Source: Chloroflexota bacterium
GTDB taxonomy: Bacteria > Chloroflexota > Anaerolineae > J102
Assembly: GCA_041918515.1 (NCBI GenBank)
Contig: JAYRVO010000064.1
Span: 23,050 to 87,049 of the forward strand
Length of the DNA stretch: 64,000 nt
Reading direction: 5' to 3'
Part shown: positions 1-64,000 of the stretch, in pieces
Layout of the letters: each line of letters begins with the position of its first letter
How positions within the stretch are numbered: position 1 is the first letter of the stretch
Position numbers and translations under genes: made by a program
The notes under the pieces: generated by a model
What the model saw: the letters and a program-made list of their open reading frames with translations, nothing else
What the model was told of the DNA's origin: nothing
The model's database searches: none

Positions 1-1065
1 GATCCCGAACTCCGGCAGGCTTTGCAGCGATCCGCCGACCGCATCGCCGCCTTTCATCGCCGCCAGCCCAGCCAATCGTGGCTGCACATGGACGAAGGCG
101 AGGGCACACTCGGCCAAATCGTGCGGCCTCTGGCTTCGGTCGGGGTCTACGTTCCGGGCGGGACAGCGCCACTGCCCTCGTCGTTGCTCATGTCCGCCGT
201 CATCGCCCGCGTGGCCGGCGTCGAACGCGTCATCGCCTGCTCGCCCCCCGACCGCATCACCGGCCAGCTTCCCGACATCATCCTCGCCGCCGCCGAGATC
301 GCCGGTGTGGATGAATTGTACGCGCTCGGCGGGGCGCAGGCGATCGGGGCCATGGCATTCGGCACGGAAACGATTGCGGCGGTGGACAAAATCGTGGGGC
401 CGGGCGGCTTGTTCGTCACCCTGGCCAAGCGCCAAGTGTTCGGGACGGTCGGGATCGACGGGCTGCCGGGGCCGACCGAGACGGTCGTCATCGCCGACGC
501 CGACGCCGATCCGCAGCGCGTGGCCGCCGATTTGCTGGCCCAGGCCGAGCACGACGTGCTGGCGACCGCCATCCTCCTCACCCCCAGCCGCGCCCTGGCC
601 GAAGCCGCGCAAATCGCCGTGGCGCAACGGCTGGAATCGCTCAGCCGGGCGGAGATCATCGCCGAATCATTGTCCGCCCGCGGCGGGGCCGTGATCACGC
701 CCGACCTCGCCGCCGCCGTGGACGCGGCCAACGCTTTTGCCCCGGAGCATCTCTGCCTGGCCGTGGCCGAGCCGTGGGCGCTGGTGCCGAAGGTGCGCAA
801 CGCCGGCGGCATTTTCGTCGGTGAATACTCGTTCGAGGTCTTGGGCGACTACATCGCCGGGCCCAGCCACGTCATGCCCACCGAAGGCACGGCCCGCTTC
901 GCCTCGCCACTCAACGTCGAGGATTTCGTCAAGCGCATCAGCCTCATCGCCCTCATGCCCGCCGCCAGCGCCGAACTCAGCCCCATCGCCGCCCGCCTGG
1001 CCGAAGCTGAAGGCCTGGACGCCCACGCCGCCGCCGCGCGGGAGCGATCACTCCTCGGAGGTTGA
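1..1065 (+). CDS. hisD: histidinol dehydrogenase, C-terminal portion (5' end lies outside window)
   Basis: Frame-1 ORF open from position 1. Conserved HisD C-terminal motifs ([39 protein letters not shown]). Confidence 0.9.
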
Positions 1066-1359
1066 AGTCTGCCAGACCGGACGACTTTCCGCCAATACGG
1101 TGGCGATGATCTCGTCGCTCACTCCGTGCTTACGCAGATTCTCGACCAGCACCGGCAGCGTGGGCTGAGCCTCCAGCCGATCGAGATCAGCGCGTAAGCC
1201 CTGACCGATGTAAGCTCGCATCAGCGGCTGGTAGCCAGAGAAACCGAGCAGCGGTGCAATCCGCTTCAGGTCTTCCACCACATCTTCCGGCACGCGCAAG
1301 CTGATCATAGTCATGACCCGGTCTTTGTGAAGTCGCTCCTTCAAGTCACTGGTTTTCAT
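1048..1359 (-). CDS. brnA: BrnA-like ribbon-helix-helix antitoxin
   Basis: About 103 aa starting at [10 protein letters not shown]. CopG/RHH-like ([18 protein letters not shown]). Overlaps brnT stop by 14 nt, a typical TA arrangement. Confidence 0.55.
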
Positions 1360-1642
1360 AGATCTTTCTCTCGGCGTTCGTCGCCAGTCGCGCAGAAATG
1401 AGTCGGAGCGTGTCGCCACGCAAGGTATACACAACGTACAACAGCTGCCACTGCTCGGTCAGGCCCAGTAATGCCCCGCGTTGCTCGTCGTCAACTATTT
1501 CGTCATCGAGCACCACGAGGAATGGATCGAAAAACGCCTCACACGCTGCACCGAAATCGACGCCGTGTTTCTGTCGGTTGATGTGGGCCTTCTCCACGTG
1601 CCACTCGAAAATGATCCCTCGCACGATGCGTCGCTCATCCAT
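1346..1642 (-). CDS. brnT: BrnT toxin (DUF497 family)
   Basis: 98 aa with IIFEWHVEKAHINRQKHGVDF..FFDP, the BrnT/DUF497 signature. Sits upstream of an RHH partner. Confidence 0.65.
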   Translation of the reverse strand: MDERRIVRGIIFEWHVEKAHINRQKHGVDFGAACEAFFDPFLVVLDDEIVDDEQRGALLGLTEQWQLLYVVYTLRGDTLRLISARLATNAERKIYENQ

Positions 1643-1686
1643 GAGCCTATTCTAATCCAATGTATATACAATGTCAATCCTGTGAC

Positions 1687-2817
1687 ATGACGCCCACCTT
1701 CCAATCTCCAATCAACCAATCTCCAATCTCCCTCCTCCGCCCCGACATCGCCGGCATGGAAGAATACACGCCCGTGCAGCCGTTCGAGGTGCTGAGCGCA
1801 CGGTTGGGGCGCAGGCCCGAAGACATCGTCAAGCTCGACGCCAACGAAAACCCGTATGGCCCGTCCCCGCGCCTGCGTCAGGCGCTGGCCGAATTCCCGT
1901 GGTATCATATTTATCCCGACCCGCAGCAATTTGCCTTGCGCGACGCTCTTTCCCAATACACCGGCATCCCCACCGAATACATTTTACCCGGTCACGGCGC
2001 CGACGAGCTGCTTGACTATCTCTGCCGCCTCTTCCTCACTCCGGGCGACGCCATCATCAACTGCCCGCCTACCTTCGGCATGTACAGCTTCGACGCCAAG
2101 CTCAGCGGCGGGCGCGTGATTGATGTCTGGCGGCGTGACGATTCCAGCCTCGATGTCGAAGGCATCGAGCGGGCGGTGGCAGGCGAGCCGCGGGCGAAAC
2201 TGCTCTTCCTCACCTCACCGAACAACCCCGACGGCAGCCTGATCCCGCACGATGTGCTGCGCCGCCTGCTGCGCCTGCCCCTCGTCGTGGTCGTCGACGA
2301 AGCCTACATCGAGTTTGCGCCCGCTGATCAGTCCGTGGCCGCCTGGGTTCCCGACGCGCCGAATCTGGTCGTGCTGCGCACCTTCAGCAAATGGGCGGGC
2401 CTCGCCGGGCTGCGACTGGGCTATGGCATCTTCCCGGCGGAGATCATCGCACATCTGTGGAAGTTCAAACAGCCATACAATGTCAACGTCGCCGCCACCG
2501 TGGCCGGATTGATCAGCCTCGATGATTTGCCCTATTTGCGCACCCGCATCGATGCCCTCAAGACCGAACGCGACCGCCTCATTGCCGAACTCGCACACTT
2601 CCCCTTCCTCCGCCCTTTGCCCAGCCAGGCCAACTTCGTGCTCTGCCGCGTCGAGGGCCGCTCGGCGGTCGAGCTACACCGCCGCCTGGCCGAGCAAGGC
2701 ATCCTCGTCCGCTACTACGACAAGCCCGGTCTGCAGAACTGTATCCGCGTCAGCGCCGGCCGGGCGGAGGATACGGATAGGTTGTTGGCAAACTTGAAGG
2801 TAATCGACCATGTTTGA
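1687..2817 (+). CDS. hisC: histidinol-phosphate aminotransferase
   Basis: [27 protein letters not shown] and PLP-aminotransferase class II layout. N-terminus carries in-frame ccaatct repeats ([10 protein letters not shown]). Confidence 0.9.
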
Positions 2818-3163
2818 ACATAGCAGCCAACCCATGCTCTCGCGCCGGGATTTTGTCAAGCGCCAGCTGCTATTCGCTGCGCTGGCAATTACCGTGCTCC
2901 TGCTGTCACTCGCGATCGGCATTGTAGGCTATCACATAACCGAAGGGCTGAACTGGACGGACTCACTGCTCAATGCCTCGATGATCCTCGGCGGCATGGG
3001 GCCGGTGAATGACCTCAAAACTGAGGTTGGCAAGATCTTCGCCTCGTTCTATGCCTTGTTTTCGGGCATCGTCTTCTTGTTGGTGATGGGCATTTTCCTG
3101 GCCCCCGCCCTCCATCGCCTGCTCCACCGTTTGCACTTCCCGATCGATGAGGAATCGTCGTGA
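2810..3163 (+). CDS. small integral membrane protein, hypothetical
   Basis: 117 aa with two strongly hydrophobic segments. Start overlaps the hisC stop. No recognisable catalytic motif. Confidence 0.45.
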
Positions 3164-3209
3164 TCTCATTTCCCGTCATCCTCACCCGCGCACTTGGTGG
3201 AGAACTTTG

Positions 3210-3446
3210 ATGCCAACAGTTCTTCAGGACGGACCCTATACCTTTCTGTTCTTCAGTTCTGACGCCGGTGAACCCCCGCATATTCATGTCAAGCGCGATC
3301 GGCAGATCGCCAAGTTTTGGCTCACTCCGGTTTTCCTTGCCAAGAATCGAGGTTTTCGGGAACACGAATTGAACGACATACTTCGCCTTGTCGTCAAGCA
3401 CCAATCCTTTTTATTGGAGGCATGGCATGATTACTTTAGTGCTTGA
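3210..3446 (+). CDS. DUF4160 family protein
   Basis: MPTVLQDGPYTFLFFSSDAGEPPHIHVKRD..AKFWLTPV..LLEAWHDYF matches the DUF4160 pattern. Confidence 0.6.
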   Translation: MPTVLQDGPYTFLFFSSDAGEPPHIHVKRDRQIAKFWLTPVFLAKNRGFREHELNDILRLVVKHQSFLLEAWHDYFSA

Positions 3447-3732
3447 AGCTGAACCGACGGCGCTTAATGTCATTGTCAGCAATGATAAACTGATCGTTGA
3501 TCTCGCGGATGGCCGTACATTGGCAATTCCGCTTGAATGGTACCCGCGATTGCACTATGCCACCACCCAAGAGCGCCACAATTGGCAGTTTTTGGGCGAT
3601 GGCTATGCCATCGAATGGCCTGATCTGGATGAGCATATTGGCATCGAAGGATTATTGGCCGGGCGTCATAGTGGCGAAAGTGAACAATCCTTGCAGCGTT
3701 GGCTGCAATCTCGTCCTATGAGCCGAAATTGA
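3427..3732 (+). CDS. DUF2442 family protein
   Basis: Usual partner of DUF4160, with ATGA overlap. About 100 aa from MITLVLEAEP. Confidence 0.55.
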   Translation: MITLVLEAEPTALNVIVSNDKLIVDLADGRTLAIPLEWYPRLHYATTQERHNWQFLGDGYAIEWPDLDEHIGIEGLLAGRHSGESEQSLQRWLQSRPMSRN

Positions 3733-3734
3733 TC

Positions 3735-3795
3735 ATGCCTACCCTCACCCGCGCCACCACCGAAACCCAACTCGCCCTCTCGCTCGATCCATGCA
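3735..3795 (+). pseudogene. remnant duplicate of hisB 5' end
   Basis: ATG CCT ACC CTC ACC CGC GCC ACC ACC GAA.. encodes MPTLTRATTETQLALSLD, versus genuine his[20 protein letters not shown] at 4148. Followed by a stop and the MNT cassette. Confidence 0.45.
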
Positions 3796-3822
3796 TCTTC
3801 CTCAATAATTGCGAGGTGAATC

Positions 3823-4113
3823 ATGACAACTTTTGAAGTACTACACAACAGACGCGATGAAATTCTCCAACTCGCTGCCAAACATGGCGCCGCAGATGTG
3901 CGTGTTTTCGGCTCGGTTGCACGCCATGAGGACTCGCCGGAAAGCGATATCGATTTCGTGGTGCGTACACAAGCTGAGACAAGCCGGTGGTTCCCTGCTG
4001 GCCTGATTGTCGAACTCGAAAACTTGCTTGGCCGGCGGGTCGAAGTAGTGATTGAACGGGCGATTAGTCCTTACATTCGTGACCGCATTCTCTCTGAATC
4101 ACTTCCTCTATGA
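3823..4113 (+). CDS. nucleotidyltransferase (MNT-type, Pol-beta superfamily), orphan antitoxin-like
   Basis: VFGSVARHEDSPESDIDFVV is the GS..(D/E)h(D/E)h NTase motif. No adjacent HEPN partner. Confidence 0.7.
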   Translation: MTTFEVLHNRRDEILQLAAKHGAADVRVFGSVARHEDSPESDIDFVVRTQAETSRWFPAGLIVELENLLGRRVEVVIERAISPYIRDRILSESLPL

Positions 4114-4147
4114 AAGATGATACTGGCGCGGCAGGAGATAAAACCTG

Positions 4148-4735
4148 ATGCCAATCACCCTCACTCGCACCACCCGTGAAACCGATATCACGCTCTCGCT
4201 CGACCTGCACGGCAGCGGCCGGGCGCAGATCAACACAGGCATCGGCTTCTTCGACCACATGCTCACGCTCTTTGCCAGCCACGGCCTCTTCGACCTGACG
4301 GTGGAGGCGAAGGGCGACCTGCACGTGGACGAGCATCACACGGTCGAGGATGTCGGCATCTGCCTGGGCAAGGCCATCAGCCAGGGCCTGGGCGACCGGG
4401 CGGGTATCGTCCGCACAGCCCACAGCTATGTGCCGATGGATGAGGCACTCGGCTTTGTGGCGGTGGATTTGTCTGGCCGCCCGTATTGCGTGTTCGAGGC
4501 CGCCTGGCACACGCCGCGCATTGGTGGCCTGGGCACAGATTTGATCCACCACTTTTTCGAATCGGTGGCCATCCACGCCGCCATGAACCTGCACGCCCGC
4601 GTCCTCTATGGCCGCAACGACCATCATCAATGCGAAGCCCTTTATAAAGCCTTCGCCCGCGCCCTCGACGCCGCCACCCGCCAGGACCCCCGCCGCGTCG
4701 GCGTTCCTTCCACCAAAGGCACGCTGATTGCGTAA
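4148..4735 (+). CDS. hisB: imidazoleglycerol-phosphate dehydratase
   Basis: 195 aa. HisB motifs ([43 protein letters not shown]). Confidence 0.9.
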
Positions 4736-4736
4736 A

Positions 4737-4815
4737 CTGGTTATTGGTAATTGGTTATTGGCGATTGACCGCCAATAACCAATTACCAATAACCAATAAC
4801 CAATAACCAATAACC
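4737..4815. repeat. CCAATAA-family heptamer hairpin (inverted ggttattgg / ccaataacc arms plus a tandem ccaataa run)
   Basis: Seen directly: ggttattggtaattggttattggcgattgaccgccaataaccaattaccaataaccaataaccaataacc, between hisB and hisH. Confidence 0.85.
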
Positions 4816-4818
4816 ACC

Positions 4819-5445
4819 ATGATCACCATCCTCGACTACAACATCGGCAACGTGCGCAGCGTGCAAAAGGCTGTCGAGCGGGCTGTGGCCGACGCCGGCA
4901 GCAGTCAGGCCGTGACGCTGACGGCCGATCCGCGCGCCATCCTTGACGCCGACGGCGTGATTCTGCCGGGCGTGGGCGCGTTCGGCGCTTGCATGACCAA
5001 CTTGCAGGCCGCTCACCTTTCGTCCATCGTGCGCGAGGTCGTGGTCGAAGGCATTCCCCTGCTGGGCATCTGCGTGGGCATGCAGATGCTGTTCGAGTTC
5101 AGCGAAGAGATGGGGGAATGGCGCGGCTTGGGTTTGCTGCCAGGCCGGGTGCGGCGCTTCGAGGGCGACCTGCGCGTGCCGCAGATCGGCTGGAATCAAC
5201 TTCACCCCACTCGGCCCGATCCTCTGCTCGATGGCATCGCCGATGGCGACTACGCCTACTTCGTGCATTCCTACTACTGCGACGCTTCCAACCCCGCCGA
5301 TGTGCTGGCGACGACCGACTACGGCCTGAGTTACCCTTCCGTCATCCAGCATGGCCGCATCTGGGGCATCCAATGCCACCCGGAAAAAAGCCAGCAGGTA
5401 GGGTTGCGGATTTTGCGAAATTTTGTTCATATTGTTGATCAGTAG
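4819..5445 (+). CDS. hisH: imidazole glycerol phosphate synthase glutamine amidotransferase subunit
   Basis: GICVGMQMLF (catalytic Cys), HSYY and CHPEKS motifs of class I GATase HisH. Confidence 0.9.
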   Translation: MITILDYNIGNVRSVQKAVERAVADAGSSQAVTLTADPRAILDADGVILPGVGAFGACMTNLQAAHLSSIVREVVVEGIPLLGICVGMQMLFEFSEEMGEWRGLGLLPGRVRRFEGDLRVPQIGWNQLHPTRPDPLLDGIADGDYAYFVHSYYCDASNPADVLATTDYGLSYPSVIQHGRIWGIQCHPEKSQQVGLRILRNFVHIVDQ

Positions 5446-5535
5446 ACAAGTAAATAAGGAAACAAGTAGACAAGGAAACAAGTGGATGTGCGCCCTTGTC
5501 TACTTGTCTACTTGTTTCCTTATCTACCCAAATTA
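5446..5535. repeat. inverted-repeat hairpin (gtagacaag...cttgtctac) after hisH
   Basis: tagacaagtaaataaggaaacaagtagacaagg, then its reverse complement ccttgtctacttgtctacttgtttccttat. Likely a terminator or structured element. Confidence 0.6.
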
Positions 5536-5554
5536 CTCAAAAGAGGTTTAAATC

Positions 5555-6121
5555 ATGCTACAAACCCAAACTCTCACATCTTCTCGTTGGACCACCCGCG
5601 CGGCGCTCATCGTTGGCTTCGCCCTGTTCACCGGGCTGGCGGCGCAGGTGCGCATCCCGCTACCGTTCACGCCAGTGCCGGTCACGTTGCAAGTGCTGGC
5701 CGTGATCCTGGCCGGATTGCTGCTTGGCCCGCGCGCTGGCTTCCTCAGCCAGTTGACCTATCTCGGCTTAATCGCGCTCGGCGCGCCGCTGGCCGCGGGC
5801 TGGATCGGCGGCCCGACCGCTTTCGTCGGCCCCACAGCCGGCTACCTCATCAGCTTTCCGGTGGCGGCGGCAGTGGTAGGCTGGCTGGCCGGGGATGGAA
5901 AGGCGCGCGGGCGCAGCTTTTTGGCCGGGCTGGCGGGCGTGGCCGTTATCTACCTGGTGGGCGCGACCTGGCTGGCTTTGGTGCTCGGTCTCTCGCTGCA
6001 ACAGGCATTTCAACTTGGCGTGGCGCCGTTCATCCTGGTCGATGTGGCCAAAGCTCTGATCGCCGTGCTGGTCGGGCGTAGTGGCGCGGCCCTGTTGCAC
6101 AATCTCCAATCGCGAGCGTGA
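5555..6121 (+). CDS. bioY: BioY family biotin transporter (ECF S-component)
   Basis: VPVTLQ..AGLLLGP..GAPLAAGWIGGPTAFVGPTAGYLISFP is the BioY signature. Multi-TM protein. Confidence 0.8.
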   Translation: MLQTQTLTSSRWTTRAALIVGFALFTGLAAQVRIPLPFTPVPVTLQVLAVILAGLLLGPRAGFLSQLTYLGLIALGAPLAAGWIGGPTAFVGPTAGYLISFPVAAAVVGWLAGDGKARGRSFLAGLAGVAVIYLVGATWLALVLGLSLQQAFQLGVAPFILVDVAKALIAVLVGRSGAALLHNLQSRA

Positions 6122-6887
6122 AGACCCATTGAGCGGCGAACTCTCGGTGCTGTTGACCCAAATCGACGCCAAGCGCGGCCTGCTCGACCAACGCCGGCCC
6201 CTGAACGCGGGCGAAGCGGCGCGACTGCGCGAGTACATCGACGTAGAATGGACGTATCACACGAACAGCATCGAGGGTTCGACGCTCACCCGCCAAGAGA
6301 CGATGGTCGTGCTCAAGCATGGCGTCACGGTCGGCGGCAAAACCCTGGTCGAGCACCTGGAAGCGACGAATCACAAGCATGCCATCGACTACGTGATGCA
6401 ATTGGCGACGCGCGGCGCCCCACCCACCGAAGCCGACATCCTCACCTTGCACAGCCTGGTGTTGCGCGGCATCGACGACGAGAATGCGGGCGTTTATCGC
6501 CGCCGGCAGGCTTTCATCGCTGGTTCGGAATACACCCCGCCCCCGCCGCGGGCTGTGCCCGGACGCATGGCCGAATTCGGCCAATGGCTGGAGAGGACGC
6601 ACACAGCCGAACCTCGTCTGCATCCGGTCGAACGAGCCGCCCACGCTCATTTCTGGCTGATGGATATCCATCCCTTCATCGATGGCAATGGCCGCGTGGC
6701 GCGCTTGTTGATGAACCTGCTGCTCTTGCAAAGCGGCTATCCCATCGCCATCATCCGCAGCGAAGACCGCCTGGCCTACTATGCCGCTCTCGATGCCGGC
6801 CACGCCGGCCATCTGGATGACTTCCTACTGCTCGTGGCCGCCGCCGTCGATCGCACAGCCGACCTCCACCTCTCCGCCACCGATTGA
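6081..6887 (+). CDS. Fic family protein (AMPylation/Fido domain)
   Basis: HPFIDGNGRVARLLMNLLL is the canonical Fic motif. The true start is probably an internal TTG/GTG near 6129-6147, because the ATG at 6081 overlaps bioY by 41 nt. Confidence 0.75.
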   Translation: MARPCCTISNREREDPLSGELSVLLTQIDAKRGLLDQRRPLNAGEAARLREYIDVEWTYHTNSIEGSTLTRQETMVVLKHGVTVGGKTLVEHLEATNHKHAIDYVMQLATRGAPPTEADILTLHSLVLRGIDDENAGVYRRRQAFIAGSEYTPPPPRAVPGRMAEFGQWLERTHTAEPRLHPVERAAHAHFWLMDIHPFIDGNGRVARLLMNLLLLQSGYPIAIIRSEDRLAYYAALDAGHAGHLDDFLLLVAAAVDRTADLHLSATD

Positions 6888-6953
6888 CAAAAGACGCTCC
6901 TCGCCTCTCTTTCCTCGTCTCCCCGCCTCCTCGCCTCCCCATCTCCCCCACCC

Positions 6954-7721
6954 ATGATCCTCTTCCCCGCCATCGACCTTCGCCACGGCCGCTGCGTGCG
7001 TTTGCGCCAGGGCGACCCCAATGCCGAGACCGTCTTCGGCGATGACCCGGCGGCCATGGCCCGGCATTGGGCCGAAATGGGCGCCGAATGGCTGCACGTC
7101 GTCAATCTCGACGGCGCTTTTGGCGATGCCGGCCGGTCGAGCGATGACCTGCCAGTGAATTTGCGACGGCTGGTCGAGATTCGCGCCGCGGTGGGGCTTC
7201 CCATCCAGTTCGGTGGCGGCCTGCGGCGGCTGGCGGACATCGAACTGGCGTTGAATTTGGGCGCCACGCGCGTGGTGCTGGGCACGGCCGCCGTGCGCGA
7301 CCCTGGCCTTGTGGTCGAAGCCCTGCGCCAGTTCGGGGCAAGGCAGATCGTGGTCGGGATCGACGCCCGCGACGGCTATGTGGCCACGCACGGCTGGCAA
7401 GAAACGAGCAGCCTGGCGGCCACCACCCTCGCCCGTGTCCTGGCCGAGACCGGACTGCGACGCATCGTCTACACCGATATCAGCCGGGACGGGATGCTGG
7501 CCGGAGTCAATCTGGGCGCCACTGTCGAACTGGCCCAGACGAGCGGGCTGGGCGTGATCGCTTCGGGCGGGGTGAGCGGGCTGGCCGACATCGAGGCGCT
7601 AGTCGCCCATGAAGCCGATGGGATCGAAGGCGCTATCATCGGCCAGGCGCTTTACACCGGCGCTCTGGATCTGGGCGAGGCCCTGGCTGTGGCCAGGCGC
7701 GCGACCGAGGCGACGGCATGA
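6954..7721 (+). CDS. hisA: ProFAR isomerase (1-(5-phosphoribosyl)-5-[(5-phosphoribosylamino)methylideneamino]imidazole-4-carboxamide isomerase)
   Basis: [24 protein letters not shown] and GGGLR motifs of HisA. Confidence 0.9.
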
Positions 7722-8659
7722 CGCTGGTCATCCGGCAGGCGGAGGAGGCCGATGTCCCTGCCATCTGCGCCGTCATCGACGCCAGCTACGCCGCCCAAGT
7801 GCAGCACCTGTACGGGGATAGCCGTCGCGGGCGCTGGACGCTCTACGACCCGGCCAGAGTGCAAACTTCGATGGAGCGAGAGCCTGCGGGCGTGCGCGTG
7901 GGCCAAAGCCAGGACGAGATCGTGGCCGTGTGCATGAGCCGCAACTACGGCAGCCTGGGTTGGTTCCACACGTTGGGCGTCCATCCCCAGGCCCAATGCC
8001 GGGGATTCGGCCGTGCGATGGTGGCCGACGCCGAAGCCTATCTGTCTGGCCGCGGCGCCCGCACCATCGGCCTGATGACCTGGCCCGACGCCGTTGACAA
8101 CATTGCCTTCTACCAACGATTGGGCTACGACGCCGTTGGGCTTTCTATCTATGCCTATCGGCAGACGCACGACGCCGTGATCAACGGGAAGGCGCCTGTC
8201 CACGCCAGGATGCTGTCTTCGCTGGTCGGCGCTGAATTCGACCTCGCCCTGACCACCGCCGCCAGGTTGTGCGACCAGATTCTACCCGGTCTGAATTATA
8301 CTCCCTGGCTTCGCTGGCTGATCGAACACAAGGCCGGCAATGCCCTGCTCGTTGGACGGGACGAACACCTCGTCGCCCTGGCCCTGGCGCAGCCAAAACA
8401 TGATTGGCTGGAGGGCCGACTGCTGCTCATCTCGCCCGCTGCCACGGCAGACGAAACCGCCTGGACGGTGGAATACATCCGCCGCTGGGCATTGAACCAC
8501 CATTTCGCCAGCTTCAGCTTTCCAGTGGATGTGATGTCGCCCGGCGAAGCTCGCTTCATCCGTGACCTCGATCTGCGGCTGTATAGCGACAGCATGCTCA
8601 ACCTGGCCCGCGGCCCCTGGCCCCCCTCCGGCATCCATTGCCTGCGCTTTAGCGGTTAA
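7718..8659 (+). CDS. GNAT family N-acetyltransferase (two-domain)
   Basis: N-terminal acetyl-CoA-binding pattern ([28 protein letters not shown]) plus a second GNAT-like half. ATGA overlap with the hisA stop. Confidence 0.65.
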
Positions 8660-8660
8660 G

Positions 8661-8750
8661 GTTGGTTATTAGTTATTGGTTATTAGTTATTGACGTTTTC
8701 TACCAATAACCAATAACCAATAACTAATCTCCAATAACCAATCCCCAATC
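8661..8750. repeat. CCAATAA-family heptamer hairpin between GNAT and hisF
   Basis: ggttggttattagttattggttattagttattgacgttttctaccaataaccaataaccaataactaatctccaataacc. Confidence 0.85.
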
Positions 8751-8754
8751 TCCC

Positions 8755-9531
8755 ATGTTAGCCAAACGCATCATTCCCTGCCTCGATGTCAAAGACGGCC
8801 GCGTCGTCAAAGGCATCAATTTCCTGCAACTGCGCGACGCCGGCGATCCGGTCGAACAAGCACGCATCTACGATGCCGAGGGCGCCGATGAGCTCGTTTT
8901 TCTTGACATAACTGCAACGCATGAGGGCCGCAACATCATGTTGGATGTGGTGCGCGCCGTGGCCGATTCAGTCTTCATCCCCTTCACGGTCGGCGGCGGG
9001 CTACGTACGGTCGAGGACATGCGGGCCATGCTCCAGGCCGGGGCCGACAAAGTGTCGATCAACTCCGCCGCTGTGGCTCAGCCCGATCTCATCAGCGCTG
9101 GCGCCGAGCAATTCGGCAGCCAGTGCATCGTCGTTGCTATCGACGCCCGGCGACGGAGCGAGGGCGGTTGGGAGGTGTACACGCACGGCGGCCGCAAGCC
9201 CACCGGTATCGACGCCATCGCCTGGGCGCAGGAGGCGGTGGGGCGAGGTGCGGGCGAAATCCTCCTCACCAGCATGGATCGCGATGGCACCGCCGCCGGT
9301 TACGACATCGAACTGCTGCGCGAAGTCGCCGACGCTGCGCACGTACCCATCATCGCCAGCGGCGGCGCCGGCCTGCCCGAACACTTTTTCGAGGCGCTGA
9401 CCAATGGTGGAGCCGACGCCGCTCTCGCCGCCACCCTTTTTCATTACAAACAACTGACCGTGCCTGATCTCAAACGCTTTCTGCTCGAACGCGGCCTGCC
9501 CATTCGCCCGGTGGAGGCCCGCCATGCTTGA
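8755..9531 (+). CDS. hisF: imidazole glycerol phosphate synthase cyclase subunit
   Basis: [32 protein letters not shown] and SGGAG motifs. Confidence 0.9.
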
Positions 9532-9865
9532 TCCCGACCTGGTTCGCTTCGACGACCGCGGCCTCATCCCCGCCATCGTCCAGGACGCCGACACCGGTGC
9601 GGTGCTGATGCTGGCCTATATGAATCGGCTGGCGCTGGAGCGCACCCTCGCCACCGGTCAGACGCACTTCTGGAGCCGCAGCCGCAACGAGCTTTGGCAC
9701 AAGGGCGCCACCAGCGGCAACATCCAGCAGGTGGAGGAGATCGCCCTCGATTGCGACGGCGACGCTCTCTTGCTGCGCGTGCATCCGGCCGGCCCGGCCT
9801 GTCACACGGGCGAGTCAAGCTGCTTTTTTCGGCCTCTCGTCGATGTCGTGAAACGTGAGGCGTGA
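9524..9865 (+). CDS. hisI: phosphoribosyl-AMP cyclohydrolase
   Basis: [31 protein letters not shown] and CHTG motifs. Overlaps the hisF stop. Confidence 0.85.
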
Positions 9866-10100
9866 GGCGTGAGGCGTGAGGCTGTAATGGGACATGATTG
9901 TATTTGTTCACTAGCCACCTGACAGTTTCCGAAAATAGGACGCGGACGAGCGCGAAAAACGCGGAAAAAGCGCTTCTTTGCCGTGAATTTGGAGAAAAAT
10001 CCGCGTTCATCCGCGTTTATCCGCGTCCCATTCCCAAAGTGTCAGGTAGCTAGTTTATTCGTGCCATTCGTATATTCGTGTTATTCGTGATGAAAAAAGT
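9848..10100. repeat. composite repeat region: (tgaggcg)x4, a ~140-bp element with imperfect terminal inverted repeats (ctagccacctgacagtttcc / ggaaactgtcaggtagctag-like) and internal GGACGCGGA/TCCGCGTCC palindromes, then a tattcgtg-type heptamer run
   Basis: Seen in sequence at 9848-9890, 9922-10058 and 10060-10098. AT-richer than the surrounding DNA. Confidence 0.6.
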
Positions 10101-10126
10101 GTAAAATGCGCCATATGGAGCCAACC

Positions 10127-10408
10127 ATGACATCCAACACCCTCGAACAGCTTTGGGCCACGATCCAGGCCCGCAAAACGACGATGCCGGAGGGAAGTTA
10201 CACCGCCTTCCTCTTCCAAAAGGGCGAGAACGAGATCCTGAAAAAATTGGGCGAAGAGGCCGTGGAGGTGATCATCGCTGCCAAAGGTGAGGGAGACGAG
10301 CGCGTGATCTACGAGTCGGCGGACGTGATCTATCACCTGATGGTGTTGCTGGCCGCGCGCGGTCTGAGGTGGGAACAGATCGAGGCCGAGTTGGCGCGGC
10401 GCTTCTAA
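10127..10408 (+). CDS. hisE: phosphoribosyl-ATP pyrophosphatase
   Basis: [49 protein letters not shown] is the HisE (MazG-like) signature. Confidence 0.8.
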
Positions 10409-10446
10409 TTCGGTGCGCCGGGCTGCGCGACCATTTTCTGACCAAA

Positions 10447-10485
10447 ACGTCTGCTTGATCAGCAGGCGTTTTTGTTTTTCTACTC
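10447..10485 (+). terminator. rho-independent terminator after hisE
   Basis: acgtctgcttgatcagcaggcgt stem-loop followed by ttttgttttt. Confidence 0.6.
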
Positions 10486-10503
10486 ATCAAAGGAGGATTT
10501 CAC

Positions 10504-11469
10504 ATGGTTTCACACTTCTCCCCGACCTTTTCCCGGCGTCTGTTCCTGGCTCTAACCATCGTTTTGATGGTGCTGACGACGGCGGTGTTCGTGGGGCCGG
10601 TCAGCGCCTCTGCCAGCAATTCATCCGCACCATCCAGCCAGAGCAACAGCCCGACCTGCCGTTGGTATGTCGTCAAGCGCGGGGATACGTTGCGCAAGCT
10701 GGCGACGCGTTTTGGCGTTTCGGTCGCAGACATCGTTCGCGCCAATCACCTTGCCAATGCCGACCGCATCACCATCGGCCAGCGCTTGTGCATTCCCGTC
10801 CAGCCGCGCCCGACGCCGGCGCCGAAGACTTGGCCGGCGCCCGATGTTGCCATCGAGTTGTTCTCACCCGTGTCGGGTGGTCGCTACCACAGCCCCATCG
10901 AGATCATCGGCTTCGCGCGGACGTTCGAGGGCAATGTGAACATTCGGCTCAAGCTGGAGGATGGCACACTTCTGGCGGAGCGCAATGTTACGGGCGGGAG
11001 CACTGCGCACGCTTTCTTCCAGAGTTCTCTTCGCTTCGAAACGTTCACAGAGGAACCGGCGCCCGGTCTTCTGGAGGTTTTCGAGACCAGCGCCGTGGAT
11101 GGCGCCGAGATCAACAAGGTGACGATTCCCCTTACGCTTGCGCCTGGCCAGCGCGTGCTCGATATCACCGGGCCGCGAGTGGGCGCGCGCGTATGCAATC
11201 CGGTTTTGGTGACCGGCTACTCGTTTACTTTCGAGGGCAACCTGGCGCTCAGCGCGCAACAGCGCGATGGTGCGCCGATCTGGGAGGGCTTTGCCACCGG
11301 CGGCGGCGGAGATTATCGCGACTGGAGCGCTTCGGCCGGCCCCCTGACTCCGCCCGCTCCTTTTGTTCTCCTCAGCATCCGGGAACCGAGCGCGCTGGAC
11401 GGCGCAGCCATCGACGAGACGCGCATCCCGGTCACGCTGCTGCCCGCCGGAGACCAGGCATGCCCTTGA
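10504..11469 (+). CDS. secreted LysM domain protein with two Gmad2 (Ig-like) domains
   Basis: Signal peptide/TM region. LysM (YVVKRGDTLRKLATRFGVSVADIVRANHL..IGQRLCIP). Repeated YHSPIEIIGFARTFEGNV / NPVLVTGYSFTFEGN Gmad2-like modules. Confidence 0.7.
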   Translation: MVSHFSPTFSRRLFLALTIVLMVLTTAVFVGPVSASASNSSAPSSQSNSPTCRWYVVKRGDTLRKLATRFGVSVADIVRANHLANADRITIGQRLCIPVQPRPTPAPKTWPAPDVAIELFSPVSGGRYHSPIEIIGFARTFEGNVNIRLKLEDGTLLAERNVTGGSTAHAFFQSSLRFETFTEEPAPGLLEVFETSAVDGAEINKVTIPLTLAPGQRVLDITGPRVGARVCNPVLVTGYSFTFEGNLALSAQQRDGAPIWEGFATGGGGDYRDWSASAGPLTPPAPFVLLSIREPSALDGAAIDETRIPVTLLPAGDQACP

Positions 11470-11657
11470 GTATTGCTACGGGCGGCGCGCCCATAACTTC
11501 TGACCTGGCTCTACGTCAATGTCTTCATAGTTTCTTGCCCAGGTAAGCATTTCCCCGGCTACCACTGCCGTCATCCATCTGCCAAAACGTAGCTATTCGG
11601 CCTTTCCCCAAGCTGAATCTGCGACTGCTCTGGCCCTACCATCCTGCTGAGGTTGCC

Positions 11658-12437
11658 ATGAACTCGCAGACTCACCGCGCACAGTTGTTGCGCGCCATGA
11701 TGCACAGTCTCACTCACGTTCCCGATCTCTCGATCCCGGCTCATCACGATGTTCTTTCCCAACCCTATCCTATCGCTGAAGCCCCCCCCCTCCCACACCC
11801 CTGGCAGATGGCGGCGGCGCCGATCGAGGTCTTCTCACCGATGGCGGCGGGCGCTTACCACAGCCCCATGGAAGTCATTGGCTGCATCCACTCTGCCAGC
11901 GATAGGATCAATATCCGTCTTGCCGACGCGCGGGGAGAAATCATCGCCAGGCGCACTTTGCAAGTCAAGCCAGGCGACGCTGTATTCTTCCACACCTATC
12001 TGCGCTTTGAAACCTATCTGGAGCAGAATGCCATGCTGGAAGTATGCGAGCGCAGCGTCGATGATGGCAGCGAGATCAATCAGGTTCGCTTGCCCGTGAC
12101 CATTACGCCGGGGCAACGCTATATCGATCTGACATCGCCCACCGTGGGCGCAAACGTGGCCAACCCCGTTCTTGTTTCGGGGTACTCCAACACGTTCGAA
12201 GCAAATGTCATTGTCGAACTGAGCTACCGTGAAGGCGGCTATCTCGTGCGACAACCGGCCAAAGGCGGCAATTATGGCTTGTACCGCGACTTTCATCTTA
12301 CCTTCGACGAGGTGCTGTCCACCCCACGCGCGGCGTTCATCAGCGCTTACGAACTCGATCCGGGCAGCGGTGCCGCCATCGACCAGACGCGCATTCCGAT
12401 TACTTTGTTGTCACTCGATGCCAGGTGCTACAGCTAA
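11658..12437 (+). CDS. Gmad2 domain protein (paralog of the upstream gene, no LysM)
   Basis: YHSPMEVIGCIHSASDRINIRL and NPVLVSGYSNTFEANV modules parallel those of the 10504 gene. Confidence 0.55.
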   Translation: MNSQTHRAQLLRAMMHSLTHVPDLSIPAHHDVLSQPYPIAEAPPLPHPWQMAAAPIEVFSPMAAGAYHSPMEVIGCIHSASDRINIRLADARGEIIARRTLQVKPGDAVFFHTYLRFETYLEQNAMLEVCERSVDDGSEINQVRLPVTITPGQRYIDLTSPTVGANVANPVLVSGYSNTFEANVIVELSYREGGYLVRQPAKGGNYGLYRDFHLTFDEVLSTPRAAFISAYELDPGSGAAIDQTRIPITLLSLDARCYS

Positions 12438-12457
12438 TGGGTGCTGTTTTTGCCTCC

Positions 12458-12497
12458 CATCTCGCTCCACTCCCCGGCTCGCAGGTCGGGGAGTGGC
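12458..12497 (+). terminator. rho-independent terminator
   Basis: ccactccccggctcgcaggtcggggagtgg hairpin followed by ccttttttg. Confidence 0.7.
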
Positions 12498-12585
12498 CTT
12501 TTTTGAACGAAGCGAAAAGTTGGTTCGCTGTTCGACCATCTGCTACAATCTTCACGAAATGGTCTGGTTGAAACCACCAGTTTGA

Positions 12586-14127
<1,542 letters not shown>

Positions 14128-14177
14128 ATTCGGCAACCACGAAGACACGAAGAAACAAAAACACGAAGACAGTAAAG

Positions 14178-14570
14178 ATGGCTCATCTCCCCATTTCTGA
14201 ACAGGAAGAGCATATCGCCAGGCATATTGTGGACGCGGCGTTTACGGTTCACCGCACGCTTGGGCCTGGTCTGCTGGAGAGCGTGTATGAAGTTTGTTTC
14301 TGCCACGAGCTTGCTAAACGAGGCCTGTCACACCAACGACAGGTTGTCGTACCGATTCTTTACGATGGCCTCTGCATCGATGATGGCCTGCGGCTCGATG
14401 TTCTTGTCGAAGAGTTGGTCATTTGCGAATTGAAAGCCGTGGAAGTGGTTCATCCTGTATTTACGGCGCAATTGCTGACCTATCTGAAACTGACCGAAAA
14501 ACGGCTGGGATTTCTCATCAACTTCAATGTGCCCTTGATCAAGCAGGGTATCCAACGCTTTGTTCTTTGA
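14178..14570 (+). CDS. GxxExxY protein (PD-(D/E)xK nuclease-like fold family)
   Basis: 131 aa. GPGLLESVYEVCFCHEL is the GxxExxY motif. Conserved ..GFLINFN C-terminus. Confidence 0.65.
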   Translation: MAHLPISEQEEHIARHIVDAAFTVHRTLGPGLLESVYEVCFCHELAKRGLSHQRQVVVPILYDGLCIDDGLRLDVLVEELVICELKAVEVVHPVFTAQLLTYLKLTEKRLGFLINFNVPLIKQGIQRFVL

Positions 14571-14940
14571 ACTTTGTGCCTTTGTGTCTTCGTGGTGAAT
14601 ATAACCACCTCCACTTTCACACCAGCCATGCTCTTCCGCTCCTTGTTCTTTGACCTTCGTGCCTTTGTGTCTTCGTGGTGAATATAACCACCTCCACTTT
14701 CACGCCAGCTATGCGCTTCCGCTCCTTGTTCTTTGACCTTCGTGCCTTTGTGTCTTCGTGGTGAATATAACCACCTCCACTTTCACGCCAGCTATGCGCT
14801 TCTGCTCCTTGTTCTTTGACCTTCGTGCCTTTGTGTCTTCGTGGTGAATATAACCACCTCCACTTTCACACCAGCTATGCGCTTCCGCTCCTTGTTCTTT
14901 GACCTTCGTGCCTTTGTGTCTTCGTGGTGGATGGAGTTTT
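14561..14940. repeat. 83-bp tandem repeat, about 4.6 copies
   Basis: The motif tgttctttga recurs at 14561, 14644, 14727, 14810 and 14893 (period 83). Unit: ..gtgcctttgtgtcttcgtggtgaatataaccacctccactttcac(g/a)ccagc(c/t)atgcgcttc(c/t)gctccttgttctttgacc. An imperfect inverted copy (cacgaagacacgaag) lies at 14130-14170. Confidence 0.9.
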
Positions 14941-14945
14941 GACTG

Positions 14946-17900
14946 ATGTATTTCCGCCTTGAACTTACCCCCCGCCGCGGCCCGGACGACGGCCGCGCCA
15001 AAGCCACCCTGGCCACTTGCCGCGCCCTCGGCCTGACCGACCTCCCCCCCGTCGTCGTCTCCGACCTCTACTTCCTCGACGCCGACTTGTCCTTGCCCGA
15101 AGTCGAAGCCCTGGCCGCCACCGCCCTCCTCGACCCCGTCGCCGCCGAGCTTGTCGTTCAGCCACAGCCACAGCCATCGTCCATCGTCCATCGTCCATCG
15201 TCCGTCGAAATCACCTTCCTCCCTGGCGTCACCGACAGCGTGGCCGACAACCTGCTGGCGGTGGCGCACAGCCTGGGCTACGAAAACGTGCGGGCGGCGG
15301 CATCCGGCTTGAGCTACAGCTTCCTCGGCGAAGTCACCCCCACTGACCTCGACCACATCGCCCGCGACCTTTTGGCGAACGGCACCGTGCAACGCTATGT
15401 GATCGGCCAGCAGATTGCGCCGCCGTTCGTGGAAACGCACGAGCTGGCCGCGGGTGAGCGTTTGGTCGAGACCATCGCCATTCGAGATCAGGGCGAAACC
15501 GGGCTGCTCGCTCTCAGCCGTGAGCGCCGCCTCAGCCTCGATCTGGCAGAGATGCAAGCGATCCAGGCGTATTTTCGCAGTGAAGGTCGCGAGCCAACCG
15601 ATGTCGAGCTGGAAACCCTGGCGCAGACCTGGTCCGAGCATTGTGTGCACAAAACGTTTCGGGCGGAGGTGGAGTACCGGAGCGAGGAGGGAGATATCCC
15701 CGCTTCTTCGCCTCCCGTTTCCTCGCCTCTCCTCATCGACGGCCTGCTGAAGACGTATATCCGGGCAGCGACGGAGGCGGTGAATAAGCCGTGGGTGCGC
15801 TCAGCGTTTGTGGACAACGCCGGCATCATCGCCTTCGACGACACGTTCGACCTGGCCTTCAAGGTGGAAACGCACAACCACCCCTCGGTGCTGGAGCCGT
15901 TCGGCGGAGCGGACACGGGTGTGGGCGGGGTCATCCGCGACATTTTGGGCGTCAGCGCCAAGCCCATCGCCAACACCGACGTGCTCTGCTTTGGGCCGGA
16001 AGACTTGCCGGATGACAAACTCCCGGCCGGGGTGCTGCACCCGCGCCGCGTCGCCGCCGGGGTCATCCACGGCATCGAAGATTACGGCAACAAGATGGGC
16101 ATCCCCACCGTGAATGGAGCCGTGCACTATCATCCCGGCTACACCGCCAACCCGCTGGTCTATTGCGGTTGCCTGGGCATTTTGCCGCGCGGCAGCCACC
16201 GTTCGTTGCACGAAGCGCAGGCTGGCGACCTCATCGTCGCCATCGGCGGGCGCACGGGGCGCGACGGGCTGCGCGGGGCCACGTTCTCCAGCATGGAAAT
16301 GGATCACACCACCGGGGCCATCGCCAGCACCGCCGTGCAGATCGGCAACCCCATCGTCGAAAAGCAAGTGATGGAGGTGATCCTGCGGGCGCGCGACGCT
16401 AGGCTGTACAACGCCATCACCGACTGCGGCGCCGGCGGATTCAGCTCGGCGGTGGGCGAGATGGGCGAGCACGTGGGCGCGAGCGTGCAGCTTCAGGGCG
16501 TTCCGCTCAAATATCCGGGCTTGCAGCCGTGGGAGATTTGGCTTTCGGAGGCGCAAGAGCGCATGGTGCTGGCCATCTCGCCAGCCCATTGGCTGGCATT
16601 CCAGCAGATTTGCCGGGCGCACGATGTCGAAGCCAGCATCCTGGGCGAGTTCGATGGCTCCGGCCGATTGCGCGTGGCCTACGGCGAGACAATCGTGGCC
16701 GATCTCGACATGCACTTCCTGCACGATGGCGTCCCCCGCCGCCGCCTCACGGCCGTTTGGTCCCCGCCCGACCTGGCCAACCCCAACCCCGCCTCCTCGC
16801 CTCCTCCCCACCTCGCCTCCTCACTCCTCCGCCTCCTCGCCTCCGCCAACATCCGTTCGCGTGCCCCCATCATCCACCGCTACGACCATGAAGTCCAGGG
16901 CGGAACGGCTGTCAAGCCGCTAGTCGGGGTCGATCAGTGCGGGCCGAGCGACGCAGCAGTCGTGATCCCCCAACCGCTCCTCGCCTCCTCTTCCCCACCC
17001 GCAACTCGCCACCCGTTTCCCGCAGCCGTTTTGTCCGCCGGCCTCAACCCCCGCTACGGCCTCATCGACCCGTATGCTATGGCCTGGGCCTGCGTGGACG
17101 AGGCTTTTCGCAATGCCGTGACTGTGGGCGCTGACCCCGACCGTATCGCCATCCTCGACAATTTTTGCTGGGGCAACCCCAATCTACCCGACCGCCTTGG
17201 CGCGCTCGTGCGCTGCGCCCAGGGCTGTTTCGATGCTGCCATCGTTTATCAAACGCCTTTCATCTCTGGCAAAGATAGCTTGAACAATGAGTACATGGGC
17301 GAGGATGGCCAGAAGCACGCCATCCCCGGAACCCTGCTCATCTCCGCCCTCGGCATTGTCCCGGATGTGACCCGCACGACCACGAGTGACCTGAAAGCGC
17401 CCGGCGATTATCTTTATCTTTTGGGCGAGACTCGCCCCGAACTCGGCGGCTCGGCCTATCTCGACCTGCTCGGCGAAATCGGCACTTCCGTCCCCCAATC
17501 CTATCCTGCCCCGCTCGACCGCCTGCGCGCTCTGCACGGGGCCATCGCCGCCGGACTCGTGCGCGCCTGCCACGACCTCAGCGAAGGCGGGCTGGCCGTG
17601 GCCCTGGCCGAAATGTGCATCGGCGGCGGTTTGGGAGCGGAAATCAACCTGTCAAGCATTCCTCCCCAATCCTCAATAACCAATACCCAATTACTTTTCT
17701 CCGAATCCCTCGGCCGCTTCCTGATCGAGGTCGAGCCTGGCCATGCGGTCGAGTTCGAAGCGATGCTGGCAGGGCAGCCCGTGGCGTCGATCGGACGGGT
17801 GACCGCCGAGAAGAATATGGTTCTTGACGCTGGAACTGAGCGCGTCGAGGTCTCGATTGCCGACCTGAATCATGCTTTCTGTGGAGAACCGGCGCCATGA
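14946..17900 (+). CDS. purL: phosphoribosylformylglycinamidine synthase subunit PurL with N-terminal PurS-like extension
   Basis: 984 aa. PurL AIR-synthase-related domains (HKTFRAEVEY, ETHNHPSVLEPFGGADTGVGGVIRD, AIGGRTGRDG). Contains several in-frame low-complexity repeat inserts. Confidence 0.85.
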   Translation: MYFRLELTPRRGPDDGRAKATLATCRALGLTDLPPVVVSDLYFLDADLSLPEVEALAATALLDPVAAELVVQPQPQPSSIVHRPSSVEITFLPGVTDSVADNLLAVAHSLGYENVRAAASGLSYSFLGEVTPTDLDHIARDLLANGTVQRYVIGQQIAPPFVETHELAAGERLVETIAIRDQGETGLLALSRERRLSLDLAEMQAIQAYFRSEGREPTDVELETLAQTWSEHCVHKTFRAEVEYRSEEGDIPASSPPVSSPLLIDGLLKTYIRAATEAVNKPWVRSAFVDNAGIIAFDDTFDLAFKVETHNHPSVLEPFGGADTGVGGVIRDILGVSAKPIANTDVLCFGPEDLPDDKLPAGVLHPRRVAAGVIHGIEDYGNKMGIPTVNGAVHYHPGYTANPLVYCGCLGILPRGSHRSLHEAQAGDLIVAIGGRTGRDGLRGATFSSMEMDHTTGAIASTAVQIGNPIVEKQVMEVILRARDARLYNAITDCGAGGFSSAVGEMGEHVGASVQLQGVPLKYPGLQPWEIWLSEAQERMVLAISPAHWLAFQQICRAHDVEASILGEFDGSGRLRVAYGETIVADLDMHFLHDGVPRRRLTAVWSPPDLANPNPASSPPPHLASSLLRLLASANIRSRAPIIHRYDHEVQGGTAVKPLVGVDQCGPSDAAVVIPQPLLASSSPPATRHPFPAAVLSAGLNPRYGLIDPYAMAWACVDEAFRNAVTVGADPDRIAILDNFCWGNPNLPDRLGALVRCAQGCFDAAIVYQTPFISGKDSLNNEYMGEDGQKHAIPGTLLISALGIVPDVTRTTTSDLKAPGDYLYLLGETRPELGGSAYLDLLGEIGTSVPQSYPAPLDRLRALHGAIAAGLVRACHDLSEGGLAVALAEMCIGGGLGAEINLSSIPPQSSITNTQLLFSESLGRFLIEVEPGHAVEFEAMLAGQPVASIGRVTAEKNMVLDAGTERVEVSIADLNHAFCGEPAP

Positions 17901-18490
17901 CAACCGGATCACCATCCCCTGCCGGCCTGCCCATTCTGCTGTTCACGAACCCGCAAGAATGGGCCGATTGGCTCGACCGCTATCACGCCGATGCTGCTGG
18001 CGTGTGGCTACGCCTGGCGAAGAAGGCATCCAGCCTGACGTCCGTGACTTACGACGAGGCGGTGGAGGTGGGGCTGTGTTATGGCTGGATCGATGGCCAG
18101 AGCAAGCGCTATGACGCCGATTCATGGCTACAGAAGTTCACGCCGCGTTCGTCCAAGAGCATTTGGTCGAAAGTGAACACGCAAAAGGCGCAGAGACTGA
18201 TCGCAGAGGCCCGGATGAAACCGGCGGGGCTGCGGGAGGTGGAGCGCGCCAAGCAAGATGGACGTTGGGCAGCGGCGTATGACCCCCAGAGCACGGCTGT
18301 CGTTCCCGAAGATTTGCAGGTCGAACTCGACGACAATCCGGAGGCGAAGGCATTCTTCCAGACTCTCGACAGCCGCAATCGTTACGCCATCCTGTTCCGC
18401 ATCCAGACCGCCAACAAGCCCGAGACCCGCGTAAAGCGAATTCAGCAATTTATGGCCATGCTGGCGAAAGGGGAGAAGTTGTATCCATGA
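17897..18490 (+). CDS. YdeI/OmpD-associated family protein
   Basis: GVWLRLAKK..YDEAVEVGLCYGWIDGQSKRYDADSWLQKFTPRSSKSIWSKVN pattern. Overlaps the purL stop. Confidence 0.65.
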   Translation: MTTGSPSPAGLPILLFTNPQEWADWLDRYHADAAGVWLRLAKKASSLTSVTYDEAVEVGLCYGWIDGQSKRYDADSWLQKFTPRSSKSIWSKVNTQKAQRLIAEARMKPAGLREVERAKQDGRWAAAYDPQSTAVVPEDLQVELDDNPEAKAFFQTLDSRNRYAILFRIQTANKPETRVKRIQQFMAMLAKGEKLYP

Positions 18491-18555
18491 TACCCATCGC
18501 CATCCTCCACGCCCCCGGCACGAACCGGGACACCGACGCCGCTATCGCTTGTTAG
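18487..18555 (+). pseudogene. remnant duplicate of purQ 5' end
   Basis: ATGATACCCATCGCCATCCTCCACGCCCCCGGCACGAACCGGGACACCGACGCCGCTATCGCT is near-identical to the genuine purQ start at 19318 (MIPIAILHAPGTNRDTDAAIA vs MPPPPIAILHAPGTNRDTDAAIA). Terminated by TAG, then the TA cassette. Confidence 0.55.
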
Positions 18556-18981
18556 TTAGCCAGTCTTCCAAGCTTCGCTTAGGAAGCCACGTGGGGTGAC
18601 AATAGCAACGCCACGGAATGGATTGAGCCGAAGCAAATCACTATCTCCACTCACAATGCACTTTGCATTCCCACTGACCGCAAGCTCGATAAACTTATCG
18701 TCGCTAGGGTGACGGCAAGCTCGGATACGTTCGGCCGCTTCGATGAGTTTGGTTTCCCGCAGTAGCACAGCCAGGAATTCAAGTCGTTCCTCTTCACTTA
18801 CATACCTGGCAAAACCAGGACGCCCCAGCACTTCATTCAGCTCAGAGAGAGTCTCCACAGAAACGAGCAGATCACCATCGGCGATTGCTTTATCGAAAGC
18901 TTGACGTGGCAGCGAATGCTTCAATAAAGCTGCACCAACAACCGCATTCGTATCGAACACGAAACGTGGTCTAACGCTCAC
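18556..18981 (-). CDS. PIN domain toxin (type II TA system)
   Basis: RFVFDTNAVV..(acidic residues)..CIVSGDSDLL layout of PIN nucleases. 141 aa. Confidence 0.7.
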   Translation of the reverse strand: MSVRPRFVFDTNAVVGAALLKHSLPRQAFDKAIADGDLLVSVETLSELNEVLGRPGFARYVSEEERLEFLAVLLRETKLIEAAERIRACRHPSDDKFIELAVSGNAKCIVSGDSDLLRLNPFRGVAIVTPRGFLSEAWKTG

Positions 18982-19198
18982 GTAGCAACTCTTCGAGTTT
19001 TTCTTCAGTCAATCCACGTTCCATTGCTTTGTCACTCATTTCATCCATGATGTTGGCTAAAGAACTAGAACGAGTCGCGTATTCACGTAGCCAAAGATTC
19101 ATCAGCATCTGTAGTTTTGATTTGGTCTCTTTCGATGCCGAACGATAGGCTTGTGCTAATTCGGAATCGACTTGCAGTGTGACAGTGGCAAGCGCCAT
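18971..19198 (-). CDS. antitoxin (cognate to PIN toxin), start uncertain (19198-19246)
   Basis: Small ORF overlapping the PIN start by 11 nt (MALATVTLQVDSELAQAY...EEKLEELLRER). Confidence 0.5.
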   Translation of the reverse strand: MALATVTLQVDSELAQAYRSASKETKSKLQMLMNLWLREYATRSSSLANIMDEMSDKAMERGLTEEKLEELLRER

Positions 19199-19317
19199 TT
19201 CGTTTCGCTCCTGTAATCCATTTGAGGAACTCATCATGCTGTTCACATTATAGCACCCTCATCCTGGTCTCCTCAATTCCTCGCCCCTTCGCCCCCTCAA
19301 CTCCCTCGCCTCACCCC

Positions 19318-20136
19318 ATGCCCCCACCTCCCATCGCCATCCTCCACGCCCCCGGCACCAACCGGGATACCGACGCCGCCATCGCTTTCGAGCTGGCTGG
19401 CGGCAGCCCTGAAATCGTCCACGTCAACCAACTTCTCGCTGGCGAACGCCGCCTCGCTGACTACGCCCTGCTCGTCGTTCCCGGCGGCTTCTCGTATGGC
19501 GACGACCTGGGCGCGGGCAAACTGTGGGCCGTGCGCCTGCTGCACGATCTCGGCGAGCAGCTTCGTGCTTTTGCGGATGCGGGCAAACCCATCCTCGGCA
19601 TCTGCAACGGATTCCAGGTGCTGGTGAAGACGGGGCTGCTGCCGGGAGCAGGGGACGAAGGTGGCAAGTGGCAGGCGGCAATCTCCAATAACCAATCTCC
19701 AATAACCAATCTCCAACTCGCCACCCTCACCCGCAACGAATCCGCGCATTTCGAATGCCGATGGGTGTGGCTAGAGCCGAATGTTGCCAATCGTTCACCC
19801 TGGTTGGCCGGACTCGACCGCATCCATTGCCCGGTAGCGCATGGCGAAGGCAACTTCATGACCCGCGACGCCGCTGCACTCGATGCCATCCTGTCGCAAA
19901 ACCTCGTTGCCTTCAGCTATGTCGATGCCGATGGCCGCCCCGGCCCCTATCCGATCAACCCCAACGGCTCGGCCGCCGACATCGCCGGCGTGACGAACGC
20001 CAGCGGCAACATCCTCGGCCTGATGCCACATCCCGAAGACCATATCTTTCCCTGGCAGCACCCGGCGTTCCATCGCGGCACGGCCGGCTGTTCCGGTCTG
20101 AAACTTTTCCAGAATGGCGTCTCCATGACAAAGTGA
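19318..20136 (+). CDS. purQ: phosphoribosylformylglycinamidine synthase subunit PurQ (glutamine amidotransferase)
   Basis: IAILHAPGTNRD, GGFSYGDD, GICNGFQVL (Cys) and HPE motifs. Contains an in-frame ccaataacc/ccaatctcc insert ([17 protein letters not shown]). Confidence 0.85.
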   Translation: MPPPPIAILHAPGTNRDTDAAIAFELAGGSPEIVHVNQLLAGERRLADYALLVVPGGFSYGDDLGAGKLWAVRLLHDLGEQLRAFADAGKPILGICNGFQVLVKTGLLPGAGDEGGKWQAAISNNQSPITNLQLATLTRNESAHFECRWVWLEPNVANRSPWLAGLDRIHCPVAHGEGNFMTRDAAALDAILSQNLVAFSYVDADGRPGPYPINPNGSAADIAGVTNASGNILGLMPHPEDHIFPWQHPAFHRGTAGCSGLKLFQNGVSMTK

Positions 20137-20212
20137 CTGGGTGACAAGGTGACAAGGTGATCGCAGCGACATCACCTTGTCACCTTGTCACCTTGTCACC
20201 TTGCCACCGTAT
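20137..20212. repeat. GGTGACAA-family octamer hairpin
   Basis: gtgacaaggtgacaaggtgatcgcagcgacatcaccttgtcaccttgtcaccttgtcacc, a perfect inverted arrangement. Confidence 0.85.
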
Positions 20213-20236
20213 CAAGCAACCCAAGGATCTCCCACC

Positions 20237-21508
20237 ATGACTGTCACCGCAATCGTCGGCGCCCAATGGGGCGATGAAGGCAAAGGCCGCATCATCGACA
20301 ACCTGGCCCAGCAGGCCGATGTCGTCATCCGCTTTCAGGGCGGCGACAACGCCGGCCACACCGTCATCAACCAGTTCGGCAAACACGCCCTCCATCTCGT
20401 CCCCAGCGGCATCTTCAACCCCGCCACCCAAAACATCATCGGCACGGGCTGCGTCGTCAACCCGCAATCGCTGTTGGCCGAGCTGGAAGGTCTGACCGCC
20501 GCTGGGGTCAACCTCGATAACCTGTGGATCAGCTCCCGCGCTCAAATGCTGCTGCCCTATCATCGCACGCTGGATGTGCTGGAAGAAGGTGCGCGGGGCA
20601 AAGACACCATCGGCACCACCAAGCGCGGCATCGGCCCGGCCTATGCCGATAAATCCGCTCGCGCGGGCTTGCGCATGGGCGACTTGCTCCAACCCGATTG
20701 GCTGGAATCCCGGCTGGATAGCGCACTCGGCAGCGTCAACCGCAAGCTGCAAATCCTGGGCGGCGAACTTATCGACGGCTCGGAATTGTACGCGTTGTGC
20801 CTGGAGTTCAGAGAAAAGCTGGGGCGACGGATCATCGACACCGTCCCCATGATCCGCCGTTCGCTCGAAATCGGCGCCGACATCTTGCTGGAAGGCCAGC
20901 TCGGCGTCATGCGCGACCTCGATTGGGGCATCTACCCCTATGTGACCAGCAGCAACCCCACTGCCGCCTATGCCGCCAGCGGGGCCGGACTGCCCGCCCG
21001 CTGCATCGACCGCGTCATCGGCGTCGTCAAAGCCTACAGTACGGCTGTGGGCGACGGCCCCTTCCCCACCGAACTGCACGACGCCGACGGCCAGAAACTG
21101 CGCGAGATCGGCCAGGAGTTCGGGGCCACCACCGGCCGGCCCCGGCGCTGCGGCTGGTTCGACGGCGTGGCCATTGGTTATGCCGCCTGGCTTAACGGCA
21201 TGACTGGCCTGGCCATCACCAAGCTGGATGTGCTCGACGCCTTCGAGACGATCAAAATCTGCACGGGCTACCGCCTGCCTTCGGGCGAGATCATCACCGA
21301 TTCCATGCCCGCCACCCCCACGCTCTACCAAGTCACGCCGGTGTACGAAGCCTGGGACGGCTGGCTGACCTCGACCGCCGACTGCCGCCGTTGGGACGAT
21401 CTGCCCAAGCAGGCGCGGGCCTACATCCACCGCCTGAGCGAATTGGCCGGGATCAAGGTCGATTATGTGTCCGTCGGGCCGGAGCGGGAGCAGATGTTTG
21501 CGGTTTGA
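20237..21508 (+). CDS. purA: adenylosuccinate synthetase
   Basis: [21 protein letters not shown] and [10 protein letters not shown] motifs with GTP-binding elements. Confidence 0.92.
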
Positions 21509-21568
21509 CCCACCGCCTGCGACGGGATAGAATGCGAGTAATCGGAATTTCGGAAATCAGGAGGAGCT

Positions 21569-21847
21569 ATGGCCACTGACACGATTCAGATGCGCGCCAA
21601 GGGCAGCATCACCATTCCAATTGAATATCGAAAGAAATATGCGCTCGAGGAAGGTGATGTGTTTACACTCGTAGATCTCGGAGATGGAAGCTTCGTAATC
21701 GTGCCGCGCGTATCATTACTGCCGAAACTAGTGGCTGAACTCGAAGCCATTCGCGAGGAAGCCGGCGTCACGGTCGAGGATCTATTGGCTGATGTTCCCA
21801 AATACCGCCAACAGATCTACGAGGAACGCTATCGTGGGCGGTTCTGA
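21569..21847 (+). CDS. AbrB/MazE/SpoVT-type antitoxin
   Basis: IQMRAKGSITIPIEYRKKYALEEGDVFTL swapped-hairpin pattern. AGGAGG ribosome-binding site. Confidence 0.6.
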   Translation: MATDTIQMRAKGSITIPIEYRKKYALEEGDVFTLVDLGDGSFVIVPRVSLLPKLVAELEAIREEAGVTVEDLLADVPKYRQQIYEERYRGRF

Positions 21848-22295
21848 AACGAACGCGCCGCGTATCTTCTTTGACACTTCTGTCGTGTTGGCCTGCGCGT
21901 TTTCAAAGAGGGGTGCCAGCTATGTTCTAATCGAGCTGGCAAACCTCACGCTGATCGAAGGGCGTATTTCGCCTGACGTGCGTGAGGAGGTGTTGCGCAA
22001 TGCTCCTTCGAAGATGCCTGCGGCTATGCCTGCCTTGCGCTCGATCCTTTCCGAATATCTGATCGAAGGTCCGGCGCCATCGGCTGAAATGCTGATCACG
22101 ATGCGCGGCTATGCTGACGTCAAAGATGTCCCCATCCTGGCGGCAGCGATCGAGCAGAGGTGTCGGTACCTGGTGACGCTGAACGAGCGCGATTTTTGGC
22201 CGCCCTCAACTTTGATCACAATTGTGCGCCCGGGCGATCTGCTCTCGGCTATTCGGAAGCAGGTTGGTACGTTGATCATGGGAAATGATTTGTAG
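21834..22295 (+). CDS. PIN domain toxin
   Basis: GTG start overlapping the antitoxin stop. [19 protein letters not shown] acidic residues. Confidence 0.6.
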
Positions 22296-22302
22296 GTTTG
22301 CC

Positions 22303-22388
22303 CTACCTTCACCGCCTGAGCGAACTGGCTGGGATCAAAGTCGATTATGTGTCCGTAGGGCCGGAGCGGGAGCAGATGTTTGCGGTTT
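22303..22388 (+). repeat. copy of purA 3' end (..[24 protein letters not shown]-stop)
   Basis: About 90% identical to 21421-21508 at nucleotide level, including the stop codon. Confidence 0.85.
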
Positions 22389-22496
22389 GACGCCCCGCCT
22401 CTGGCCGCATCCCTGTTTGATTGGATATCGACGGGGTGGCATAATAGGGGCCAGAATTTATTCCTAATTCGAGGGCCAGCTCAGGAGGCCATGCTC

Positions 22497-22730
22497 ATGG
22501 AACGGGTTAAGGTCAGTCTAACGCCCCCGCTAAACGAATTTCTTAGCCGCCACGCATTCTACGGCTTCTCGGATAAGAGCGCGATGGCCCGCGCCGCTTT
22601 GTCTCGCCTGAAAGAAGAGATTGAGTTGCAGCTTCTGCAGCAATCCGCCGATCTGTATGCTGAGGAGTATGAAGATGATCGGGAATTGCAGGAATTGACG
22701 AAAGCGGCGCTGGCAGGATGGCCAGAATGA
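22497..22730 (+). CDS. RHH/CopG-like antitoxin (MazE-type partner)
   Basis: MERVKVSLTPPLNEFL... AGGAGG 8 nt upstream. ATGA overlap with mazF. Confidence 0.5.
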   Translation: MERVKVSLTPPLNEFLSRHAFYGFSDKSAMARAALSRLKEEIELQLLQQSADLYAEEYEDDRELQELTKAALAGWPE

Positions 22731-23083
22731 GCGCCCTGCGACGGGGGATGGTGGTCGAGGTCGATCTCGATCCGACGCTTGGTTCGGAGACAGGGAAGAC
22801 GCGGCCATGCGTGATCGTGACGAACGATGTCTACAACGAACGCGTGCCTGTGATTCAGGTTGTTCCGATCACGGCCTGGAGCGAGAACAAGGGCCGGATC
22901 AGGACGAACGTCGAGCTATTCCCCAGTTCTGATAACGGCTTGACGAAACGGTCGGTGGCCGATTGTCTGCAAACTCGTCCGGTCGATCATCGCTTGCGAT
23001 TGGTCGCCATTCTGGGTGAGCTAACAAAAACAGAAATGGGGCAGATCGATGAGGCACTAAAAGTCATATTTGCGCTAAAATGA
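22727..23083 (+). CDS. mazF: MazF/PemK family endoribonuclease toxin
   Basis: [30 protein letters not shown] is the MazF/PemK signature. Confidence 0.75.
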
Positions 23084-23215
23084 GCGAGCTGGCCGGAATC
23101 AAGGTCGATTACGTGTCGGTGGGGCCGGAGCGAGAGCAGATGTTTGCGGTATGACCGACCACTCCACCTACCTCTCCCCCTTCACCTGGCGCTATGGCTC
23201 CGACGCCAGTCGCTT
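23084..23215 (+). repeat. copy of purA 3' end fused (ATGA) to a purB-like 5' start ([19 protein letters not shown])
   Basis: gagcgagctggccggaatcaaggtcgattacgtgtcggtggggccggagcgagagcagatgtttgcggtatgaccgaccactccacctacctctcccccttcacctggcgctatggctccgac. Confidence 0.8.
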
Positions 23216-23252
23216 TTTCTCTTCGATTTGCCGCCCGCCATTTGTCGTACTA

Positions 23253-23275
23253 TGCTTTCTCGTACTTACACTATA
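23253..23275. promoter_or_regulatory. palindromic operator-like site upstream of the phd/doc-like pair
   Basis: tcgtacttacactataagtacga (9-bp inverted repeat) with an extra gtcgtacta half-site upstream. Typical of TA autoregulation. Confidence 0.35.
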
Positions 23276-23308
23276 AGTACGAGTACCCCAACAGGACGAG
23301 ATCAAATC

Positions 23309-23551
23309 ATGGTGCGCAAAATCTTCCGAACCGGCAACAGCATGGTCATCGCCCTGCCCAAAGAAATGCTCGATCCCCTTCGTCTGGGCGAAGGCGCCGA
23401 GGTGGATGTGCAGTTCGACCGCGCCCGCGGGGTGATCACCGTCTCGCCAGCGCCGGTGATGGTCAAAGGCGTGGATGAGGATTTCGCCCGGCAGGTCAGC
23501 GAGTTCATCGACCAATACCGTCCTGCCCTGGAAGCTCTGGCGCGGGCATGA
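23309..23551 (+). CDS. AbrB-type Phd-like antitoxin
   Basis: MVRKIFRTGNSMVIALPKEML. ATGA overlap with doc. Confidence 0.55.
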   Translation: MVRKIFRTGNSMVIALPKEMLDPLRLGEGAEVDVQFDRARGVITVSPAPVMVKGVDEDFARQVSEFIDQYRPALEALARA

Positions 23552-23931
23552 TCTATCTCTCGGTCGAGCAAGTACTGTTCGTCCACATGCGCTTGATCAG
23601 CGAGATTGGCGGTAGCCCTGGCATCCGTGATCTGGCGCTGCTGGCATCGGCAGTGGCTCGACCGCAGGCTATTTTTGGCGGCCAGTACCTCTATCCCGAC
23701 CTGGCCAGCAAGGCGGCGGTGCTCATGGATTCGCTGATGCGCAACCACCCTTTTATCGATGGCAATAAGCGAGTGGGAATCACGGCCGCCAGCTTGTTCC
23801 GGCAATTGAATGGCTACAGATTGACCGCATCCTCTGCCGAAGTCGAACTCTTCACCCTCCAGGTTGCCCGCTCGGAACTGACGCAAGTGCAGATCGCCGC
23901 CTGGTTTCGCTCTCACGGCGCCGCAAATTGA
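23548..23931 (+). CDS. doc: Doc (death-on-curing) toxin, Fic/Doc family
   Basis: HPFIDGNKRVGITAASLF Fic/Doc motif. 127 aa. Confidence 0.8.
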   Translation: MIYLSVEQVLFVHMRLISEIGGSPGIRDLALLASAVARPQAIFGGQYLYPDLASKAAVLMDSLMRNHPFIDGNKRVGITAASLFRQLNGYRLTASSAEVELFTLQVARSELTQVQIAAWFRSHGAAN

Positions 23932-23990
23932 CCGACCACACCACCTATCTTTTCCCTTTCACCCAGCATTGCGGCTCCGATGACATGCCT
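23929..23990 (+). repeat. degenerate copy of purB-like 5' start
   Basis: tgaccgaccacaccacctatcttttccctttcacccagcattgcggctccgatgacatg. Confidence 0.6.
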
Positions 23991-24016
23991 CGGGGCCAGG
24001 CTGCCTCGCCCCGTTT

Positions 24017-24025
24017 GTGGTATCA
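24017..24025 (+). promoter_or_regulatory. extended -10 promoter candidate (TGGTATCAT)
   Basis: TGnTATCAT upstream of the MNT/HEPN pair. Confidence 0.3.
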
Positions 24026-24074
24026 TGGCTCGTAACATACGATTGAGCGCGACCTGTTCTGTGATCGTGAAACT

Positions 24075-24431
24075 ATGTCGCAAACGAACGCCACAGGAAC
24101 ACACCCTGTTCGCTACACTCCCTCTCCAACCGTCGAAACGCTACGCGAGGCAGCGCCCAGCTTTTGGGCGGATTTGACTCGCGCACACATGATATTGCAG
24201 GAGGCGGGGTGTACTGATATCTACGTCTTTGGGTCGCTGGTTAGCGGGCGGGCGCGTTCGGATTCAGATATCGATTTAGCGGTGCGGGGTTGCCCTAAAG
24301 GTAAGTTCTTCCATTTGCTTGGACAGCTCATGTTCCAGTTGGAGCATCCTGTGGATTTAGTCGATCTTGATGGGAATCACTCGTTTGCCGAATTCCTGGA
24401 GAGAGAAGGGGGCCTGGTGCGAATTGAATGA
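24075..24431 (+). CDS. MNT nucleotidyltransferase antitoxin (Pol-beta superfamily)
   Basis: YVFGSLVSGRARSDSDIDLAV NTase motif. Confidence 0.7.
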   Translation: MSQTNATGTHPVRYTPSPTVETLREAAPSFWADLTRAHMILQEAGCTDIYVFGSLVSGRARSDSDIDLAVRGCPKGKFFHLLGQLMFQLEHPVDLVDLDGNHSFAEFLEREGGLVRIE

Positions 24432-24894
24432 GAAATTTGTATCTCAGATTCGTTTTGAAGTTGGGGAAATCGAACACCTGATCGTCGCCTATGCAGAGTT
24501 GCTGGCGACATCTGTCAGCACGATGCCAGATCAGGTGCACCTTGCTGCTTTGGCGGCAGTCTTGCATTCGTTTTATTCTGGCGTGGAGCGGATTTTTCTG
24601 ACCATCGCCAATTCGATTGATGGCATGACGCCTACAGGACAGCAGTGGCATCGTGATTTGCTCGCACAAATGACCATTGCCACTCGACATCGTCAGTCGG
24701 TTTTGTCAACTGGAGCAGCGGCGCACTTACGCGACTACTTGGCATTTCGTCACTTCTTCCGACATACGTACTCGTTCTATCTGGATTGGGATGAGATGGC
24801 AGAACTTGTGCGAATGCTACCAGCGGTTTGGGCAGAGACGAAAGGGGACATCGAACACTTTCTCACAACGATTGATCTACCACACAGGCCGTGA
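24425..24894 (+). CDS. HEPN domain toxin (HepT-like), probable TTG start overlapping MNT stop
   Basis: Adjacent and overlapping an MNT gene. Alpha-helical ~155 aa protein with an R(x)4-6H-like region (RHRQSV..RHFFRHT). Confidence 0.55.
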
Positions 24895-24940
24895 GAGTGG
24901 ACCACACCACCTACCTCTCCCCCTTCACCTGGCGCTACCA
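24893..24940 (+). repeat. short copy of purB-like 5' start
   Basis: gtggaccacaccacctacctctcccccttcacctggcgcta. Confidence 0.6.
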
Positions 24941-25018
24941 CGTCTTTGCGATGCCCAATTTCTTGCGACTTGCCCTCTAAAACTTGGTGTGCTAACCTGC
25001 ATTTCAGGAGACTCAACT

Positions 25019-25312
25019 ATGATCAACCAGGTGACACTCACTTCGCCGCGGCAGCGCCCACTCAAACCACTCATCGAAGCGGCGTTGAACAGCGAGATGC
25101 GACTTCTGCAAACCGCCATCCAACGCACCGAACGACATCTGCAGGAATTCGAGGTCGCTTATGGCATGACGAGTGACGAATTTGTGCGGCGTTTTGAAAA
25201 CGATGACTTGCCAGAAACGCTCGACTTCGTCGACTGGATCGGCGAGTATCGGCTCTTGAACCGGTTGAGCGATAAAGCAGATGCCTTCATGGAGATCAAG
25301 TTTGCTCATTGA
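25019..25312 (+). CDS. hypothetical protein (first gene of unassigned two-gene cassette)
   Basis: 98 aa. AGGAG ribosome-binding site 8 nt upstream. Overlaps the next ORF. Confidence 0.4.
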   Translation: MINQVTLTSPRQRPLKPLIEAALNSEMRLLQTAIQRTERHLQEFEVAYGMTSDEFVRRFENDDLPETLDFVDWIGEYRLLNRLSDKADAFMEIKFAH

Positions 25313-25691
25313 CGTCTACTTTCGCCAGATCGCCGAGCTAATCGAAAATTGTGCGATCGTGCAGTCAGCGAATGTCGCCTACGACAAACGGGGCAGGTAT
25401 GAGGGATATATACGCGGGGAAATCTATTTTGTCGATGGCTCAGTTCTCCATCTTCGTGAATTCATCGATGTGGAATCCGAGGTGGAGCGCCTTACCTATG
25501 CCTACCAATACATGAACGCCAACCAGGCATTGATATTTCGCTATGACAACACGGGGCACCATCGGAGACTTCTGTTGCCCACCCATCCCCATCACAAGCA
25601 TGTTGGTGGCGAGACCACCGTGATTGCCTCGTCCGCGCCTCATCTCGCCGAAGTGCTCGATGAAATCCTGATGTCAATGACCTGGACCTGA
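25281..25691 (+). CDS. hypothetical protein (second gene of unassigned cassette, putative TA-like)
   Basis: About 130 aa. Overlaps the upstream gene. No motif I can assign. Confidence 0.35.
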
Positions 25692-25957
25692 TGACCGACC
25701 ACACCACCTACCTCTCCCCCTTCACCTGGCGCTGCGGCTCCGACGACATGCGCCAGATTTTCTCCGAAATCCATCGCCGCAAGCTGTGGCGGCGGATTTG
25801 GGTGGCGCTCTCGCCCAGACCCTGCAAGATTTGGGGGTCGATTGGGAAGAAATCCGCCGGGCGCGGGCCTACATCCACCGCCTGAGCAAACTGGCCGGGA
25901 TCAAAGTCGATTACGTGTCCGTCGGGCCAGAGCGGGAGCAGATGTTTGCGGTTTGAG
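25691..25957 (+). pseudogene. chimeric fragment: purB-like 5' end (~50 codons, frameshifted) joined to purA 3' end
   Basis: [38 protein letters not shown], then (after a 1-nt shift) [49 protein letters not shown]-stop. The N-terminus resembles E. coli PurB (SP.DGRYG...IFSE...VEVRWL). Confidence 0.55.
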
Positions 25958-26014
25958 CATCTAAATCATAGGTTTACCAGATAGCAATTCTTTTCACCAA
26001 GGAGCCTTCATTTC

Positions 26015-27151
26015 GTGGATATTTCCCCTTACGGCGTCCCTCAAAACCGTCGCCATCGCGTGCTGGCGGCCATCCGGCACGAAGAAACCGACTACACACC
26101 CTACAACTTTCACTCCATCCCCATGGTCTACCACGCCATCCGGGATTACTACGGCCTGCGGGATAGCGAGGAAGTGGCGGATTTCATCGGCAACCACGTC
26201 GTCAAGATTGGCACCGACTTCAACTACAACCCCTGGGCCAGCGAGATCAAACAGCTCGACCTGACCCCCAGCGGCGGCCCTGTCCACACCAATCTCGACG
26301 CCAAAGGCGAGCTGCACATGGACGAATTTGGCTGCGTGTGGGACCGGCAGTCGGGCATGCCCCACCCCGTGGCCTATCCCATCGCTGATGACCACCGCAA
26401 GCTGGAGAGCTACCAGATGCCTGACCCCCACCGTCAGGGTCGTTTCGACCAGGCCCAAGCCCTGGCCGACCGCTGGCGCGACAAAGCCTTCATCTTTGGC
26501 AAGCTGGGCATGGTGATGTTCGAACGCGCCTGGAGCATTCGCAGCATGCCGCAACTGATGATGGACATGAAAAAACGCCCGGAATTCGTCCACGAGCTGA
26601 TGGATCGCATCCTCTATGAGTGGGATTTGCCCATCATCGACCTGCAATGCGACATCGGCATCGACGGCATGTACTTCGCCGATGATTGGGGCACCTCGGC
26701 CGGCCTCATGTTCAGCCCCGACTATTGGCGCACCTTCATCAAGCCCCGGCTGGCCGTCATCTTCAATCGCTGTCACCAGAACGGCGTCTACGTCGGCCTG
26801 CACTCCGACGGCAAGATCGCCCCGCTCTTCCCCGAACTGATCGAGATTGGGCTGGACATCTTCAATCCCCTGGAGCCGGCGGCCATGGACCGGCTGGAAA
26901 TAAAGCAGCTGTACGGCGACAAACTCACCTTCTACGGCGGGCTGGATGTCGAGCACACCATGCCCTTCGGCACAGCCGAAGACGTGCGCCAGGAAACGCG
27001 CTGGCTGGTGGAGAACCTGGGCAAAGGCGGCGGCTACATCCTGCAGACCAGCCATCAGGTGCTGTGGGACACGCCGATGGCGAATATCGTCGCCTACATC
27101 GAGGAGGTGCGGGCGATGGCAGGGTTGGAGACGCCGCGGGTAAACTCGTGA
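26015..27151 (+). CDS. uroporphyrinogen decarboxylase (URO-D) family protein (methyltransferase/decarboxylase fold)
   Basis: 378 aa. URO-D-like architecture. C-terminal region (GGGYILQTSH) typical of MtaA/CmuA/URO-D family. Confidence 0.7.
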   Translation: MDISPYGVPQNRRHRVLAAIRHEETDYTPYNFHSIPMVYHAIRDYYGLRDSEEVADFIGNHVVKIGTDFNYNPWASEIKQLDLTPSGGPVHTNLDAKGELHMDEFGCVWDRQSGMPHPVAYPIADDHRKLESYQMPDPHRQGRFDQAQALADRWRDKAFIFGKLGMVMFERAWSIRSMPQLMMDMKKRPEFVHELMDRILYEWDLPIIDLQCDIGIDGMYFADDWGTSAGLMFSPDYWRTFIKPRLAVIFNRCHQNGVYVGLHSDGKIAPLFPELIEIGLDIFNPLEPAAMDRLEIKQLYGDKLTFYGGLDVEHTMPFGTAEDVRQETRWLVENLGKGGGYILQTSHQVLWDTPMANIVAYIEEVRAMAGLETPRVNS

Positions 27152-27225
27152 TGATGCTTGTAGTAACGACTTTAGTCGTTAACGATCATATGAACGACTA
27201 AAGTCGTTACTACGAACTTTCGTCT
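27150..27225. repeat. palindromic element GTAGTAACGACTTTAGTCGTTA present as an inverted pair
   Basis: gtagtaacgactttagtcgttaacg...cgactaaagtcgttactac. The same 22-mer recurs at 50710. Likely a bidirectional terminator between convergent genes. Confidence 0.7.
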
Positions 27226-27413
27226 TGCTTATCTTTTTCTATAGCTACCTCGTTATTCGACGTTTCTGCTGGTTTCCATATGCCTCTTGGCTGCAATCGC
27301 TGCATTTGCTCGATGATAGCGACCTTCTCTTCCCAGGACAAAGCCGACAAGGCGCGCCTTCGTTCCGCTTTGGCGGCCAGGATGGCGGAAATGTCATAGT
27401 AGGCTTTCTCCAT
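27210..27413 (-). CDS. hypothetical small protein
   Basis: 67-aa ORF downstream of the NTase-like gene. Charged, helical. Confidence 0.3.
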   Translation of the reverse strand: MEKAYYDISAILAAKAERRRALSALSWEEKVAIIEQMQRLQPRGIWKPAETSNNEVAIEKDKQDESS

Positions 27414-27426
27414 ACTTGCTCCTTGT

Positions 27427-27942
27427 TCAGTCCTCGGTCAGAAACCGTCGCCGGAAATTCTCCCATCGCCCCATAAGTTCATGGCGAAGCAGGATGGCCC
27501 GCAGTTTCTCTTGATCCAGCACCTGCGCCTCAAGAAATTGGAGCAATCGAGCGTGGTCTTTCGGACGACCGGTCTGTAACATGATGGCCGCCAAGTGTTC
27601 GGCAGTAAAAACACGAGTCGGGGTCGAGCCGAAGTTCACCGAAATAGCTTGCTCCATCGCTTCCTCTGTCAGCGGGTTGAAGACCGGCAGGAATTGGATC
27701 GGCCAACCTTCGACGATGATCGCTTCTCCCTGCGGAACATAGCCACGCTCGCTCAAGTAACGATAAATGGGACTGAGTGAAACTAGGCCAACTGGCAGTA
27801 TGGGGAAGAATACAAAAACGTCGAGATCAAAGGTCTGGACGGGTTCGATATAAAAGGTGGCGGCCACTGCTCCACCAATAGCATAGTGCTTGATGATCCC
27901 TTCGCTTTGCATGAGGTTGATGATGGCCAAAGTTCGTTCCAT
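27427..27942 (-). CDS. nucleotidyltransferase-fold protein (AbiEii/MNT-like), hypothetical
   Basis: HYAIGGAVAATFY..TFDLDVFVF resembles a GG(S/T)A...D.D NTase motif. About 172 aa. Confidence 0.4.
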   Translation of the reverse strand: MERTLAIINLMQSEGIIKHYAIGGAVAATFYIEPVQTFDLDVFVFFPILPVGLVSLSPIYRYLSERGYVPQGEAIIVEGWPIQFLPVFNPLTEEAMEQAISVNFGSTPTRVFTAEHLAAIMLQTGRPKDHARLLQFLEAQVLDQEKLRAILLRHELMGRWENFRRRFLTED

Positions 27943-28355
27943 AGTGGGAGTATAGCGCCTGCGCCTTCTCTTGAACAAGCTCATCCAAACAGGTCACATA
28001 TGCGAGTTTTGACAGCGGCAATCAGAGAAGGGCGCTCGCCTGTCGCACTCCACCCTCCCGGTCTGGGGACGGCGGGGCTTGCCGCGTGTCGCTATGTTCG
28101 TCTTGGGTAAGCGTCCAGAGATAGAGGACAACGAGAGCAATGATGATGAGAACAATCATGGGGATCTCCGAAGCAGTGGCGGGGATGAACGACGTCAGAT
28201 TGATTCTGACAGGCCAAAGTGAACATAGCTTGAAAACGGAGAGCAGCTTGCGTGACAGTTCTTTCACCTGACCAACATCGTTGCCGGATGCGTCGCCTGT
28301 TTCCTCGACGGCGACGTTATCTCACAAAATTTCTTCAAAATAATTAGAAAATACC

Positions 28356-28384
28356 TTGACAAAATCTTTTATACATGCTATCAT
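28356..28384 (+). promoter_or_regulatory. sigma-70-type promoter (TTGACA-17-TATCAT)
   Basis: ttgacaaaatcttttatacatgctatcat in a locally AT-rich stretch about 100 nt upstream of the hydrolase gene. Confidence 0.55.
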
Positions 28385-28492
28385 CCAGCTATGACATCAA
28401 CCCCGCGCTCGCGGTCGCGGTCGTGGCCACGACCGCGAAGCTTTGCCCGACTGGCAAGAGCGTCCCCGCCGACTACTTGATTACGAAACACG

Positions 28493-29275
28493 ATGACCTT
28501 ACAACCTGATACGACTCGCACTCCGACGCCGCCCCGACGCCATCTGCTGCGCTGGACCCTCCTGGCAGCACTTGTCATCCTCCTTGTCGCCATCAGCGGC
28601 TTTCTCGTCTGGGCCATGACCCCGCTTGGCCCCGCGCCCGCGGCCCTGGCCGCTCTGCAATCTGACGCCCAAGTGACCGTCGAGCAAAACGACTGGCTGG
28701 TCTTCAAGCCAAGTACGACCTCGCCCACGACCGGCCTCGTCTTCTACCCCGGCGGTCGCGTCGACTACCGCTCCTATGCTCCCCAGATGCATGACATTGC
28801 GGCCCAAGGTTATCTGGTCATCATCGCGCCCATGCCCCTCAGCCTGGCAGTCTTCGCTCCTGGCCAAGCCGCCGACATCATCGCCGCCCATCCTGAGATC
28901 GAACATTGGGCCATTGCGGGCCATTCGTTGGGCGGCGCCATGGCGGCCAACTTCATCTACACTCACCCTCAAGCTGCTGAAGGCCTGGCTCTATGGGCGG
29001 CCTACCCTGCCGACAACAACAGCTTGGCCAGCCACATCCTGCCCGTCACCTCCATCTACGGCACGAACGACGGCGCCGCCGCAACCCTGGCAGCCTCCCG
29101 CACGCTTTTGCCGCCCCAAACCCGCTGGATAGTTATCACTGGCGGCAACCACGCCCAATTCGGCAGCTATGGCGCCCAGCCCGGCGACGGAGTAGCGGCC
29201 ATCTCCGCCGAGGAACAACGCCGCCAAACAGTGGGCGCCACCGTCGAACTGCTGGCCAGTATCAGCGCCCAATAG
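28493..29275 (+). CDS. alpha/beta hydrolase, membrane-anchored
   Basis: N-terminal TM helix. GHSLGG nucleophile elbow. Conserved His near the C-terminus. Confidence 0.7.
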   Translation: MTLQPDTTRTPTPPRRHLLRWTLLAALVILLVAISGFLVWAMTPLGPAPAALAALQSDAQVTVEQNDWLVFKPSTTSPTTGLVFYPGGRVDYRSYAPQMHDIAAQGYLVIIAPMPLSLAVFAPGQAADIIAAHPEIEHWAIAGHSLGGAMAANFIYTHPQAAEGLALWAAYPADNNSLASHILPVTSIYGTNDGAAATLAASRTLLPPQTRWIVITGGNHAQFGSYGAQPGDGVAAISAEEQRRQTVGATVELLASISAQ

Positions 29276-29373
29276 ACCAAACCCCACGGCCATGACCGCT
29301 GCTCTTCGGCCACGAAGAACAGCGCCGGAAGCGACCCTCGCCACCTGCATGACCAACACTCCCCCTCGCTGCC

Positions 29374-29847
29374 ATGTACGAAACTCTCACCGCCCCTGAC
29401 TTCACCCTCCAAACCTCCGACGGACAAACCTTTCGGCTCTCCGCCCAACAGGGCCAGCAACACACCGTTCTCGTCTTCAATCGCGGCTTCACCTGACCGC
29501 ACTGCCGTCGGCATATGGCGCAGTTGCGTCAAGACTATACGAAATTTACGAGTAAACACGCCGAGATCGTCGTTGTGGGGCCAGAAGACAGGCGAACCTT
29601 CACGTATGTCTGGAACAAAGAACGCTACCCCTTTGTCGGACTGCCCGATCCTACTCACACCGTCGCCGACCTCTACGGACAACAAGTCAAGCTCCTCAAA
29701 TTCGGGCGCATGCCCTCCCTCGTGGTCATCGACAAACGCGGACAAATCCGCTATCGGCACTATGCCGACTCGATGAGCGACATCCCTCCCAACGACGAAA
29801 TCCTGGCCGTACTGGATGAACTCAACCGGGCGGATGATCCTACATAA
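29374..29847 (+). CDS. peroxiredoxin/redoxin-like selenoprotein candidate (in-frame TGA at 29494-29496 read as Sec)
   Basis: MYETLTAPDFTLQTSDGQTFRLS..VLVFNRGFT-[TGA]-PHCRRHMAQL.. then the 29515 ORF continues in frame. The TGA sits exactly where Prx/Trx-fold proteins carry the catalytic Cys (U-P-H-C = UxxC). A hairpin, gcactgccgtcggcatatggcgcagttgc, starts 3 nt after the TGA. Confidence 0.55.
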
Positions 29848-29866
29848 GCCACAACGCACTGCTCAA

Positions 29867-30901
29867 ATGACCCCACAACCTGGCCTCGTACTCCTCTTCG
29901 GCTCTGGCGAGACCGCCCACAGCGGGCACAAAACCTGGGATTGGCTTCTCCGTCGCCTCCCCCCCTCGCCCAATCTGGCCATCCTCGAAACTCCCGCCGG
30001 CTTCCAGCCCAACTCCGCCCTGGTCGCTGGCGAGATCGCCGCCTTCCTGGAACACCACCTGCGCAACTACGCCCCGCGCGCCACCGTCATCCCCGCCCGC
30101 AGGCGCGCCACCCCCTTCAGCCCCGATGACCCCGCCATCGTCGCGCCACTGTGTCTCGCCGACGCCATCTTTCTCGGCCCCGGCAGCCCCACCTATGCCG
30201 TGCGCCAACTACGCGACAGCCTGGCCTGGCGCTTCCTTGTAGCCCGCCATCGGTTGGGCGCACCCATCGTGTTCGCCAGCGCCGCCGCCCTTGCCGCCAG
30301 CACCCACACCCTCCCCGTCTACGAAATTTACAAGGCGGGAGAAGAACTGCATTGGCAGCCGGGCCTTGATTTCTTGCAACCATTTGGCCTCGACCTTACC
30401 TTCATCCCGCACTGGAACAACCAGGAAGGCGGCGCCAACTTGGACACCAGCCGCTGCTTCATGGGTCAGGAGCGCTTTGCCGCCCTCCAAGCCCTTCTTC
30501 CCACCGACGCCATCATCGTCGGCATCGACGAACACACCGCCTTGATCCTCGATCTGGCTGCGGAGGAGGCCAGGGTGCAGGGGCGAGGCGCCGTCACCCT
30601 GGTGAGAGGCTGCCAGACAACCATCTATCCCAGCGGCGCCCGCTTTCCTCTGCGCAGATTGGGTGACTATCAGGCCGTGCGCTTGCCCGACCTCAGCGAG
30701 AATCTACCCTTCGATCTCCGGCCCTCGCCTTCGACGCCATCCCCTCCCCCGCCCGATGTGCTTGCGCTCGTCGAAGCGCGCGAAAGCGCACGCCAGCAGA
30801 GCGACTGGGCGCGCGCCGACGCTCTGCGCAGCCAGGTGCAGGCGCGCGGTTGGCACATCCGTGACACCGCCGCGGGGCCTGCACTCAGCCCGGTCGTTTA
30901 G
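29867..30901 (+). CDS. hypothetical protein; C-terminus resembles the CysRS C-terminal helical module
   Basis: LVEARESARQQSDWARADALRSQVQARGWHIRDTAAGP resembles ..ARK.KDWA.AD.IRD.L...G..LEDT..G. The N-terminal domain is unassigned. Confidence 0.4.
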   Translation: MTPQPGLVLLFGSGETAHSGHKTWDWLLRRLPPSPNLAILETPAGFQPNSALVAGEIAAFLEHHLRNYAPRATVIPARRRATPFSPDDPAIVAPLCLADAIFLGPGSPTYAVRQLRDSLAWRFLVARHRLGAPIVFASAAALAASTHTLPVYEIYKAGEELHWQPGLDFLQPFGLDLTFIPHWNNQEGGANLDTSRCFMGQERFAALQALLPTDAIIVGIDEHTALILDLAAEEARVQGRGAVTLVRGCQTTIYPSGARFPLRRLGDYQAVRLPDLSENLPFDLRPSPSTPSPPPPDVLALVEARESARQQSDWARADALRSQVQARGWHIRDTAAGPALSPVV

Positions 30902-31269
30902 CACCGCCCACGCAATGACTCGTTTGGCGTCGTCAGAAATCCATGCTATACTCGCCGCCAACTGTGAAAGAGCGCCACGAAACAGGCATCACTCCTCTTC
31001 ACAGCCTTGCTGAAACCGCATTTGTGGTGATTTGGCTTGCTGTTCTGTCGCAAGCCGCCAATCGAACATGGCATGATGCCCGGAATTATGCCCGCTCTGG
31101 GGGTGGTTGGTTGTAGATTTGGGTGAGACCGATCCCAGGGTGAAGAAAACGCTGGTCGTTCTGGTTCAGCGCACAAGGAGGCACAAAAAAGCGATAGAGA
31201 TCGATAGTCCTACATTCGCCGTCATAGACTTCCCCGCTCTTTCTTCATCACACTCCGAAGGAGGATAAC

Positions 31270-33018
31270 GTGAACAAACCGCAAGTCGACAAGAAGCAGA
31301 TGGAGACCATCCATCCTGCTATCCCGGCCGCCTACGAACAATTGGAGCAGGGCCGTATCTCTCGCCGCGAGTTCCTGCGCTTTGCTACTTTGCTAGGCAT
31401 GTCTGTCGGCGCCGCCAGCTTCGCTGCCGCCTGCGCAGGGGGAGGCGCTGCCCCTGCTGCCACAGTCGCCCCTGCTGCCACCGCCGCTCCTGCCGCCACC
31501 GCGGTCCCGGCTGCCTCGGCCATCAAGCGCGGGGGTGTGTGGACGTGCTCGATGCAGCTCCAATTGCTCGACCATCCCGCTCGCCTTTCCTGGGTGGAAG
31601 GCGCCAACATCGTGCGCCAGACCAACGAATATCTGACCGAGACCGGCCCCGACAACATCACCCGGCCCTATCTGCTGGACAAATGGACCGCCAGCGATGA
31701 TGTCAAGACCTGGGACCTGTTCCTGAAGAAGGGGATCAAGTTCAACAATGGGGACGAGCTAACCGCCGATGACGTCATCTTTACTTTTGGGGAATGGCTG
31801 AACCCTGATGTAGGTTCGTCGATGTTTGGTTTGCTTTCCTACCTCTATGTCCTCGATGCCGAGGGCAAGAACATCACGAAGGGTGGCATGACAAACATCG
31901 AGAAGGTCGATGATTATCACATCCGCCTGCATCTAGAGTCGGCCAACATCGCCATCCCCGAACACCTCTTCCACTATCCCGCTGTGATCCTGCACCGCAA
32001 ATTCCAGGGCGACATCGTCAAGGAGCCGGTGGGCACAGGGGCGTTCACGCTCGAAGAATACGCTGAGGGTGAGCGCGCCCGCTTCAAGCGTCGTGCCGAC
32101 TATTGGCAGATGGGCGAGGATGGGCAATCGTTGCCCTATTTGGACGAGCTGATCTTTGTTCATACTGACAAGGACGCTGGCGTCGCCGCCCTGCAGTCGG
32201 GCCAGGTGGATACCATGTACGACCCGCGTCCACAGGATTTCCAGGCGCTCAAGGAGAACGCCAGTCTGGCCGTATATCCTGCCAGCACAGCCCAGGCGCT
32301 GATCTTGCGTATGCGCGTGGACATGGATCCTTGGTCGGACGTGCGCGTGCGCACCGCCCTCAAGCTGTGCCAGGATCGCCAGAAAATCATGGATCTGGCC
32401 TACTTCGGTCAAGGCGACCTCTCCATCGACGCCCACGTGGCCCCGGCTCATCCCGAATACTGCGAGCGACCCATCCCAGCCTATGATGTGGCCGCGGCCA
32501 AGGCCCTATTGGAGGAATACGCCAAAGAAAAGGGCGTCACGCTGCCTCTAAAAGTCTCGTTGGCCACCAAGAACGATCAGAACGAACCAGAGATCGCTCA
32601 GGCCCTCAAAGAACTGGCTGCCCCTGCCGGCTTCGAGATCGAACTTGACATCACCGAACCAGGTGGTTACTGGGACCGTTGGACCGAGGTGCCCTTGGGC
32701 ATTACTTCGTGGACCCACCGACCGCTTGGCACCATGGTGCTACCACTGGCCTACACCAAGGAATCGATCGGCGCCTGGAACGAGACCCGCTGGTACGATG
32801 ACGAGTTCGGAACTATCCTCAAGCAGGCTGAAGGTACGCTGGATGTGGAAAAGCGCCGCGCCCTCTTCTGCCAGCTCGAGGACATCATGCAGGAACGCGG
32901 GCCTATCGGCAACGCCTTCTGGAAGAAGATATGGAACATCACCAACAAAAAATTCCATAACGTGGTTGGACATCCCACAGCCTACTACCTGATGAACACC
33001 GTCTGGAAAGAAGCATAG
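31270..33018 (+). CDS. ABC transporter substrate-binding protein, family 5 (peptide/nickel/oligosaccharide type), Tat signal
   Basis: RREFLRF twin-arginine motif. Ala/Pro-rich linker. SBP_bac_5 architecture (~580 aa). Confidence 0.85.
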   Translation: MNKPQVDKKQMETIHPAIPAAYEQLEQGRISRREFLRFATLLGMSVGAASFAAACAGGGAAPAATVAPAATAAPAATAVPAASAIKRGGVWTCSMQLQLLDHPARLSWVEGANIVRQTNEYLTETGPDNITRPYLLDKWTASDDVKTWDLFLKKGIKFNNGDELTADDVIFTFGEWLNPDVGSSMFGLLSYLYVLDAEGKNITKGGMTNIEKVDDYHIRLHLESANIAIPEHLFHYPAVILHRKFQGDIVKEPVGTGAFTLEEYAEGERARFKRRADYWQMGEDGQSLPYLDELIFVHTDKDAGVAALQSGQVDTMYDPRPQDFQALKENASLAVYPASTAQALILRMRVDMDPWSDVRVRTALKLCQDRQKIMDLAYFGQGDLSIDAHVAPAHPEYCERPIPAYDVAAAKALLEEYAKEKGVTLPLKVSLATKNDQNEPEIAQALKELAAPAGFEIELDITEPGGYWDRWTEVPLGITSWTHRPLGTMVLPLAYTKESIGAWNETRWYDDEFGTILKQAEGTLDVEKRRALFCQLEDIMQERGPIGNAFWKKIWNITNKKFHNVVGHPTAYYLMNTVWKEA

Positions 33019-33180
33019 TTTGGCGTATAGCGTATTTCGTATTACGTGTTCCGTAGCAATCACCCTGAGAGATACGAAATACGTAATACGGGATAAAATT
33101 ATTGCGTATTGCGTATTTCGTAGGAATAACGCACCATTCCAAGAAATACGCAATACGTAATACGCAACACGCAATACAAC
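33019..33180. repeat. CGTAATA/CGCAATA-family heptamer hairpins
   Basis: gcgtatttcgtattacgtg..., ...gaaatacgtaatacgg..., ...attgcgtattgcgtatttcgtagg...gaaatacgcaatacgtaatacgcaacacgcaatac. Confidence 0.85.
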
Positions 33181-33202
33181 CCCTCCTCCAGGAGACACAC
33201 TC

Positions 33203-34501
33203 ATGGCGCGATTTCTGCTGCGCAGCGTTCTTTCGACTATTGTCACCATGCTGATCGTCTCCATCACCCTCTTCTTCTTCCTGGAAGTGGGGTCAGGAGA
33301 CATCACGGTGAAGCTCCTGGGCATCGAATCGACGCCGGAACAGCGCGCCTCCTATCGGGCGCAGTTGGGCCTCAATGCCCCGGCCTGGCAGCGCTATCTC
33401 GATTGGCTGATCGGCAGCGATTGGCGAGTCAAGCGTCAGGTGGGGCATCGATTGGTCACGACCAAGAATCCGCAGACGGGCGAGGCAGAGTGGTGGGTCG
33501 AGGAGAACGGTGCGCTGGTGCGCTGGGAAATGAAGAATGGGGAAATGATAGTTTTCCGACGACAAGCAGACGGCACAGCCAGCCAAGAGCCGGCCACAGT
33601 TACGTGGATCACGAATGAAAAAGGCGAGCAGATCTTTTGGGGCGTCAACACCGACAACAGCGCCGTGATGTGGGTGAAAGGATCGGGAGAGACGGTGTGG
33701 GTGCGCACGAAAGCTGGGTTTCGCAAAGAAGGCGATGGCCCGCGCGAGTATATCCCGTTGCGTAAAGGCTTGATCCGCCTTGATGCCGGTAAATCCTTGC
33801 AGACGGGACGCCCCGTGGCGGTCACCCTGTTCCCGCGCGTCCGCAACACCCTGGTGTTGGCCGCCGTCGCCTTTCTCATCGTCATGCCTTTGGCCCTCAT
33901 TCTTGGCGTCGTGGCTGGCACCAACGAGGGCAAGCCCACCGATCGCACCATCTCCATCGGCGGCCTGGCGCTGACAGCTACGCCCGAGTTCGTCACCGGC
34001 ATTTTCCTCATCCTCATTTTCGGCGTGTGGCTCAAGATATTTCCCGCTGTCGCCATTTTTACCAGCGCCAACGCTATTTTCGAAAACCCGAAGCTGCTGG
34101 TTCTGCCCGTGCTGACGCTCACCGCCGCTGAATTGGGCTATGTGGCGCGCATGACCCGCGCCAGCATGGTCGAGGTGATGGATACCGCCTACATCCGCAC
34201 CGCCATCATCAAGGGCATGCCCCGCCGCCGGGTGATCATGAACCACGCCCTGCGCAATGCTTTGTTGGCCCCCATCACCATCATCATGCTGCATGTCAAC
34301 TGGCTGATCGGCGGCGTCGTGGTGGTTGAGTCGATCTTCGGCTATCCTGGCCTGGGCACGTATATCTATCAATCGGCCATCTTCGGCGACATCAACGCCG
34401 TCGAAGCCGCCGCCATGCTCATGGTCATCATCGCTGTCATCACGCGTCTGCTGGGTGATTTTGCGTATACGATGTTGAATCCGCGCATTCGGTATTCGTA
34501 A
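33203..34501 (+). CDS. ABC transporter permease (OppB/DppB type) with large periplasmic insert
   Basis: N-terminal TM helix, then a 170-aa loop, then the EAA-like MTRASMVEVMDTAYIRTAIIKG permease signature. Confidence 0.85.
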   Translation: MARFLLRSVLSTIVTMLIVSITLFFFLEVGSGDITVKLLGIESTPEQRASYRAQLGLNAPAWQRYLDWLIGSDWRVKRQVGHRLVTTKNPQTGEAEWWVEENGALVRWEMKNGEMIVFRRQADGTASQEPATVTWITNEKGEQIFWGVNTDNSAVMWVKGSGETVWVRTKAGFRKEGDGPREYIPLRKGLIRLDAGKSLQTGRPVAVTLFPRVRNTLVLAAVAFLIVMPLALILGVVAGTNEGKPTDRTISIGGLALTATPEFVTGIFLILIFGVWLKIFPAVAIFTSANAIFENPKLLVLPVLTLTAAELGYVARMTRASMVEVMDTAYIRTAIIKGMPRRRVIMNHALRNALLAPITIIMLHVNWLIGGVVVVESIFGYPGLGTYIYQSAIFGDINAVEAAAMLMVIIAVITRLLGDFAYTMLNPRIRYS

Positions 34502-34582
34502 GTAGAGATTAGAGATTAGAGATTGCAATCTCCAATCTCTAATCTCTAATCCCCAATAACCAATCTCCAATAACCAATAACC
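34502..34582. repeat. GAGATTA / CCAATAA heptamer hairpin
   Basis: gtagagattagagattagagattgcaatctccaatctctaatctctaatccccaataaccaatctccaataaccaataacc. Confidence 0.85.
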
Positions 34583-34585
34583 ACC

Positions 34586-35512
34586 ATGGCCCTCGCCCAA
34601 CCCCTCGCCTCTTCGTCGCCCCGCCCATCCCGTTGGCAACGGACGTGGAAGAGCCTGTCCATCGTTTTCGAGTCGCGCGTCGCCACCGTTGGCCTGGTCA
34701 TCGTCGTCTTTTGGTTTACGGTCGGCATCCTCTCGCTGTTCTGGACGCCGGCCCTGCCCAATGCCCAGCTTTTCAAGCCGAACCTCAAGCCAAATGTCGT
34801 TAACTGGCTGGGGACGGACAACCTGGGCCGCGACGTGACCTCGCGCCTGATGGTGGGCACGCAAGTGATCTTGTTGAAAACCCGGTTGCCCGGAGAGAGG
34901 GGCATCGTCATCCCCGGCGGAGTGGCGCTGTGGGGCGTGTTCGGCGCGCTGGTGCTCGGCTCCATCCTCGGCCTGAACGCTGGCTATCGTGGCGGGTGGT
35001 GGGATCAGAGCATCATGCAAGTGCTCGATGCTTTGGTGGCATTTCCGGCCATCGTGCTCTATCTCGTCATCATCACGGCCTTCAGCCAGGGCGATCTCGT
35101 GGTGATCTTCGCTATCACGATCACCGGCGCGCCCGGCATGGCGCGCTTGGTGCGCAGCCTTACGCTCGATATCAAAACGCGCGACTACATTCGCGCCGCC
35201 GAGACGCGTGGCGAACGTTTGGGCTGGATCATGTTCCGCGAGATCCTGCCCAATGCCCGCGGCCCACTGCTGGTGGATGCCACCCTGCGCGTGGGCTACG
35301 CCATCTTCGCTATCGGCACCCTGGGTTTTTTGGGCGTGGGCTTACCCCCGCCCGACCCCGATTGGGGCAGTATGGTCAACGACGCCCGTCGCTATATCTT
35401 CGCCAATGCCTGGGGCGTCATCCCGCCTTCGGTTGCCATCGCCTCTCTGGTCATCGGTCTGAACCTTTTGGCCGACGGCCTGCGCGAGGAACTAGCGCGC
35501 TATCAGAGATAG
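34586..35512 (+). CDS. ABC transporter permease (OppC/DppC type)
   Basis: Six TM helices. ARLVRSLTLDIKTRDYIRAAETRG EAA motif. Confidence 0.85.
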   Translation: MALAQPLASSSPRPSRWQRTWKSLSIVFESRVATVGLVIVVFWFTVGILSLFWTPALPNAQLFKPNLKPNVVNWLGTDNLGRDVTSRLMVGTQVILLKTRLPGERGIVIPGGVALWGVFGALVLGSILGLNAGYRGGWWDQSIMQVLDALVAFPAIVLYLVIITAFSQGDLVVIFAITITGAPGMARLVRSLTLDIKTRDYIRAAETRGERLGWIMFREILPNARGPLLVDATLRVGYAIFAIGTLGFLGVGLPPPDPDWGSMVNDARRYIFANAWGVIPPSVAIASLVIGLNLLADGLREELARYQR

Positions 35513-35622
35513 ACGAGGCTGGACGAAGATAGACGAAAGTTGACGAAAACGCGCGCACCCGCCCTCCGCCCCCTGCCCTCTGATCTCTGATTTCTGACCT
35601 CTGATTTCTGATCTCCGCCCAC

Positions 35623-37773
35623 ATGACCGCACCGACACTGAATTGGACCATGCAAGAAGAACCTCGCGACCGCGGCGGCCCCATCCTCAAGATCGAGAAC
35701 CTGGCTGTCGCCTACAAAATCCGTGGCGGCGAAATCGAAGCCGTGCAGGACGTATCCTTCGAGATTCACCGCGGCGAAAACCACGGCATCGTCGGCGAGT
35801 CGGGCTGCGGCAAGAGCACCGTGGCTTGGGCTATTCTCAATTTCTTGGGCGCCAACGGCTACATCAAGCGCGGCTCGGTCAAATTCTTGGGCCAGGAATG
35901 GGCGGGCAAGAGCGAAGAGGAACTCCGCCGGCTGCGAGGAGACCAGATCGCCATGGTTTTTCAAGACCCGATGCAGGCGCTGAACCCTTCGATGCGCATC
36001 GGTGAGCAGATGAAAGAAGTGCTCATGGTGCACCGCGGCGTCACCGCCGAAGAGGCCGAGGATCGCTGCATCAAAATGCTGGAGCGGGTGTACATGCCCG
36101 ACCCGGCCAACGTCCTGCGGCGCTACCCCCACCAGATTTCCGGTGGACAGCAGCAGCGCATCGTCATCGCCACCGCCTTGCTCAACAACCCTGCCCTGCT
36201 GATCATGGACGAGCCGACCACCGCCCTCGATGTCACCGTAGAGGCGGCTGTGCTCGATCTGATCGCCGATTTGCAACGCGATTTCGACACCGCCATCATG
36301 TTCATCACCCATAACCTCGGCGTGGTCGCTCGCGTCTGCGACAAGGTGGGGGTCATGTATGCGGGCGAGATGGTGGAGCGGGGAACGGTGCAGCAAATCT
36401 TCAAACAGCCCCAACACCCCTACACCCAGGGCCTCATGCGCTGCCTGCCCCGCCTGGGCAAAGACAAAGCCAGCAGCGTGCTCTATCCCATCCCTGGCCG
36501 CGTGCCCCCGCCCCATGCTCGCCCCGCTGGCTGCATCTTCAGCCCTCGCTGCGACTACGTCCAGGCTCGCTGCCAGGAAGAACGCCCCAAAGTGCGCCAA
36601 CTCCCCAACGCCGTGCAGGTGCGTTGCCATTTTGCCGAGGAAATCGACCCAGGGCGCTGGCAGCCACCGGCCGCGTTGGGCGCCGATCTCTCGCAACCCG
36701 CCGCGATCCCGGCGGCCACGTCTGGCGAAACCATCCTCAAGATCGATAGCCTGCAAAAGCACTATCCGGTGGTGGGCAACTCGCTGCAGGACGTGCTGGG
36801 GCGGGGGCAGAAACGCTTCGTCAAAGCGGTGGAAGGCGCTTCCTTCTCGGTGCCCAAAGGACGGACGCTTGGCATTGTGGGCGAGTCGGGCTGCGGCAAG
36901 AGCACTTTGGTCAAAACCATCATCGGCCTGGAAAGCCCAACCGCCGGCAAAATGGAGTTCATGGGCTTCGACATCACCAACGAACTCTCGAAGCGGGATG
37001 TCAAGATCATCCAGGAACTGCAAATGGTCTTCCAGAACCCGGATTCGACCATGAATCCATCGTACACCGTCGGCCAGCAGATCGGGCGGCCCATGCTGCG
37101 TTTCGGCGTCGCCTCCAAGAACGAGGTGCGGGACAAAGTGGTGCAGATTTTACAGGCCGTGCGCTTGGGCGAGAACTACTTCGACCGCCTGCCCCGCCAA
37201 CTCAGCGGCGGCGAAAAACAGCGCGTCGGCATCGCCCGTGCTTTGGCCTCTCGCCCCGACCTGGTGCTGTGCGATGAGCCTGTCAGCGCCCTCGATGTCT
37301 CGGTGCAAGCGGCCATCCTCAACCTGCTGCTGGATGTGCAGCGGGAATTTGGCACTACCCTCATCTTCATCGCCCACGATCTCAGCGTCGTCCGCTTCTT
37401 CTCGGACGATGTGGCGGTGATGTATCTGGGCCAGATCATGGAGATCGGCCCCGCCGAAGCCATCTACGCCCCGCCCTACCATCCCTACACCGAGGCCCTG
37501 CTCTCGGCCGTACCCATCCCCGACCCCACCATCCAGCAAAAACGCATCCGGCTGGAAGGGAATGTGCCCAGCGCGCTCAATCCGCCCAACGGCTGCCGCT
37601 TCCACACCCGCTGCCCTCGGCGTCAGCTTCTGCCCGAAGGCGGAAAAATTTGCGAAACCGTCATCCCGCCCTGGCAAGAGACCAGCGACGGCCATCGCAT
37701 CTTCTGCCACATCCCGCTGAATACATTGCGCACTTTCGATCCCGTCATCACTTCCTCTGCCACAGCGAGTTGA
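35623..37773 (+). CDS. ABC transporter ATP-binding protein, fused tandem ATPase (DppD-DppF type)
   Basis: Two Walker A sites (GESGCGKST twice), two LSGGQQQRV/LSGGEKQRV signatures and C-terminal oligopeptide-ABC extensions. Confidence 0.9.
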   Translation: MTAPTLNWTMQEEPRDRGGPILKIENLAVAYKIRGGEIEAVQDVSFEIHRGENHGIVGESGCGKSTVAWAILNFLGANGYIKRGSVKFLGQEWAGKSEEELRRLRGDQIAMVFQDPMQALNPSMRIGEQMKEVLMVHRGVTAEEAEDRCIKMLERVYMPDPANVLRRYPHQISGGQQQRIVIATALLNNPALLIMDEPTTALDVTVEAAVLDLIADLQRDFDTAIMFITHNLGVVARVCDKVGVMYAGEMVERGTVQQIFKQPQHPYTQGLMRCLPRLGKDKASSVLYPIPGRVPPPHARPAGCIFSPRCDYVQARCQEERPKVRQLPNAVQVRCHFAEEIDPGRWQPPAALGADLSQPAAIPAATSGETILKIDSLQKHYPVVGNSLQDVLGRGQKRFVKAVEGASFSVPKGRTLGIVGESGCGKSTLVKTIIGLESPTAGKMEFMGFDITNELSKRDVKIIQELQMVFQNPDSTMNPSYTVGQQIGRPMLRFGVASKNEVRDKVVQILQAVRLGENYFDRLPRQLSGGEKQRVGIARALASRPDLVLCDEPVSALDVSVQAAILNLLLDVQREFGTTLIFIAHDLSVVRFFSDDVAVMYLGQIMEIGPAEAIYAPPYHPYTEALLSAVPIPDPTIQQKRIRLEGNVPSALNPPNGCRFHTRCPRRQLLPEGGKICETVIPPWQETSDGHRIFCHIPLNTLRTFDPVITSSATAS

Positions 37774-37777
37774 AAAC

Positions 37778-38434
37778 ATGCTCGTCCAAGATTGCATGAC
37801 CCGCCACCCCATTCTGATCTCGGCCAAAACGCCCGCTGCCGAAGCGCAGCAGATCATGGTCGAAAACAATGTCCGCCATCTCCCGGTCGTGAGCGACGGC
37901 AAGCGCCTTGTCGGTCTGGTAACCCGGCAATGCCTGACTATCAAGCCTGACGCGCTGGCAAGCCTGAACGTTTGGGAGATCTCGCGCTATCTGGCCAACA
38001 TGACAGTGGATCGGGTGATGGTGAAAGCCGAGCACACCATCACCATCGGCCGCGACCGTACGGTCGAGCGGGCGGCGAAAGTGATGACCGAACACAAGAT
38101 CGGCTGCCTGCCCGTGATCGAAGATGATGTGGTGATCGGCATTCTCTCCGAGACCGATCTGCTGCGGGCGTTCCAGGAGATGTTAGGCATCCGCTCCGAG
38201 GGCATTCGCGTCACCGTGCGCGTGCCTGACCGCAAAGGCGAATTCGCCAAGATTTTCGGGGTGGTGGCGGCGCACGGCTGGGGCATCATGGGCGTGGGCA
38301 GCTTCCCGTCTCGGCGCGCGCCTGGGTTCTACGATATGGTGCTCAAAATCACGGAGGTCACGAAGGAGGAAGTCATTTCCGCCTTGAGCGCGATTCCCGA
38401 ACAGGAGATCGTGGACGTGCGGACGGCAGTGTAG
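37778..38434 (+). CDS. CBS domain pair plus ACT domain protein
   Basis: Two CBS motifs (VRHLPVV.., KIGCLPVIEDD..) plus a C-terminal ACT-like region. Confidence 0.7.
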   Translation: MLVQDCMTRHPILISAKTPAAEAQQIMVENNVRHLPVVSDGKRLVGLVTRQCLTIKPDALASLNVWEISRYLANMTVDRVMVKAEHTITIGRDRTVERAAKVMTEHKIGCLPVIEDDVVIGILSETDLLRAFQEMLGIRSEGIRVTVRVPDRKGEFAKIFGVVAAHGWGIMGVGSFPSRRAPGFYDMVLKITEVTKEEVISALSAIPEQEIVDVRTAV

Positions 38435-38466
38435 GTCTCGGTTAGCCGATAGGCTTCGTCGCGAGC

Positions 38467-39324
38467 TCAGCCGAGCGGTATCCCCAAAGCCTTGATCTTG
38501 TCGGTCAGGTTTCGCTTGGCCAACGCCAGCAGGCTGATGGGCAGGTGCTCGATGATGACATAGCCGCCGGGCAGCGTTTCGTGCGCGCGCCGGAGCACAG
38601 TGTCCACATCCATCATGCCTGTCCCCACCACCGTCTCGGAGATATGGAGGACGAAACGGTCTTCGAGATAGAAATCCTTGACATGCACGGTGTCGGCGAA
38701 GGGGCCGAGCAAATCGAACATTTCGTGGATCATGGGCGCGGGGTTGCAGGCGATCTGCAGATCGGCGACAAAATTGACGGGATCGAGGTTCACCTTCAGC
38801 CGGTCGGAGCCGATACGGTCGATGATGCGACGAACGGTGGGGGCGTCTTTGAGCAAGGTGGTCTGGTGGACTTCCAGGATGATATCGATGCCGTAATCGT
38901 TGGCTGTCTCCAGAATTTCGGCCAGGCTGCGGACGAAGCGGTCTTCAGTTTCAGGCTTGTAGTTGTCGGGATGGGGCCACCAATCGCCGCGCGGGTTGAG
39001 ACTGGTGGGGCGTATGCCTGAGCCGGGGACGCCCAGTTTGGCCGCCAGCTTCACGCTCGCGCGCGCCTGCGCCACGCCAGCCTGGCGCACGCTCTCGTCG
39101 GGGGTGATGAGGCAAGGGTAGAGCGGCCACAGTTGTAGGAATTCCAGGCCCTGGTCGGCAAAGGCGGCCTTGACGTTGGCGATGGTGCGCTCGGAGATGG
39201 TCTCAGCGGGAGCGGTCAGGTGTGCGCCGAGGCCGTGGAAGCCAAGTTCGGCGGCAAAACGAATGTTGTTGTAGTCGACGTCGGTCAGATCGCCGACGAT
39301 CAGGCCCAAGGCGCCAATTTTCAT
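38467..39324 (-). CDS. sugar phosphate isomerase/epimerase (xylose isomerase-like TIM barrel)
   Basis: 285 aa with the AP-endonuclease-2/xylose-isomerase-like layout (ILEVHQ..., HVKDF...). Confidence 0.7.
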   Translation of the reverse strand: MKIGALGLIVGDLTDVDYNNIRFAAELGFHGLGAHLTAPAETISERTIANVKAAFADQGLEFLQLWPLYPCLITPDESVRQAGVAQARASVKLAAKLGVPGSGIRPTSLNPRGDWWPHPDNYKPETEDRFVRSLAEILETANDYGIDIILEVHQTTLLKDAPTVRRIIDRIGSDRLKVNLDPVNFVADLQIACNPAPMIHEMFDLLGPFADTVHVKDFYLEDRFVLHISETVVGTGMMDVDTVLRRAHETLPGGYVIIEHLPISLLALAKRNLTDKIKALGIPLG

Positions 39325-39333
39325 AACGATTCC

Positions 39334-40692
39334 TCATTCGTGCTGGCGGCCAGCGACGCGATCGACGAACACCCCTGCCAGGCCGGTGTAGGCATCGGGG
39401 TTCAGCATGGCGTCGATCTCGGCCGCTGTGAGGTGGGTGGTGACGTGCTCGTCGGCCAGAAGCAGGTCGCGCAAGGGCCGGCCTTGCTCGAAGGCCAGCA
39501 TCGAGGCTGCGTGCACGACTTCATGGGCTTGCTGGCGGCCCAGGTGCTCGCCCAGTTTCAGCATGACGGCCTCGGAGAGCGGCAGGCCCAGCAACTGATC
39601 GAGGTTGCGGCGCATGCGGTCGGGGTAGACGATGAGGCCGCTGATGGCGCGCAGGGTGTGGGCGACCGCCCCTCCCGTAAGAATGCTGGCTTCGGGGATG
39701 ACGGCCCACTCGATGTGCATCGACGACCAATCCCGCTCGTGCTCAGCCTCCATGGCTGCCAACAGTGCCGGCGTCAACCCGCGCACGAGGCGCGCCTGGG
39801 CCATGATGCCTTCGCACAGCATGGGGTTGCGCTTGTGCGGCATGGTGCTGGACCCCACCTTGCCGCGCTGATAAGGTTCTTCGACCTCAGCTACTTCTGA
39901 TTTTTGCAGCAATATGATCTCGTGGGCGATCTTGCCCATGGTGGCAGCCACCAAAGCCAGGACGGAGACGTACTCGGCCATGCGGTCGCGGGCGGGATGC
40001 CAACAGATGTCGGGGGTTCCCAAGCCCAGATCGGCCATCAGGCGTTGTTGGATGTCCAGCCCGATCTCGCCCACCGAGGCCAGCGTGCCGGAGGCCCCGG
40101 CGAATTCGCCGACGAAGAGGCGCGGGGCCATCTCTTCCATGCGGGTGATGTGCCTCTGCACCTCGGATAGCCAGATGGCGACTTTGTAGCCGAAGGTGAT
40201 GGGGGTGGCGTGTTGGCCGTGTGTGCGTCCCGGCATCAGGGTGTCGCGATGACGGCGGGCTAGATCGGTCAATGCCGTGGCCAGGGCCTGCAGGTCGCGC
40301 AGGATGATGGCGTGGGCGCGCTTCATCTGCAAGATGAGGCCGGTGTCGGCCACGTCCTGCGTGGTGGCGCCCCAATGCACCCAGCCGCCAGCATCGCCGG
40401 CGCAGCGGGCCGAGAGCTGCCAGATGAGGGGGACCAGCTCGTGAGTGGTTTGGTCGATGCCGCGTTTGAGTGCGACGAAGTCGATGTTCTCCGCCGCGAA
40501 AGCCCGCGCCTGGCGCGTGATCTCTTGCGCGGCGGCGGCGGGGATCAGGCCAACGGCAGCTTCGGCGCGGGCCAGCGCGGCTTCGAAATCGAGCCAGGAC
40601 TGCACCATGGCTTCGTCGCTGAAGGCGCGGCGCAATTCCTCGGTGCCGTACATGTCTTGAAAGAGGAGGGAATCGATGACGTGGGAGGGCAT
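39334..40692 (-). CDS. adenylosuccinate lyase / 3-carboxy-cis,cis-muconate cycloisomerase family protein (PcaB-like)
   Basis: LFQDMYGTEELRRAFSDEAMVQSWLDFEAALARAEAAVGLIP and GSSTMPHKRNP (fumarate-lyase signature). Confidence 0.75.
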   Translation of the reverse strand: MPSHVIDSLLFQDMYGTEELRRAFSDEAMVQSWLDFEAALARAEAAVGLIPAAAAQEITRQARAFAAENIDFVALKRGIDQTTHELVPLIWQLSARCAGDAGGWVHWGATTQDVADTGLILQMKRAHAIILRDLQALATALTDLARRHRDTLMPGRTHGQHATPITFGYKVAIWLSEVQRHITRMEEMAPRLFVGEFAGASGTLASVGEIGLDIQQRLMADLGLGTPDICWHPARDRMAEYVSVLALVAATMGKIAHEIILLQKSEVAEVEEPYQRGKVGSSTMPHKRNPMLCEGIMAQARLVRGLTPALLAAMEAEHERDWSSMHIEWAVIPEASILTGGAVAHTLRAISGLIVYPDRMRRNLDQLLGLPLSEAVMLKLGEHLGRQQAHEVVHAASMLAFEQGRPLRDLLLADEHVTTHLTAAEIDAMLNPDAYTGLAGVFVDRVAGRQHE

Positions 40693-40708
40693 GATGGCGA
40701 TGTGCTTT

Positions 40709-44479
<3,771 letters not shown>

Positions 44480-44519
44480 GGTCGCTACCTTTGGGGTGCA
44501 GGGGTGGGGCGGGCCAGGA

Positions 44520-45737
44520 TCAGAGCAATTGGCTGATGAAAGCGGCGACGGGGCCGGCGCCGTTGGGTCGTTGGGAGTGCTGGCGGGGTAAAGAGAGCAG
44601 GTCGGGGATGCGGGGAATCCAGGCGCCTTCGGCAAAGGCGGCGCCATCGATGGCGAAGCCAGGCATGGAGCGGTCGGCAAAGGTGGCGAAGGTTTCGGAT
44701 TCACGAAAGTGGGGGCGGGTGACGTAGCCGTAGGGGATGCCGGCGTGGTAGGTTTCGGCCAGGGTGCTGTAGCCCAGTTTGCCGATGAGGGCGTCGGCGG
44801 CGTTGACGAGGTCGGGGTGATAAAAGGGGGATTGGGTGGGCAGCAGGAGGATGTTTTCGTTGCGCACCATCGTTTCGCCCACGCCGGGGATGATGAATTG
44901 GATGGGGCGCAGTTCGTGCAGGCGGTGGAGGAAGGTGTAGTCCCAAGCGACGCCGCCCATGGTGATGATGACTACGGCGGCCTCCGGTGAGACGCCGAGT
45001 TGCTGGCGAATGGTCGCGGCAGGCGTGCGCGGTTCGCGGCTGACGGGCGGAACGGTGAGATCGGCCGCGCAGGGTTGGCAGACGGGTTGGATCTGGATGT
45101 GGTGGTCGGCTTGGGCGAAGAGTTGGGCAAAGAGGTCGATGTAGGGCAAAAGGCGGGGTTCGGCGGCCGCGTAGCCGGCGTAGATCCAATCCCAGGTGAA
45201 GTTTTCGATGAGGATGGAGGGTAAGCCGGCGGCGCGGGCGACGCTGAGGCCGAGGGGGGAGATGTCGCAGAGTACGAGCGTGCAGCCGAGATCGTGGAGT
45301 TGGTCGGCAAGGCGGCTGAGGGAGGCTTCGTCCCGAGGCTTCGTCCCGAGGCTTCGTCGCGAGCGCCCCTCGGCCTGAGACTTCGTCGAGCTCAGTCGAG
45401 ACGCTCGGGACGAAGGCTCAGCCGAGCGGCTCAGCCCGAGGGGCTCAGCCCGAGGGGCGACAGGGAAGGGGGCGAAGTGAGCCAGTCGCTCCACCGTGGC
45501 GGCCGCGTCTTCGATCAGGGCTGTGGTTTGCACCAGGCCGATGTCGGTGAGGAGTTCATGATAGCCAAAGGGCTGGCGCAGGGTCTGGCGGAAGAACCAG
45601 GCGGGGACGGTGGTGAAGATTTCGCAGCGGAGGGCCGGGTTTTGCGTCTGGAGGGCGTCCATGACGGCGATGGCCCGCGCGGCGTGGCCGAAGCCGTGGG
45701 GGGTGATGAAGTAGGCAATGGTAGATTGCGGATTCAC
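44520..45737 (-). CDS. glycosyltransferase, GT1/MGT-like
   Basis: N-terminal GFGHAARAIAV and C-terminal UDP-sugar-binding-like region. Central in-frame insert PRAEPLGLSRSAEPSS..LGTKPRDEA. Confidence 0.6.
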   Translation of the reverse strand: MNPQSTIAYFITPHGFGHAARAIAVMDALQTQNPALRCEIFTTVPAWFFRQTLRQPFGYHELLTDIGLVQTTALIEDAAATVERLAHFAPFPVAPRAEPLGLSRSAEPSSRASRLSSTKSQAEGRSRRSLGTKPRDEASLSRLADQLHDLGCTLVLCDISPLGLSVARAAGLPSILIENFTWDWIYAGYAAAEPRLLPYIDLFAQLFAQADHHIQIQPVCQPCAADLTVPPVSREPRTPAATIRQQLGVSPEAAVVIITMGGVAWDYTFLHRLHELRPIQFIIPGVGETMVRNENILLLPTQSPFYHPDLVNAADALIGKLGYSTLAETYHAGIPYGYVTRPHFRESETFATFADRSMPGFAIDGAAFAEGAWIPRIPDLLSLPRQHSQRPNGAGPVAAFISQLL

Positions 45738-45792
45738 GTTTTACGCCTTACGCCTTACGTTTCACGTCCTGTATAAAGGACCAACCTAGCAG

Positions 45793-47448
45793 TCAATAAC
45801 GATCTTTAGCTCTCAGGGACAAGGCTTCGTCGCGAGCGCTCAGCCGAACGGTTTTGGCGCATCGTATCGCCGGGTTGCGTTGGTCGGTGATCACGGCGCC
45901 GGCGTCGTCCTTGAGGGTGATGCTGGCCGTCCCCGCCCCGACGTTCACTTCCACCAGGCCGTAGCTGTAGGAATCGAGGTCGCGGCAATCGATGCCGATG
46001 AGGTCGAGGGTGGCGTGTAGCTTGGCTACGTATTGGGGGCCGTCGAAGCGCGCCACGGCTTGTTCCAGGGTCAAGGCGGCGATGGGGCCGGTGACGGCTT
46101 CGTAGGCGATAGGCTCCGGATCGCTGTATTTGTCGATGTAGACTTCGTTCATCATGTTGGCGTGGGCGTCGGCGGTGAGGAAGATGACGTTGGCGATGTC
46201 GTTGCCGCGGATGAAGTCGAGGATTTCGTTGCGTTCGGCGGCATAGCCCTCCCAGCGGTCGTAAGGCCAGGCATAGTATTGCTGGATGGGCGTCTCGTTG
46301 ATCACGAATTTGAAGCGAGCGGTGGAAGTGCGCAGGGTTTGCTGGAAGGCGAGTTTTTGGGCGGCGCCGAGGAAGGTGCGAGATGGATCGTTGATGGCTT
46401 CGCGACAGCCGACGGGCGGGACGGCTGGCAGGCCCAGGAGGAGGCGGGCGGCGGCAGGCAGCGTTGGCGCCAGGTCTTCGACGCCGTTGCCGTCGAGACA
46501 GTGGTCGCTGACATCGGCGCTGCGGCACGAGCGTTCATCCAACATGATGAGGTCGGCGTCGCTGCCCCAGTGGAAGACGCGAAAGAGAGGTGGGCCGGCG
46601 CAGGCGGTGGTTTCGGCAGCGGGCAAGGTGGGAGCGCGAACGGGCAGGTATTCCAGGAAGGCCTGGCGTCCGTTGGCGTAGCGGGAGGGGTCCACCGTCT
46701 GCCCGGCGTAGTCGTTCAGCACTTCGTGGTCGTCCCAGATGGCGTAGGTGGAGACGGCGGCCAGCAGGTTGGGGAGGGCAGGGAGGGCGCGGTTGGTTTT
46801 GTACGCCGCGCGGTATTCGTCGAGGGTTTGGGCGGGCTGGGGCAACAGACCGGAGTCGGCGTAGATGGTGTCGCCCAGGTAGACGAAGAAGTCGGGCTGC
46901 TCGCTGCGAATGGCGTCCAACGCCTCGAAATGGTTGTAGCCCGGCTGGCCACCGACAAGGGCGCCGTCGGAATCGCCGCTGTAGGCGAAGCGAAGAGGAA
47001 CGGCCTGAGTGGGCAAAGGCGCCGTCTTGAAGCTCCCCGTCGGGCTGACGTGGCTGCCGATGCCAGCGCCGGCGCGCCAACGGTAGAAGTAGCGCTGATG
47101 GGGAGTCAGGTTCGCAACGTCGCCCTGGGCGGTGAAGTCAGTGGCGGTGGAGAGGGGCAGGGTGGAGGTATGGACAAGTTGGGAGAAAGACGAGTCGGCG
47201 GCGACTTCGAGCCGGATGTCACCCGCACGATCGCCGCGCGTCCACAGTACGGCGCTCGTTGTCGTGACTTCGCTGCTGGCCACGCCGTGCGTGAAGGTAA
47301 TGGTCGGGGCGGGATGGGCGATGAAAGGAAGGTAGACGCGATGGGGTGAGGCTTCAGGGCGGGCGCCGCCGCTGGCCGACGCGCTGACGCTGACAATCAA
47401 GATCAGTTCGGGCAACAACATGAGGACGCGAAAGGGAAATGAAGGCAT
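45793..47448 (-). CDS. phoD: alkaline phosphatase D (PhoD) family phosphodiesterase
   Basis: Signal anchor. FAYSGDSD, YLGDTIYAD, WDDHEV and TADAHA metallophosphatase motifs. Confidence 0.8.
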   Translation of the reverse strand: MPSFPFRVLMLLPELILIVSVSASASGGARPEASPHRVYLPFIAHPAPTITFTHGVASSEVTTTSAVLWTRGDRAGDIRLEVAADSSFSQLVHTSTLPLSTATDFTAQGDVANLTPHQRYFYRWRAGAGIGSHVSPTGSFKTAPLPTQAVPLRFAYSGDSDGALVGGQPGYNHFEALDAIRSEQPDFFVYLGDTIYADSGLLPQPAQTLDEYRAAYKTNRALPALPNLLAAVSTYAIWDDHEVLNDYAGQTVDPSRYANGRQAFLEYLPVRAPTLPAAETTACAGPPLFRVFHWGSDADLIMLDERSCRSADVSDHCLDGNGVEDLAPTLPAAARLLLGLPAVPPVGCREAINDPSRTFLGAAQKLAFQQTLRTSTARFKFVINETPIQQYYAWPYDRWEGYAAERNEILDFIRGNDIANVIFLTADAHANMMNEVYIDKYSDPEPIAYEAVTGPIAALTLEQAVARFDGPQYVAKLHATLDLIGIDCRDLDSYSYGLVEVNVGAGTASITLKDDAGAVITDQRNPAIRCAKTVRLSARDEALSLRAKDRY

Positions 47449-47711
47449 GGTTGTTCTCGTCAAGCGTCTGCAAGCAGAGAGGGGGGCTGCATGTCGCTTC
47501 ATTATCCCCTGCTGTCTGGCGAAAAACAAACCGCCCGCCCACCTTGAATCCGCCAATCAAAATTTGTCCCACGAAGTTAAGCACAAATTCGTGCAATATG
47601 ACGCAGATCATACACAAGCCCGCGCGCGTGTGTTTTACTAACAATGTCTCACATCCCAATCGAAGCACCCCTTCATCGGTGCACCTCCTTTCAGTGTGTG
47701 TGTGTGTGGAG

Positions 47712-47745
47712 AGGCCCCCGGCGCTAACAACGCCGGGGGTTCTCT
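47712..47745 (+). terminator. orphan hairpin with T-rich tail, preceded by a (GT)6 run
   Basis: gtgtgtgtgtgtgg...ggcccccggcgctaacaacgccgggggttctcttt. No + strand CDS upstream, so it could close a small transcript. Confidence 0.35.
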
Positions 47746-47874
47746 TTGTGGGGAAAATGCTGCGGCCAGAGCTGTTCTACAGCCCGGTGGGAGTGAATGA
47801 TTGCACTGTTGCATAGCCTGCCGCTATAATCGCAGGCAACCGCATTCACCCCCAGATCGCTGAGGTTCTCGCCC

Positions 47875-48984
47875 ATGCCCAACACCCCCTTCAAACTCCG
47901 CTGCCGCCAGTGCAACCAGCCGGTCGATTGGCCCCCGCCCGACCCGCGCTGTCCCCGGCCATCGTGTCGCGGGCCGCTGCAACCACGCGTCAACATCACT
48001 TTCGATACTGGCCTCATCGAACCCCTGCAACCGGGCATGTGGCGCTATCGGCACCTGCTGCCCCCGCTGCCCGACAACCCGATCACGTTGGGCGAGGGCC
48101 TCACGCCGCTTCTGGCCGATCGCGTCGGCGACATCCGCCTCTACTTCAAGAACGAGAGTCTGAACCCTACCGGCAGCTACAAAGATCGCGGCGCGGCCAT
48201 GCTCATCAACACCGTCGGCAAGGCCCAAATCGTCATGGACGACTCTTCGGGCAATGCCGGCGCCGCCCTCGCCGCCTATGCCGCCCGCGCCGGCGTCACC
48301 GCCCATATCTACACCCCCCTGCGCGCACCCAAGGCCAAGCGCGACCAGATCACCCGTTTCGGCGCCCAACTCTTCCCCATTCGTGGCAATCGCACCAACG
48401 TCGCCTTGGCTGCCGAGACCGCTGCCCAGGACCCGAATATCTTCTACGCCAGCCATGTCTGGCATCCTGGCTATCCCATCGCCCTCCAGACCATCGCCTG
48501 GGAAATCTGGGAACAACTGGGTGGGCGCGCGCCCGATTGGGTGATTTTGCCCACTGGCAACGGCAGCCTCCTGCGCGGCATTCGCTGGGGCTTCCGCTCG
48601 TTACAGAAAGGCAAACGCATCCGTGATCTCCCCAAGTTGGTCGCCGTCCAGGCCGCCAACTGCGCTCCTCTCCTCGCCTTCAGCCAGGACGCCTATGACC
48701 CTCGCACCTTCAGGGCCTCTCGCACCGCCGCCGATGGCGTCGCCATCCCGCACCCACCACTGGTCGAGGCCATGTGGGCGGCAGTGCGCCGCACCAAAGG
48801 CCGCGTCGTCGCCGTGCCCGAAGACGAGATCCGCCCTGCCCAGGCCGAACTCATCCGCCGCGGCTTTTTTGTCGAACCAACTGCCGCCCTCCCCTTTGCT
48901 GCTCTCCGCCAACTTCAGGACGCCATCCACCCTGACGACACCGTCGTCCTGATCCTCACCGGTCATGGCTTCAAATCAATCTAA
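47875..48984 (+). CDS. thrC: threonine synthase (short form with N-terminal zinc ribbon)
   Basis: CRQCNQP..CP Cys cluster. FKNESLNPTGSYKDRG PLP-lysine motif. Fold-type II PLP enzyme. Confidence 0.85.
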   Translation: MPNTPFKLRCRQCNQPVDWPPPDPRCPRPSCRGPLQPRVNITFDTGLIEPLQPGMWRYRHLLPPLPDNPITLGEGLTPLLADRVGDIRLYFKNESLNPTGSYKDRGAAMLINTVGKAQIVMDDSSGNAGAALAAYAARAGVTAHIYTPLRAPKAKRDQITRFGAQLFPIRGNRTNVALAAETAAQDPNIFYASHVWHPGYPIALQTIAWEIWEQLGGRAPDWVILPTGNGSLLRGIRWGFRSLQKGKRIRDLPKLVAVQAANCAPLLAFSQDAYDPRTFRASRTAADGVAIPHPPLVEAMWAAVRRTKGRVVAVPEDEIRPAQAELIRRGFFVEPTAALPFAALRQLQDAIHPDDTVVLILTGHGFKSI

Positions 48985-49744
48985 CGCCTTTCCTGCCCTG
49001 CTCGACTTCGAGCAGCGTTTGGGCTTCGCCTTCAGCGACAAATCCCTGCTCCTGCGCGCGCTCACCCATCGCTCCTATCTGAACGAAACCGCCATCGCCT
49101 ACGCCGACAACGAGCGCCTGGAATTCCTCGGCGACGCCGTCCTCGACCTCATCGTTGCTGAACTGCTCTACCAACGCTTCCCCGAACAACGCGAAGGCTT
49201 CCTCACGGCTTTGCGCGCCAAATTGGTGCGCCGCGAAACCCTGGCCCAGTTCGCCCGCCAACTCGAACTGGGTCCTCTTCTCCTCATGGGCAAGGGCGAA
49301 GAAGATGGCGGGGGCCGCGAGCGCGACGCCATTCTGTGCGCTACTTTCGAGGCCCTGGTGGGAGCCATGTATCTCGACCAGAGCCTGAATGCCACCGCCG
49401 CCTTTCTCATCCCCTTCGTCCGGCCAGAGATCGACCTTGTCAGCGACGGATACTTGCACAAAGACCCCAAGAGCCTGCTCCAGGAATGGGCGCAGGCCGA
49501 GCTGAACGCTACGCCCACCTACATCACCACCGCCAGCGAAGGCCCCGACCACGCCCGCGCCTTCACCGTCGAGGTGCGCATTGCTGGCGTCACCTACGGC
49601 GTAGGCAAAGGCCAGAGCAAGCAACGCGCTGCCCAGGAAGCCGCGCGCGCCGCCCTGGCAGCCTTACCCCGTGCGGGCGACGCCGATGATAGGGAGACGC
49701 AGGGACAGGGTGGCAAGGTGACGGCGCTGAGTACAGCGCGGTGA
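48965..49744 (+). CDS. rnc: ribonuclease III
   Basis: NERLEFLGDAVL (RNase III signature) and a dsRBD in the C-terminus. Confidence 0.9.
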   Translation: MASNQSNAFPALLDFEQRLGFAFSDKSLLLRALTHRSYLNETAIAYADNERLEFLGDAVLDLIVAELLYQRFPEQREGFLTALRAKLVRRETLAQFARQLELGPLLLMGKGEEDGGGRERDAILCATFEALVGAMYLDQSLNATAAFLIPFVRPEIDLVSDGYLHKDPKSLLQEWAQAELNATPTYITTASEGPDHARAFTVEVRIAGVTYGVGKGQSKQRAAQEAARAALAALPRAGDADDRETQGQGGKVTALSTAR

Positions 49745-49850
49745 CAGGGTGACAAGGTGGCGGCGCTGAGTACAGCGCGGTGACAAGGTGACAAGGTGAT
49801 TCTGCCCTCCGCCCTCCGCCCTCCGCTCTCCGCTCTCTGCTCTCTGCCTC
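49728..49850. repeat. GGTGACAA octamer and CTCCGCC heptamer repeats
   Basis: aggtgacggcgctgagtacagcgcggtgacagggtgacaaggtggcggcgctgagtacagcgcggtgacaaggtgacaaggtg, then ccctccgccctccgccctccgctctccgctctctgctctctgcc. Confidence 0.85.
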
Positions 49851-49852
49851 CA

Positions 49853-50713
49853 ATGCGCGTTCTCCTCACCGGCGCCAGCGGCTATCTGGGCCGCCACCTC
49901 CTCGCGCTCCTGCCGATCCACTGGCGCGTCTGGGCCTGCTATCACCATCAGCCGGTCGCCCCAGGCCCGCAGATCACCCCCCTCCCGCTCGACATCAGCG
50001 ACGCAGAGGCCGTGCGCGACGCCGTCCGCTCGCTTCGCCCCGACCTCATCCTCCACACCGCCATCGCTCGCCAACCCGACGCCTTCACCGCCGTCATCGT
50101 CCAGGGCAGCGCCCACCTTGCTGCCGCCGCCGCGGCCGTTCGCTTCATCCACCTTTCCACCGACATCCTCTTCGACGGCCTCGCCGACGCCTACGACGAA
50201 AGCGCCCGCCCTTGCCCCGAGCCAGCTTCTGACCAACCCGACCCACTCAACCCCCACGGCCGCGCCAAAGCCCGCGCCGAAAACCTTGTTCGCACCCTTC
50301 ACCCTGCCCCCGTCATCGTTCGCATCTCCCTCATCTACGGCTTCGACCCCCTCGATCACAGCACCACCTGGCTGGTCGACGGCCTGCAGCGCGGACAAAC
50401 CGTCACCCTCTTCACCGACCAGATCCGCTGCCCCGTCTACGCGCCCGATCTCGCTGCCAGCCTCATCGAGCTGGCCGAGACCGACTTCACCGGAATCATC
50501 CACCTGACCGGGCCAACACCCCTCAGCCGCTACGATTTCGGGCGCCTTCTCTGCCGCCGGCTGAACCTCGACCTCTCGAACCTGCGCGGCATCCCCACCC
50601 CACCCGACTTCGTCGCCCCGCGCCGCCTCGTCCTCACCGACGCCCTGGCCCGTCGCCTGCTGCGCACCCCGCGTCGCACCCCGCAACAAATCTGCGACAT
50701 ATCATCATCGTAG
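49853..50713 (+). CDS. NAD(P)-dependent epimerase/dehydratase family reductase (RmlD-like)
   Basis: MRVLLTGASGYLGRHL Rossmann motif. SDR-extended layout. Confidence 0.7.
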   Translation: MRVLLTGASGYLGRHLLALLPIHWRVWACYHHQPVAPGPQITPLPLDISDAEAVRDAVRSLRPDLILHTAIARQPDAFTAVIVQGSAHLAAAAAAVRFIHLSTDILFDGLADAYDESARPCPEPASDQPDPLNPHGRAKARAENLVRTLHPAPVIVRISLIYGFDPLDHSTTWLVDGLQRGQTVTLFTDQIRCPVYAPDLAASLIELAETDFTGIIHLTGPTPLSRYDFGRLLCRRLNLDLSNLRGIPTPPDFVAPRRLVLTDALARRLLRTPRRTPQQICDISSS

Positions 50714-50743
50714 TAACGACTTTAGTCGTTAATCACCCCCCTC

Positions 50744-51463
50744 ATGCGACTCTTCGGCGCTGACCCCCTCCTCTACCTTGCCCTCTTCCTCGGCCTTGTC
50801 TTCAGCATGGCCGCCGGCTTCGTCACCCAGCAACAGACGCTGATGCCGCTATTCGGCGGCCTCCTCGTCTGGCCCTTTCTACTGTGGGCGCTGCGCCACG
50901 CCCGCGTCGATGTCGCCGTTCGCTTCGCCGCCTTCTGGGCCGCGTCCGTTTTTCTCATCAGCGTTGTCGCCGGCCACCTCCTCGGCGCCAGCGCCCAGGC
51001 AGCCGTTCCCGGCAGCACCGACTACATCGCCGACCAACTACTGGGCTTCACCGGCCAGGCCAACGCCGTGCAACCACCCACGGCCTGGCTCCCCGGCCTG
51101 GCGCGGCGGATCGGCCTCCTCCTGGCGGGCGGCGCCCTGACGGCCGGACTACTCCCCCTCATCGTCGCCGCCCGCGACCTGACCATATTGGGCCTGTGGA
51201 CGGCCAACCTCTTCGCCGCCGCCCACCCCATCGGCGCCGTCCTCCTCAGCCTCAGCCCCTGGACCCTGGCCGAGATCGTCGCCTGGGTGGCTCTGGGCGT
51301 CTATGTGGCCGAGCCTATCGTCACCGGCGACGTCCACGCCCTCCTCACCCGCGACCGCCGTCGCCTCTTCTTCACCGGCCTCATCGCCCTGGCCCTGGCT
51401 CTGATCCTCCACCTCCTTCTCCCCGGCCTCCTCGCTTCACCCCTGCGCTCCCTCATCCTCTGA
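50744..51463 (+). CDS. hypothetical integral membrane protein
   Basis: Six predicted TM helices. No motif assigned. Confidence 0.5.
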   Translation: MRLFGADPLLYLALFLGLVFSMAAGFVTQQQTLMPLFGGLLVWPFLLWALRHARVDVAVRFAAFWAASVFLISVVAGHLLGASAQAAVPGSTDYIADQLLGFTGQANAVQPPTAWLPGLARRIGLLLAGGALTAGLLPLIVAARDLTILGLWTANLFAAAHPIGAVLLSLSPWTLAEIVAWVALGVYVAEPIVTGDVHALLTRDRRRLFFTGLIALALALILHLLLPGLLASPLRSLIL

Positions 51464-51527
51464 TCCGCTCCTCCACTGCCCACTGCCCTCTGCCCTCTGC
51501 TCTCTGCTCTCTGATCCGCCGCCCCGC

Positions 51528-54500
51528 ATGCGCCTCAAAAAGCTCTACCTCCACGGCTACAAAACCTTCGCCAACAAGACCGAACTCATGTTCGATGACG
51601 GCGTCACCGCCATCATCGGCCCCAACGGCTCCGGCAAATCGAACGTCGCCGACGCCGTGCGTTGGGTGATGGGCGAACAATCCTACACAACCTTGCGCGG
51701 CAAGAAAACCGAGGACATGATCTTCAGTGGCTCCAACGAACGCGCGCGCATGGGCATGGCCGAGGCCGTCCTCACCCTCGACAACACCGACAACTGGTTG
51801 CCGCTCGACTTCAGCGAAGTCGTCATCGGGCGTCGCGCCTACAGATCGGGCGAGAACGAATATTTCCTCAACGGCCAAAAAGTGCGGTTACGCGACATCC
51901 AGGAAATCCTCGATCGTTCGGGGCTGGGGCGGCGCACCCACCTGGTCATCGGCCAGGGCCTCATCGACCAGGCCCTCGCCTTGCGCCCCGAAGACCGCCG
52001 CGAGCTATTCGAAGAGGCGGCGGGGATCACCCACTATCGCCACAAGCGCCGCCAAACCCTCGAACGACTGGAGCAGACGCACGAGAACCTGATGCGCGTG
52101 CGCGACATCATCGCCGAGATCGCCCCGCGCCTGCGCCAGCTCGAGCGCCAGGCCGAGCGCGCCCGTCAATACGAAGAGATCAGCCGCGAGCTGCGCCAAT
52201 TGCTACTCACCTGGTATGGCTATGGCTGGCATCAGGCCCTCGGCCGCCTGGTCGATGCTCGCGGCGCCGTGGCCCAGTGGCAACTCGTGATCGCGCGCAC
52301 GCAGAGCGCCATCGAAACCCACAACACCCACAGCCTGGCCTTGCGCCAGCGCCAGATCGAACTGCGCGCACAGTTGGCCGAATGGCGCCGGCAACTGAGC
52401 GGCCACGCCACGGCCCGCAACCACTTGGCGCGTGAGCAGGCGGTGGCGCAAGAACGACTGCGCGGGCAGCAAATCGAAAGACAGCGGATGCATGACGAGC
52501 GCGAGGTGCTGGTCTCCCGCGGCCAGGGTGAAGCCGGGCGCCTGGCCGAAGCCGAAGCCGCCCTGGCCACCATCCTCGCCCAGCGCCAGGAACACCAACA
52601 GCACCTGACGCGGGCGCGCAGCGAACTGAACGCCCTGGAAAACGACCGTCATCAGACCGACGCCGATCTTGCCGCGGCCCGACGCAAACACCTGGACTTC
52701 AGCGCCCGGCTGGCCGACCGCGAAAACCGCATCGCTCAGGCCAAAGAGCGCCGCCAGGCCATTCAGTCCGAACGCGCCGCCGAACTGACCGCCGCCGAAG
52801 CCGCCGCCGCCGAAGTAGCGCGACTGGAAGCCGATTTCGCCGCGGCCGGCGCCGAACTACGCGACCTGGGCGCGCAGATCAGCACCTTGCGCCAGCGCCA
52901 CCACGAAACCGAGAAACGACGCTTGGATCTGACCGCCCAGCGCAGTCGCCAAGAAAGCCAGCGCTCCGAGTTGGACGCGCAGACGCGGGCCTTGCGCGCC
53001 CGCTTCGATCTGCTCGACCGCTTGCGCGCCGAGGGTGAAGGGCTTTTTGCGGGCGTGCGACAAGTCTTGGCCGCCAGCCAAAAGGGGCGGCTGCAGGGCG
53101 TGCTCGGGCCAATGGCCACGCTGCTTGACGTCCCCGACCATGTCGAACAGGCCATCGAGGTGGCGCTGGGAGCGCGCATCCAGGACATCGTCGTCGCTAC
53201 GTGGGAGGACGCCGAGAACGCCATCGCCTATCTCAAAGAAACTCAGGGCGGGCGCGCCACCTTCCTGCCGCTCGACCACCTGCGCCCCTCGCCGCGCCCC
53301 CGCCTCCCGCGCGACCCCGGCGTGCTTGGCTGGGCCGCCGACCTCATCGGCCACGACCGCGTCGTTGGCCCCGCCGTCGAACTATTGCTCGGCCAGGTTC
53401 TCGTCGTCTCCGATTTGCCAACGGCGCGGCGCGTCTTTCGTGGCGACGAACGCGACCGCCACCGCATCGTCACCCTGGAAGGCGACTTCGTGCATCCCGG
53501 CGGCAGCGTCAGCGGCGGCAGCCGCGAGCGTCCGTCGCAACAAAAGGGGGGAATGCTGGGGCGCGAGCGTGAATGGCGGGCGCTTCCCGGCCAGATCGAG
53601 GAGATGCTGGGGCGAGGCAAAGCGCTCAGCCAGGAGATCGAAGGGCTGAATCAGGCAGGTCGGGCGGTGGATGAACAGCTGACGGAGCTGGTGAGACAGG
53701 CATCGGCGCTGGGCGAGACCGAGCGTGAGCGCACCGCCCACCTGAGCCGGATGCAGAACGCCAGCGACCGCGCCCGCCAAACCGAAGCCTGGCGTCGCGA
53801 ACGCGCGAGCAAGTTGGCATTGGAATTGGAGAATCTAGGGCGGCAAATGGCCGGGCTGCGCCAGGAAAGCGATGAGTTCACGGCCCAACAAGAGCAGACC
53901 GCCCACCGCATGGCCGCGCTGGAAGAACGCCTGGCCGCGCTCAGCACCGCCGGTTTGGTGCAGGCTGTGGCCCAGGCCCAGGCCCGGTTGGATGCGGCCG
54001 AGTCTACCCGGCGCAGCCAGCAGGCCCTGGTCGATAGCCACCGCGCCAATCTCCGGCAGACCGAGGCCGAATTGGCCGCGCGCGGGCAACGCGCCGAGGT
54101 GCTGGCGCAGGAAATCACGGCGCTGGAGAGACGCATCGAGGAATTGCAGGCGCTGTATGCCGAGGCGGAGAGTGTGCATCAGGCGATTAGCAGCCAGATC
54201 GAGCCGGCGCAGGCCGAGTTGGATGAGCTGGAACAGGGTTGGGGCGAGCAAGAGCGGCAGGGCGAGACGCTGCGCGGTCGTCTGCACCAGGAAGAATTGC
54301 AGATCAATCAAGCGCAATTGGCGCAGCAACGAGCGGAGGATCACCTGACTTATTTGCGCAGCCAGATCGAGCATGATTTCGGGCTGGTGGCGATGGAGGC
54401 GGGAGCCGGTCTGCCGGCGCAAGAGCCATTGCCATTCGATCAGATCGTCACCGCGCTCCCCCGCGTAGCGACGTTGCCACTCGAGACCGAAGCCGAGATT

Positions 54501-55142
54501 CATCGGCTGAAGGGTTTGCTCAGCCGCCTGGGGCCGATCAATCCCGGCGCCCAGGCCGAGCACGCCAGCACGCGCGAACGGCACGATTTTCTGACCCAGC
54601 AGGCCGCTGATCTGGAAGAGGCAAGCGCGCAGTTGCAGAAGGTGGTGGGCGAGCTGGATCAACTGATGGATATGGAGTTCCGGCGCACGTTCGAGGCGGT
54701 GGCCAAAGCCTTCACGCGCTATTTCACCCGGCTGTTTGGCGGGGGGACGGCCAAGCTGTTGCTGACCGACGCCGATAACCTGAGCACGACCGGCGTCGAG
54801 ATCGTCGCCCGCCCACCCGGTAAAAAAGCCGCCAACCTGGCGATGCTTTCTGGCGGCGAGCGCGCCCTGACCGCGGCCGCGCTTGTTTTCGCCATTCTCA
54901 GTGTCAGTCCCACGCCTTTCTGCGTGCTGGATGAGGTGGACGCTGCCCTGGATGAGGCCAATATCGGGCGCGTGCGCGAGGTGCTGTTGGAACTGGCGCG
55001 GGCGGCGCAGTTCATCCTGATCACACACAACCGCGGCACAATCGAGGTCGCCAACACGATCTACGGGATCAGCATGGGCGCCGATAGCGTCTCGCAGGCG
55101 CTGTCGCTCAGACTGAAAGGGGATCGGTTGGAGGCGGGGTAA
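51528..55142 (+). CDS. smc: chromosome segregation protein SMC
   Basis: N-terminal Walker A (GPNGSGKSN), long coiled coils, a hinge (GVLGPMATLLDV), and C-terminal LSGGERALTAAAL plus Walker B. Confidence 0.92.
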   Translation: MRLKKLYLHGYKTFANKTELMFDDGVTAIIGPNGSGKSNVADAVRWVMGEQSYTTLRGKKTEDMIFSGSNERARMGMAEAVLTLDNTDNWLPLDFSEVVIGRRAYRSGENEYFLNGQKVRLRDIQEILDRSGLGRRTHLVIGQGLIDQALALRPEDRRELFEEAAGITHYRHKRRQTLERLEQTHENLMRVRDIIAEIAPRLRQLERQAERARQYEEISRELRQLLLTWYGYGWHQALGRLVDARGAVAQWQLVIARTQSAIETHNTHSLALRQRQIELRAQLAEWRRQLSGHATARNHLAREQAVAQERLRGQQIERQRMHDEREVLVSRGQGEAGRLAEAEAALATILAQRQEHQQHLTRARSELNALENDRHQTDADLAAARRKHLDFSARLADRENRIAQAKERRQAIQSERAAELTAAEAAAAEVARLEADFAAAGAELRDLGAQISTLRQRHHETEKRRLDLTAQRSRQESQRSELDAQTRALRARFDLLDRLRAEGEGLFAGVRQVLAASQKGRLQGVLGPMATLLDVPDHVEQAIEVALGARIQDIVVATWEDAENAIAYLKETQGGRATFLPLDHLRPSPRPRLPRDPGVLGWAADLIGHDRVVGPAVELLLGQVLVVSDLPTARRVFRGDERDRHRIVTLEGDFVHPGGSVSGGSRERPSQQKGGMLGREREWRALPGQIEEMLGRGKALSQEIEGLNQAGRAVDEQLTELVRQASALGETERERTAHLSRMQNASDRARQTEAWRRERASKLALELENLGRQMAGLRQESDEFTAQQEQTAHRMAALEERLAALSTAGLVQAVAQAQARLDAAESTRRSQQALVDSHRANLRQTEAELAARGQRAEVLAQEITALERRIEELQALYAEAESVHQAISSQIEPAQAELDELEQGWGEQERQGETLRGRLHQEELQINQAQLAQQRAEDHLTYLRSQIEHDFGLVAMEAGAGLPAQEPLPFDQIVTALPRVATLPLETEAEIHRLKGLLSRLGPINPGAQAEHASTRERHDFLTQQAADLEEASAQLQKVVGELDQLMDMEFRRTFEAVAKAFTRYFTRLFGGGTAKLLLTDADNLSTTGVEIVARPPGKKAANLAMLSGGERALTAAALVFAILSVSPTPFCVLDEVDAALDEANIGRVREVLLELARAAQFILITHNRGTIEVANTIYGISMGADSVSQALSLRLKGDRLEAG

Positions 55143-56047
55143 TGTTGGATTTCAGTTTCAGCCGGCCGCCGTTGCGCCAAATGATGCCGTTGGTCGTGGT
55201 CGGGTTGTGGGGGTCGGCGATCTTCGTGGCGGCCCTGGCGATGCGCGATATCGGGCCGCTGGCGACGGCGTTCTGGCGTTGGTTGGTGGCGCTGGCGCCC
55301 CTGTGGACGTTGTTATTGGCGTCGGGCCAGGGACAGGATGTCTGGAAGACATTTCGTCGCCGCCCGCGCACCTATCTGTTTCTGGGGCTGACCGGCATTG
55401 TCCTTCTCTACGCCTGCCAGAATCTGGCGCTGCGCTATACGACCGTCTTCAACACCACTTTTCTGATCAATCTGACCCCGATTTTCATCGTGCTGTTGGC
55501 GGTTTTCTGGCTGCACGAGCGCCCGCGCGGGTTCACACTGGTTGGCATTGGCGTGGGCGTGGGCGGAGCTATCCTGTTGTCCGGCGGTTCCTTCGCCGAT
55601 TTCCGGTTGAGCCTGAGTTCACTCGGTGGGGATGCGTTGGCAGCTGGGGCGGCATTGGCGGCTGCTATTTACACCGTGTATGGAAAGCGGACGACTGGCG
55701 CTGCGGTCAAGGTCACGCCGCTGACAATGCTCACGCTCGCCGTCACTGTGGGTGTGGTGGGCTTGCTGCCGTTGGCGCTCTACGAAGGTGATTTTTGGCC
55801 CCAGCAACCCCTCACCTGGCTCTGCTTGCTGGCGCTTGGCTTGGGCGCCGGCGCGCTGGGCAATACATGGTGGCTGCACATGCTGACCACCACCCCGGCT
55901 GCGCACGCGGGCGTGTATCTGTACGCGACGGCGCTGGTCGGTTCGGCGCTGGCGGTGCTGGTCTTGGGCGAGCCGCTGACAGTCTGGATTGTGATCGGCG
56001 GGGCGCTGATCTTGGCAGGGGTGTGGTTGGTGCAACGGGGGCAGTAA
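55142..56047 (+). CDS. DMT superfamily (EamA-type) transporter
   Basis: Ten TM helices and duplicated EamA-like halves. Confidence 0.8.
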   Translation: MLDFSFSRPPLRQMMPLVVVGLWGSAIFVAALAMRDIGPLATAFWRWLVALAPLWTLLLASGQGQDVWKTFRRRPRTYLFLGLTGIVLLYACQNLALRYTTVFNTTFLINLTPIFIVLLAVFWLHERPRGFTLVGIGVGVGGAILLSGGSFADFRLSLSSLGGDALAAGAALAAAIYTVYGKRTTGAAVKVTPLTMLTLAVTVGVVGLLPLALYEGDFWPQQPLTWLCLLALGLGAGALGNTWWLHMLTTTPAAHAGVYLYATALVGSALAVLVLGEPLTVWIVIGGALILAGVWLVQRGQ

Positions 56048-56069
56048 AGGTCCGCAACGGAAAACGAAG

Positions 56070-56093
56070 GGCCTGGCAGAGATGCCAGGCCCA
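56070..56093. terminator. hairpin between convergent genes
   Basis: gggcctggcagagatgccaggccc, a perfect 9-bp stem. Confidence 0.4.
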
Positions 56094-56120
56094 GGCGCAT
56101 GGTTGTTCCTTGATCGGAAG

Positions 56121-56384
56121 CTAGGCTGGGGCCAGCGCCGTGTCTGCTTCGGCGAGGGCGGGCAACATGCCCTCCAGCACCTTCTCCATCGCCATGGTGT
56201 GACTGCATACCCCGCGCTGGAGGAAGAAATCGCAGTTGCAGTCCCAGCGTCCCACGTTGTACGTCACGGTGTGGTCGCGGTGATCGCCGGTAAACACCAC
56301 AGTGAACGACCGGAAGTGCATCCGATCCCGCTCTTCCGCATACTTTTTGGCCTTCATGATCTTGCTGATCATCGCTGAATCCAT
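56121..56384 (-). CDS. SWIM zinc-finger small protein
   Basis: CNCDFFLQRGVCSH is a CxC..CxH SWIM motif. Confidence 0.5.
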   Translation of the reverse strand: MDSAMISKIMKAKKYAEERDRMHFRSFTVVFTGDHRDHTVTYNVGRWDCNCDFFLQRGVCSHTMAMEKVLEGMLPALAEADTALAPA

Positions 56385-56589
56385 GCAAAGCCTCCTGGTA
56401 AAGCAACAGGCACCGGCGCGAAGGTGCGGGTGCCTGTCAGATGAGTGTGTCGAAAGGGGAAGTAGCCATTTTCACGTTGGTTTTTCCTCATGGCTCAGGC
56501 CTTGTCAGTCAAGCCTGATAAATGCAGTATAGCGCTGAGGGGGTGCGCTGTCAAACCCCCGGCGCGGACGCCCGCCCTACGTTTGCCCT

Positions 56590-56740
56590 ACGGGGGGATT
56601 GGTTATTGGTTATTGGGGATCAGCAATTCCAAATTTGTGGACGCGGATCGAAAGAACACGGATTCTTGGCCATAAAACTATCCGTGTTTCCCCCATCCGT
56701 GTCCACAAGGAGATTGGAGATTAGGGATTGGGGCATGTCT
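56590..56740. repeat. composite element: ggttattgg repeats plus a GTGGACGCGGAT-family palindromic unit plus ggagattgg repeats
   Basis: ggggattggttattggttattgggg..caattccaaatttgtggacgcggatcgaaagaacacggattcttggccataaaactatccgtgtttccccc is related to the 100-bp unit at 60221-60547. Confidence 0.7.
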
Positions 56741-57563
56741 ATATCCTCATCTGTGCGCGGCGATAGAGGTCGCGGCGGGGGAGGCCGGTGAGGGCGGAGA
56801 GGAGGCGTGCGGCTTCGGGTGCGGGCAGGCCGCCTGCCAGCAACGTCTGCAGGGCCATCTCGACATCTTCGGCCAGGGCGGGGGTGGTTGCGGCTGGCGC
56901 GCCGCCCACCAGGACGACGATCTCGCCCAATGGTGGTTCGATAAAGGCGGCGCTGGCGTCGGCGACCGTTCCCCGCCAGAAAGTCTCGTGCAGCTTGGTC
57001 AATTCGCGGGCGATGACGAGGGGGCGGTCGGGGCCGAGGTGGGCGGCGATGTCGTGCAGGAGGGCGGGCAGGCGTTGGGGGGATTCGAACAAGATGAGGA
57101 CGCCCGGTTCGGCGGCCACGGCGCGCAAGAGGTCGGCGCGGGCGGTGGCTTTGCGCGGGGGGAAGCCGAGGAAGAGGAAGCGGTCGGTGGGCAGGCCCGA
57201 AGCCACGAGCGCGGCCAGCACGGCGCTGGGGCCGGGGATGGGGGTGACGGCGTGGCCGGCGGAGAGGGCGGCGCGGACGAGTTTGTAACCGGGGTCGGAG
57301 AGGGTGGGCGTGCCGGCGTCGCTGATCAAGGCTACGTCTTGGCCCCGATCCAGGATGGCGAGGATGGCGGGGATGCGGCTGTCTTCGTTGTGTTCGTGCA
57401 GGCTGAGCAGGCGTTGGTCGATGGCGAAGTGTTCGAGCAGCCGCCCGCTGTGCCGGGTGTCTTCGGCGATGACCAACGATGCCTCAGCCAGGACGCGCAG
57501 CGCCCGCAAGGTGATGTCTTCGAGGTTGCCGATGGGCGTGGAGACGAGGTAGAGCGTTGCCAT
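56739..57563 (-). CDS. rsmI: 16S rRNA (cytidine1402-2'-O)-methyltransferase
   Basis: MATLYLVSTPIGNLEDITLRALRVL.. tetrapyrrole-methylase-like RsmI signature. ALISDAGTP motif. Confidence 0.85.
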   Translation of the reverse strand: MATLYLVSTPIGNLEDITLRALRVLAEASLVIAEDTRHSGRLLEHFAIDQRLLSLHEHNEDSRIPAILAILDRGQDVALISDAGTPTLSDPGYKLVRAALSAGHAVTPIPGPSAVLAALVASGLPTDRFLFLGFPPRKATARADLLRAVAAEPGVLILFESPQRLPALLHDIAAHLGPDRPLVIARELTKLHETFWRGTVADASAAFIEPPLGEIVVLVGGAPAATTPALAEDVEMALQTLLAGGLPAPEAARLLSALTGLPRRDLYRRAQMRI

Positions 57564-59029
57564 CACAGGTAGCCCAGGCTGCGCAGGTGCCGTTCCAGGC
57601 CGGGGTCCAGGGTGGCGGCCGGGGCTTCGTCGCGAGCGCTCAGCCGAGCGGCGGCTGCGGCGGCTGGGGTCAGCGAGGAGAGGCGGGCGTCGAGCGCGGC
57701 CGCAAGGTCGGCGACGCGCTGGGGTTGGGCCGCGGCCAGGTCTTGGCATTCGCCGGGGTCGTCCTCCACGTCGTAGAGTTCGCTCTCGCCGCGGCTGCTG
57801 CGGATGAGCTTGTAGCCGCCGCGCACGAGCGCATCGAAGGTGCGGTCGTAGCCTTTGCTGGCGGGGTCGAAGCGGGGATGGCGGCGGGCGAAGCGATGGC
57901 GGTGGGGGGCGGTGTATTGGATGATTGCGAATTGCGAATTGCGAATTGCGAAATCGGAGGAGAGAAGGGAGCGGCCGGGGAGGGCTTCGTCCTGAGGCTT
58001 CGTCCCGAGGCTCAGCCCGAGGGGCTCAGCCCGAGGGGGGGGACGGTGGTCGGGGGGGGCGGCGGCGAGGTCGAGGAGGGTGGGGAAGAGGTCGGTGTGT
58101 TGGACGGGGGCGTCGTCGTCGCCGGGGGGGAAGACGCTGGGGTAGTGGATGAGGAGGGGGACGTGGGCCAGGCTGTCGTAGACGCAGTATTGGTGGTCCA
58201 TGAGGCCGTGGTCGCCGATGTTTTCGCCGTGGTCGGCGGTGACGATGATCATCGTGTTTTCCAGACCGCCGACGGCGCCGAGGAAGTCGAGCAGCTCGCC
58301 CAGTTTGTGGTCGACGTAGTTGATCTCGGCGTCGTAGAGGGCGCGCAGGCCGAGGAAGTCGAGGTCGGTCATGGGGATTTCGCCGGCCATGTAGGCCCAG
58401 GCGTCCTGGTTGGCCTGGCGGGCGCGGCGCAGGGCGGCGGGCTGTAAGAGGCGCTCGGCGTAGCCGGGGGGCGGCTGGTAGGGCAGGTGGGCGTCGAGGT
58501 AGAGGCCGAAGAGGAAGAAGGGGCGAGCGGGGTCGCGTTCACGCGCCCACCAGCGCTGCACATAGGTGTTGAGTTTGGCCGCGCCTTTGTCGTGGCGTTC
58601 GAACACGCGCTTGCGCAGGGCTTTTTCCCAGCGAGGGAAGGGGAGGCGGCCCTGGCTGGGGAGCAGCCGCCAGAGTGAGTAGAAGCGCTCGAAGCCTCGG
58701 TCGAGGCCGAAGTGCGGTCCCACCCAGGCGTTGGTGGAGAAGGCCGCCGTCTGGTAGCCCAGTTCGCGCAGGGCGGCGGCCAGGGTGGGGAGGGCGGGGT
58801 CAAGAAGGCGCTGCTCGACATTGACGCCGTGTTGGCGGGGGAAGAGGCCGGTGAAGAGGCTGGCGTGGCTCTCCAGCGTCCAGACAGAGGCGGCGCGGGC
58901 CTGGGTGTAGCGCCGGCTGGCCGCGGCCAGGTTATCGAGGCGCGGGGTCACGGGCAAGGGATTGCCGTAAGAGCCGAGGCCATCCGCGCGCACGCAGTCG
59001 AGGACGAGGAGGAGGAGGTTGGGGGGCAT
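57563..59029 (-). CDS. sulfatase family protein (alkaline-phosphatase superfamily)
   Basis: LLVLDCVRAD (Cys/Ser for formylglycine), ADHGE motif. Contains in-frame inserts PRAEPLGLSLGTKPQDEA and FAIRNSQFAI (from ttgcgaa repeats). Confidence 0.75.
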   Translation of the reverse strand: MPPNLLLLVLDCVRADGLGSYGNPLPVTPRLDNLAAASRRYTQARAASVWTLESHASLFTGLFPRQHGVNVEQRLLDPALPTLAAALRELGYQTAAFSTNAWVGPHFGLDRGFERFYSLWRLLPSQGRLPFPRWEKALRKRVFERHDKGAAKLNTYVQRWWARERDPARPFFLFGLYLDAHLPYQPPPGYAERLLQPAALRRARQANQDAWAYMAGEIPMTDLDFLGLRALYDAEINYVDHKLGELLDFLGAVGGLENTMIIVTADHGENIGDHGLMDHQYCVYDSLAHVPLLIHYPSVFPPGDDDAPVQHTDLFPTLLDLAAAPPDHRPPPRAEPLGLSLGTKPQDEALPGRSLLSSDFAIRNSQFAIIQYTAPHRHRFARRHPRFDPASKGYDRTFDALVRGGYKLIRSSRGESELYDVEDDPGECQDLAAAQPQRVADLAAALDARLSSLTPAAAAAARLSARDEAPAATLDPGLERHLRSLGYL

Positions 59030-59572
59030 CTACTCCTCCGGCCTCTTCGCCTCCAACTCCGCCAGCTCCTCCAGCAGCCCTGCCGGCGCTTCCGGCCCCA
59101 GCAGGCGCAGCACCAGTTCCACCCGCCGGCGGTTGCGCAGCTCCACCTCGTACTCTTCTTGCCAGCGCTCAGGGTCGCGGGCGCGCTGGTCCAGGTAGTA
59201 CTTCCAGTTCTTGACATAGCTGTCCAGCTCGCGCTTGAGCTTGGCCGTCACCTGCGCGGGATAGCGGCGCCGCGCCGCGGCCCAGGCTTCGCTCACGGCG
59301 GCCAGACGGCGACGGTCGCCCGGGCCCAGGTCGGCGGCTTCGAGTTGCTTGAGGCGTTCGTACAGCCCGCCCAACGTCATCTTGGGTTGTCGCTCGCCCA
59401 GGGGCGTGGCCACATCGATCTGCCAGAACAGCCGGTTGCTGAGCAGATAGTCCACCAGCTCGCCGGCCATGGCCTCGACCTCGAGCAGGTCGGCGGCCAG
59501 GTCGGGTGAGGAATCGCAGGAGGGAAAGGGCGACGGGGGTCGGGAGCCGAAGAGGCGTTGGAGCCAGTTCAT
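59030..59572 (-). CDS. hypothetical protein
   Basis: 180 aa, helical and charged. No motif assigned. Confidence 0.45.
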   Translation of the reverse strand: MNWLQRLFGSRPPSPFPSCDSSPDLAADLLEVEAMAGELVDYLLSNRLFWQIDVATPLGERQPKMTLGGLYERLKQLEAADLGPGDRRRLAAVSEAWAAARRRYPAQVTAKLKRELDSYVKNWKYYLDQRARDPERWQEEYEVELRNRRRVELVLRLLGPEAPAGLLEELAELEAKRPEE

Positions 59573-59581
59573 GATCAGACA

Positions 59582-60019
59582 TCACCTTTCGAGAAGAATG
59601 GTCACCGGCCCGTCGTTCACCAGGCTGACCTGCATCTCGGCCTGGAAGACGCCGGTGGCCACGGCCAGACCCTGCGCCCGCAGGCTGGCGACGACATGCT
59701 CGACCAGTGGCTCGGCCACGGCGGGAGGCGCCGCCTCGGTGAAGGAGGGGCGGCGGCCTTTGCGCGCGTCGGCGTAGAGCGTGAACTGCGAGACGACGAG
59801 CACTGTCCCGCCCACGTCGGCCAGGGCCAGGTTGGTGAGGCCCTGCTCGTCCGCGAACAGGCGCAGCGTGGCGATCTTGCTTGCCATCCACTCGGCCTGC
59901 TCGCGGCCATCGCTGTGGGTCACGCCCAGCAAGACCAGGTAGCCGCGCCCGATGGCGCCGACGATGTGATCGTCGACCGTGACCGAAGCGGCGCTGACGC
60001 GCTGGATGACGGCTCGCAT
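59582..60019 (-). CDS. dtd: D-aminoacyl-tRNA deacylase
   Basis: [22 protein letters not shown] and the C-terminal NDGPVT motif. Confidence 0.9.
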
Positions 60020-60034
60020 GGGTGCAGTTTAGCA

Positions 60035-60180
60035 GTCAAGGTGACAGGGTGACAAGGTGGCAGGGTGACAAGGTGGCAGGGTGACAGGGTGACAGGGTGA
60101 CAAGGTGACAAGGTGACAGGGTGACAAGGTGACAAGGTGACAAGGTGACAAGGTGATAAGGTGATGGGGTGACAAATCAT
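60035..60180. repeat. GGTGACAA/GGTGACAG octamer array (about 17 units)
   Basis: caaggtgacagggtgacaaggtggcagggtgacaaggtg...gtgacaaggtgataaggtgatggggtgacaaatc. Confidence 0.9.
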
Positions 60181-60204
60181 CCGTTCCTTCGCTGCACTCA
60201 GGAC

Positions 60205-60548
60205 AAGGTTTTCCCTATCTGCGTCCACAGATTGACCACACGCAGAGCAATTCCAAATTTGTGGACGCGGATGGAAGGAACACAGATTTTTGACCAAGAA
60301 CTATCCGCGTTTCCCTATCCGCGTCCACAGATTGACCACACGCAGAGCAATTCCAAATTTGTGGACGCGGATGGAAGGAACACAGATTTTTGACCAAGAA
60401 CTATCCGCGTTTTCCTATCCGCGTCCACAGATTGACCACACGCAGAGCAATTCCAAATTTGTGGACGCGGATGGAAGGAACACGGATTTTTGACCAAGAA
60501 CTATCCGCGTTTCCCTATCCGCGTCCACAGATTGACCACACGCAGAGC
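60205..60548. repeat. 100-bp tandem repeat, about 3.4 copies, each with an internal 12-bp inverted repeat (atccgcgtccaca / tgtggacgcggat)
   Basis: The motif gcgtccacag recurs at 60221, 60321, 60421 and 60521. Unit identity is above 97%. The array abuts the glmS stop codon. Confidence 0.9.
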
Positions 60549-60549
60549 C

Positions 60550-62397
<1,848 letters not shown>

Positions 62398-62439
62398 AGC
62401 GTTTCTCCGTTGGTAAAAGTGGATGGTGAGGAGGCCACA

Positions 62440-62662
62440 GCCTGACCGCCGCGGGCGCGCGTTCGCAGCATCCCGCTCGAGCAGGCAACGTTGGTACTGG
62501 GAGAAGAGACGTCCGGGTGTGGCTTCCCGGGGAGGCATCCGCCGATCTTTCGCTTTTCCCCGCTGGGACGATCCCAGGGGTTGGCTCACACGCGTGTGTG
62601 AGAACCTCCACCTCGTCTACTGCGCCCGCCTCAGGCGAGTTCGTCGCAGCACTGGCGCTTCG
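62440..62662 (-). ncRNA. glmS ribozyme (GlcN6P-responsive self-cleaving riboswitch) in glmS 5' UTR
   Basis: The minus strand reads AAGCGCCAGUG..UAGACGAGGUGGAGGUU..AUCGGCGGAUGCCUCCCCGGGAAGCC. It matches the conserved glmS core blocks AGCGCCAG, GACGAGG(A/U)GGAGGUU and CGGCGGAUGCCUCCCGG in the correct order. It lies immediately upstream of glmS. Confidence 0.75.
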
Positions 62663-62893
62663 TCTGCTCCACTGGTTCGATTCATCAAGATATAGGCGTC
62701 TCCTAAACGTGAAACAGCCTGCCCTGAGTGCGTTGTACTCAACGCCGTCGAAGGGTGAGGCGTGAAAATTTCCGATGTTTTCTCGCGTCTCACGAGCGAT
62801 GAAGGCGATTATACTTCCGAGCCGCCGTCGGGGGCAAAGAACGGCGGCTGACCATGACCGAATCCCATTTTCGCCTGCCATCATCACCAGGTC

Positions 62894-63622
62894 TCATACG
62901 TAATGCACCCAATCGGGCGTGGCCGCCGGCGGAGTGTACACCCCGCGCATCGTCGCTGGCAGCAGTCCGGCCAATTCCTGCATGGCGAAATCAGTGACAA
63001 CGGCCTCGGCCTCCCGCCGCGGCAACCCGGCCGGCATCTCCACGCGATACGGTCTCCCCCACCGCATGGCAATGGGCGTCCGTCGACCGCGTTTCAAGGT
63101 GACAGGAAAGTCCTCCGTGCCCCACACAGCCACCGGCAACAACACAGCCGGTGTGCGCCGCACCAGGAAGGCCATCCCCCGTCGGCCCATTTGCAGCGAA
63201 AAATCGACCTGATTGCGCGTGCCTTCCGGCGCGATCAACAGCGCGTGGCCATGCTCCAACACCTGTTGACTGGCCCGCAGCGCGTCCACATCGGCCTGGC
63301 CGCGCGCCACGAGGATGACGCCGAAGCTGGGGATGAAGCGACCGATGAACGGGATGTCGATGGACTCCTGCTTGCCCAGGGGCGCTGTGTAGCGCAGATG
63401 GTACAGGCTGGCCATGATCACAGCGGGATCGGTATAGTGGATGTGGTTGTAATAGATGATCAGCGGCCCTGTCCGCGGCACTCGCTCGCGTCCCTCCTCT
63501 TCGATGCGCATGAGCAGGTGCACCAGCCGATACAAGGTAAAGAACCAAAAGCGCCGGCTGAACCGCCGGGTGACGATTTCGGGGTGAACGGCGTCGAAAG
63601 GACTGTAGGTCGAGTCAGTCAT
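62894..63622 (-). CDS. plsC: 1-acyl-sn-glycerol-3-phosphate acyltransferase
   Basis: NHIHYTDP (HxxxxD) and APEGTR motifs. Confidence 0.8.
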   Translation of the reverse strand: MTDSTYSPFDAVHPEIVTRRFSRRFWFFTLYRLVHLLMRIEEEGRERVPRTGPLIIYYNHIHYTDPAVIMASLYHLRYTAPLGKQESIDIPFIGRFIPSFGVILVARGQADVDALRASQQVLEHGHALLIAPEGTRNQVDFSLQMGRRGMAFLVRRTPAVLLPVAVWGTEDFPVTLKRGRRTPIAMRWGRPYRVEMPAGLPRREAEAVVTDFAMQELAGLLPATMRGVYTPPAATPDWVHYV

Positions 63623-64000
63623 GGCGCGAGGGAGGAGTCAGCAGAACGAGTTGGGGCAGGCGCGCGTCGATCAAAGCCAGGATGGCTTCCACCACCTGGG
63701 CGATGGTTAGATCATCGGTGTCGATGACCACAGCATCGGGCGCGGCGCGCAAAGGGGAGGCCGCGCGGTGGCTATCGATGTCATCGCGCTGGCGCACCCC
63801 GGCCAGGATGCTCTCGTAGTCGGCAGGCTGGCCGCGCTGAATTAGTTCGCGATAACGCCGCCGCGCCCGCTCGGCGGGCGACGCATCCAGATAGATTTTC
63901 AATGGCGCTTCGGGGAAAACCACCGTGCCGATATCTCGCCCGACCATGACCACCCGCCCGGCGATGGCAATCCGGCGTTGCTGCCGCACCATTGCTTTGC
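63615..64000 (-). CDS. cmk: cytidylate kinase, C-terminal part (5' end beyond window)
   Basis: GRDIGTVVFPEAPLKIYLDASPAERARRRY and the ..IDT..L..VV. pattern of Cmk. Overlaps the plsC start. Confidence 0.75.
   Translation of the reverse strand, partial: KAMVRQQRRIAIAGRVVMVGRDIGTVVFPEAPLKIYLDASPAERARRRYRELIQRGQPADYESILAGVRQRDDIDSHRAASPLRAAPDAVVIDTDDLTIAQVVEAILALIDARLPQLVLLTPPSRHD

Follow-up and report, generated by a model that had tools for sequence, protein, structure and literature searches.

The toxin-antitoxin pairs of the TumE-TumA family were named and validated by Durairaj et al. (Nature 2023; PMC10584680). Proteins of the DUF6516 group, to which the toxins were first assigned, are usually encoded downstream of a small partner (PMC10584680). 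Six gammaproteobacterial TumE toxins arrested growth of E. coli and their partners neutralised them, while lowered incorporation of 35S-methionine was shown for TumE of Allochromatium tepidum alone and an RNase activity of TumE was put forward as a proposal (PMC10584680). The pair described here is found in a stretch of 64,000 nucleotides, referred to below as the window, of a metagenome-assembled genome of the Chloroflexota (Caldilineales), not of a gammaproteobacterium. Its organisation is that of the published family: a small partner gene, overlapping or adjacent in the family and overlapping here, lies upstream of the toxin gene, its product appears distantly homologous to TumA, and the TumE domain spans the whole toxin. 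The sizes are also similar, with 97 and 129 residues here against approximately 75-105 and 115-130 residues for the experimental constructs, as judged from the lengths of the synthetic DNA. The experiments concern the gammaproteobacterial pairs. Judged by these family matches, the pair represents in Chloroflexota a diverged subfamily of the family published in 2023. The explanation that we privilege as a whole, and hold with high confidence, is that of a type II module of the TumA-TumE superfamily, whose function is deduced from its relatives and which was probably brought in by recombination anchored in the start of purB. The features of the locus are collected in Table 1.

Table 1. Coordinates of the tumA-tumE pair and of the surrounding array in the window, and neighbours of related pairs in other loci.
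Feature	Position	Strand	Remarks
tumA-like antitoxin gene	25019..25312	+	ATG start, 97 aa (98 codons with stop)
Ribosome-binding site of tumA, AGGAG	25006..25010	+	8 nt 5' of the ATG; kept in L001 and L002
tumE toxin gene	25302..25691	+	TTG start, 129 aa; assigned by Pfam PF20126, NCBIfam TumE and AlphaFold
Ribosome-binding site of tumE, GGAG	25291..25294	+	7 nt 5' of the TTG at 25302, within the 3' end of tumA
Candidate promoter	24970..24998	+	TTGCCC 24970-24975, 17-nt spacer, TG 24990-24991, TAACCT 24993-24998
Five-cassette toxin-antitoxin array	21509..25956	+	A1, MazE-PIN, A2, ?-MazF, A3.B1, MazE-Doc, B2, NTase-HepT, B3, TumA-TumE, B4-A4
A1, native purA end	21412-21508		purA ends at 21508
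A3.B1	23081-23208		intact purA-stop/purB-start ATGA overlap preserved in mid-array
B3, relic of the purB 5' start	24894..24938	+	bounds the cassette on the left; starts immediately 3' of the HepT stop; BLAST and alignment of copies
B4, decayed purB relic	25691..25859	+	codons 1-40 fused to 161-186; tblastn with the intact purB of L097
A4, relic of purA (its last 97 nt)	25860..25956	+	95% identical to 21412-21508; right end of the array
ABC transporter			neighbour of the 96-aa gene and tumE pair in L003-L006
PIN pair and sugar operon			neighbours of the 96-aa gene and tumE pair in L007
Aldolase			neighbour of the 96-aa gene and tumE pair in L008-L010

The earlier note on this DNA had found neither protein to carry a known toxin or antitoxin motif, and had proposed a Pfam search of both. 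This search assigns the toxin to a family and leaves the antitoxin without one. The downstream protein contains the core quoted in that note ([24 protein letters not shown]...YAYQYM...IFRYDN.GHH) and clearly belongs to Pfam PF20126 "Toxin TumE", formerly DUF6516. It matches profile positions 1-78 of 81 with 81.1 bits (E 5.9e-23), over threefold the gathering score of 23.4 bits. Its match to NCBIfam NF045777, an equivalog model built around the validated group, covers positions 6-122 of 122 and scores 58 bits (E about 1e-15) where an equivalog would need 90 bits, and all 35 sampled relatives match the same TumE model. By its sequence, TumE of the window is thus a full-length homologue, not an equivalog, of the experimentally studied TumE proteins. 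The AlphaFold2 model, built on 35 sequences, has a pLDDT of 91.5 and a pTM of 0.84, and is made of a helix (residues 3-15), seven beta strands and a second helix (residues 115-125). This predicted fold matches the published one, in which two helices lie on a seven-stranded antiparallel sheet. A PDB sequence search with both proteins gave nothing meaningful, and the TumE fold has no confident relative among the solved structures. The residues invariant among the toxins are retained, namely E40, R52, E53, D56, Y66/68/70, FRYDN 79-83, H86 and P96-H97-H98-x-H100 (numbering of the 129-residue form). The invariant polar block from E40 through R80-Y81-D82-N83 to H100 is a plausible active site, and the histidines, aspartates and arginines among its invariant positions provide a short list for mutagenesis.

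The upstream protein is small and helical and appears, from its sequence, to be a distant homologue of antitoxin TumA. Its likeness to NCBIfam NF045776 "antitoxin TumA" is confined to the central 42 residues (38-79; E 3.4e-7, 30 bits for a cut-off of 100), and each of the 32 members of its family that were compared matches the TumA model below the equivalog cut-off, the best with an E of 2.8e-9. The AlphaFold model of the protein has three helices and a pLDDT of 88.5. Pfam gives just a chance-level match, under the cut-off, to a phage UDG inhibitor. Since both proteins of the pair score under the NCBIfam equivalog cut-offs, their subfamily is not that of the six gammaproteobacterial pairs. Some TumA-like relatives are tandem duplications, like P0159 (194 aa) with two matched stretches, and others, like P0269 (501 aa), sit as a domain at the C-terminus of a far longer protein.

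The architecture of two small overlapping genes on the same strand preceded by an AGGAG ribosome-binding site, from which the earlier note had argued for a toxin-antitoxin pair, is as it described, and the family matches bear that argument out; the 98 residues that it gave to the first protein are 97, with 98 codons including the stop, and the second protein has 129. An alternative start of tumE at ATG 25281 would yield 136 residues and an overlap of 32 nt with tumA, instead of 11 nt from TTG 25302. Sequence favours the TTG as the better supported start because GGAG is placed 7 nt upstream, because it is the start of public protein P0008 (129 aa, same contig of 151,856 nt), and because the homologues of TumE are mostly 129-130 residues long. 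The candidate promoter of tumA-tumE was spotted by eye and scores under the threshold of the consensus scan; the promoter and terminator scan made no call at the cassette. Both hexamers of this element are kept in L001 and L002, two loci of an independent metagenome that carry the closest copy of the pair, with a different spacer, and the homology of the cassette with L001 starts at 24969, precisely at the candidate promoter. No palindromic or inverted-repeat operator was found upstream of tumA (24890-25030), and Rfam detected no RNA family in the region from 17 to 28 kb of the window.

By analogy with the six other pairs, free TumE would stop growth by blocking protein synthesis, the proposed route being RNA cleavage, and TumA would bind and neutralise it. 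TumA probably also represses the operon's own promoter, the candidate being the element described above. Translation of tumE may be coupled to that of tumA through the short overlap of the genes and the internal GGAG.

One alternative concerns the role of the pair and not its identity: the TumA-TumE module could serve anti-phage defence by abortive infection, instead of plasmid or island stabilisation or selfish persistence. Both proteins match the component models of the PADLOC candidate defence system PDC-M44 (A, E 1.5e-7; B, E 5.5e-17), and the pair is clustered with toxin-antitoxin types of known defence roles, like HepT/MNT and PIN. However, PDC entries are candidates only, and a search of the literature for DUF6516, for PDC-M44 and for arrays of toxin-antitoxin cassettes at purB found nothing beyond the 2023 paper (PMC10584680), hence no paper on PDC-M44. 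The published experiments on TumE addressed toxicity, not phage defence (PMC10584680), and there are no phage genes near the pair. We regard a defence role as rather unlikely.

Homologues of TumE number more than 479 at 56% identity or above, all of them in PF20126, and the TumA-like protein has 31 close homologues of 96 residues; these counts exclude that either ORF arose by chance. A profile search with the TumA-like protein retrieves 783 cluster representatives (E up to 1e-3). In the loci examined the TumA-like gene is always directly 5' of tumE, and a 96-residue gene overlapping to the same extent a tumE gene of 129 or 136 residues recurs in at least three unrelated contexts (Table 1). The pair thereby adds to the TumE family a Chloroflexota subfamily with several hundred metagenome relatives. 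In the closest copy (L001 5001-5672; L002 1924-2595; 88% nucleotide identity to L001) a single ORF of 223 residues is called. There tumA is joined, by a frameshift close to its end, to the tumE frame beginning at the position of ATG 25281; an error in sequencing, decay or a natural fusion could each account for this. In the next cassette of L001 the PIN gene is broken as well.

That the pair of the window is itself a non-functional relic in a decaying array is improbable. The array does hold decayed fragments, which comprise purB relics with an internal deletion and relics of the purA end, and the frameshifted closest copy, together with the broken PIN gene beside it, indicates that members of the lineage do decay. 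In the window, however, both ORFs are of full length, every residue invariant in the two family alignments is kept, and the ribosome-binding sites and the conserved promoter-like element are in place. The dN/dS values against L001 are 0.18 for tumA and 0.17 for tumE. The comparison of sequences thus speaks for two intact genes under purifying selection (dN/dS about 0.17). The claim of the earlier note that the pair is unassigned and a candidate novel toxin-antitoxin family, to which the scores below the NCBIfam equivalog cut-offs and the lack of a Pfam family for the antitoxin could lend some credit, is refuted by the TumE, TumA and PDC-M44 matches taken with the family description of 2023, by the Pfam score of the toxin at over threefold its threshold, by the full-length TumE matches of all 35 sampled relatives and the TumA matches of all 32 antitoxins and by the agreement of the predicted TumE fold with the published one, and we give it next to no credence.

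The TumA-TumE pair itself changes little, and the array with its purine-gene scars is the more unusual feature. The four recognisable toxin-antitoxin pairs that the earlier note had seen around it are confirmed by Pfam as MazE with PIN, a protein without hit with PemK/MazF, MazE with Fic/Doc, and a nucleotidyltransferase with HepT. Between the cassettes lie copies of the last 74-97 nt of purA (A copies) and of the first 40-120 nt of purB (B copies), four of each by BLAST. Of the purB start, a core of 32 nt is found three times in the window, where none would be expected by chance. The A copies have complete 3' ends and varying left truncation points. Three of the four B copies begin at the position of the purB start codon and B3 a few nucleotides in, and all four are cut at variable right-hand points. 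With a GC content of 51-58%, the array lies below the flanking pur genes, which have 60-67%. The purB-start repeats reported on both sides of the TumA-TumE cassette are real, but the upstream copy spans just about 40 nt and the downstream copy is a decayed relic. B3 is 100% identical at 24900-24938 to real purB genes in L097 and L099, and B4 has 91.6% nucleotide identity at 25691-25809 to the first 119 nt of purB in L097. The ATG of B4 shares an A with the stop codon of tumE, and B4 runs directly into A4. No intact purB was found in the window. The gene at 39334-40725 on the minus strand, which is the sole gene of the fumarate lyase family in the window, was rejected as a real purB; it has 31% identity to purB and is a different member of the family.

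To the right of the array, a gene of the URO-D family (26016-27141) is 90.6% identical to genes of other Caldilineales (L104-L111). In those genomes a sugar ABC transporter and a dehydrogenase precede the gene, and neither flank is common with the window, which indicates that the array sits at a synteny breakpoint.

The array recalls integron cassette arrays in its tandem two-gene cassettes that lie on the same strand, contain promoters and have short repeats between them, and in that its cassettes are found in another order in a different array, that of L001. The repeats of the window differ from attC hairpins, however, being fragments of the purA 3' end and purB 5' end of variable length. 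The boundaries carry no attC-type imperfect inverted repeats, as those of an integron array would: no inverted repeat recurs at them, and the four pairs detected in 21400-26100 all lie within coding sequence of the first two cassettes. Between 10 and 29 kb, where the ORF translations were read and the neighbours were searched with Pfam, no ORF resembling an integrase was noticed.

Comparable loci are found in other genomes. In L001 and L002 the same TumA-TumE cassette is followed by a decayed purB start of 250 nt and then by a MazE-PIN cassette that is 74% identical to the first cassette of the window, so that the two arrays share these cassettes but differ in their order and neighbours. That L001 is a circularly permuted form of the array (purB relic, purA relic, first cassette) was considered and rejected, because the 250-nt purB relic abuts MazE-PIN without a purA fragment between them. 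L097 (1-1828) and L099 have an intact purB of 474 residues with a MazE-Doc cassette directly 5' of it, such that the purB ATG overlaps the Doc stop; the identity of this cassette to the third one of the window is 76%. The Doc gene of these loci is shorter than that of the window by about 160 nt. The purA|purB ATGA overlap is found also in L102. Metagenome contigs Ga0114921_10071668 (L092) and Ga0209979_1005603 (L098) form an occupied and empty site pair with flanks that are 96% identical. The purB gene of L092 carries an antitoxin and RelE pair as an insert at codons 8-12; the antitoxin takes over the ribosome-binding site and the first eight codons of purB, and the inserted cassette supplies purB with a new start (MDSYTHE...). 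In the closest purA loci, L011 and L014 (78-79% identity), purA is followed by unrelated genes and not by purB, and the repeats are absent. Among the relatives, no empty site of the window array was found.

From these scars we infer that toxin-antitoxin cassettes were inserted one after another, anchored by homology, where purA once adjoined purB, and that the array was then imported as a whole. Cassettes would have been added singly beside purA or purB in a donor lineage in which the two genes overlapped. Each addition would combine recombination anchored in the conserved gene end with an illegitimate join on the other side, and would leave a truncated gene fragment behind. A fragment spanning purA into purB would then have been imported into the genome of the window at the 3' end of purA, leaving A4 as the displaced native end. 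Arrival by recombination anchored in the 5' end of purB would likewise explain why purB-start fragments flank the TumA-TumE cassette. Campbell-type insertion of circles carrying a short purA/purB segment would give the same scars.

The broader reading of the purA-end and purB-start fragments as scars of a recombinase-free collection of toxin-antitoxin cassettes is one that we propose tentatively, as a real possibility that falls somewhat short of being probable. Cassettes located directly 5' of purB, or 3' of purA, would travel with a piece of that gene, TumA-TumE and a purB start forming one such unit. The travelling piece would include the purB stretch [11 protein letters not shown]. The 28 nt that encode this stretch recur without a mismatch in 13 metagenome contigs with purB genes otherwise about 62-71% identical, a figure biased by the choice of these contigs through the 28-nt match. 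The cassettes would integrate by homologous recombination at the purB or purA anchor with an illegitimate join opposite, and each integration would push the previous gene fragment outward, such that an array builds up. Supporting cases elsewhere are the occupied and empty site pair and the Doc cassette directly before an intact purB.

A recombinase-free collection of this kind would resemble homology-facilitated illegitimate recombination and the orphan-module arrays of polymorphic toxins. In these, as in the window, displaced gene fragments accumulate beside the cassettes, and one end of the insert lies exactly at a conserved gene end while the other is a variable truncation, with some microhomology. 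The difference is that here the process is deduced from the scars that it would have left. To our knowledge, homology-facilitated illegitimate recombination is undescribed for toxin-antitoxin cassettes at purine-gene junctions. The array would preserve, as a natural record, the stacking of five toxin-antitoxin cassettes where purA and purB formerly met. If the reading is true, conserved ends of housekeeping genes would act as landing pads through which toxin-antitoxin genes spread and accumulate without a dedicated recombinase.

The same pattern is seen at the 5' start of purQ, of which a 58-nt direct repeat (95% identical) is found at 18487-18550 and 19318-19387. The two copies flank a PIN gene on the minus strand (18556-18981) and a small gene upstream of it (18971-19246). 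In the upstream copy the N-terminus reads MIPIAILH instead of MPPPPIAILH, and the ATG of this copy overlaps with the stop codon of a YdeI/OmdA gene (17897-18490), which for its part overlaps the purL stop. A tandem repeat with a unit of 83 nt (14560-14929; 4.5 copies, 97% matches) lies between purL and a small gene that follows guaB and ends at about 14570.

Follow-up and report, generated by a model that had tools for sequence, protein, structure and literature searches.

The minimal mobile elements of Neisseria, reportedly described by Saunders and Snyder, are small, strain-variable cassettes that occupy a fixed spot between conserved genes and lack a dedicated recombinase. They pass between strains when DNA is taken up and recombines homologously with the flanking genes, and they replace each other cleanly. 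Homology-facilitated illegitimate recombination, which is said to have been reported for naturally transformable bacteria in 2002 by de Vries and Wackernagel and by Prudhomme and colleagues, combines one homologous anchor with a nearby microhomology join and is known chiefly through transformation experiments in the laboratory. In the polymorphic toxin loci of the rhs and CDI type, recombination with an incoming allele takes place in the conserved gene region, and the old end, which is the gene's own toxin domain, is displaced downstream with its partner as an orphan that retains a stub of this region. Chromosomal integrons, such as the Vibrio superintegrons with their toxin-antitoxin (TA) cassettes, are tandem series of small, repeat-separated, promoter-bearing or promoterless cassettes, many of which encode TA pairs, and possess IntI, attI and attC. 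When integrase-borne islands stack up at the 3' ends of tRNA or protein genes, the insertions duplicate and restore the end of the target gene, and earlier copies are shifted outward.

Partial likeness to each of these systems is observed in a 64,000-nucleotide stretch of a Chloroflexota contig (JAYRVO010000064.1, positions 23,050–87,049), which is referred to here as the window. Behind an intact purA gene, the window contains a 4.4-kb array of five different type II TA cassettes (positions 21509–25690), which is closed by a chimera of purB and purA pieces. Shortened gene ends border each cassette: three scars correspond to the purA tail and four copies to the purB head. The fixed spot between conserved genes and the lack of a dedicated recombinase recall the Neisseria elements, and exchange by DNA uptake and flanking-gene recombination is putative here; unlike those elements, the cassettes appear to have been added serially, leaving shortened ends of the flanking genes. 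The junction homologies of 4–10 nt and the variable scar edges would fit homology-facilitated illegitimate recombination, which here would have given a natural serial array rather than a laboratory product. To our knowledge, no natural serial array of such recombination with both neighbouring essential genes as anchors has been described. The putatively displaced ends resemble those of rhs and CDI loci, but the recombining genes would be the housekeeping purA and purB genes, and the cargo consists of independent TA operons. In contrast to chromosomal integrons, neither IntI nor attI or attC was found, and the repeats are coding-sequence fragments with variable ends. In contrast to integrase-borne islands, the cassettes are 0.7–0.9 kb long and lack an integrase, both 5' heads and 3' tails are involved, and there is no fixed crossover. 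A literature search for TA cassettes with flanking duplicated gene ends or with a link to homology-facilitated illegitimate recombination yielded nothing relevant; flanking repeats are not mentioned by Makarova (2009), and the abstract of PMC3482391 mentions recombination with standalone toxin cassettes for polymorphic toxin loci.

The purL, purQ and purA genes of the window are intact. The purA gene (adenylosuccinate synthase; 20234–21508, plus strand) scores above the equivalog cut-off (PRK01117, 528 bits with a cut-off of 402; TIGR00184, 466 bits). Its product is 89% identical in amino acid sequence to the PurA protein of L016, the closest relative and the source of the PurA and PurB queries used for tblastn. 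The functional tail of purA, T0, is composed of the last 97 nt of the gene (21412–21508) and 10 nt past the stop codon. A further duplicated gene end is found at purQ. A purQ 5' head scar (18493–18550, plus strand) is 95% identical to the real purQ head (19330–19387), and the two bracket a VapBC-like pair on the minus strand (18556–19246; GC 0.51–0.52), a label taken from the ORF translations and not from the Pfam scan.

The five cassettes are each built of two small adjacent or overlapping genes that include a recognised toxin family (PIN_3, PemK/MazF, Fic/Doc, HepT and TumE, respectively), and all cassettes and scars of the array lie on the plus strand. Cassette 1 (21509–22301; GC 0.544) encodes a MazE/AbrB-type antitoxin (21569–21847; PF04014) and a PIN toxin (21792–22295; PF13470). 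It is followed by scar T1 (22302–22400), which comprises purA codons 396–423, the stop codon and 10 nt and is 92% identical to T0, with four synonymous codon differences and one nonsynonymous difference. Cassette 2 (22401–23082) consists of a 79-residue upstream partner (22491–22730) and a MazF/PemK toxin (22718–23083; PF02452, E = 3e-25). The next scar, T2 (23081–23154; purA codons ~399–423 and stop), differs from T0 by eight synonymous and no nonsynonymous changes, and its stop codon overlaps the ATG of scar H2 (23151–23210; purB codons 1–20) in the sequence ATGA. Cassette 3 (23211–23927) encodes an AbrB/MazE antitoxin (23309–23551; PF04014) and a Fic/Doc toxin (23548–23931; PF02661), and the stop codon of the latter overlaps the TTG start of scar H3 (23928–23990; purB codons 1–21). 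H3 is decayed, with five nonsynonymous and four synonymous differences from H5, the head copy in the chimera. Cassette 4 (23991–24895) encodes an MNT nucleotidyltransferase (24075–24431; PF18765/PF01909) and a HepT/HEPN toxin (24367–24894; PF20797) and precedes scar H4 (24896–24940; purB codons 1–15), which has a 37-nt identical run in common with H5. Cassette 5 (24941–25690) consists of a 97-residue partner (25019–25312) and a TumE toxin (25281–25691; PF20126, E = 6e-23).

On the antitoxin side, MazE/AbrB was recognised twice and MNT once by Pfam, and the Pfam scan assigned no family to the 79- and 97-residue upstream partners. Every toxin stop codon adjoins or overlaps the following scar. 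The cassettes have a GC content of 52–58%, compared with 63–65% for the pur genes. A promoter-like site lies upstream of cassette 2 (22417–22445), and a promoter scan marked two plausible sites in front of cassettes 1 and 2, yet the total did not exceed the shuffled expectation. The four purB heads start at 23151, 23928, 24896 and 25691, and the four purA tails start at 21412 (functional), 22302, 23081 and 25860; a 25-mer of the purB head occurs three times in the window, with 0.00 occurrences expected. The preliminary description of this DNA had reported purB-like 5' fragments without an intact purB, and tblastn with L016 PurB likewise detected no purB ortholog in the 64-kb window. The role of the fragments as borders of five TA cassettes was missed in that description. 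A regulatory or coding role of the scars was rejected, given the decay of H3 and H5 and the lack of any Rfam match within the array at E ≤ 1.

The segment at 25691–25961 is a real but dead patchwork of three pieces, comprising purB codons 1–40, purB codons ~164–183 and purA codons ~392–423 with the stop codon, in that order. The first piece, H5 (25691–25809, plus strand), provides the purB-like N-terminus of an ORF at 25691–25885 and carries a Y15C substitution in the WRYGS motif that is conserved in the PurB proteins of relatives. The second piece, I5 (25806–25865, plus strand), lies in a frame different from that of H5 and was placed by blastn, tblastn and alignment; it matches L082 at 2832–2890 (80%, E = 3e-8) and L088 at 2875–2934 (87%, E = 2e-14) in blastn. 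H5 and I5 are joined at the microhomology CGCT, with a deletion of 374 nt relative to L082. The third piece, T5 (25860–25961, plus strand), is a tail scar that extends 5 nt past the stop codon and is joined to I5 inside a GGCGCGG-type microhomology. These 5 nt agree with the L082-type allele and not with T0.

The identity of the pieces is established by profile and tblastn searches. The frame-corrected 87-residue fragment matches profile positions 4–39 of the purB model TIGR00928 (E = 8.7e-4) and positions 392–422 of the purA models PRK01117/TIGR00184 (E = 1e-4) among the NCBIfam profiles, and tblastn with the L016 proteins returned the purB head (E = 2.5e-15), the purA tail (E = 8.9e-14) and the internal purB piece (E = 2.3e-4). 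These matches bear out the preliminary description of a purB-like N-terminal piece that merges into the purA C-terminus and include the PurB HMM match that it had proposed as a check. Its assignment of the head to an E. coli-type adenylosuccinate lyase start holds for PurB but not for the type, in that the head is of the TIGR00928 type and PRK09285 gave no match. The continuation through a 1-nt frameshift has to be replaced: the 16-residue stretch belongs to purB codons ~164–183 and is joined to codon 40 by the 374-nt deletion, and with this deletion and the truncation, a simple frameshifted purB was rejected. The fragment scores 18.2 bits with TIGR00928, compared with a cut-off of 326.2 bits, and falls short of a full-length PurB of ~430–475 residues. 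The window as a whole, 25691–25961 included, lacks the part of purB beyond codon ~183 with the GSSxMPxKxNP loop and the ADSL_C end; the PurB proteins of relatives, such as L016 and P0021, contain the loop. The purB copy at the purA locus is a non-functional pseudogene remnant. As previously reported, no full-length purB follows and the next gene is of the URO-D type, a URO-D/MtaA-like gene (26015–27151, plus strand) with sub-threshold NCBIfam matches to MtaA/CmuA and hemE. This gene is 90.6% identical in nucleotide sequence to Caldilineales relatives across 26016–27141 only, with unrelated flanks on either side. It lies outside the pur operon and marks the far side of the breakpoint.

In the closest relatives, the gene order is purL-purQ-purA-[TA]-purB-[TA]-purC...purE with an intact purB, and relative to this order, the purL-purQ-purA-purB synteny of the window ends at purB codon 40. 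A genome contig scan with the purB head gave 80 loci, the best of which are 73–82% identical. The purA gene lies directly 5' of purB in about 30 of the 80 loci, and the closest relatives agree, as expected from the ancestral purA-purB operon that had been proposed. A scan of JGI metagenomes with the 25-mer TACCTCTCCCCCTTCACCTGGCGCT gave 19 loci, the closest PurB being 83% identical; the 25-mer is not lineage-specific because it is conserved in PurB genes that are only ~60% identical in protein. The purA/purB gap contains an AbrB-Doc cassette, the same as cassette 3, directly 5' of an intact purB in L016, L106 and L108; a MazE-PIN cassette homologous to cassette 1 in L083–L087; and HicB, a deleted Doc remnant and MazE in L082. 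In this Caldilineales-like Chloroflexota clade, the purA/purB junction is therefore a hotspot for TA cassettes: the cassette varies among genomes, between the same conserved flanking genes and with no recombinase. No scars were found at the purA-[TA]-purB loci of these relatives (L016, L106, L108, L082 and L083–L087). One relative contains a second, independent purA'-'purB chimera (P0156), which is present in two assemblies.

Compared with the live purA tail, the tail scars have 16 synonymous and two nonsynonymous codon differences. Of the 19 nucleotide changes, 14 affect third codon positions, and second positions are unchanged (binomial p = 4e-4). Since these differences are almost purely synonymous, the tail scars derive from separate functional alleles. 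The tail copies measure 97, 89 and 72–74 nt and the head scars ~60, 63 and 45 nt. The donor ends of the cassettes are located 0–8 nt from the toxin stop codons, a tidiness that exceeds that of random illegitimate joins and that a site-specific system would also give; by analogy with L016 and L083, it may be explained if the cassettes directly adjoin gene ends in their donors. A sliding-window identity analysis across purQ-purA against L016, L082 and L083, relatives that at 75–90% identity are too distant for power, revealed no mosaic breakpoint.

The array was probably built by serial cassette additions through one-sided homologous plus illegitimate recombination, with the chimera as the last scar. 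Each addition would be anchored on one side by homologous recombination in a conserved essential gene, namely purA for cassettes 1 and 2 and the final event and purB for cassettes 3–5. On the opposite side, an illegitimate join at the level of microhomology would connect the incoming DNA to the interior of the resident end of the same gene. This process would correspond to homology-facilitated illegitimate recombination, and an identical footprint would be expected if a circular fragment entered by a Campbell-type route. Since the incoming DNA would supply a complete new gene end, the essential gene would stay intact, and the resident end would be cut off and displaced as a truncated scar (T1, T2 and T5; H2, H3 and H4). 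The T2-H2 pair with its ATGA stop/start overlap may be a fossil of the original purA/purB junction. The chimera would be the distal end of such an event, in which a fragment ending at purB codon ~183 was linked to codon ~392 of T5, a purA tail that was resident and already adjoined the URO-D-like gene. The 374-nt microhomology deletion would have removed purB codons 41–163 simultaneously or afterwards.

Several features of the array would also suit site-specific accretion, in which a recombinase encoded at another locus (of an integron-like kind, or a tyrosine/serine integrase) would attach cassettes at the 3' end of purA and the 5' end of purB and the repeats would be att-site duplications: gene-end direct repeats flank every cassette, the target gene is regenerated, accretion is in tandem, the cassettes end a few nucleotides from the toxin stops, and T0 and T1 have about 10 nt past the stop codon in common. 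This origin is unlikely, since a domain scan of the cassette ORFs and 20 other large ORFs detected no recombinase, integrase or transposase domain, and the scar edges differ per event (purA codons 392, 396 and 399; purB codons 15, 20 and 21) instead of indicating a fixed crossover point or att core. Three targets (purA tail, purB head and purQ head) are used, one cassette is inverted, and in relatives the same cassettes occupy this position with no repeats present. No attC-like inverted repeat occurs at the cassette boundaries, and only three inverted repeats are found in 21400–26100; with neither attC nor an IntI domain in the ORFs scanned, an integron was rejected. The order of a purB piece followed by a purA tail (25806–25961) is a classic novel joint of tandem duplication, and the microhomology joins suit replication slippage or template switching. 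A purely internal rearrangement, in which the purA-tail to purB-head segment was tandemly duplicated or crossed over unequally and decayed neutrally while TA pairs were inserted separately and nothing was imported, is nevertheless improbable. The 16:2 ratio of synonymous to nonsynonymous differences, with none at second positions, is unlike neutral decay; the five cassettes belong to unrelated TA families and are not mutual copies; the post-stop flank of T5 is of another allele type than that of T0; and tandem duplication predicts a second cassette set and an intact purB after T5, neither of which is present. The source is a metagenome-assembled contig with repeats of 30–37 identical nt, misassembly of repeats had already been raised in the preliminary description, and no Logan contig was found for the URO-D-like protein or the chimera ORF, so that the H5-I5-T5-URO-D joins are reproduced in no independent assembly. 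It is nonetheless most improbable that the array or its terminal chimera is an assembly or binning artefact, a path through strain variants of a genome in which purA-[TA]-purB is intact. An assembly graph can switch paths only where k-mers coincide, but just 0–7 nt are common to the two sides of the scar-cassette and chimera joins; the scars have diverged to 70–95% identity, and each cassette is unique in sequence. For most of the array, misassembly is unlikely in view of Logan contig L081, an independent assembly that ends inside head repeats: this contig is 100% identical over 23165–24929 (1765 bp) and reproduces H2-cassette 3-H3-cassette 4-H4.

With the purB piece at the purA locus dead, the genome is expected to carry a working purB at another site. 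The preliminary description had left destruction and relocation of the purA-purB operon side by side; the remnant at the locus agrees with it, and relocation is favoured because purL, purQ and purA are intact and adenylosuccinate, the PurA product, is useful only with PurB activity. An intact PurB of 467 residues, P0021, agrees with the window head at 40 of 41 residues and is encoded on a different NCBI contig of 19,858 bp, and in L088, a mate of P0021 in a 90% cluster, purB lies beside unrelated genes and not purA. A homology search with the C-terminal 161 residues of P0021 returned only short fragments of at most 78% identity, none traceable to the same lineage, and also brought up the chimera P0156. 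Relocation of purB in this genome, with P0021 as a candidate, is thus likely but unproven. The window also encodes a Lyase_1/ADSL_C paralog on the minus strand (39334–40725), which exceeds the TIGR00928 cut-off (357.2 versus 326.2 bits) and could supply adenylosuccinate lyase activity if purB were truly lost from a genome whose 64-kb window holds no ortholog. Such a loss is very unlikely, since the lyase is only 31.6% identical to L016 PurB (tblastn), an intact PurB with the N-terminus of the lineage exists (P0021), and the neighbours of the lyase are AP_endonuc_2 (sugar-phosphate isomerase-type) and CBS-domain genes rather than pur genes; on its identity and context, the lyase was rejected as the missing purB ortholog. 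It scores higher with the NF006500 subfamily, XcbD and pCMLE models, yet below their cut-offs, and its best PDB matches are 3c8t ('fumarate lyase') and 1re5 (pCMLE, 3-carboxy-cis,cis-muconate cycloisomerase), ahead of true ASLs. The preliminary description had called it PcaB-like, with a PcaB-type rather than PurB-type N-terminus; it falls below the pcaB cut-off of TIGR02426 (336.6 versus 355.75 bits).

For annotation, the purB-like ORFs of this locus are scars and not genes, this genome has a split pur operon, and the lyase at 39334–40725 should not be called purB from its HMM score alone. The locus is not a new kind of system but records how TA cassettes accumulate. It provides an unusually legible natural record of selfish TA cassettes that pile up between two essential genes without a dedicated recombinase, in which every event carries a time stamp in the form of the gene end that it displaced, with a synonymous divergence that shows an origin in a different strain. 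The duplicated gene ends might themselves be working homology arms, such that TA cassettes travel as recombinase-free units with a purA tail, purB head or purQ head, circularise by RecA between the 30–37-nt identical runs and re-enter a matching boundary while repairing the gene. We give this idea little credence; if true, it would amount to an integron-like cassette economy with housekeeping genes as anchors and the homologous recombination of the host as its driving force. If the pattern is common in Chloroflexota, horizontal cassette imports could be counted and dated, and one-sided, homology-facilitated illegitimate recombination would become open to study in uncultured bacteria.

The chimera at 25691-25961 is composed of two purB pieces and one purA piece. 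By ORF translation, one frame (25691-25885) starts with a purB-like N-terminus and a second (25786-25956) carries a purA-like end. In profile searches, the frame-corrected peptide matches the N-terminus of the purB model TIGR00928 (profile positions 4-39, E 8.7e-4) and the purA C-terminus (positions 392-422, E 1e-4). The PurA and PurB proteins of L016 (Chloroflexota MAG JAKOVD010000142.1, the nearest relative located; PurA 89% identical) identified by tblastn a head piece (PurB residues 7-49, 25685-25813, E 2.5e-15), an internal piece in a frame other than that of the head (PurB residues 169-191, 25798-25866, E 2.3e-4) and a tail piece (PurA residues 386-423, 25843-25953, E 8.9e-14). Nucleotide alignment to comparison loci L082 and L088 places the joins between H5 (purB codons 1-40, 25691-25809), I5 (purB codons ~164-183, 25806-25865) and T5 (purA tail, stop codon and 5 nt, 25860-25961). 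H5 and I5 overlap in the microhomology CGCT, and the frame changes between them because 374 nt of purB are deleted. The purB-to-purA join lies within a GGCGCGG-type patch that is imperfectly common to both genes. The preliminary description correctly recognized both peptide ends, and the PurB HMM alignment agrees with it. However, the 16-letter peptide taken as a continuation of the N-terminus is the internal purB piece, the lesion is the 374-nt deletion rather than a 1-nt frameshift, and the head belongs to PurB of the TIGR00928 type, with no match of the fragment to the E. coli-type model.

The chimera ends an array downstream of the live purA gene in which the purA tail and the purB head are each present four times. 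The tails are T0 (the live purA end, 21412-21508), T1 (22302-22400), T2 (23081-23154) and T5, and the heads are H2 (23151-23210), H3 (23928-23990), H4 (24896-24940) and H5. Five two-gene cassettes of 0.69-0.91 kb are interleaved with these scars. All are type II toxin-antitoxin (TA) pairs of differing families: MazE/AbrB and PIN (cassette 1), a partner without family assignment and MazF/PemK (cassette 2), AbrB and Fic/Doc (cassette 3), MNT and HepT (cassette 4), and a partner without family assignment and TumE (cassette 5). The stop codon of every toxin overlaps or abuts the next scar, and the GC content of the cassettes is 52-58%, versus 63-65% in purL, purQ and purA. At 23151, a purA stop codon and a purB start codon overlap (ATGA) in what looks like the original purA/purB junction; tails bracket cassettes 1-2 to its left, and heads bracket cassettes 3-5 to its right. 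The scar pattern is repeated at purQ, where a 58-nt head copy (18493-18550) and the real head (19330-19387), 95% identical, enclose a VapBC-like minus-strand pair of low GC content (18556-19246). Between purL and the old purQ head copy lies a YdeI-like gene (17897-18490).

The scars show divergence (70-95%) and each cassette is unique sequence; the joins have only 0-7 nt in common, which makes a de Bruijn graph switch there implausible. Moreover, a Logan assembly made independently from run SRR26835467 contains a 1765-bp contig (L081) that is 100% identical to 23165-24929 and stops within the head repeats; the minus-strand lyase gene of the window (39334-40725) is found on another contig of this run. 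L081 supports 23165-24929, and no independent confirmation was found for the terminal H5-I5-T5-URO-D joins.

Compared with the live tail, the tail scars carry 16 synonymous and 2 nonsynonymous codon differences; 14 of 19 substitutions fall at third positions, and second positions have none (binomial p 4e-4). This mostly synonymous pattern points to divergence inside working purA genes and thus to different purA alleles as the source of the tail scars, not to local duplicates that later decayed. The post-stop bases of T5 are those of the L082-type allele, and T0 and T1 have another 10-nt post-stop stretch in common. The H3 and H5 heads show decay, including Y15C of H5 in the WRYGS motif conserved in all relatives. 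Nucleotide conservation at the purB 5' end appears unusually strong: the 25-mer TACCTCTCCCCCTTCACCTGGCGCT (25709-25733; codons for YLSPFTWR) is found exactly in purB genes of ~60% protein identity (loci L098-L116).

purA is located directly 5' of purB in ~30 of 80 loci. The closest relatives have the order purL-purQ-purA-[TA]-purB-[TA]-purC-GNAT-purE, in which purB is intact (467-475 aa), and the purA/purB gap cassette varies by genome. The gap contains AbrB-Doc, equivalent to window cassette 3, in L016, L106 and L108 (71% nucleotide identity to L016); MazE-PIN, equivalent to cassette 1 with homology unbroken from purA, in L083-L087; and, in L082, HicB, a remnant of AbrB-Doc that has an internal deletion, and MazE. 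No duplicated tail or head is present at any of these loci. Since the cassettes differ between genomes, the purA/purB gap is, by locus comparison, a hotspot for TA cassettes; among the sequences compared, alleles are stacked rather than exchanged in the window alone.

Each cassette addition is best explained by one-sided homologous plus illegitimate recombination. One flank would form by homologous recombination within the conserved essential gene, and the opposite flank by an illegitimate join at a microhomology within the resident end of that gene, as in homology-facilitated illegitimate recombination. An identical footprint would be left if a circularised fragment entered by the Campbell route. 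The incoming DNA would supply the complete gene end, leaving the truncated resident end as a scar beyond the new cassette. At the chimera, a purA-anchored fragment ending at purB codon ~183 would have joined the resident tail T5, which already adjoined the URO-D-like gene. Such a join would explain the purA tail after a purB piece without a lost tandem duplication, place T5 in one class with T1 and T2, and mean that this purB piece never needed to function. A second, independent chimera, found in a relative (P0156, 250 aa), has residues 1-33 of PurA followed in frame by the C-terminal half of PurB, with the junction at '...VVIRF|AFDLR...'. It is present in two independent assemblies (L117 2631-3383, GCA_027031615.1; L118 178-930) between unrelated genes (DUF1501, Rv0078B-like), and suggests that redundant pur segments collapse repeatedly by microhomology deletion in the clade. 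No recombinase or transposase domain was detected in the cassettes and 20 other large ORFs scanned, and the cassette boundaries yielded neither attC-like inverted repeats nor Rfam families. The scar boundaries vary between events. The array tested negative as an integron and as an integrase island.

Beyond T5, the 90.6% nucleotide identity of the URO-D/MtaA-like gene to Caldilineales relatives is confined to the ORF (26016-27141). The genes that flank it in Caldilineales (upstream, a sugar ABC transporter and a dehydrogenase; downstream, HEPN/MNT and mutS) are missing beside the window copy; the region 3' of T5 is therefore likewise non-syntenic, and the gene appears to have been transferred or replaced on its own. 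Just past it, a low-GC minus-strand pair of 67-aa and 185-aa genes (27210-27984) without an NCBIfam match may be another TA-like insert.

As the preliminary description proposed, the 64-kb window contains no purB ortholog by tblastn with L016 PurB. The minus-strand lyase at 39334-40725 scores 357.2 against TIGR00928, above the cut-off of 326.2, and higher on other lyase models, below their cut-offs; its nearest structures are a 'fumarate lyase' and pCMLE. Its score also falls short of the pcaB cut-off. At 31.6% identity to clade PurB, it is classed by sequence as a paralog, in line with the earlier view that it is not the missing purB. Given intact purL, purQ and purA, and since adenylosuccinate leads nowhere in the pathway unless PurB converts it, a working PurB is expected in the organism. 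H5 shares 40 of 41 residues with P0021, a 467-aa PurB encoded on a 19,858-bp NCBI contig. In L088, which belongs to the same cluster as P0021 and whose head is 92% identical in nucleotides, purB is preceded by an aldo-keto reductase gene and the gene for a 451-aa protein, with an ATGA overlap; purA is missing from this context. Of the destruction or relocation of the purA-purB operon proposed earlier, these contexts make relocation likely in this lineage, and for the genome of the window it is a candidate reading.

The window contains further inserts and repeats. In the his operon (hisD, hisC, hisB, hisH, hisA; 4819-7721 region), hisH and hisA are split by a 199-aa ORF without family assignment (5482-6081) and a 268-aa Fic-domain protein (6081-6887), with no flanking duplications detected; a 1.3-kb hisC-hisB gap spans 2817-4148. 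The purQ-purA spacer contains a long palindrome (20121-20209) of GGTGACAA-type octamers, with spurious sub-threshold Rfam miRNA matches, and ~20 tandem copies of the same octamer type occupy 60005-60191. A 100-nt tandem repeat (~3.4 copies, 60210-60548) includes a GTGGACGCGG...CCGCGTCCAC hairpin, and one related copy stands alone 3.6 kb upstream of it (56622-56707). An 83-nt tandem repeat (5 copies, 14477-14974) extends from just ahead of purL into the start of that gene. Tandem heptamers (AATAACC/AATCTCC and CTCTCCG types; cf. cyanobacterial STRR repeats) are located in intergenic regions and at gene starts (4760-4835, 8691-8766, 19673-19734, 34527-34602 and 41486-41602). The palindromic REP-like element GTAACGACTTTAGTCGTTAC has three window copies (27151-27210, 50701-50732) and also occurs in the purL-purQ spacer of a relative (L083 6758-6816).

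The purA/purB hotspot resembles the minimal mobile elements known from Neisseria; the array joins would fit homology-facilitated illegitimate recombination, and the displaced pur gene ends may be likened to what rhs/CDI loci show as C-terminal displacement and orphan modules. In the literature searched, no account turned up of TA cassettes that have duplicated ends of essential genes on both sides. The array is best seen as a clear natural footprint of a known kind of process, not a new system.

Follow-up and report, generated by a model that had tools for sequence, protein, structure and literature searches.

A probable selenocysteine-encoding UGA and a short SECIS-type hairpin in a peroxiredoxin-like gene of a Chloroflexota bacterium

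The locus described here contains an in-frame TGA at the catalytic cysteine position of a gene for a redoxin-like protein. The question that it raises is whether this codon specifies selenocysteine (Sec), marks a gene inactivated by mutation, separates an upstream leader from a shorter gene, or is read through by some means that does not involve selenium. The window referred to throughout is the whole stretch of DNA that was analysed, 64,000 nucleotides in length. From a comparison of orthologous loci, RNA folding, profile searches and structural modeling, we consider it very probable that 29374-29847 is one gene encoding a 157-residue cytoplasmic selenoprotein with a thioredoxin fold of the peroxiredoxin (Prx) type, the UGA being decoded as Sec. 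The selenoprotein interpretation had been offered by a sequence-only reading of the same DNA and is supported by the conservation of the TGA, its coding flanks, the existence of Cys homologues and a covarying hairpin that fits the bacterial SECIS model.

Reading frame and conservation of the TGA

The reading frame comprises 40 sense codons from the ATG at 29374, the TGA, and an uninterrupted continuation to the TAA at 29845-29847, for a total of 157 codons including Sec41 with the stop codon extra (Table 1). This confirms the path traced by the sequence-only reading, from the ATG through the TGA and PHCRRHMAQL into an ORF at 29515, which is the part of the gene from the first ATG after the TGA onward. 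With Cys put in place of the TGA, the 157-aa read-through product matches Pfam AhpC-TSA (PF00578) over profile positions 4-123 of 124 (E 6.6e-24, 84.7 bits against a cut-off of 26) and Pfam Redoxin (E 2.1e-21), in agreement with the Prx/AhpC-TSA-like body that had been proposed. The segments before and after the TGA, when searched singly, match neighbouring parts of the same profiles, so that the TGA interrupts one domain and does not lie between two genes. The window protein begins 6 residues ahead of its first conserved strand and has no N-terminal extension, signal, anchor or hydrophobic segment; the orthologues likewise start 3-10 residues ahead of a conserved APDF motif.

Table 1. Coordinates of the gene and its elements within the window
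Feature	Position	Strand	Observation
Complete predicted selenoprotein CDS	29374..29847	+	Single frame, single AhpC-TSA/Redoxin domain across the TGA
In-frame TGA (predicted U41) at the head of the U-P-H-C redox motif	29494..29496	+	Homologous codon is TGA in 37/37 sequences
TGC codon, Cys44	29503..29505	+	Cys in 36/37 orthologues, codon TGC in 36/36 of them
110-aa ORF of gene callers (MAQLRQ...)	29515..29847	+	Database records start at its Met
SECIS-type hairpin within the CDS	29516..29531	+	RNAalifold consensus of 37 sequences

The orthologue set consisted of 36 loci from species-representative genomes, 31 from Chloroflexota and 5 from other phyla, encoding proteins 43-73 % identical to the window protein. 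The Chloroflexota carriers belong to Caldilineales, Anaerolineae, Dehalococcoidia and Thermomicrobia, the remainder to Desulfovibrio, Thermodesulfobacteriota, Gemmatimonadota and one Actinomycetes MAG, and the closest relatives are Caldilineales MAGs at 73 % identity. Desulfovibrio sp. 7SRBS1 (L031) is a carrier available in culture. The search patterns were unable to select for TGA, and one of them, CPHCRRHM, even favoured Cys forms. The homologous codon is TGA in all 36 loci, within a motif RGF-x-U-P-[FHY]-C-R in which the residue ahead of Sec varies (T/M/L/F/I/A/S/W).

Coding conservation is found on both sides of this codon. Pairwise nucleotide identity at codon positions 1/2/3 amounts to 0.65/0.75/0.38 over the 34 codons upstream of the TGA and 0.63/0.72/0.38 downstream, compared with 0.25/0.25/0.25 in the 5' flank. 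Orthologues might have revealed the upstream segment as non-coding, a check suggested beforehand; the upstream pattern instead equals the downstream one while the 5' flank is random, and from this comparison the segment preceding the TGA is taken to be coding and in frame. TGA also serves as the terminator of 17 of the 29 Pfam-supported genes in the window and of many orthologues of the selenoprotein gene itself. As it is an ordinary stop codon in this DNA, recoding at 29494-29496 would be site-specific.

Five rare homologues (P0002, P0006, P0010, P0016 and P0053) have Cys at the TGA position, and in the three for which DNA was read this Cys is encoded by TGT. The CPHC motif of ResA aligns residue for residue with U41-P-H-C44, which places Cys44 opposite the second Cys of the ResA CxxC; Cys44 also aligns with the peroxidatic Cys of archaeal BCP. 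The TGT codons and the ResA alignment bear out the earlier proposal that Sec replaces the first Cys of the redox motif. Both of the comparative features looked for in a bacterial selenoprotein gene are present, namely a Sec/Cys pair (the five Cys homologues and the ResA CxxC alignment) and a UGA conserved, with coding sequence on either side, across the whole set of loci.

The hairpin downstream of the UGA

The consensus hairpin consists of a 5' arm UGGCGC (29516-29521), a loop AGUU (29522-29525) and a 3' arm GCGUCA (29526-29531), forming 6 bp with the loop starting 25 nt past the UGA, and its base is overlapped by the ATG of the 29515 ORF. Across the 37 sequences 97.7 % of cells are paired, three pairs show compensatory changes (exchanges among G-C/G-U/A-U and C-G/U-A), and the covariation score was equalled in 0 of 500 shuffles, although this covariation rests on few sequences (L014, L020, L033/L034) because there is little variation in most hairpin columns. 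Over the gene, the diversity of silent codons approaches saturation; it falls to zero at Ala49 (GCG 32/32) and Gln50 (CAG 36/36) and is almost zero at Leu51 (TTG 35/36) and Arg52 (CGY 34/35). Third-position identity climbs from 0.38 to 0.83 across these four codons; since the hairpin overlaps the conserved peptide MAQLR, its nucleotide conservation is partly due to the protein. Two divergent loci, L027 and L032, have hairpins at the same place with the sequences GCGCGC-AGUUG-GCGCGC and CAUCUG-GGU-CAGAUG, at 16 and 21 nt respectively, and the hairpin is lost in two of the three Cys forms examined.

The bacterial SECIS model calls for a loop of 3-9 nt with a G at its first or second position followed by G/U, a stem of 4-16 bp, a spacing of 16-37 nt from the UGA and an energy of <= -7.5 kcal/mol (PMC13188914). 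The hairpin at 29516-29531 falls within all of these ranges, with 6 bp, the AGUU loop, 25 nt and -8.1 kcal/mol, the energy typical of the family being -10.8 kcal/mol. The window is GC-rich, and roughly 10 % of its UGA triplets have a qualifying SECIS-type hairpin after them, so that such a hairpin in a single sequence is no better than chance and it is the comparative data that provide significance. The window copy contains a G-U pair, and a rival fold of the same sequence is more stable, at -16.4 kcal/mol. An Rfam scan of the window gave no family match.

The rival fold includes the stem that the sequence-only reading had suggested as a SECIS element (GCACUGC.../...GCAGUUGC, 29499-29527, beginning 3 nt after the UGA). 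That stem does appear in the minimum free energy (MFE) fold but does not hold as a conserved element: covariation is absent, half of the sequences break two of the seven pairs, and the MFE fold containing the stem is unexceptional among shuffled sequences (z = -0.75; 38 of 200 fold at least as well). It was rejected as a functional element, and the conserved hairpin at 29516-29531 is identified as the predicted SECIS element, with predicted binding of SelB. Like the fdhF/fdnG-type elements of E. coli and the bSECISearch consensus, this is a hairpin within the CDS directly 3' of the UGA with a small apical loop carrying G then U, and its spacing lies within the same 16-37 nt range. It is much shorter than the fdhF element of ~40 nt, having 6 bp, no bulged U and no family-conserved lower stem. 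The same 16 nt are singled out by covariation, by frozen silent sites and by decay in the Cys forms, and the family therefore offers an unusually clean case of a minimal bacterial SECIS element that is useful for refinement of the SECIS model.

Fold, enzymatic class and family

Structural information was obtained from the AlphaFold model of the Cys homologue P0002, which is 62 % identical to the window protein (pLDDT 90.9) and in which the CxxC begins a helix at 46-57 following a strand at 34-39. The best structural matches of this model are the BCP/PrxQ and AhpE peroxiredoxins (3drn, 3hjp, 2ywn, 1xvw; TM 0.84-0.92, rmsd 1.6-2.1 A), which have the same fold and size and are also detectable by sequence (E 1e-7 to 1e-4, identity 25-27 %). 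These carry the PxxxTxxC peroxidatic signature, whereas the window protein has a UxxC pair at the helix N-terminus. At the active site the closest parallel is with ResA/TlpA (3c71), whose gtwCPHCkk aligns exactly with gftUPHCrr of the window protein. ResA/TlpA proteins are membrane-anchored and extracytoplasmic, whereas the window protein lacks a signal or anchor and is closer to BCP than to ResA in its C-terminal half; its NCBIfam scores are 34 bits for ResA (cut-off 170) and 20 bits for DsbE (cut-off 359). From the model, the protein is predicted to have a peroxiredoxin fold with a thioredoxin-type UxxC centre.

A true peroxidase, i.e. a Sec-peroxiredoxin of the BCP/PrxQ type in which Sec41 or Cys44 is the peroxidatic residue, is a possible alternative to a thiol-disulfide oxidoreductase, if a somewhat unlikely one. 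The nearness of the overall fold to BCP and AhpE, the position of the BCP peroxidatic Cys opposite Cys44 in the sequence alignment, an invariant Arg (R112, in GRMP) close to the location of the Prx catalytic Arg, and the naming of the fragments as 'peroxiredoxin Q/BCP' in the source records are all consistent with peroxidase function. Against this, the canonical PxxxTxxC(U) signature is lost: the window sequence is N36-R-G-F-x-U-P-H-C, with Asn36 in place of Pro, a variable residue before Sec and an extra residue that alters the spacing, and the resulting UxxC is as found in thioredoxin-like oxidoreductases. Known Sec-peroxiredoxins carry TxxU (PMC13188914 Table 1), and the NCBIfam scores of the window protein for BCP (32 bits, cut-off 140) and PrxQ (23 bits, cut-off 260) are low.

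For the thiol-disulfide oxidoreductase that we favour, the mRNA would fold 25 nt past the UGA into the short, G+C-rich AGUU-loop hairpin and the UGA at 29494-29496 would be decoded as Sec. By analogy with characterised bacterial SECIS elements, the hairpin presumably recruits SelB carrying Sec-tRNA(Sec) to the ribosome, and both dependence on SelB and actual incorporation of selenium would be expected. Sec41 would then sit at the N-terminus of the fold's first helix, within a U-P-H-C arrangement resembling the CxxC of thioredoxin-like oxidoreductases. Its selenolate may attack an oxidised substrate, either a disulfide or perhaps a peroxide or sulfenic acid, after which Cys44, as the probable resolving partner, would resolve the intermediate to an intramolecular selenenylsulfide and a thioredoxin-type reductant would regenerate the enzyme. 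A consistent neighbouring gene that might indicate the substrate was not found across the loci, the neighbours noted being SDR at 13 loci, Abhydrolase_1 at 9 and Abhydrolase_5 at 8, the window among these last.

Selenoproteins of the Prx-like 1 group were reportedly first predicted by Kryukov and Gladyshev and by Zhang and Gladyshev. Judged by its sequence, the window protein is a member of this predicted Prx-like thiol:disulfide oxidoreductase (Prx-like 1) family and belongs to a distinct, mostly Chloroflexota clade. The Prx-like thiol:disulfide oxidoreductase (pfam00578, UxxC) is described as 'predicted with high confidence' (PMC13188914 Table 1, PMC2398784 Table 2). Features in common are the Pfam domain, Sec as the first residue of UxxC, a SECIS element directly downstream in the CDS and the existence of Cys homologues. 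In the part of the GOS supplement compared, Prx-like 1 members read ...FFRGFWUPHCRKQL... and ...FYRGHWUPYCRRQL..., against ...VFNRGFTUPHCRRHMAQL... in the window, giving motifs of RG[FH]WUP[FHY]CR for these published members and RGFxUP[FHY]CR for the window clade. BLASTP against the published marine members compared aligned Sec opposite Sec with E values of 1e-9 and 3e-7 and 27-33 % identity. The three marks of the family, a PF00578 match above threshold, UxxC with Sec first and Sec-aligned homology, are thus all present.

The window clade is set apart by its hairpin-bearing MAQLRQDY peptide, unlike the published members compared, and MAQLRQ did not occur in the examined portion of the GOS supplement. 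Its distribution is mostly in Chloroflexota, whereas Prx-like 1 is otherwise represented by Deltaproteobacteria or marine plankton, and the ratio of Sec to Cys forms is about 112:5 among the 120 closest clusters, compared with 225:2,740 in GOS Prx-like 1. The SelL-related redox protein NF040769, which lies within the broader PRX-like CxxC group, is the best NCBIfam match of the protein (E 2.2e-18), and its alignment takes in the redox motif and extends over the N-terminal 100 residues; at 66.5 bits it scores well below the 120-bit cut-off, and only profile positions 2-98 of 173 are matched, which falls short of an assignment to that family. A few homologues of the window protein also carry the related PF13911. 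SelL proper has UxxU, unlike the UxxC of the window protein. The GOS paper describes SelL as a Prx-like protein and reports UxxU solely in the Prx-like 2 family.

Decoding of the UGA and annotation of the gene

Genes of the Sec machinery are normally unlinked to selenoprotein genes. The search for them took in the 64-kb window together with 600 kb flanking the orthologues. In the 663 kb of window and loci, no selA, selB or selD was found by tblastn with the E. coli proteins, and the sole match, in L029 next to a tRNA-Thr/Tyr/Thr cluster, is presumably EF-Tu. The 64-kb window yielded no tRNA genes and the 36 orthologous loci no tRNA-Sec, for which an 8/4 form has been reported in Chloroflexi. 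The 30 window genes inventoried with Pfam are all of housekeeping type (his, pur, SMC, glmS, ABC transporter), Sec genes being absent; the sole AIR-synthase-type protein is PurL. A heuristic scan of the window for TGA-interrupted genes yielded no credible case besides the selenoprotein gene; its other candidates were same-frame adjacent genes or antisense shadows and were rejected.

Decoding of the UGA without selenium, either by near-cognate insertion of Trp or Cys with help from the hairpin or through a genome-wide code in which TGA is a sense codon, appears improbable. In its favour, read-through of stop codons can in general be stimulated by structures downstream, ten homologues are entered in the databases with W at the TGA position, and the search of window and loci described above showed no Sec machinery. 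The W entries, however, are an artefact that arises when genetic code 4 is used for translation: in L045 the genuine TGA stop of the gene becomes a W too, and the product is lengthened by 50 residues. Moreover, TGA terminates most of the Pfam-supported window genes, the codon replaces the catalytic Cys, where Trp would abolish redox activity, and the hairpin specifically fits the SECIS model in its spacing and in the GU of its small apical loop. Chloroflexi/Chloroflexota are also documented users of Sec (PMC1794560 Table 2; PMC13326102 Table 2; PMC5389517).

We consider it very improbable that the gene is split or shortened, such that only the 110-aa ORF from the ATG at 29515 is expressed and the 40 codons upstream are a leader or small peptide. 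The conservation of this ATG, 6 codons past the TGA (Met in 26/37), and its use as the start in most database annotations of the family are compatible with such an arrangement, which the sequence-only reading had raised as a protein starting at MAQL. The arrangement is contradicted by the upstream 34 codons, which are conserved like the gene body and supply AhpC-TSA profile positions 4-37, comprising the opening beta strands together with the active site; without them the fold would be incomplete and the redox centre absent. Cys forms also occur full-length as single ORFs, and the conserved ATG doubles as the base of the hairpin.

Least credible is a pseudogene, a redoxin gene killed when a nonsense mutation turned the catalytic Cys codon from TGY into TGA, a reading that had also been mentioned at the outset: a lone in-frame stop does resemble a fresh nonsense mutation and is treated as one by gene callers (P0001, 110 aa), and a decayed relative exists in L048, with CGA at the site and a frameshift, but the same TGA in 36/36 orthologues from several phyla, together with saturation of silent sites where the protein on either side stays conserved, makes independent or inherited inactivating mutations impossible, and the window gene has no additional stops or frameshifts and looks unlike the truly decayed L048 copy.

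Conservation of the TGA, coding flanks, use of TGA as a normal stop and the presence of Cys homologues thus all point to a selenoprotein gene and not to a pseudogene or split gene. We regard as demonstrated the structure of the gene, its conserved UGA, the RNA element and the fold.

This has direct consequences for annotation. The database protein P0001 (110 aa) is 100 % identical to the ORF at 29515..29847, and the Met of MAQL is the first residue in 102-104 of the 120 closest clusters in the databases. The family is represented either by a 105-124-residue "peroxiredoxin/redoxin" fragment without the active site or by a full-length protein with a spurious Trp. The 110-aa ORF, an artefact of annotation, amounts to the C-terminal 70 % of the protein and lacks the active site; the gene is mis-annotated here and in >100 database clusters. 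No NCBIfam model reaches its cut-off for the window clade, which may explain why the fragment bears the name "redoxin domain-containing protein" in PGAP-annotated MAGs.

Two further proposals would extend these findings. It is rather doubtful that the family constitutes a Sec-dominated Prx-like clade in which a 6-bp, AGUU-loop SECIS element is welded to the M-A-Q-L-R peptide and is nearly identical in nucleotide sequence in Chloroflexota, Desulfobacterota, Gemmatimonadota and Actinomycetota; if true, this would imply either horizontal co-spread of the gene with its recoding signal or a tiny SECIS element recognised by widely divergent SelB proteins. More speculatively, the AUG that is conserved at the hairpin's base might serve as an internal start for the 110-residue C-terminal fragment under selenium scarcity, in which case the gene would be a selenium-dependent two-product switch. 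The general biology is unchanged, because Prx-like UxxC selenoproteins have been known computationally since 2004-2008. With the annotation of this gene corrected, many Chloroflexota gain one more selenoprotein in their inventories, and their genomes are marked out as users of Sec.

In-frame UGA and its conservation

The frame proposed in the sequence-only reading, which crosses a TGA and runs on through the listed ORF 29515-29847, is present as described, and that ORF corresponds to the part of the gene from the first ATG 3' of the TGA. The peptide reads MYETLTAPDF...VLVFNRGFT before the TGA and continues in the same frame as PHCRRHMAQLRQ... after it. Reading the stop as Cys gives a 157-residue product that hits Pfam AhpC-TSA over nearly the full profile (positions 4-123 of 124, E 6.6e-24) and also Redoxin (E 2.1e-21). 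Because the 40- and 110-residue pieces taken separately hit neighbouring stretches of the same profiles, the TGA lies inside one domain. Codon-position conservation matches the plus frame, so a long antisense ORF (29167-29859) was rejected as a shadow of this gene.

Coordinates of the predicted selenoprotein gene, its hairpin and other features of the window
Feature	Position	Strand	Description
Selenoprotein gene	29374-29847	+	ATG 29374, 40 sense codons, TGA 29494-29496, TAA 29845-29847
SECIS-type hairpin	29516-29531	+	UGGCGC-AGUU-GCGUCA; loop starts 25 nt after UGA
Abhydrolase_5 gene	28493-29275		Ends 98 nt before selenoprotein gene
Downstream gene	29816-30901	+	Probable start near 29868; 344-361 residues; directly 3' of selenoprotein gene
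Small-ORF pair	18556-19246	-	Pairs lie between purL/purQ and after purA
Small-ORF pair	21569-22295	+
Small-ORF pair	22380-23083	+
Weak codon-position G+C stretch	3015-6887		Between hisC and hisA
Fic/DOC gene	6081-6887		Follows the part of 3015-6887 with repetitive ORF starts

To collect orthologues, one genome per bacterial species was scanned with peptide patterns that could not favour TGA. The scan yielded 36 orthologous loci at 43-73% identity. Chloroflexota account for 31 (Caldilineales, Anaerolineae, Dehalococcoidia, Thermomicrobia and some carrying only the phylum label); the remaining five come from one Desulfovibrio isolate and from MAGs, two more of Desulfobacterota/Thermodesulfobacteriota, one of Gemmatimonadota and one of Actinomycetes. 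The homologous codon is a stop, and always TGA, in 36/36 loci, within the motif RGF-x-U-P-[FHY]-C-R. Pairwise identity in the 34 codons 5' of the TGA is 0.65, 0.75 and 0.38 at codon positions 1, 2 and 3, the same pattern as in the gene body (0.63, 0.72 and 0.38), versus a random 0.25 at each position in the 5' flank. These codons thus show protein-coding selection in the frame that crosses the TGA, contrary to the earlier alternative of a non-coding upstream segment. In the window, TGA ends more genes than any other stop codon (17 of 29 Pfam-supported genes), and many orthologues of this gene end in it too, so the code has not been reassigned.

Among the closest 120 protein-database clusters, 102-104 are fragments starting MAQLRQDY, at the ATG after the TGA, while full-length entries carry Trp at the Sec site in 10 clusters; Cys is found in five and Arg in one. 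The Trp is an artefact of translation with genetic code 4: in the DNA behind P0012 (L045:386-997) the site is TGA, and the real TGA terminator was also read as Trp, making the product ~50 residues longer. Nine other database proteins (P0003, P0005, P0007-P0009, P0013, P0015, P0018 and P0019) are Trp entries of this kind. Those Cys forms for which DNA was fetched have TGT. The form taken by a damaged copy of this gene is exemplified by the Arg form P0041, on a JGI metagenome contig (L048:1890-2100): CGA replaces the Sec codon and the N-terminal part is frameshifted by one base, although the hairpin ATGGCGCAGTTGCGCC is intact. Decay of the copy, or else an error in the reads, would account for this, and the lack of any such resemblance in the window gene argues against a pseudogene.

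RNA element downstream of the UGA

A stem-loop beginning 3 nt after the UGA had earlier been proposed as the SECIS element. This stem belongs to the minimum-free-energy fold of the window sequence, which is no better than shuffled controls (z = -0.75), and about one in ten UGAs in the window (62% G+C) precedes some hairpin satisfying bacterial SECIS constraints; the RNA argument from the window sequence alone has little weight. The stem was rejected, as its pairing across sequences (84.9%) equals that of shuffles, with no compensatory change and two pairs broken in half of the sequences. The expectation of a downstream SECIS-type hairpin held, with the element relocated to 29516-29531.

Aligned over the stretch from 9 nt 5' of the UGA to 57 nt 3' of it, 37 sequences gave an RNAalifold consensus with a single 6-bp hairpin and an AGUU loop, in which 97.7% of alignment cells are paired. 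Three pairs show both-sided changes, and the arms GAUGC/GCAUC of one orthologue (L014) are reached by Ala-to-Met and Arg-to-His substitutions. The observed covariation score was reached by 0/500 shuffles, and pairing drops to 17-66% when partner columns are slid. Silent sites are the strongest evidence for the RNA element: where the residue is conserved, codon choice is near saturation (1.6-2.0 bits at four-fold codons, ~1 bit at two-fold), except at Ala49 (GCG in 32/32), Gln50 (CAG in 36/36), Leu51 (TTG in 35/36), Arg52 (CGY in 34/35) and Cys44 (see below), and third-position identity across the hairpin codons is 0.83 versus 0.38.

The published bacterial SECIS model specifies a loop of 3-9 nt with a G at loop position 1 or 2 and then G or U, a stem of 4-16 bp, a distance of 16-37 nt from the UGA and an energy of <= -7.5 kcal/mol (PMC13188914). 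The hairpin falls within every one of these limits, at -8.1 kcal/mol in the window and -10.8 kcal/mol in most orthologues. The two most divergent orthologues differ in sequence at this site and still have qualifying hairpins (L027, GCGCGC-AGUUG-GCGCGC at 16 nt; L032, CAUCUG-GGU-CAGAUG at 21 nt). Two of three Cys forms have lost the hairpin (L041, with TTA and CGG codons, and L043/L044, with a different peptide); its intact state in the third (P0010, L042:1354-1836, TGT) suggests a recent Sec-to-Cys conversion. Outside the consensus hairpin, the CUGCC that follows the UGA hardly varies, and the Cys44 codon (29503-29505 and homologues in L001-L036) is TGC in 36/36, never TGT; this constraint could come from the context of the UGA or from a lower stem of the SECIS beyond the resolution of the alignment. 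The invariant TGA, the coding signature 5' of it, the TGT of Cys forms and the SECIS-model hairpin together support the selenoprotein reading, and the UGA of the window gene very probably encodes Sec.

Sec machinery and predicted enzyme chemistry

The window contains no tRNA genes and the 36 loci no tRNA-Sec. A tblastn search of 663 kb with E. coli SelA, SelB and SelD gave one match only, of SelB to L029:1429-2277 (-), where the GTPase domain is 31% identical; the gene adjoins a tRNA-Thr/Tyr/Thr cluster and probably encodes EF-Tu (tuf) rather than SelB. Since the Sec machinery is usually encoded away from selenoprotein genes, its absence here is uninformative. The Sec trait and selenoproteins have been reported for Chloroflexi (PMC1794560), together with an unusual tRNA-Sec (PMC5389517), and up to 49 selenoprotein genes for Dehalococcoidia genomes (PMC13326102).

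Bacillus ResA CPHC aligns residue for residue with U41-P-H-C44, and archaeal BCP peroxiredoxins align over the full length with a one-residue gap, placing the peroxidatic Cys opposite Cys44. The AlphaFold model of a 62%-identical Cys homologue (P0002; pLDDT 90.9, pTM 0.88), used as a stand-in, is confident and has its CxxC where the first long helix begins, following the central strand; among solved structures, BCP and AhpE peroxiredoxins are nearest to it (TM 0.84-0.92). The canonical peroxiredoxin signature PxxxTxxC is lost: Asn takes the place of the Pro, and the position preceding Sec varies freely. The window protein has no signal peptide or membrane anchor. From these alignments, the model, the lost signature and the absence of export features, we predict that the enzyme is cytoplasmic and combines a peroxiredoxin fold with a UxxC centre of thioredoxin type. 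Its selenolate would likely make a nucleophilic attack on the substrate, Cys44 would then resolve the intermediate to a selenenylsulfide and a thioredoxin-like donor would re-reduce the enzyme. The physiological oxidant may be either a disulfide or a peroxide, with the peroxidase reading the less likely.

Genomic surroundings and family relations

The window is ordinary chromosome, including hisD/C/A/F/E, guaB, purL/Q/A, an oligopeptide ABC transporter, SMC, glmS, PhoD and a sulfatase. The only Pfam match of the downstream protein is a C-terminal CysS_C domain (cysteinyl-tRNA-ligase anticodon-binding-like, E 7.6e-8), its N-terminal 300 residues having none, and its gene does not adjoin the selenoprotein gene in the other loci. 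No neighbour is consistently conserved across the 36 loci (SDR in 13, Abhydrolase_1 in 9, Abhydrolase_5 in 8), and genomic context therefore gives no substrate. Elsewhere, the small-ORF pairs look like candidate toxin-antitoxin modules; the N-terminal start of ORF 22718-23083 resembles MazF/PemK. The stretch between hisC and hisA, which has odd repetitive ORF starts (LVIGYWLLVIGYW...), may have been inserted into the his operon.

The 'Prx-like thiol:disulfide oxidoreductase' (PF00578; UxxC or UxxU) is listed as a high-confidence prediction among prokaryotic selenoprotein families (PMC13188914 Table 1), and goes under 'Prx-like 1' in the GOS survey, which counted 225 Sec and 2,740 Cys sequences (PMC2398784). 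Members drawn from the GOS supplement have an active-site context near that of the window protein (...FFRGFWUPHCRKQL..., ...FYRGHWUPYCRRQL...), and the family alignment suggested in the sequence-only reading, made with these sequences, places Sec opposite Sec at 27-33% identity. No NCBIfam model reaches threshold for the window protein, the top one being SelL-related redox protein (66.5 bits versus a cut-off of 120). The PGAP-annotated MAG record MBX7235253.1 contains the family only as a fragment, 'redoxin domain-containing protein'. On the active-site context, the Sec-to-Sec alignment and the NCBIfam result, the window gene is a genuine selenoprotein gene of a family type already known, and it belongs to a distinct clade, mostly of Chloroflexota, where Sec forms dominate. 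Public annotation of this family is systematically wrong, and the value of the finding lies partly in correcting it and partly in a clean example of a minimal SECIS.

Follow-up and report, generated by a model that had tools for sequence, protein, structure and literature searches.

The tandem array that directly follows glmS in a Caldilineales DNA stretch of 64,000 nt (hereafter the window) is on balance probably a recent local amplification of a REP/BIME-like gene-end hairpin that acts on transcript 3' ends, a reading drawn from the position and the structure of the array. What is new is the plan of these hairpins: they are REP-like and located at gene ends, but their arms are built from a 10-nt unit. 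No description of them was found in the literature, where the family motifs gave only chance primer matches.

Structure and setting of the array downstream of glmS

Tandem Repeats Finder assigned positions 60210-60548 a period of 100, 3.4 copies, 98% matches and a score of 657, and a repeat search recovered three copies in register with a mutual identity of 98-100%. Only three substitutions are present in the 339 nt (at 60220, 60413 and 60484). Since the copies are 98-100% identical, the amplification is recent. An earlier note on this DNA had described about 3.4 copies of a 100-bp unit between dtd and glmS, which is confirmed by both repeat analyses and by the ORF and Pfam assignments of the two genes (Table 1).

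The 100-bp unit consists of a 78-nt imperfect palindrome and a 22-nt spacer. According to the note, each unit contains ATCCGCGTCCACA, 30 nt and TGTGGACGCGGAT. This inverted repeat is indeed exact (ATCCGCGTCCACA at 60317-60329, TGTGGACGCGGAT at 60360-60372) and extends to 17 nt with 94% complementarity, but the phase was wrong: the hairpin with the 30-nt loop is the junction of two adjacent elements and is confined to the array. In its natural phase the element reads TGTGGACGCGGAT, 44 nt and ATCCGCGTCCACA. This pairing of the arms is also present in the single copy at 56622-56708 and in all members outside the window, and because this single copy occurs once and with that pairing, the true phase of the element is the one with its arms 44 nt apart.

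The array begins with a lone right arm, which is followed three times by the 78-nt palindrome and the 22-nt spacer; the arm at 60217-60233 pairs with the downstream left arms at 88%. Each arm contains the core AC(R)CGGAT twice, in the form of GTGGACGCGGAT, then GGAAG, then GAACAC(A/G)GAT, and the arms alternate in orientation at intervals of 44 nt and 22 nt over the 3.4 periods. With at most one mismatch, GTGGACGCGGAT occurs 10 times in the window compared with 0.57 expected, a number reached in 0 of 100 shuffles. The inner unit of copy 3 is GAACACGGAT, identical to the 10-nt unit of the phage hairpins described below, and the 3' half of the spacer (AGCAATTCCA) is common to the array and the single copy at 56622. 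The array is not a CRISPR, as had already been stated: all units have the same spacer, and cas genes were not seen.

Table 1. Features in and around the array, related loci, and distances from the preceding stop codon
Feature	Coordinates	Strand	Stop codon and distance	Basis or remark
glmS	60550..62397	-		ORF; stop TGA 60550-60552, 1 nt from array end
Tandem array, 3.4 x 100-bp unit	60210..60548		glmS, 1 nt	TRF; in-register copies; 3 substitutions
Truncated first element, right arm only (TTTCCCT + ATCTGCGTCCACAGATT)	60210..60233			Sequence; left boundary of the array
Palindromic element, copy 1	60256..60333; 17-nt terminal arms 60256-60272 / 60317-60333, 44 nt apart			Inverted-repeat search
Palindromic element, copy 2	60356..60433; arms 60356-60372 / 60417-60433			Inverted-repeat search
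Palindromic element, copy 3	60456..60533; arms 60456-60472 / 60517-60533			Inverted-repeat search
22-nt spacer GACCACACGCAGAGCAATTCCA	60334..60355; again 60234-60255, 60434-60455; truncated 60534-60548			Sequence
Octamer run (GGTGACAA)x17.4, 139 bp	60037..60175			Between array and dtd
Promoter-like site for dtd, inside octamer run	60026..60055	-		Consensus match only
dtd (D-aminoacyl-tRNA deacylase)	59582..60019	-		Pfam PF02580 (Tyr_Deacylase), full length, E 2e-58
Single copy of the array element	56622..56708; arms 56635-56663 / 56680-56708, 29 nt, 79% complementary		rsmI, 30 nt	Sequence comparison; rsmI by Pfam
Composite palindrome	9910..10054; outer 24-nt inverted repeat 9910-9933 / 10031-10054		hisI, 45 nt	Between hisI and hisE
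Locus L016			mdh, 11 nt	
Locus L014			ppdK, 26 nt	1 nt from convergent Uma2 gene
Locus L010			BON-domain gene, 7 nt	
Locus L012			PNPOx-like gene, 111 nt	24 nt before next start
Phage loci			Various genes, 12-50 nt	7-30 nt before next gene

On the minus strand, glmS is followed after 1 nt by the array and, after a further 34 nt, by the octamer run and dtd; the neighbours of the array are glmS, dtd, a sulfatase and rsmI. A protein search with the glmS product returned a 615-aa protein (P0001) that is 100% identical and thousands of further homologues, which place the window in the Caldilineales, phylum Chloroflexota. The array had been said to be bracketed by a 146-bp octamer run. Since the run, of 139 bp, lies on the dtd side only, this description does not hold. 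The only other contig of this organism that was found, a 2-kb Logan contig (L001) retrieved by means of dtd, ends inside the octamer run. The start of dtd is 190 nt from the array, and its promoter-like site combines a -35 TTGTCA and, after 18 nt, a TG-extended -10 TAAACT that ends 6 nt before the ATG. In relatives with an 82% identical glmS the upstream genes are kept, a glycosyltransferase gene lies 72-88 nt downstream of glmS, the downstream synteny is different and the element is absent from the glmS 3' side. Because glmS of these relatives is followed by another gene and no element, the array sits at a synteny break.

The folding check proposed in the note gave RNA energies of -29 to -70 kcal/mol for the family hairpins, on both strands and without a sense-strand bias; as DNA, the hairpins reach z-scores of -4.6 to -14. 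Copy 1 of the array folds at -38 kcal/mol as RNA on either strand, copy 2 as DNA at -19.0 (+) and -22.4 (-) kcal/mol (z -4.6 and -5.8), and the composite palindrome at 9910-10054 has a dG of -38.9 (z -7.1). The whole array compared with shuffles gave z-scores of -7.5 and -9.5 on the two strands; such strong values are expected because the units are palindromes. Since no sense-strand bias was observed, nothing in the folding favours RNA over DNA as the active form. A terminator scan found no U-tract terminator in 59900-60700, and no T-run follows the family members. The canonical intrinsic terminator, a GC-rich hairpin followed by a U-tract, was therefore rejected as a class.

An RNA function specific to glmS, as a small RNA derived from the 3'-UTR or a cis structure for amino-sugar control, would fit the strong structure of the array and its location directly 3' of glmS on the sense strand. 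It is nevertheless highly improbable: the same element also follows the unrelated rsmI, mdh, ppdK and phage genes, none follows glmS in the relatives mentioned above, and Rfam gave no match in the whole window at the gathering score and, under permissive settings, only sub-threshold matches of generic miRNA hairpins to the elements. A transcription attenuator, one of three roles offered in the note, is unlikely as well because the array lies 3' of glmS and not 5' of a regulated gene. A type III toxin-antitoxin system (ToxI-like) was rejected, since the downstream gene is a bona fide dtd and not a ToxN/AbiQ-type toxin gene.

According to the reading that we favour, one 100-bp segment, comprising the 78-nt imperfect palindrome and 22 nt of flank, has recently been amplified locally in tandem. 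The array would be the VNTR-type product expected of unequal recombination or slippage between palindromes, with a copy number that should differ between strains. The elements would form the transcribed end of the preceding mRNA, here that of glmS, and would fold into very stable long hairpins that may pause or stop RNA polymerase, serve as substrates of a double-strand RNase or hold up 3' exonucleases. The 3' end of glmS would thereby be defined and stabilised, and glmS would be uncoupled from dtd with its own promoter-like site. Points against this reading are the lack of a U-tract after the hairpins, the lack of a sense-strand bias in folding, a 10-nt core that is conserved far beyond the needs of a hairpin, a one-armed phage repeat that forms no hairpin, and members located just before start codons.

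Members of the hairpin family within and beyond the window

The related single unit that had been noted at 56620-56700 is real and covers 56622-56708, agreeing with the array unit at 75 of 90 aligned positions. Its 12-13-mers are terminal (TGTGGACGCGGAT, 46 nt and ATCCGTGTCCACA), the pairing extends to arms of 29 nt, and the copy is located within a run of the heptamers ATTGGTT / GGAGATT. The second proposed relative, an element at 9922-10058, extends from 9910 to 10054 and shares with the array only the cores GGACGCGGA / ATCCGCG. Its interior is a family variant with a 10-nt period (GGACGCGGA ... ATCCGCGTTC ATCCGCGTTT ATCCGCGTCC, with ATCCGCG three times at 10-nt intervals), and this core is nested within a separate 24-nt inverted repeat. 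The target-site duplication that the note had suggested seeking around this element was not found at 9910-10054. Metagenome variants such as L012 link the array-type and the 10-nt-period forms. The window as a whole is rich in runs of 7-9-nt repeats, and hairpin elements are located within such runs; a PDDEXK_3 gene in the window is bracketed by repeat-built hairpin arms.

The existence of a GTGGACGCGGAT-palindrome family, as claimed earlier, is supported by these three loci of the window and by further copies elsewhere in which the palindrome is kept. A scan of metagenome contigs with both arms yielded nine loci, six of them distinct, all of which are intergenic palindromes of 57-76 nt that have the same two-unit arms but differ in their loops; that the outer 10-12 nt do not vary across members is imposed by the search patterns. 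The arms of the family are composed of 2-4 direct copies of the 10-nt unit RRAC(R)CGGAT. In L012 each arm contains three perfect 10-nt units and the perfect stem measures 32 bp; the perfect stem of L015 measures 34 bp. Several family members occur in pairs or in tandem: L016, which is the same locus as L009, contains two copies 90 bp apart, L008 two adjacent copies, and the phage contig L053 paired copies 224 bp apart. The unit spacing is 14-15 nt, not 10, in the window and other Caldilineales members, while a strict 10-nt period is found in many members, including L012, positions 9999-10026 of the window and phage loci. Arms within one element are 0.77 identical and those of different elements 0.62, some phage coordinates being approximate. 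RNAalifold covariation on the outer stem was uninformative, as the search pattern had fixed those columns.

Three of the contigs (L011, L013 and L014) represent one locus, which belongs to the Caldilineales by a 95% identical ppdK, and L010 was assigned to the Pyrinomonadaceae (Acidobacteriota) because named MAG proteins match the product of a neighbouring gene with 85-90% identity. When viral contigs were scanned with relaxed patterns, the 10-nt unit, often exactly GAACACGGAT, was retrieved in hairpins whose arms have 2-4 units each. Such hairpins are present on about 10 contigs of uncultured phages, with up to three on one contig of 44.8 kb, and genes for a lambda-type portal protein and a DnaB helicase identify these contigs as phages. 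In the phage contig L049, a triple direct repeat at 2207-2240 has only one arm, cannot form a hairpin and lies 14 nt before an ATG. No family match was obtained by blastn in cultured phages and plasmids, and tblastn with the phage portal protein gave no match either. A genome-collection scan with both 12-nt arms returned a single match, which lies within coding sequence of a Puniceicoccaceae MAG, is unrelated in its interior and was judged to be due to chance. By sequence, the family occurs in at least two Caldilineales organisms and in uncultured phages, and probably in an acidobacterial lineage. Common descent is argued for by the shared order of GGAC-type and AAAC/GAAC-type units. For L010 and L012, which are pure 10-nt-period members, convergence on the same seed might conceivably account for the resemblance.

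Family members are usually located 1-50 nt past a stop codon, in co-directional or convergent gaps, and this intergenic placement near the 3' end of the upstream ORF was found in the window and at the other Caldilineales, Pyrinomonadaceae and phage loci (Table 1). Some members lie close before start codons (L008, L012 and phage loci). The placement reported for REPs is the same (PMC3733652).

The ends of the arms, (C/T)G(C/T)GTCCACA, and the spacer TTGACCACA resemble a DnaA box, with about 11 box-like sites in 340 bp, and the array could on this basis be a DnaA-box cluster for titration or replication control. TTGTCCACA, which we take to be the high-GC DnaA box consensus, is matched with at most one mismatch 18 times in the window compared with 9.4 expected, five times within family loci, and the TGTGGAC / GTCCACA termini are conserved in most members. 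However, the resemblance covers only 6-8 of 9 bases of the consensus, and the 13 matches outside the family loci, against the 9.4 expected, represent no enrichment. Moreover, neither a GC-skew switch nor dnaA or dnaN was seen near the array, and the phage and Pyrinomonadaceae variants (AACCACGGAT ends; L046) are devoid of the GTCCACA end. A DnaA cluster is thus scarcely credible.

Replacement of hairpins at gene ends

The locus downstream of the Pyrinomonadaceae BON-domain gene contains a slot, beginning 5 nt past the TAA stop, that holds three alleles. The first is a GTGGACGCGGAT-type hairpin present in L010 and L031, and in L046 without the GTGG head and with flanks that are only 87% identical. 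The second is a hairpin with arms of CTTTGTG heptamers (L032-38 and L047-48), and the third has GCAGGAGC-type arms (L017-22 and L039-40). At this slot a hairpin is always present while its sequence is replaceable. L031 and L032 encode one and the same BON protein, and the identity of the two contigs is 99.95% upstream of the module (2,024 nt) and 98.9% downstream of it (1,400 nt), but the modules themselves, of 59 and 95 nt, are unrelated in sequence. Such a change in identity across the module suggests import of the alternative allele by recombination.

After ppdK, related Caldilineales with flanks 88.6% identical to those of L014 carry heptamer runs and a 28-nt tandem array but no element. 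This array has four copies in three assemblies and two in a fourth that is otherwise 99.3% identical, and arrays in the gene-end slot thus vary in copy number. No empty site was found among the alleles compared; alleles were replaced, not absent.

A purely selfish origin has to be considered in view of this turnover. The hairpin would then be a non-autonomous REPIN/MITE-type element without host function, mobilised in trans by, for example, a Y1 HUH RAYT-like transposase, and the array a neutral by-product of its processing. The dispersal of copies with conserved termini over loci, genomes, two phyla and phages is consistent with such an element, as are the unrelated hairpin modules at one site in the nearly identical BON-locus strains and the position of the window copies inside short-repeat runs or another palindrome; some REPs have been described as located within other repeats (PMC3733652). 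The lack of target duplications would agree with HUH-type insertion, and there is a precedent in the Acidobacteria, where atypical structured repeats are tied to class 3 Y1 transposases (PMC6006769). Conversely, tblastn at E<0.1 with approximate E. coli RAYT and IS200 TnpA queries, a weak test, detected no ORF resembling a Y1 transposase in 415 kb (the window and 56 loci). No empty site was observed, and with the downstream flank of the replaced BON allele less similar than the upstream one, homologous recombination could have imported it. In addition, a lineage with no more than 87% identity has retained the GGACGCGGAT-type hairpin at the BON site, where the hairpin is therefore vertically inherited, and the arms, unlike REPs, are not stem-loops themselves. 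We therefore regard the selfish explanation as fairly unlikely.

Conservation of the 10-nt core well beyond what a plain hairpin needs points to a sequence-specific partner, either a protein or a mobilising enzyme. Protein binding had been offered in the note and is kept here as a live minority rival, though an improbable one: the 8-nt core AC(R)CGGAT, about one helical turn apart and in both orientations, would bind a DNA-binding protein, for example a repressor, nucleoid protein or phage regulator, and the array between glmS and dtd would bind or titrate this protein with high capacity. The core remains constant while loops, spacers and unit number vary, and in the window it is limited to the three loci and one stray occurrence (18 matches versus 5.6 expected); the strict 10-nt period of many members and the one-armed phage repeat before an ATG fit as well. 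There is, however, no candidate protein, the unit spacing in the window and other Caldilineales departs from 10 nt, and the arms co-vary as a palindrome. Sister strains moreover fill the BON position with hairpins of unrelated motifs, which suggests that the site needs geometry and not sequence.

A broader interpretation is put forward tentatively. The hairpins might be one family of an unrecognised, fast-turnover class of "repeat-armed hairpin cassettes", with arms of tandem 7-10-nt units and a slot just 3' of stop codons, which would be swapped for unrelated members between near-identical strains and would sometimes hold an ORF in the loop, such as PDDEXK_3 in the window. Such cassettes might be common to Chloroflexota, Acidobacteriota and their phages through a sequence-specific mobilising or binding machinery, as a prokaryotic counterpart of foldback-type elements.

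Comparison with known repeats and significance

The favoured reading of the array as an amplified gene-end hairpin draws on the likeness of the family to REP, BIME and REPIN sequences, which are dispersed intergenic palindromic repeats near the 3' end of the upstream ORF. Both occur as singletons, pairs and tandem clusters reiterated with flanking DNA, both lack target duplications, and termination and mRNA stabilisation are the roles proposed. The array has the inverted arms and the two alternating conserved spacers of a BIME-2, although its units are not REPs. GTAG- and CGTC-tagged REPs are known from Enterobacteria and Pseudomonas (PMC3733652). In contrast to the REP pair of 20-40-nt stem-loops, the family unit is one palindrome of 57-90 nt, and its arms are direct repeats of AC(R)CGGAT that are not self-complementary and do not form the REP unit, a 20-40-bp stem-loop with a stem of 5-13 bp. 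Neither tag could be recognised with confidence in its defined position: many copies start with GTGG, matching a terminal GT[AG]G, but this start is imposed by the search pattern and is absent from L046 and phage members, and CGTC lies inside the arm and not at its end. REPs are accompanied by a cognate RAYT gene flanked by the repeats (REPtron), and no RAYT was found in the 415 kb covered here; they also reach tens to hundreds of copies per genome, and the 64 kb of the window contain three family loci. A further difference is that the family is common to phages and probably a second phylum. The family behaves like REP/BIME elements while falling outside the REP sequence definition. Among the three roles considered in the note, a REP-like one comes closest, whereas the MITE alternative with target duplication is unsupported, as no duplications flank the copies. 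Inverted repeats are present, but a flanking duplication was seen in 0 of 10 copies inspected and not at 9910-10054, and no parent insertion sequence with the ends of the element was found in the window and the sequences of the loci.

The MIRU-VNTR of mycobacteria are intergenic tandem repeats of 40-100 bp between co-directional genes with a strain-variable copy number. The array is likewise an intergenic tandem repeat between co-directional genes, and its copy number is expected to vary. MIRUs, however, contain small ORFs whose ends overlap the stop and start codons of the neighbouring genes, and they are not built around a long palindrome, whereas the period of the array, 100 bp, is not a multiple of 3, the start of dtd is distant and the unit is palindromic. 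The mycobacterial TRIT motif and the RNase III sites of phage T7 are long conserved hairpins after genes, some of them between convergent genes, and intercistronic RNase III hairpins of phages fill short gaps between co-directional genes. The family shares with them the long conserved hairpin directly after genes and, in phages, the placement in short gaps; it differs in that it lacks a U-tract, has arms of repeat units peculiar to itself and is known from sequence.

Integron attC sites (59-base elements, such as the Vibrio VCRs) also follow ORF stops directly; they are imperfect palindromes with a length of 57-141 nt, a variable centre and two binding boxes in each arm. The family resembles them in the palindrome after stops, the two units per arm, the variable centre and the module-like turnover. 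The assignment was nevertheless rejected: RYYYAAC / GTTRRRY is absent from all copies, whose ends are (T)GTGGAC... / ...GTCCAC(A), the flanking genes are housekeeping genes in conserved order and not cassettes, and there is no integrase nearby. The STRR heptamers of cyanobacteria and the TAACTGA repeats of Beggiatoaceae, Cyanobacteria and Bacteroidetes (PMC4679880) are, like the family, intergenic short-unit repeats shared by distant phyla without a known transfer mechanism. Those repeats are direct and mostly before starts, whereas the units of the family are inverted arms that form hairpins after stops.

Caldilineales are abundant Chloroflexota of activated sludge and soils, and to our knowledge their non-coding DNA is essentially unstudied. 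Our results show that their gene ends bear a structured, sequence-conserved hairpin family with a plan unlike that of classical REPs, the tandem arrays of which break short-read assemblies. Interest in the family is raised by its distribution across phages and phyla and by its cassette-like turnover. The array is a candidate VNTR for strain typing, and the motif is a possible marker for linking phages to hosts. If the hairpins are mobile, a mobilising activity that crosses phyla would be implied; if they are terminators or processing sites, they would provide a handle on how transcript ends are defined where U-tract terminators are scarce.

Short tandem runs in intergenic DNA

The intergenic DNA of the window is rich in tandem runs of 7-9 nt detected with TRF, whose units include CCAATAA, CAATCTC, GGTGACAA, AATACGC and CGTGAGG, among others. 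In the TRF output, many of these runs occur as neighbouring inverted pairs and could form hairpins with repeat-built arms, and such runs also enclose the hairpin elements at 56622 and 9910. The GGTGACAA octamer was detected by TRF at several loci (20126-20208, 49704-49799 and 60037-60175), one of which is an inverted pair (TGACAAGG x4.4 / TCACCTTG x4.6), while another falls within a 39-bp x2.5 repeat. Tandem units of 13-14 nt, GGCTTCGTCCCGA followed by GGCTCAGCCCGAGG, constitute a further dispersed repeat with three distinct loci in the window.

Coordinates of repeat features and associated sites (window positions unless an outside contig, L-number, is given)
Feature	Position	Strand	Details
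PDDEXK_3 (GxxExxY-like) gene	14178-14570
Short-run examples	4738-4816, 5446-5527, 8662-8753, 20126-20208, 33100-33177, 34503-34583		TRF
GGCTTCGTCCCGA / GGCTCAGCCCGAGG repeat	40808-40864, 45322-45458, 57983-58038		TRF
Sigma-70-like promoter match for dtd	60026-60055	-	-35 TTGTCA, TG-extended -10 TAAACT; within octamer run
BON-locus hairpin slot	L010 9842-9912; L031 2025-2083; L032 2025-2119; L017 3514-3586; L046 1740-1800
ppdK-downstream region compared	L041 12706-12930 vs L044 6711-6925
Phage repeat loci	L049 2207-2240; L053 8711-8800 and 8935-9024; L058 1958-2036 and 3918-3993

Repeat-armed elements at other gene ends

Besides the 100-bp array, the window contains a second tandem array at a gene end. 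This array, an 83-bp unit x4.5 (97%) at 14560-14929, lies immediately 3' of the PDDEXK_3 gene, the stop codon of which sits within the first unit. Short repeats of the CACGAAGA type form a 24-nt inverted repeat (14136-14159 / 14573-14596, 88%) that flanks the gene, and the 83-bp unit is composed of the right repeat arm plus 45 nt. The locus as a whole (14136-14929) looks like a version of the repeat-armed hairpin, the gene-end palindrome with arms of short direct units, with an ORF inside.

Outside the window, a Pyrinomonadaceae locus consisting of a BON-domain gene and then an amidohydrolase gene carries, among very close strains, three unrelated repeat-armed hairpins in one slot 5 nt past the BON stop codon. 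The L017 allele of this slot retains a degenerate GGACGCGGAT-type right arm. In Caldilineales GCA_019695115.1 and related assemblies, an (A/G)GCGTGA heptamer run is found 3' of ppdK; a 28-nt tandem array comes next, and has four copies in three assemblies but two in a fourth. Several hairpins with (G/A)AAC(A/G)CGGAT units were also found in uncultured high-GC phage contigs, where they occupy the short intervals that separate co-directional genes. One phage locus is a one-armed triple direct repeat located 14 nt before an ATG. A search for relatives of these hairpin-bearing contigs among cultured phages found none.

The region between glmS and dtd

On the minus strand, every octamer of the run on the dtd side of the 100-bp array contains TTGTCA. 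Since the predicted -10 of the promoter match ends 6 nt before the dtd ATG, use of this promoter would yield a leaderless dtd mRNA. L001 (Logan SRR26835467 contig), the sole other assembly of the window organism found in this analysis, stops inside the octamer run, 55 nt upstream of dtd. Short-read assemblies break at such repeats, so some caution is needed about how many copies the 100-bp array has in the window.

Upstream of glmS, the gene order of an acyltransferase, a gap of ~500 bp and glmS is common to the window (60550-63622) and the relatives L003 and L006. The 3' side of glmS, in contrast, is occupied by the array and dtd in the window and by a glycosyltransferase in the two relatives. 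Judged from this gene order, the 100-bp array marks a rearrangement junction.

Follow-up and report, generated by a model that had tools for sequence, protein, structure and literature searches.

In a Caldilineales-type genome of the Chloroflexota, the glmS 5' UTR very probably contains a cis-acting glmS ribozyme-riboswitch, whose features were mapped within the 64,000-nucleotide stretch of DNA analysed here, called the window throughout (Table 1). Read on the minus strand, the leader runs as GAGCAGACGA A↓GCGCCAG (the arrow marking the predicted cleavage position), a hairpin, GACGAGG UGGAGG UU, 52 nt, CGAAAGAUC GGCGGAUG CCUCC CCGGG and onward, such that the element from 62659 to 62434 lies ~262 to 37 nt 5' of the ATG at 62397, in the glmS 5' UTR and on the same strand as the gene, an arrangement that recurs at 60 related loci. 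The initial annotation had called a glmS ribozyme in front of glmS, and this call is borne out by the presence on the minus strand of the motifs it quoted, by RF00234 being the single Rfam family matched and by a 74.3-bit match to an independent covariance model. The span that it gave stands in part: re-read from the minus strand, the core and pseudoknot words do follow one another in the order described (A62660 A62659↓G62658 CGCCAG, then UAGACGAGGUGGAGGUUCUC at 62620-62601, then AUCGGCGGAUGCCUCCCCGGG at 62546-62526), while the distance of 60-260 nt upstream of the start codon becomes ~37-262 nt and the element continues past 62440 to 62434.

Table 1 Features of the glmS leader and its surroundings in the window.
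Feature	Position	Strand	Basis or remark
Promoter-like TTGCCC-18-TATAAT	62808..62837	-	Consensus scan only; weak evidence
Whole glmS ribozyme, A-1 to P3.1 3' strand	62434..62659	-	RF00234 alignment, R1 model match, segment parse
Predicted self-cleavage site, A-1 (62659) / G1 (62658)	62658..62659	-	A↓GCGCC aligned to RF00234 consensus 'aAGCGCC'
P2.2 5' strand, C2 G3 C4 C5	62654..62657	-	4/4 Watson-Crick with GGCG 62543-62540
P1 hairpin, basal UGCUGCG/CGCAGUA, 20-nt interior with inner CUCGCC-UGA-GGCGGG stem	62618..62651	-	7/7 basal pairs
J1/2 core strand GACGAGG	62611..62617	-	Invariant in 42/42 aligned leaders
P2 5' strand GGAGG	62605..62609	-	5/5 with CCUCC 62535-62531
Insert hairpin 1, CUCACAC-ACGC-GUGUGAG	62585..62602	-	7-bp stem; outside canonical glmS ribozyme; insertion in Rfam alignment
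Joiner CCAA (62584-62581) and insert hairpin 2, CCCCUGGGA-UCG-UCCCAGCGGGG (62580-62558)	62558..62584	-	Basal pairs covary
AAAAGCGAAAGAUC: A-rich joiner, P2.1 3' strand (C62552, G62551), small loop	62544..62557	-	Aligns to relatives' conserved AAAAUCGAAAGAUC
GGCG (P2.2 3' strand) and GAUG core	62536..62543	-	G(G/A)CGGAUGCC motif nearly invariant
P2 3' strand CCUCC	62531..62535	-	Pairs with GGAGG 62605-62609
P3 hairpin CCGGG-AAGCCACA-CCCGG	62513..62530	-	5/5 pairs, all 5 covary
P4-like hairpin GCCUG..CAGGC, almost continuous 47-nt stem, GAAC loop	62440..62486	-	Fold
P3.1 3' strand UGUGGC, directly 3' of P4-like hairpin	62434..62439	-	6/6 with GCCACA, canonical position
glmS CDS, 615 aa, MCGIVG...	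60550..62397	-	Translation

Genomic context of the leader

On the minus strand, the genes run from cmk, which the window end truncates, through an acyltransferase gene (62894-63622), a leader of 496 nt and glmS itself to a spacer full of repeats, dtd, a gene for a sulfatase and an rsmI-like gene, and the acyltransferase-glmS pairing is also found in the related loci L164, L166, L167 and L171. The window GlmS is 100% identical to P0001, contains Pfam GATase_6/7 and SIS domains and is preceded by a Shine-Dalgarno GGAG at 62409-62406. An overlong GTG reading frame (60550-62589, 679 aa) overlaps part of the ribozyme, and the database annotation of GlmS P0004 (643 aa) includes an N-terminal extension of 28 codons (L161:901-984) that reaches into its leader, with the conserved MCGIVG at 985. 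Upstream, the promoter-like sequence gives weak evidence for a start that would put ~140 nt of leader ahead of the cleavage site.

Repetitive DNA is found in the glmS-dtd spacer and in other parts of the window. A 100-nt tandem unit (60210-60548, 3.4 copies, 98% identical) begins 2 nt past the glmS stop, each unit carrying a 12-nt inverted repeat, GTGGACGCGGAT ... ATCCGCGTCCAC, on the minus strand; a CRISPR identity for this array was dismissed because the entire unit repeats, rather than short repeats with unique spacers. Adjoining it is an 8-nt tandem repeat, CAAGGTGA on the plus strand (60037-60175, 17.4 copies, 86% match), and an 83-nt tandem repeat (14560-14929, 4.5 copies, 97% identical) lies just upstream of a purL-like ORF (14946-17900). 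Heptamer-type tandem arrays (CCAATAA, ACCAATA, CAATCTCCAATAAC) occupy window spacers at 4772-4816, 8702-8753, 19679-19716 and 34526-34583. Similar arrays (CAGTAAT, CCAATAT, ACGTAAA) fill the P1 loop and downstream leader of the relative L163 (L163:430-900), and the P1 of the glmS ribozyme therefore tolerates a 110-nt repeat insertion. Two other RNA matches were seen at related loci: a 6S RNA (RF00013, 53.6 bits) directly 3' of glmS in one Anaerolineae relative (L029:4381-4558), and a partial T-box match (RF00230, 60.2 bits, gathering 93) upstream of the glmS leader on a close-clade contig (L170:1-140, minus strand), where the locus end cuts the match.

Predicted cleavage site and catalytic core

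Does the leader contain the parts from which a glmS ribozyme is built? The family's cleavage motif, A↓GCGCC with NG and then P1 after it, is present as A62659↓G62658 CGCCAG, and the A-GCGC context is unchanged in all 42 aligned leaders. The self-cleavage site proposed in the initial annotation, between 62659 and 62658, coincides with the A↓G step of AGCGCC that is the family cleavage position in the RF00234 consensus alignment. An inability of P1 or P2.1 to pair had been named there as a result that would speak against the ribozyme; inspection of the helices reveals that both can form, P1 with 7/7 pairs and P2.1 as CG/CG.

All seven P1 pairs have changed on both sides among relatives, and in L081 the P1 sequence is wholly unlike that of the window and still forms the hairpin. 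P2 covaries at 3/5 pairs (for example GACGG/CCGUC, GGCGG/CCGCC and GAAGG/CCUUC), is paired in 98.1% of cells and encloses the 3' strands of P2.1 and P2.2, as the family requires. A competing pairing of the P2 5' strand with CCUCCUCACC (62433-62424), proposed by the minimum free energy (MFE) fold, is absent from L081 and was dismissed. The two pairs of P2.1, C62615-G62551 and G62614-C62552, are able to form in 41/42 leaders and never vary, and we infer that they correspond to the P2.1 pairs framing the ligand site. A U-to-G change directly before the P2.1 CG is common to the window, L162-L165, L167 and L171.

In P2.2, three pairs are invariant across the 42 leaders, and the fifth position is C-G in 12, U-A in 1 and A.A in 29. 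Most distant Chloroflexota leaders (L001-L041, L082-L093) read AGCGCA...AGCGG, with A.A at this position. U-A at the fifth position was noted in a few distant leaders (L001, L033, L036), the P2.2 of L036 being GCGUU/AACG. The fifth position thus shows correlated change on both strands that is mostly non-Watson-Crick, with C-G in Firmicutes and in the window clade. As far as can be read from the alignment, the invariance of P2.1 and of three P2.2 pairs means that the comparative data neither support nor contradict these pairings.

By position mapping, G62611, the last residue of the J1/2 strand, would be the active-site guanine (G42 in B. subtilis, G40 in T. tengcongensis), and G62539 and A62538 would be equivalent to B. 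subtilis G67 and A68. In the characterised RNAs, these are the active-site guanine and the residues next to A-1 and the cofactor, respectively (PMC11602151).

Rfam score and its shortfall

At gathering thresholds, an Rfam scan of the whole 64-kb window returned no match. A permissive scan of 62300-62900 gave RF00234 as the sole family, aligned over its full length (model 1-167) with 24.1 bits and E=0.0013 (601 nt). The initial annotation had proposed exactly this comparison and held that a score under the gathering threshold would argue against the ribozyme, and formally that is the outcome, 24.1 versus 37 bits. The gathering score of 37 bits is an operational detection cut-off and not a structural feature; it is tuned to canonical members, and we consider that a sub-threshold score does not unseat the glmS identity.

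Where are the bits lost? The RF00234 alignment places 16 nt in the P1 loop versus 8 in the model, 56 nt inside P2 versus 8, and 16 nt in the P4/P4.1 region versus 50. The window scores low because its P4 is non-canonical and because it carries a two-hairpin insert in P2 that is typical of its clade. Among close-clade leaders, those with canonical P4 score 60.5, 59.0, 46.1, 45.1, 42.5, 33.4 and 31.3 bits (5/7 pass gathering), and those with reduced P4 score 26.1, 26.0, 25.7, 25.6, 24.1 (the window), 23.1 and 20.4 bits. The scores thus split by P4 type: the shortfall comes from the accessory domain, and the window element is an orthologue of elements admitted by the curated RF00234 model.

Covariation among relatives and an independent model

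Related loci were gathered by GlmS protein similarity, blind to ribozyme presence. The nearest reference genomes by this measure are Chloroflexota MAGs (Anaerolineae, Caldilineaceae, Aggregatilineales) with 58-65% GlmS identity, followed by Acidobacteriota with 52-57%. A metagenome scan yielded L081, with 82% GlmS identity, and about 50 database GlmS proteins are 72-84% identical, Caldilineales or Caldilineae where labelled, the leaders of twelve of which were fetched. The element is present in all 14 close-clade leaders (GlmS 73-84% identical), and 20/40 scanned Chloroflexota leaders pass RF00234 gathering with 39-73 bits, some of them with the same insert as the window.

Nearly all Chloroflexota leaders share one layout. 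Its 5' half reads A↓GCGC(A/C/U)NG, P1, GACGAGG, N, the P2 5' strand and UU; the insert follows as hairpin 1 (usually 7 bp), (C/U)(U/C)AA and hairpin 2 of variable length; and the 3' half reads (G)AAAA(U/G)CGA NNNN UC, (A/G)GCG GAUG, the P2 3' strand, P3, J3/4, the P4 domain and the P3.1 3' strand. Pairs were counted over 42 equal-length sequences in which helices were placed in register from the invariant anchors and loop interiors were dropped. A plain MAFFT alignment of the full-length relatives misaligned the variable loops and misplaced the L005 5' end, and was not used.

For the full pseudoknotted structure, 95.8% of 1,594 cells pair; sliding the 3' partners by 1-3 columns lowers this share to 34-43%, and shuffles give 68.9%. 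Changes on both sides are seen at 31/38 pairs, distributed as 7/7 in P1, 3/5 in P2, 6/6 in insert hairpin 1, 4/4 in insert hairpin 2, 5/5 in P3 and 5/5 in P3.1, these counts being somewhat inflated because hairpins 1 and 2 and P3 were put in register by maximising pairing, and the 42 sequences being phylogenetically related. The covariation score is 0.692 versus 0.174 in shuffled data, and 0/500 shuffles reach any observed measure.

A covariance model, R1, was built from the core, insert and P3 (129 positions, 27 pairs) and trained on 13 distant insert-bearing relatives that pass RF00234 gathering, with the window and its close clade left out. Applied to both strands of the 64 kb, R1 finds 62668-62508 on the minus strand with 74.3 bits and E=8.6e-19, and the runner-up reaches 13.3 bits. 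Across 172 loci, it gives one match (37-97 bits) in each of 60, on the glmS strand and shortly upstream of glmS, together with a single truncated fragment, and no match at Acidobacteriota-type glmS loci.

These data bear on the notion that the leader is a GC-rich sequence with glmS-like words by chance and no ribozyme at all. The sub-threshold Rfam score could be taken in its favour, as could the MFE of the leader, which is no better than that of shuffles (z=0.02); MFE z-scores near 0 are uninformative here, given the pseudoknots and the high GC content. Against it stand the R1 score, the same element at the same locus in 60 relatives and the strong covariation, by which we rule chance resemblance out, its probability being next to nil.

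Is the glmS ribozyme of the window also maintained? When the window is compared with 12 clade members, identity is 89% in the unpaired columns of the core and 57% at four-fold synonymous glmS sites, and by this measure the comparison shows the core to be under purifying selection.

The two-hairpin insert in P2

The window carries a 52-nt module of two hairpins that separates the 5' strand of P2 from the 3' strand of P2.1, and such an insert within P2 is typical of Chloroflexota glmS ribozymes. Neither this module nor the non-canonical P4 figured in the initial annotation. All six counted pairs of hairpin 1 covary over the 42 leaders, and L081 (CUUCCAC/GUGGAAG) differs from the window by two compensatory pairs. 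The (C/U)(U/C)AA joiner is near-universal among relatives, and all four basal pairs of hairpin 2 covary, with the length of that hairpin differing from one relative to another. A few leaders carry less: L029, L036 and L001 have the compact canonical linker UUAUCGAA, and L028, L084 and L085 have a single hairpin.

P3, P3.1 and the P4 accessory domain

The literature divides the glmS ribozyme into a catalytic core (P1, P2, P2.1, P2.2) and accessory helices (P3, P3.1, P4, P4.1). In the window, the P3 loop GCCACA (62523-62518) forms the 5' strand of P3.1, which covaries among relatives (GUCAC/GUGAC, AUCAC/GUGAU, UCCAC/GUGGA); a complement search served to place the P3.1 partner, and the pair count is biased accordingly. 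No convincing partner was found in L081 and L161, and the GCCAC P3 loop is also missing there.

The P4-like hairpin of the window is without the A-rich internal loop (IL4) and the GNRA L4 that characterise the P4/P4.1 accessory domain, and its stability is no better than that of shuffles (z=0.25). The canonical IL4/GNRA pattern occurs in ~42/44 distant leaders, as called by a relaxed pattern detector with inspection by eye, and is missing from the window and six other close-clade leaders. Within the close clade, P4 is canonical in L164, L166 and L168-L172, its internal loop being A-rich and P4.1 being capped by GNRA. In L162, L163, L165 and L167, a plain hairpin of only 20-25 nt precedes P3.1, compared with 47 nt in the window, and the P4 domains of L081 and L161 differ again from both forms.

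We treat P4 as non-defining because the literature calls the domain non-essential for activity; specifically, it is dispensable for ligand-induced cleavage (PMC1635283). The accessory domain is, at the same time, required for activity at physiological Mg2+ (PMC1635283). In the B. subtilis RNA, the IL4 purine stack packs on P2.1, IL4 and L4 lend stability to P2.1 and to the pocket for the ligand, and a single mutation in IL4 can leave the core caught in inactive folds (PMC11602151). Given this stacking and these misfolding mutants, a reduced efficiency of the window ribozyme, lacking IL4, is possible.

A stronger version of this argument would regard the element as a decaying or altered relic that cleaves inefficiently at physiological Mg2+ or without ligand control, and hence does not act as a GlcN6P switch. 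The loss of IL4 and GNRA from P4, the misfolding of B. subtilis IL4 point mutants (PMC11602151) and the need for the accessory domain at physiological Mg2+ (PMC1635283) all speak for it. However, the core is conserved well beyond neutral sites, compensatory changes separate the window from even its nearest relative in hairpin 1 and P1, P3 and P3.1 are kept at their correct positions, and the core is intact in all seven P4-reduced leaders, which is not expected of a relic. We consider a relic very unlikely.

If the ribozyme functions without IL4, what supports its core? One hypothesis is that catalysis is the same and the periphery has been re-wired, such that the insert and its A-rich joiners took over from P4/IL4 the buttressing of P2.1 and the ligand pocket and thereby let P4 decay. 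Consistent with this, the insert is constant and covaries in both hairpins, conserved A-rich joiners (CUAA, GAAAA) flank it, and P4 reduction is confined to insert-bearing leaders and to this clade (7/14, versus ~2/44 distant leaders), a correlative observation. Most insert-bearing leaders nevertheless retain a fully canonical P4, for which reason the insert is no general P4 substitute, and hairpin 1 of the window is without a GNRA cap, so that one obvious docking device is gone. On balance, such a replacement is rather doubtful, although it has more to recommend it than a relic does.

Proposed mechanism

A glmS ribozyme-riboswitch is our preferred reading, and we propose how it would act. The leader transcript would fold into the double-pseudoknotted canonical core of P1, P2, P2.1 and P2.2, which by homology would bind glucosamine-6-phosphate (GlcN6P) in a preformed pocket and use it as a cofactor. 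Cleavage would take place between A62659 and G62658, produce a 2',3'-cyclic phosphate end and leave a glmS mRNA with a 5'-OH, which would then be degraded, such that abundant GlcN6P would lower GlmS synthesis in a negative feedback. In Bacillus, the corresponding 5'-OH glmS product is degraded by RNase J1. That the window RNA depends on the ligand, cleaves by this chemistry and has its product decay is what we infer by analogy with the family, the GlcN6P cofactor mechanism and the downstream feedback being drawn from its literature (PMC11602151, PMC5473149). Our literature searches on glmS ribozymes in Chloroflexi/Chloroflexota found no experimental data, and neither the Chloroflexota insert nor P4-reduced forms were described in the searchable texts.

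Implications

The Rfam gathering threshold misses the window element, ~40% of the Chloroflexota glmS ribozymes found here (15/35 model-positive GTDB loci) and all P4-reduced ones, and pipelines that rely on curated thresholds therefore under-report glmS riboswitch regulation in Chloroflexota. A clade-aware model, on the other hand, parts matches (37-97 bits) cleanly from background. The window element leaves the known mechanism of the glmS ribozyme unchanged and would add Caldilineales-type bacteria to those in which GlcN6P exerts feedback on the synthesis of cell-wall precursors. The Chloroflexota leaders also offer a natural series of peripheries around a fixed core, in which the insert has 0, 1 or 2 hairpins and the P4 domain is canonical, short or divergent; if replacement of the periphery were true, they would provide a natural case of peripheral-domain replacement around an unchanged catalytic core.

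Comparison with known glmS ribozymes

The canonical architecture of the glmS ribozyme (PMC11602151, PMC1635283) is that of the Firmicutes members of RF00234 (B. subtilis, B. anthracis, Thermoanaerobacter tengcongensis), and the window shares with them the site in the glmS 5' UTR, the A↓GCGCC motif, a P1 that directly abuts AGCGCCNG and GACGAGG, the strand GACGAGG carrying the active-site G, P2, the P2.1/P2.2 double pseudoknot, GGCGGAUGCC, P3 and P3.1. It differs from them as follows: a 52-nt two-hairpin insert stands where the canonical RNA has the 4-nt linker UUAU between P2 and P2.1, a near-continuous hairpin without A-rich IL4 or GNRA L4 stands in place of P4/P4.1, U replaces A after GACGAGG, and G replaces U before the P2.1 CG.

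Also comparable are insert-bearing Chloroflexota elements from Anaerolineae and Caldilineae MAGs that score above gathering, such as L005 (63.6 bits), L169 (60.5 bits) and L166 (59.0 bits). Leaders of this type share the core of the window, the insert site, the (C/U)UAA and GAAAA joiners and P3/P3.1, but retain a canonical P4 (ACAAA...GNRA...GACAA) that the window lacks. Most distant insert-bearing Chloroflexota also read AGCGCA...AGCGG, whereas the window clade has the canonical AGCGCC...GGCGG. A further group comprises the P4-reduced leaders of the same clade (L162, L163, L165, L167, L081, L161), which like the window combine a canonical core and insert with the loss of IL4 and GNRA and score 20-26 bits.

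Beyond this phylum, McCown, Roth and Breaker (2011) reportedly described rare structural variants of the glmS ribozyme in Deinococcus-Thermus whose catalytic core carries additional stems and whose core-supporting substructures are altered. These variants would show the same kind of deviation in a different phylum, so that departures of this sort have, in principle, a precedent. Taken with these systems, the window element is homologous to the glmS ribozyme family and would work like it, departing from it only in the Rfam cut-off and in the accessory features of P4.
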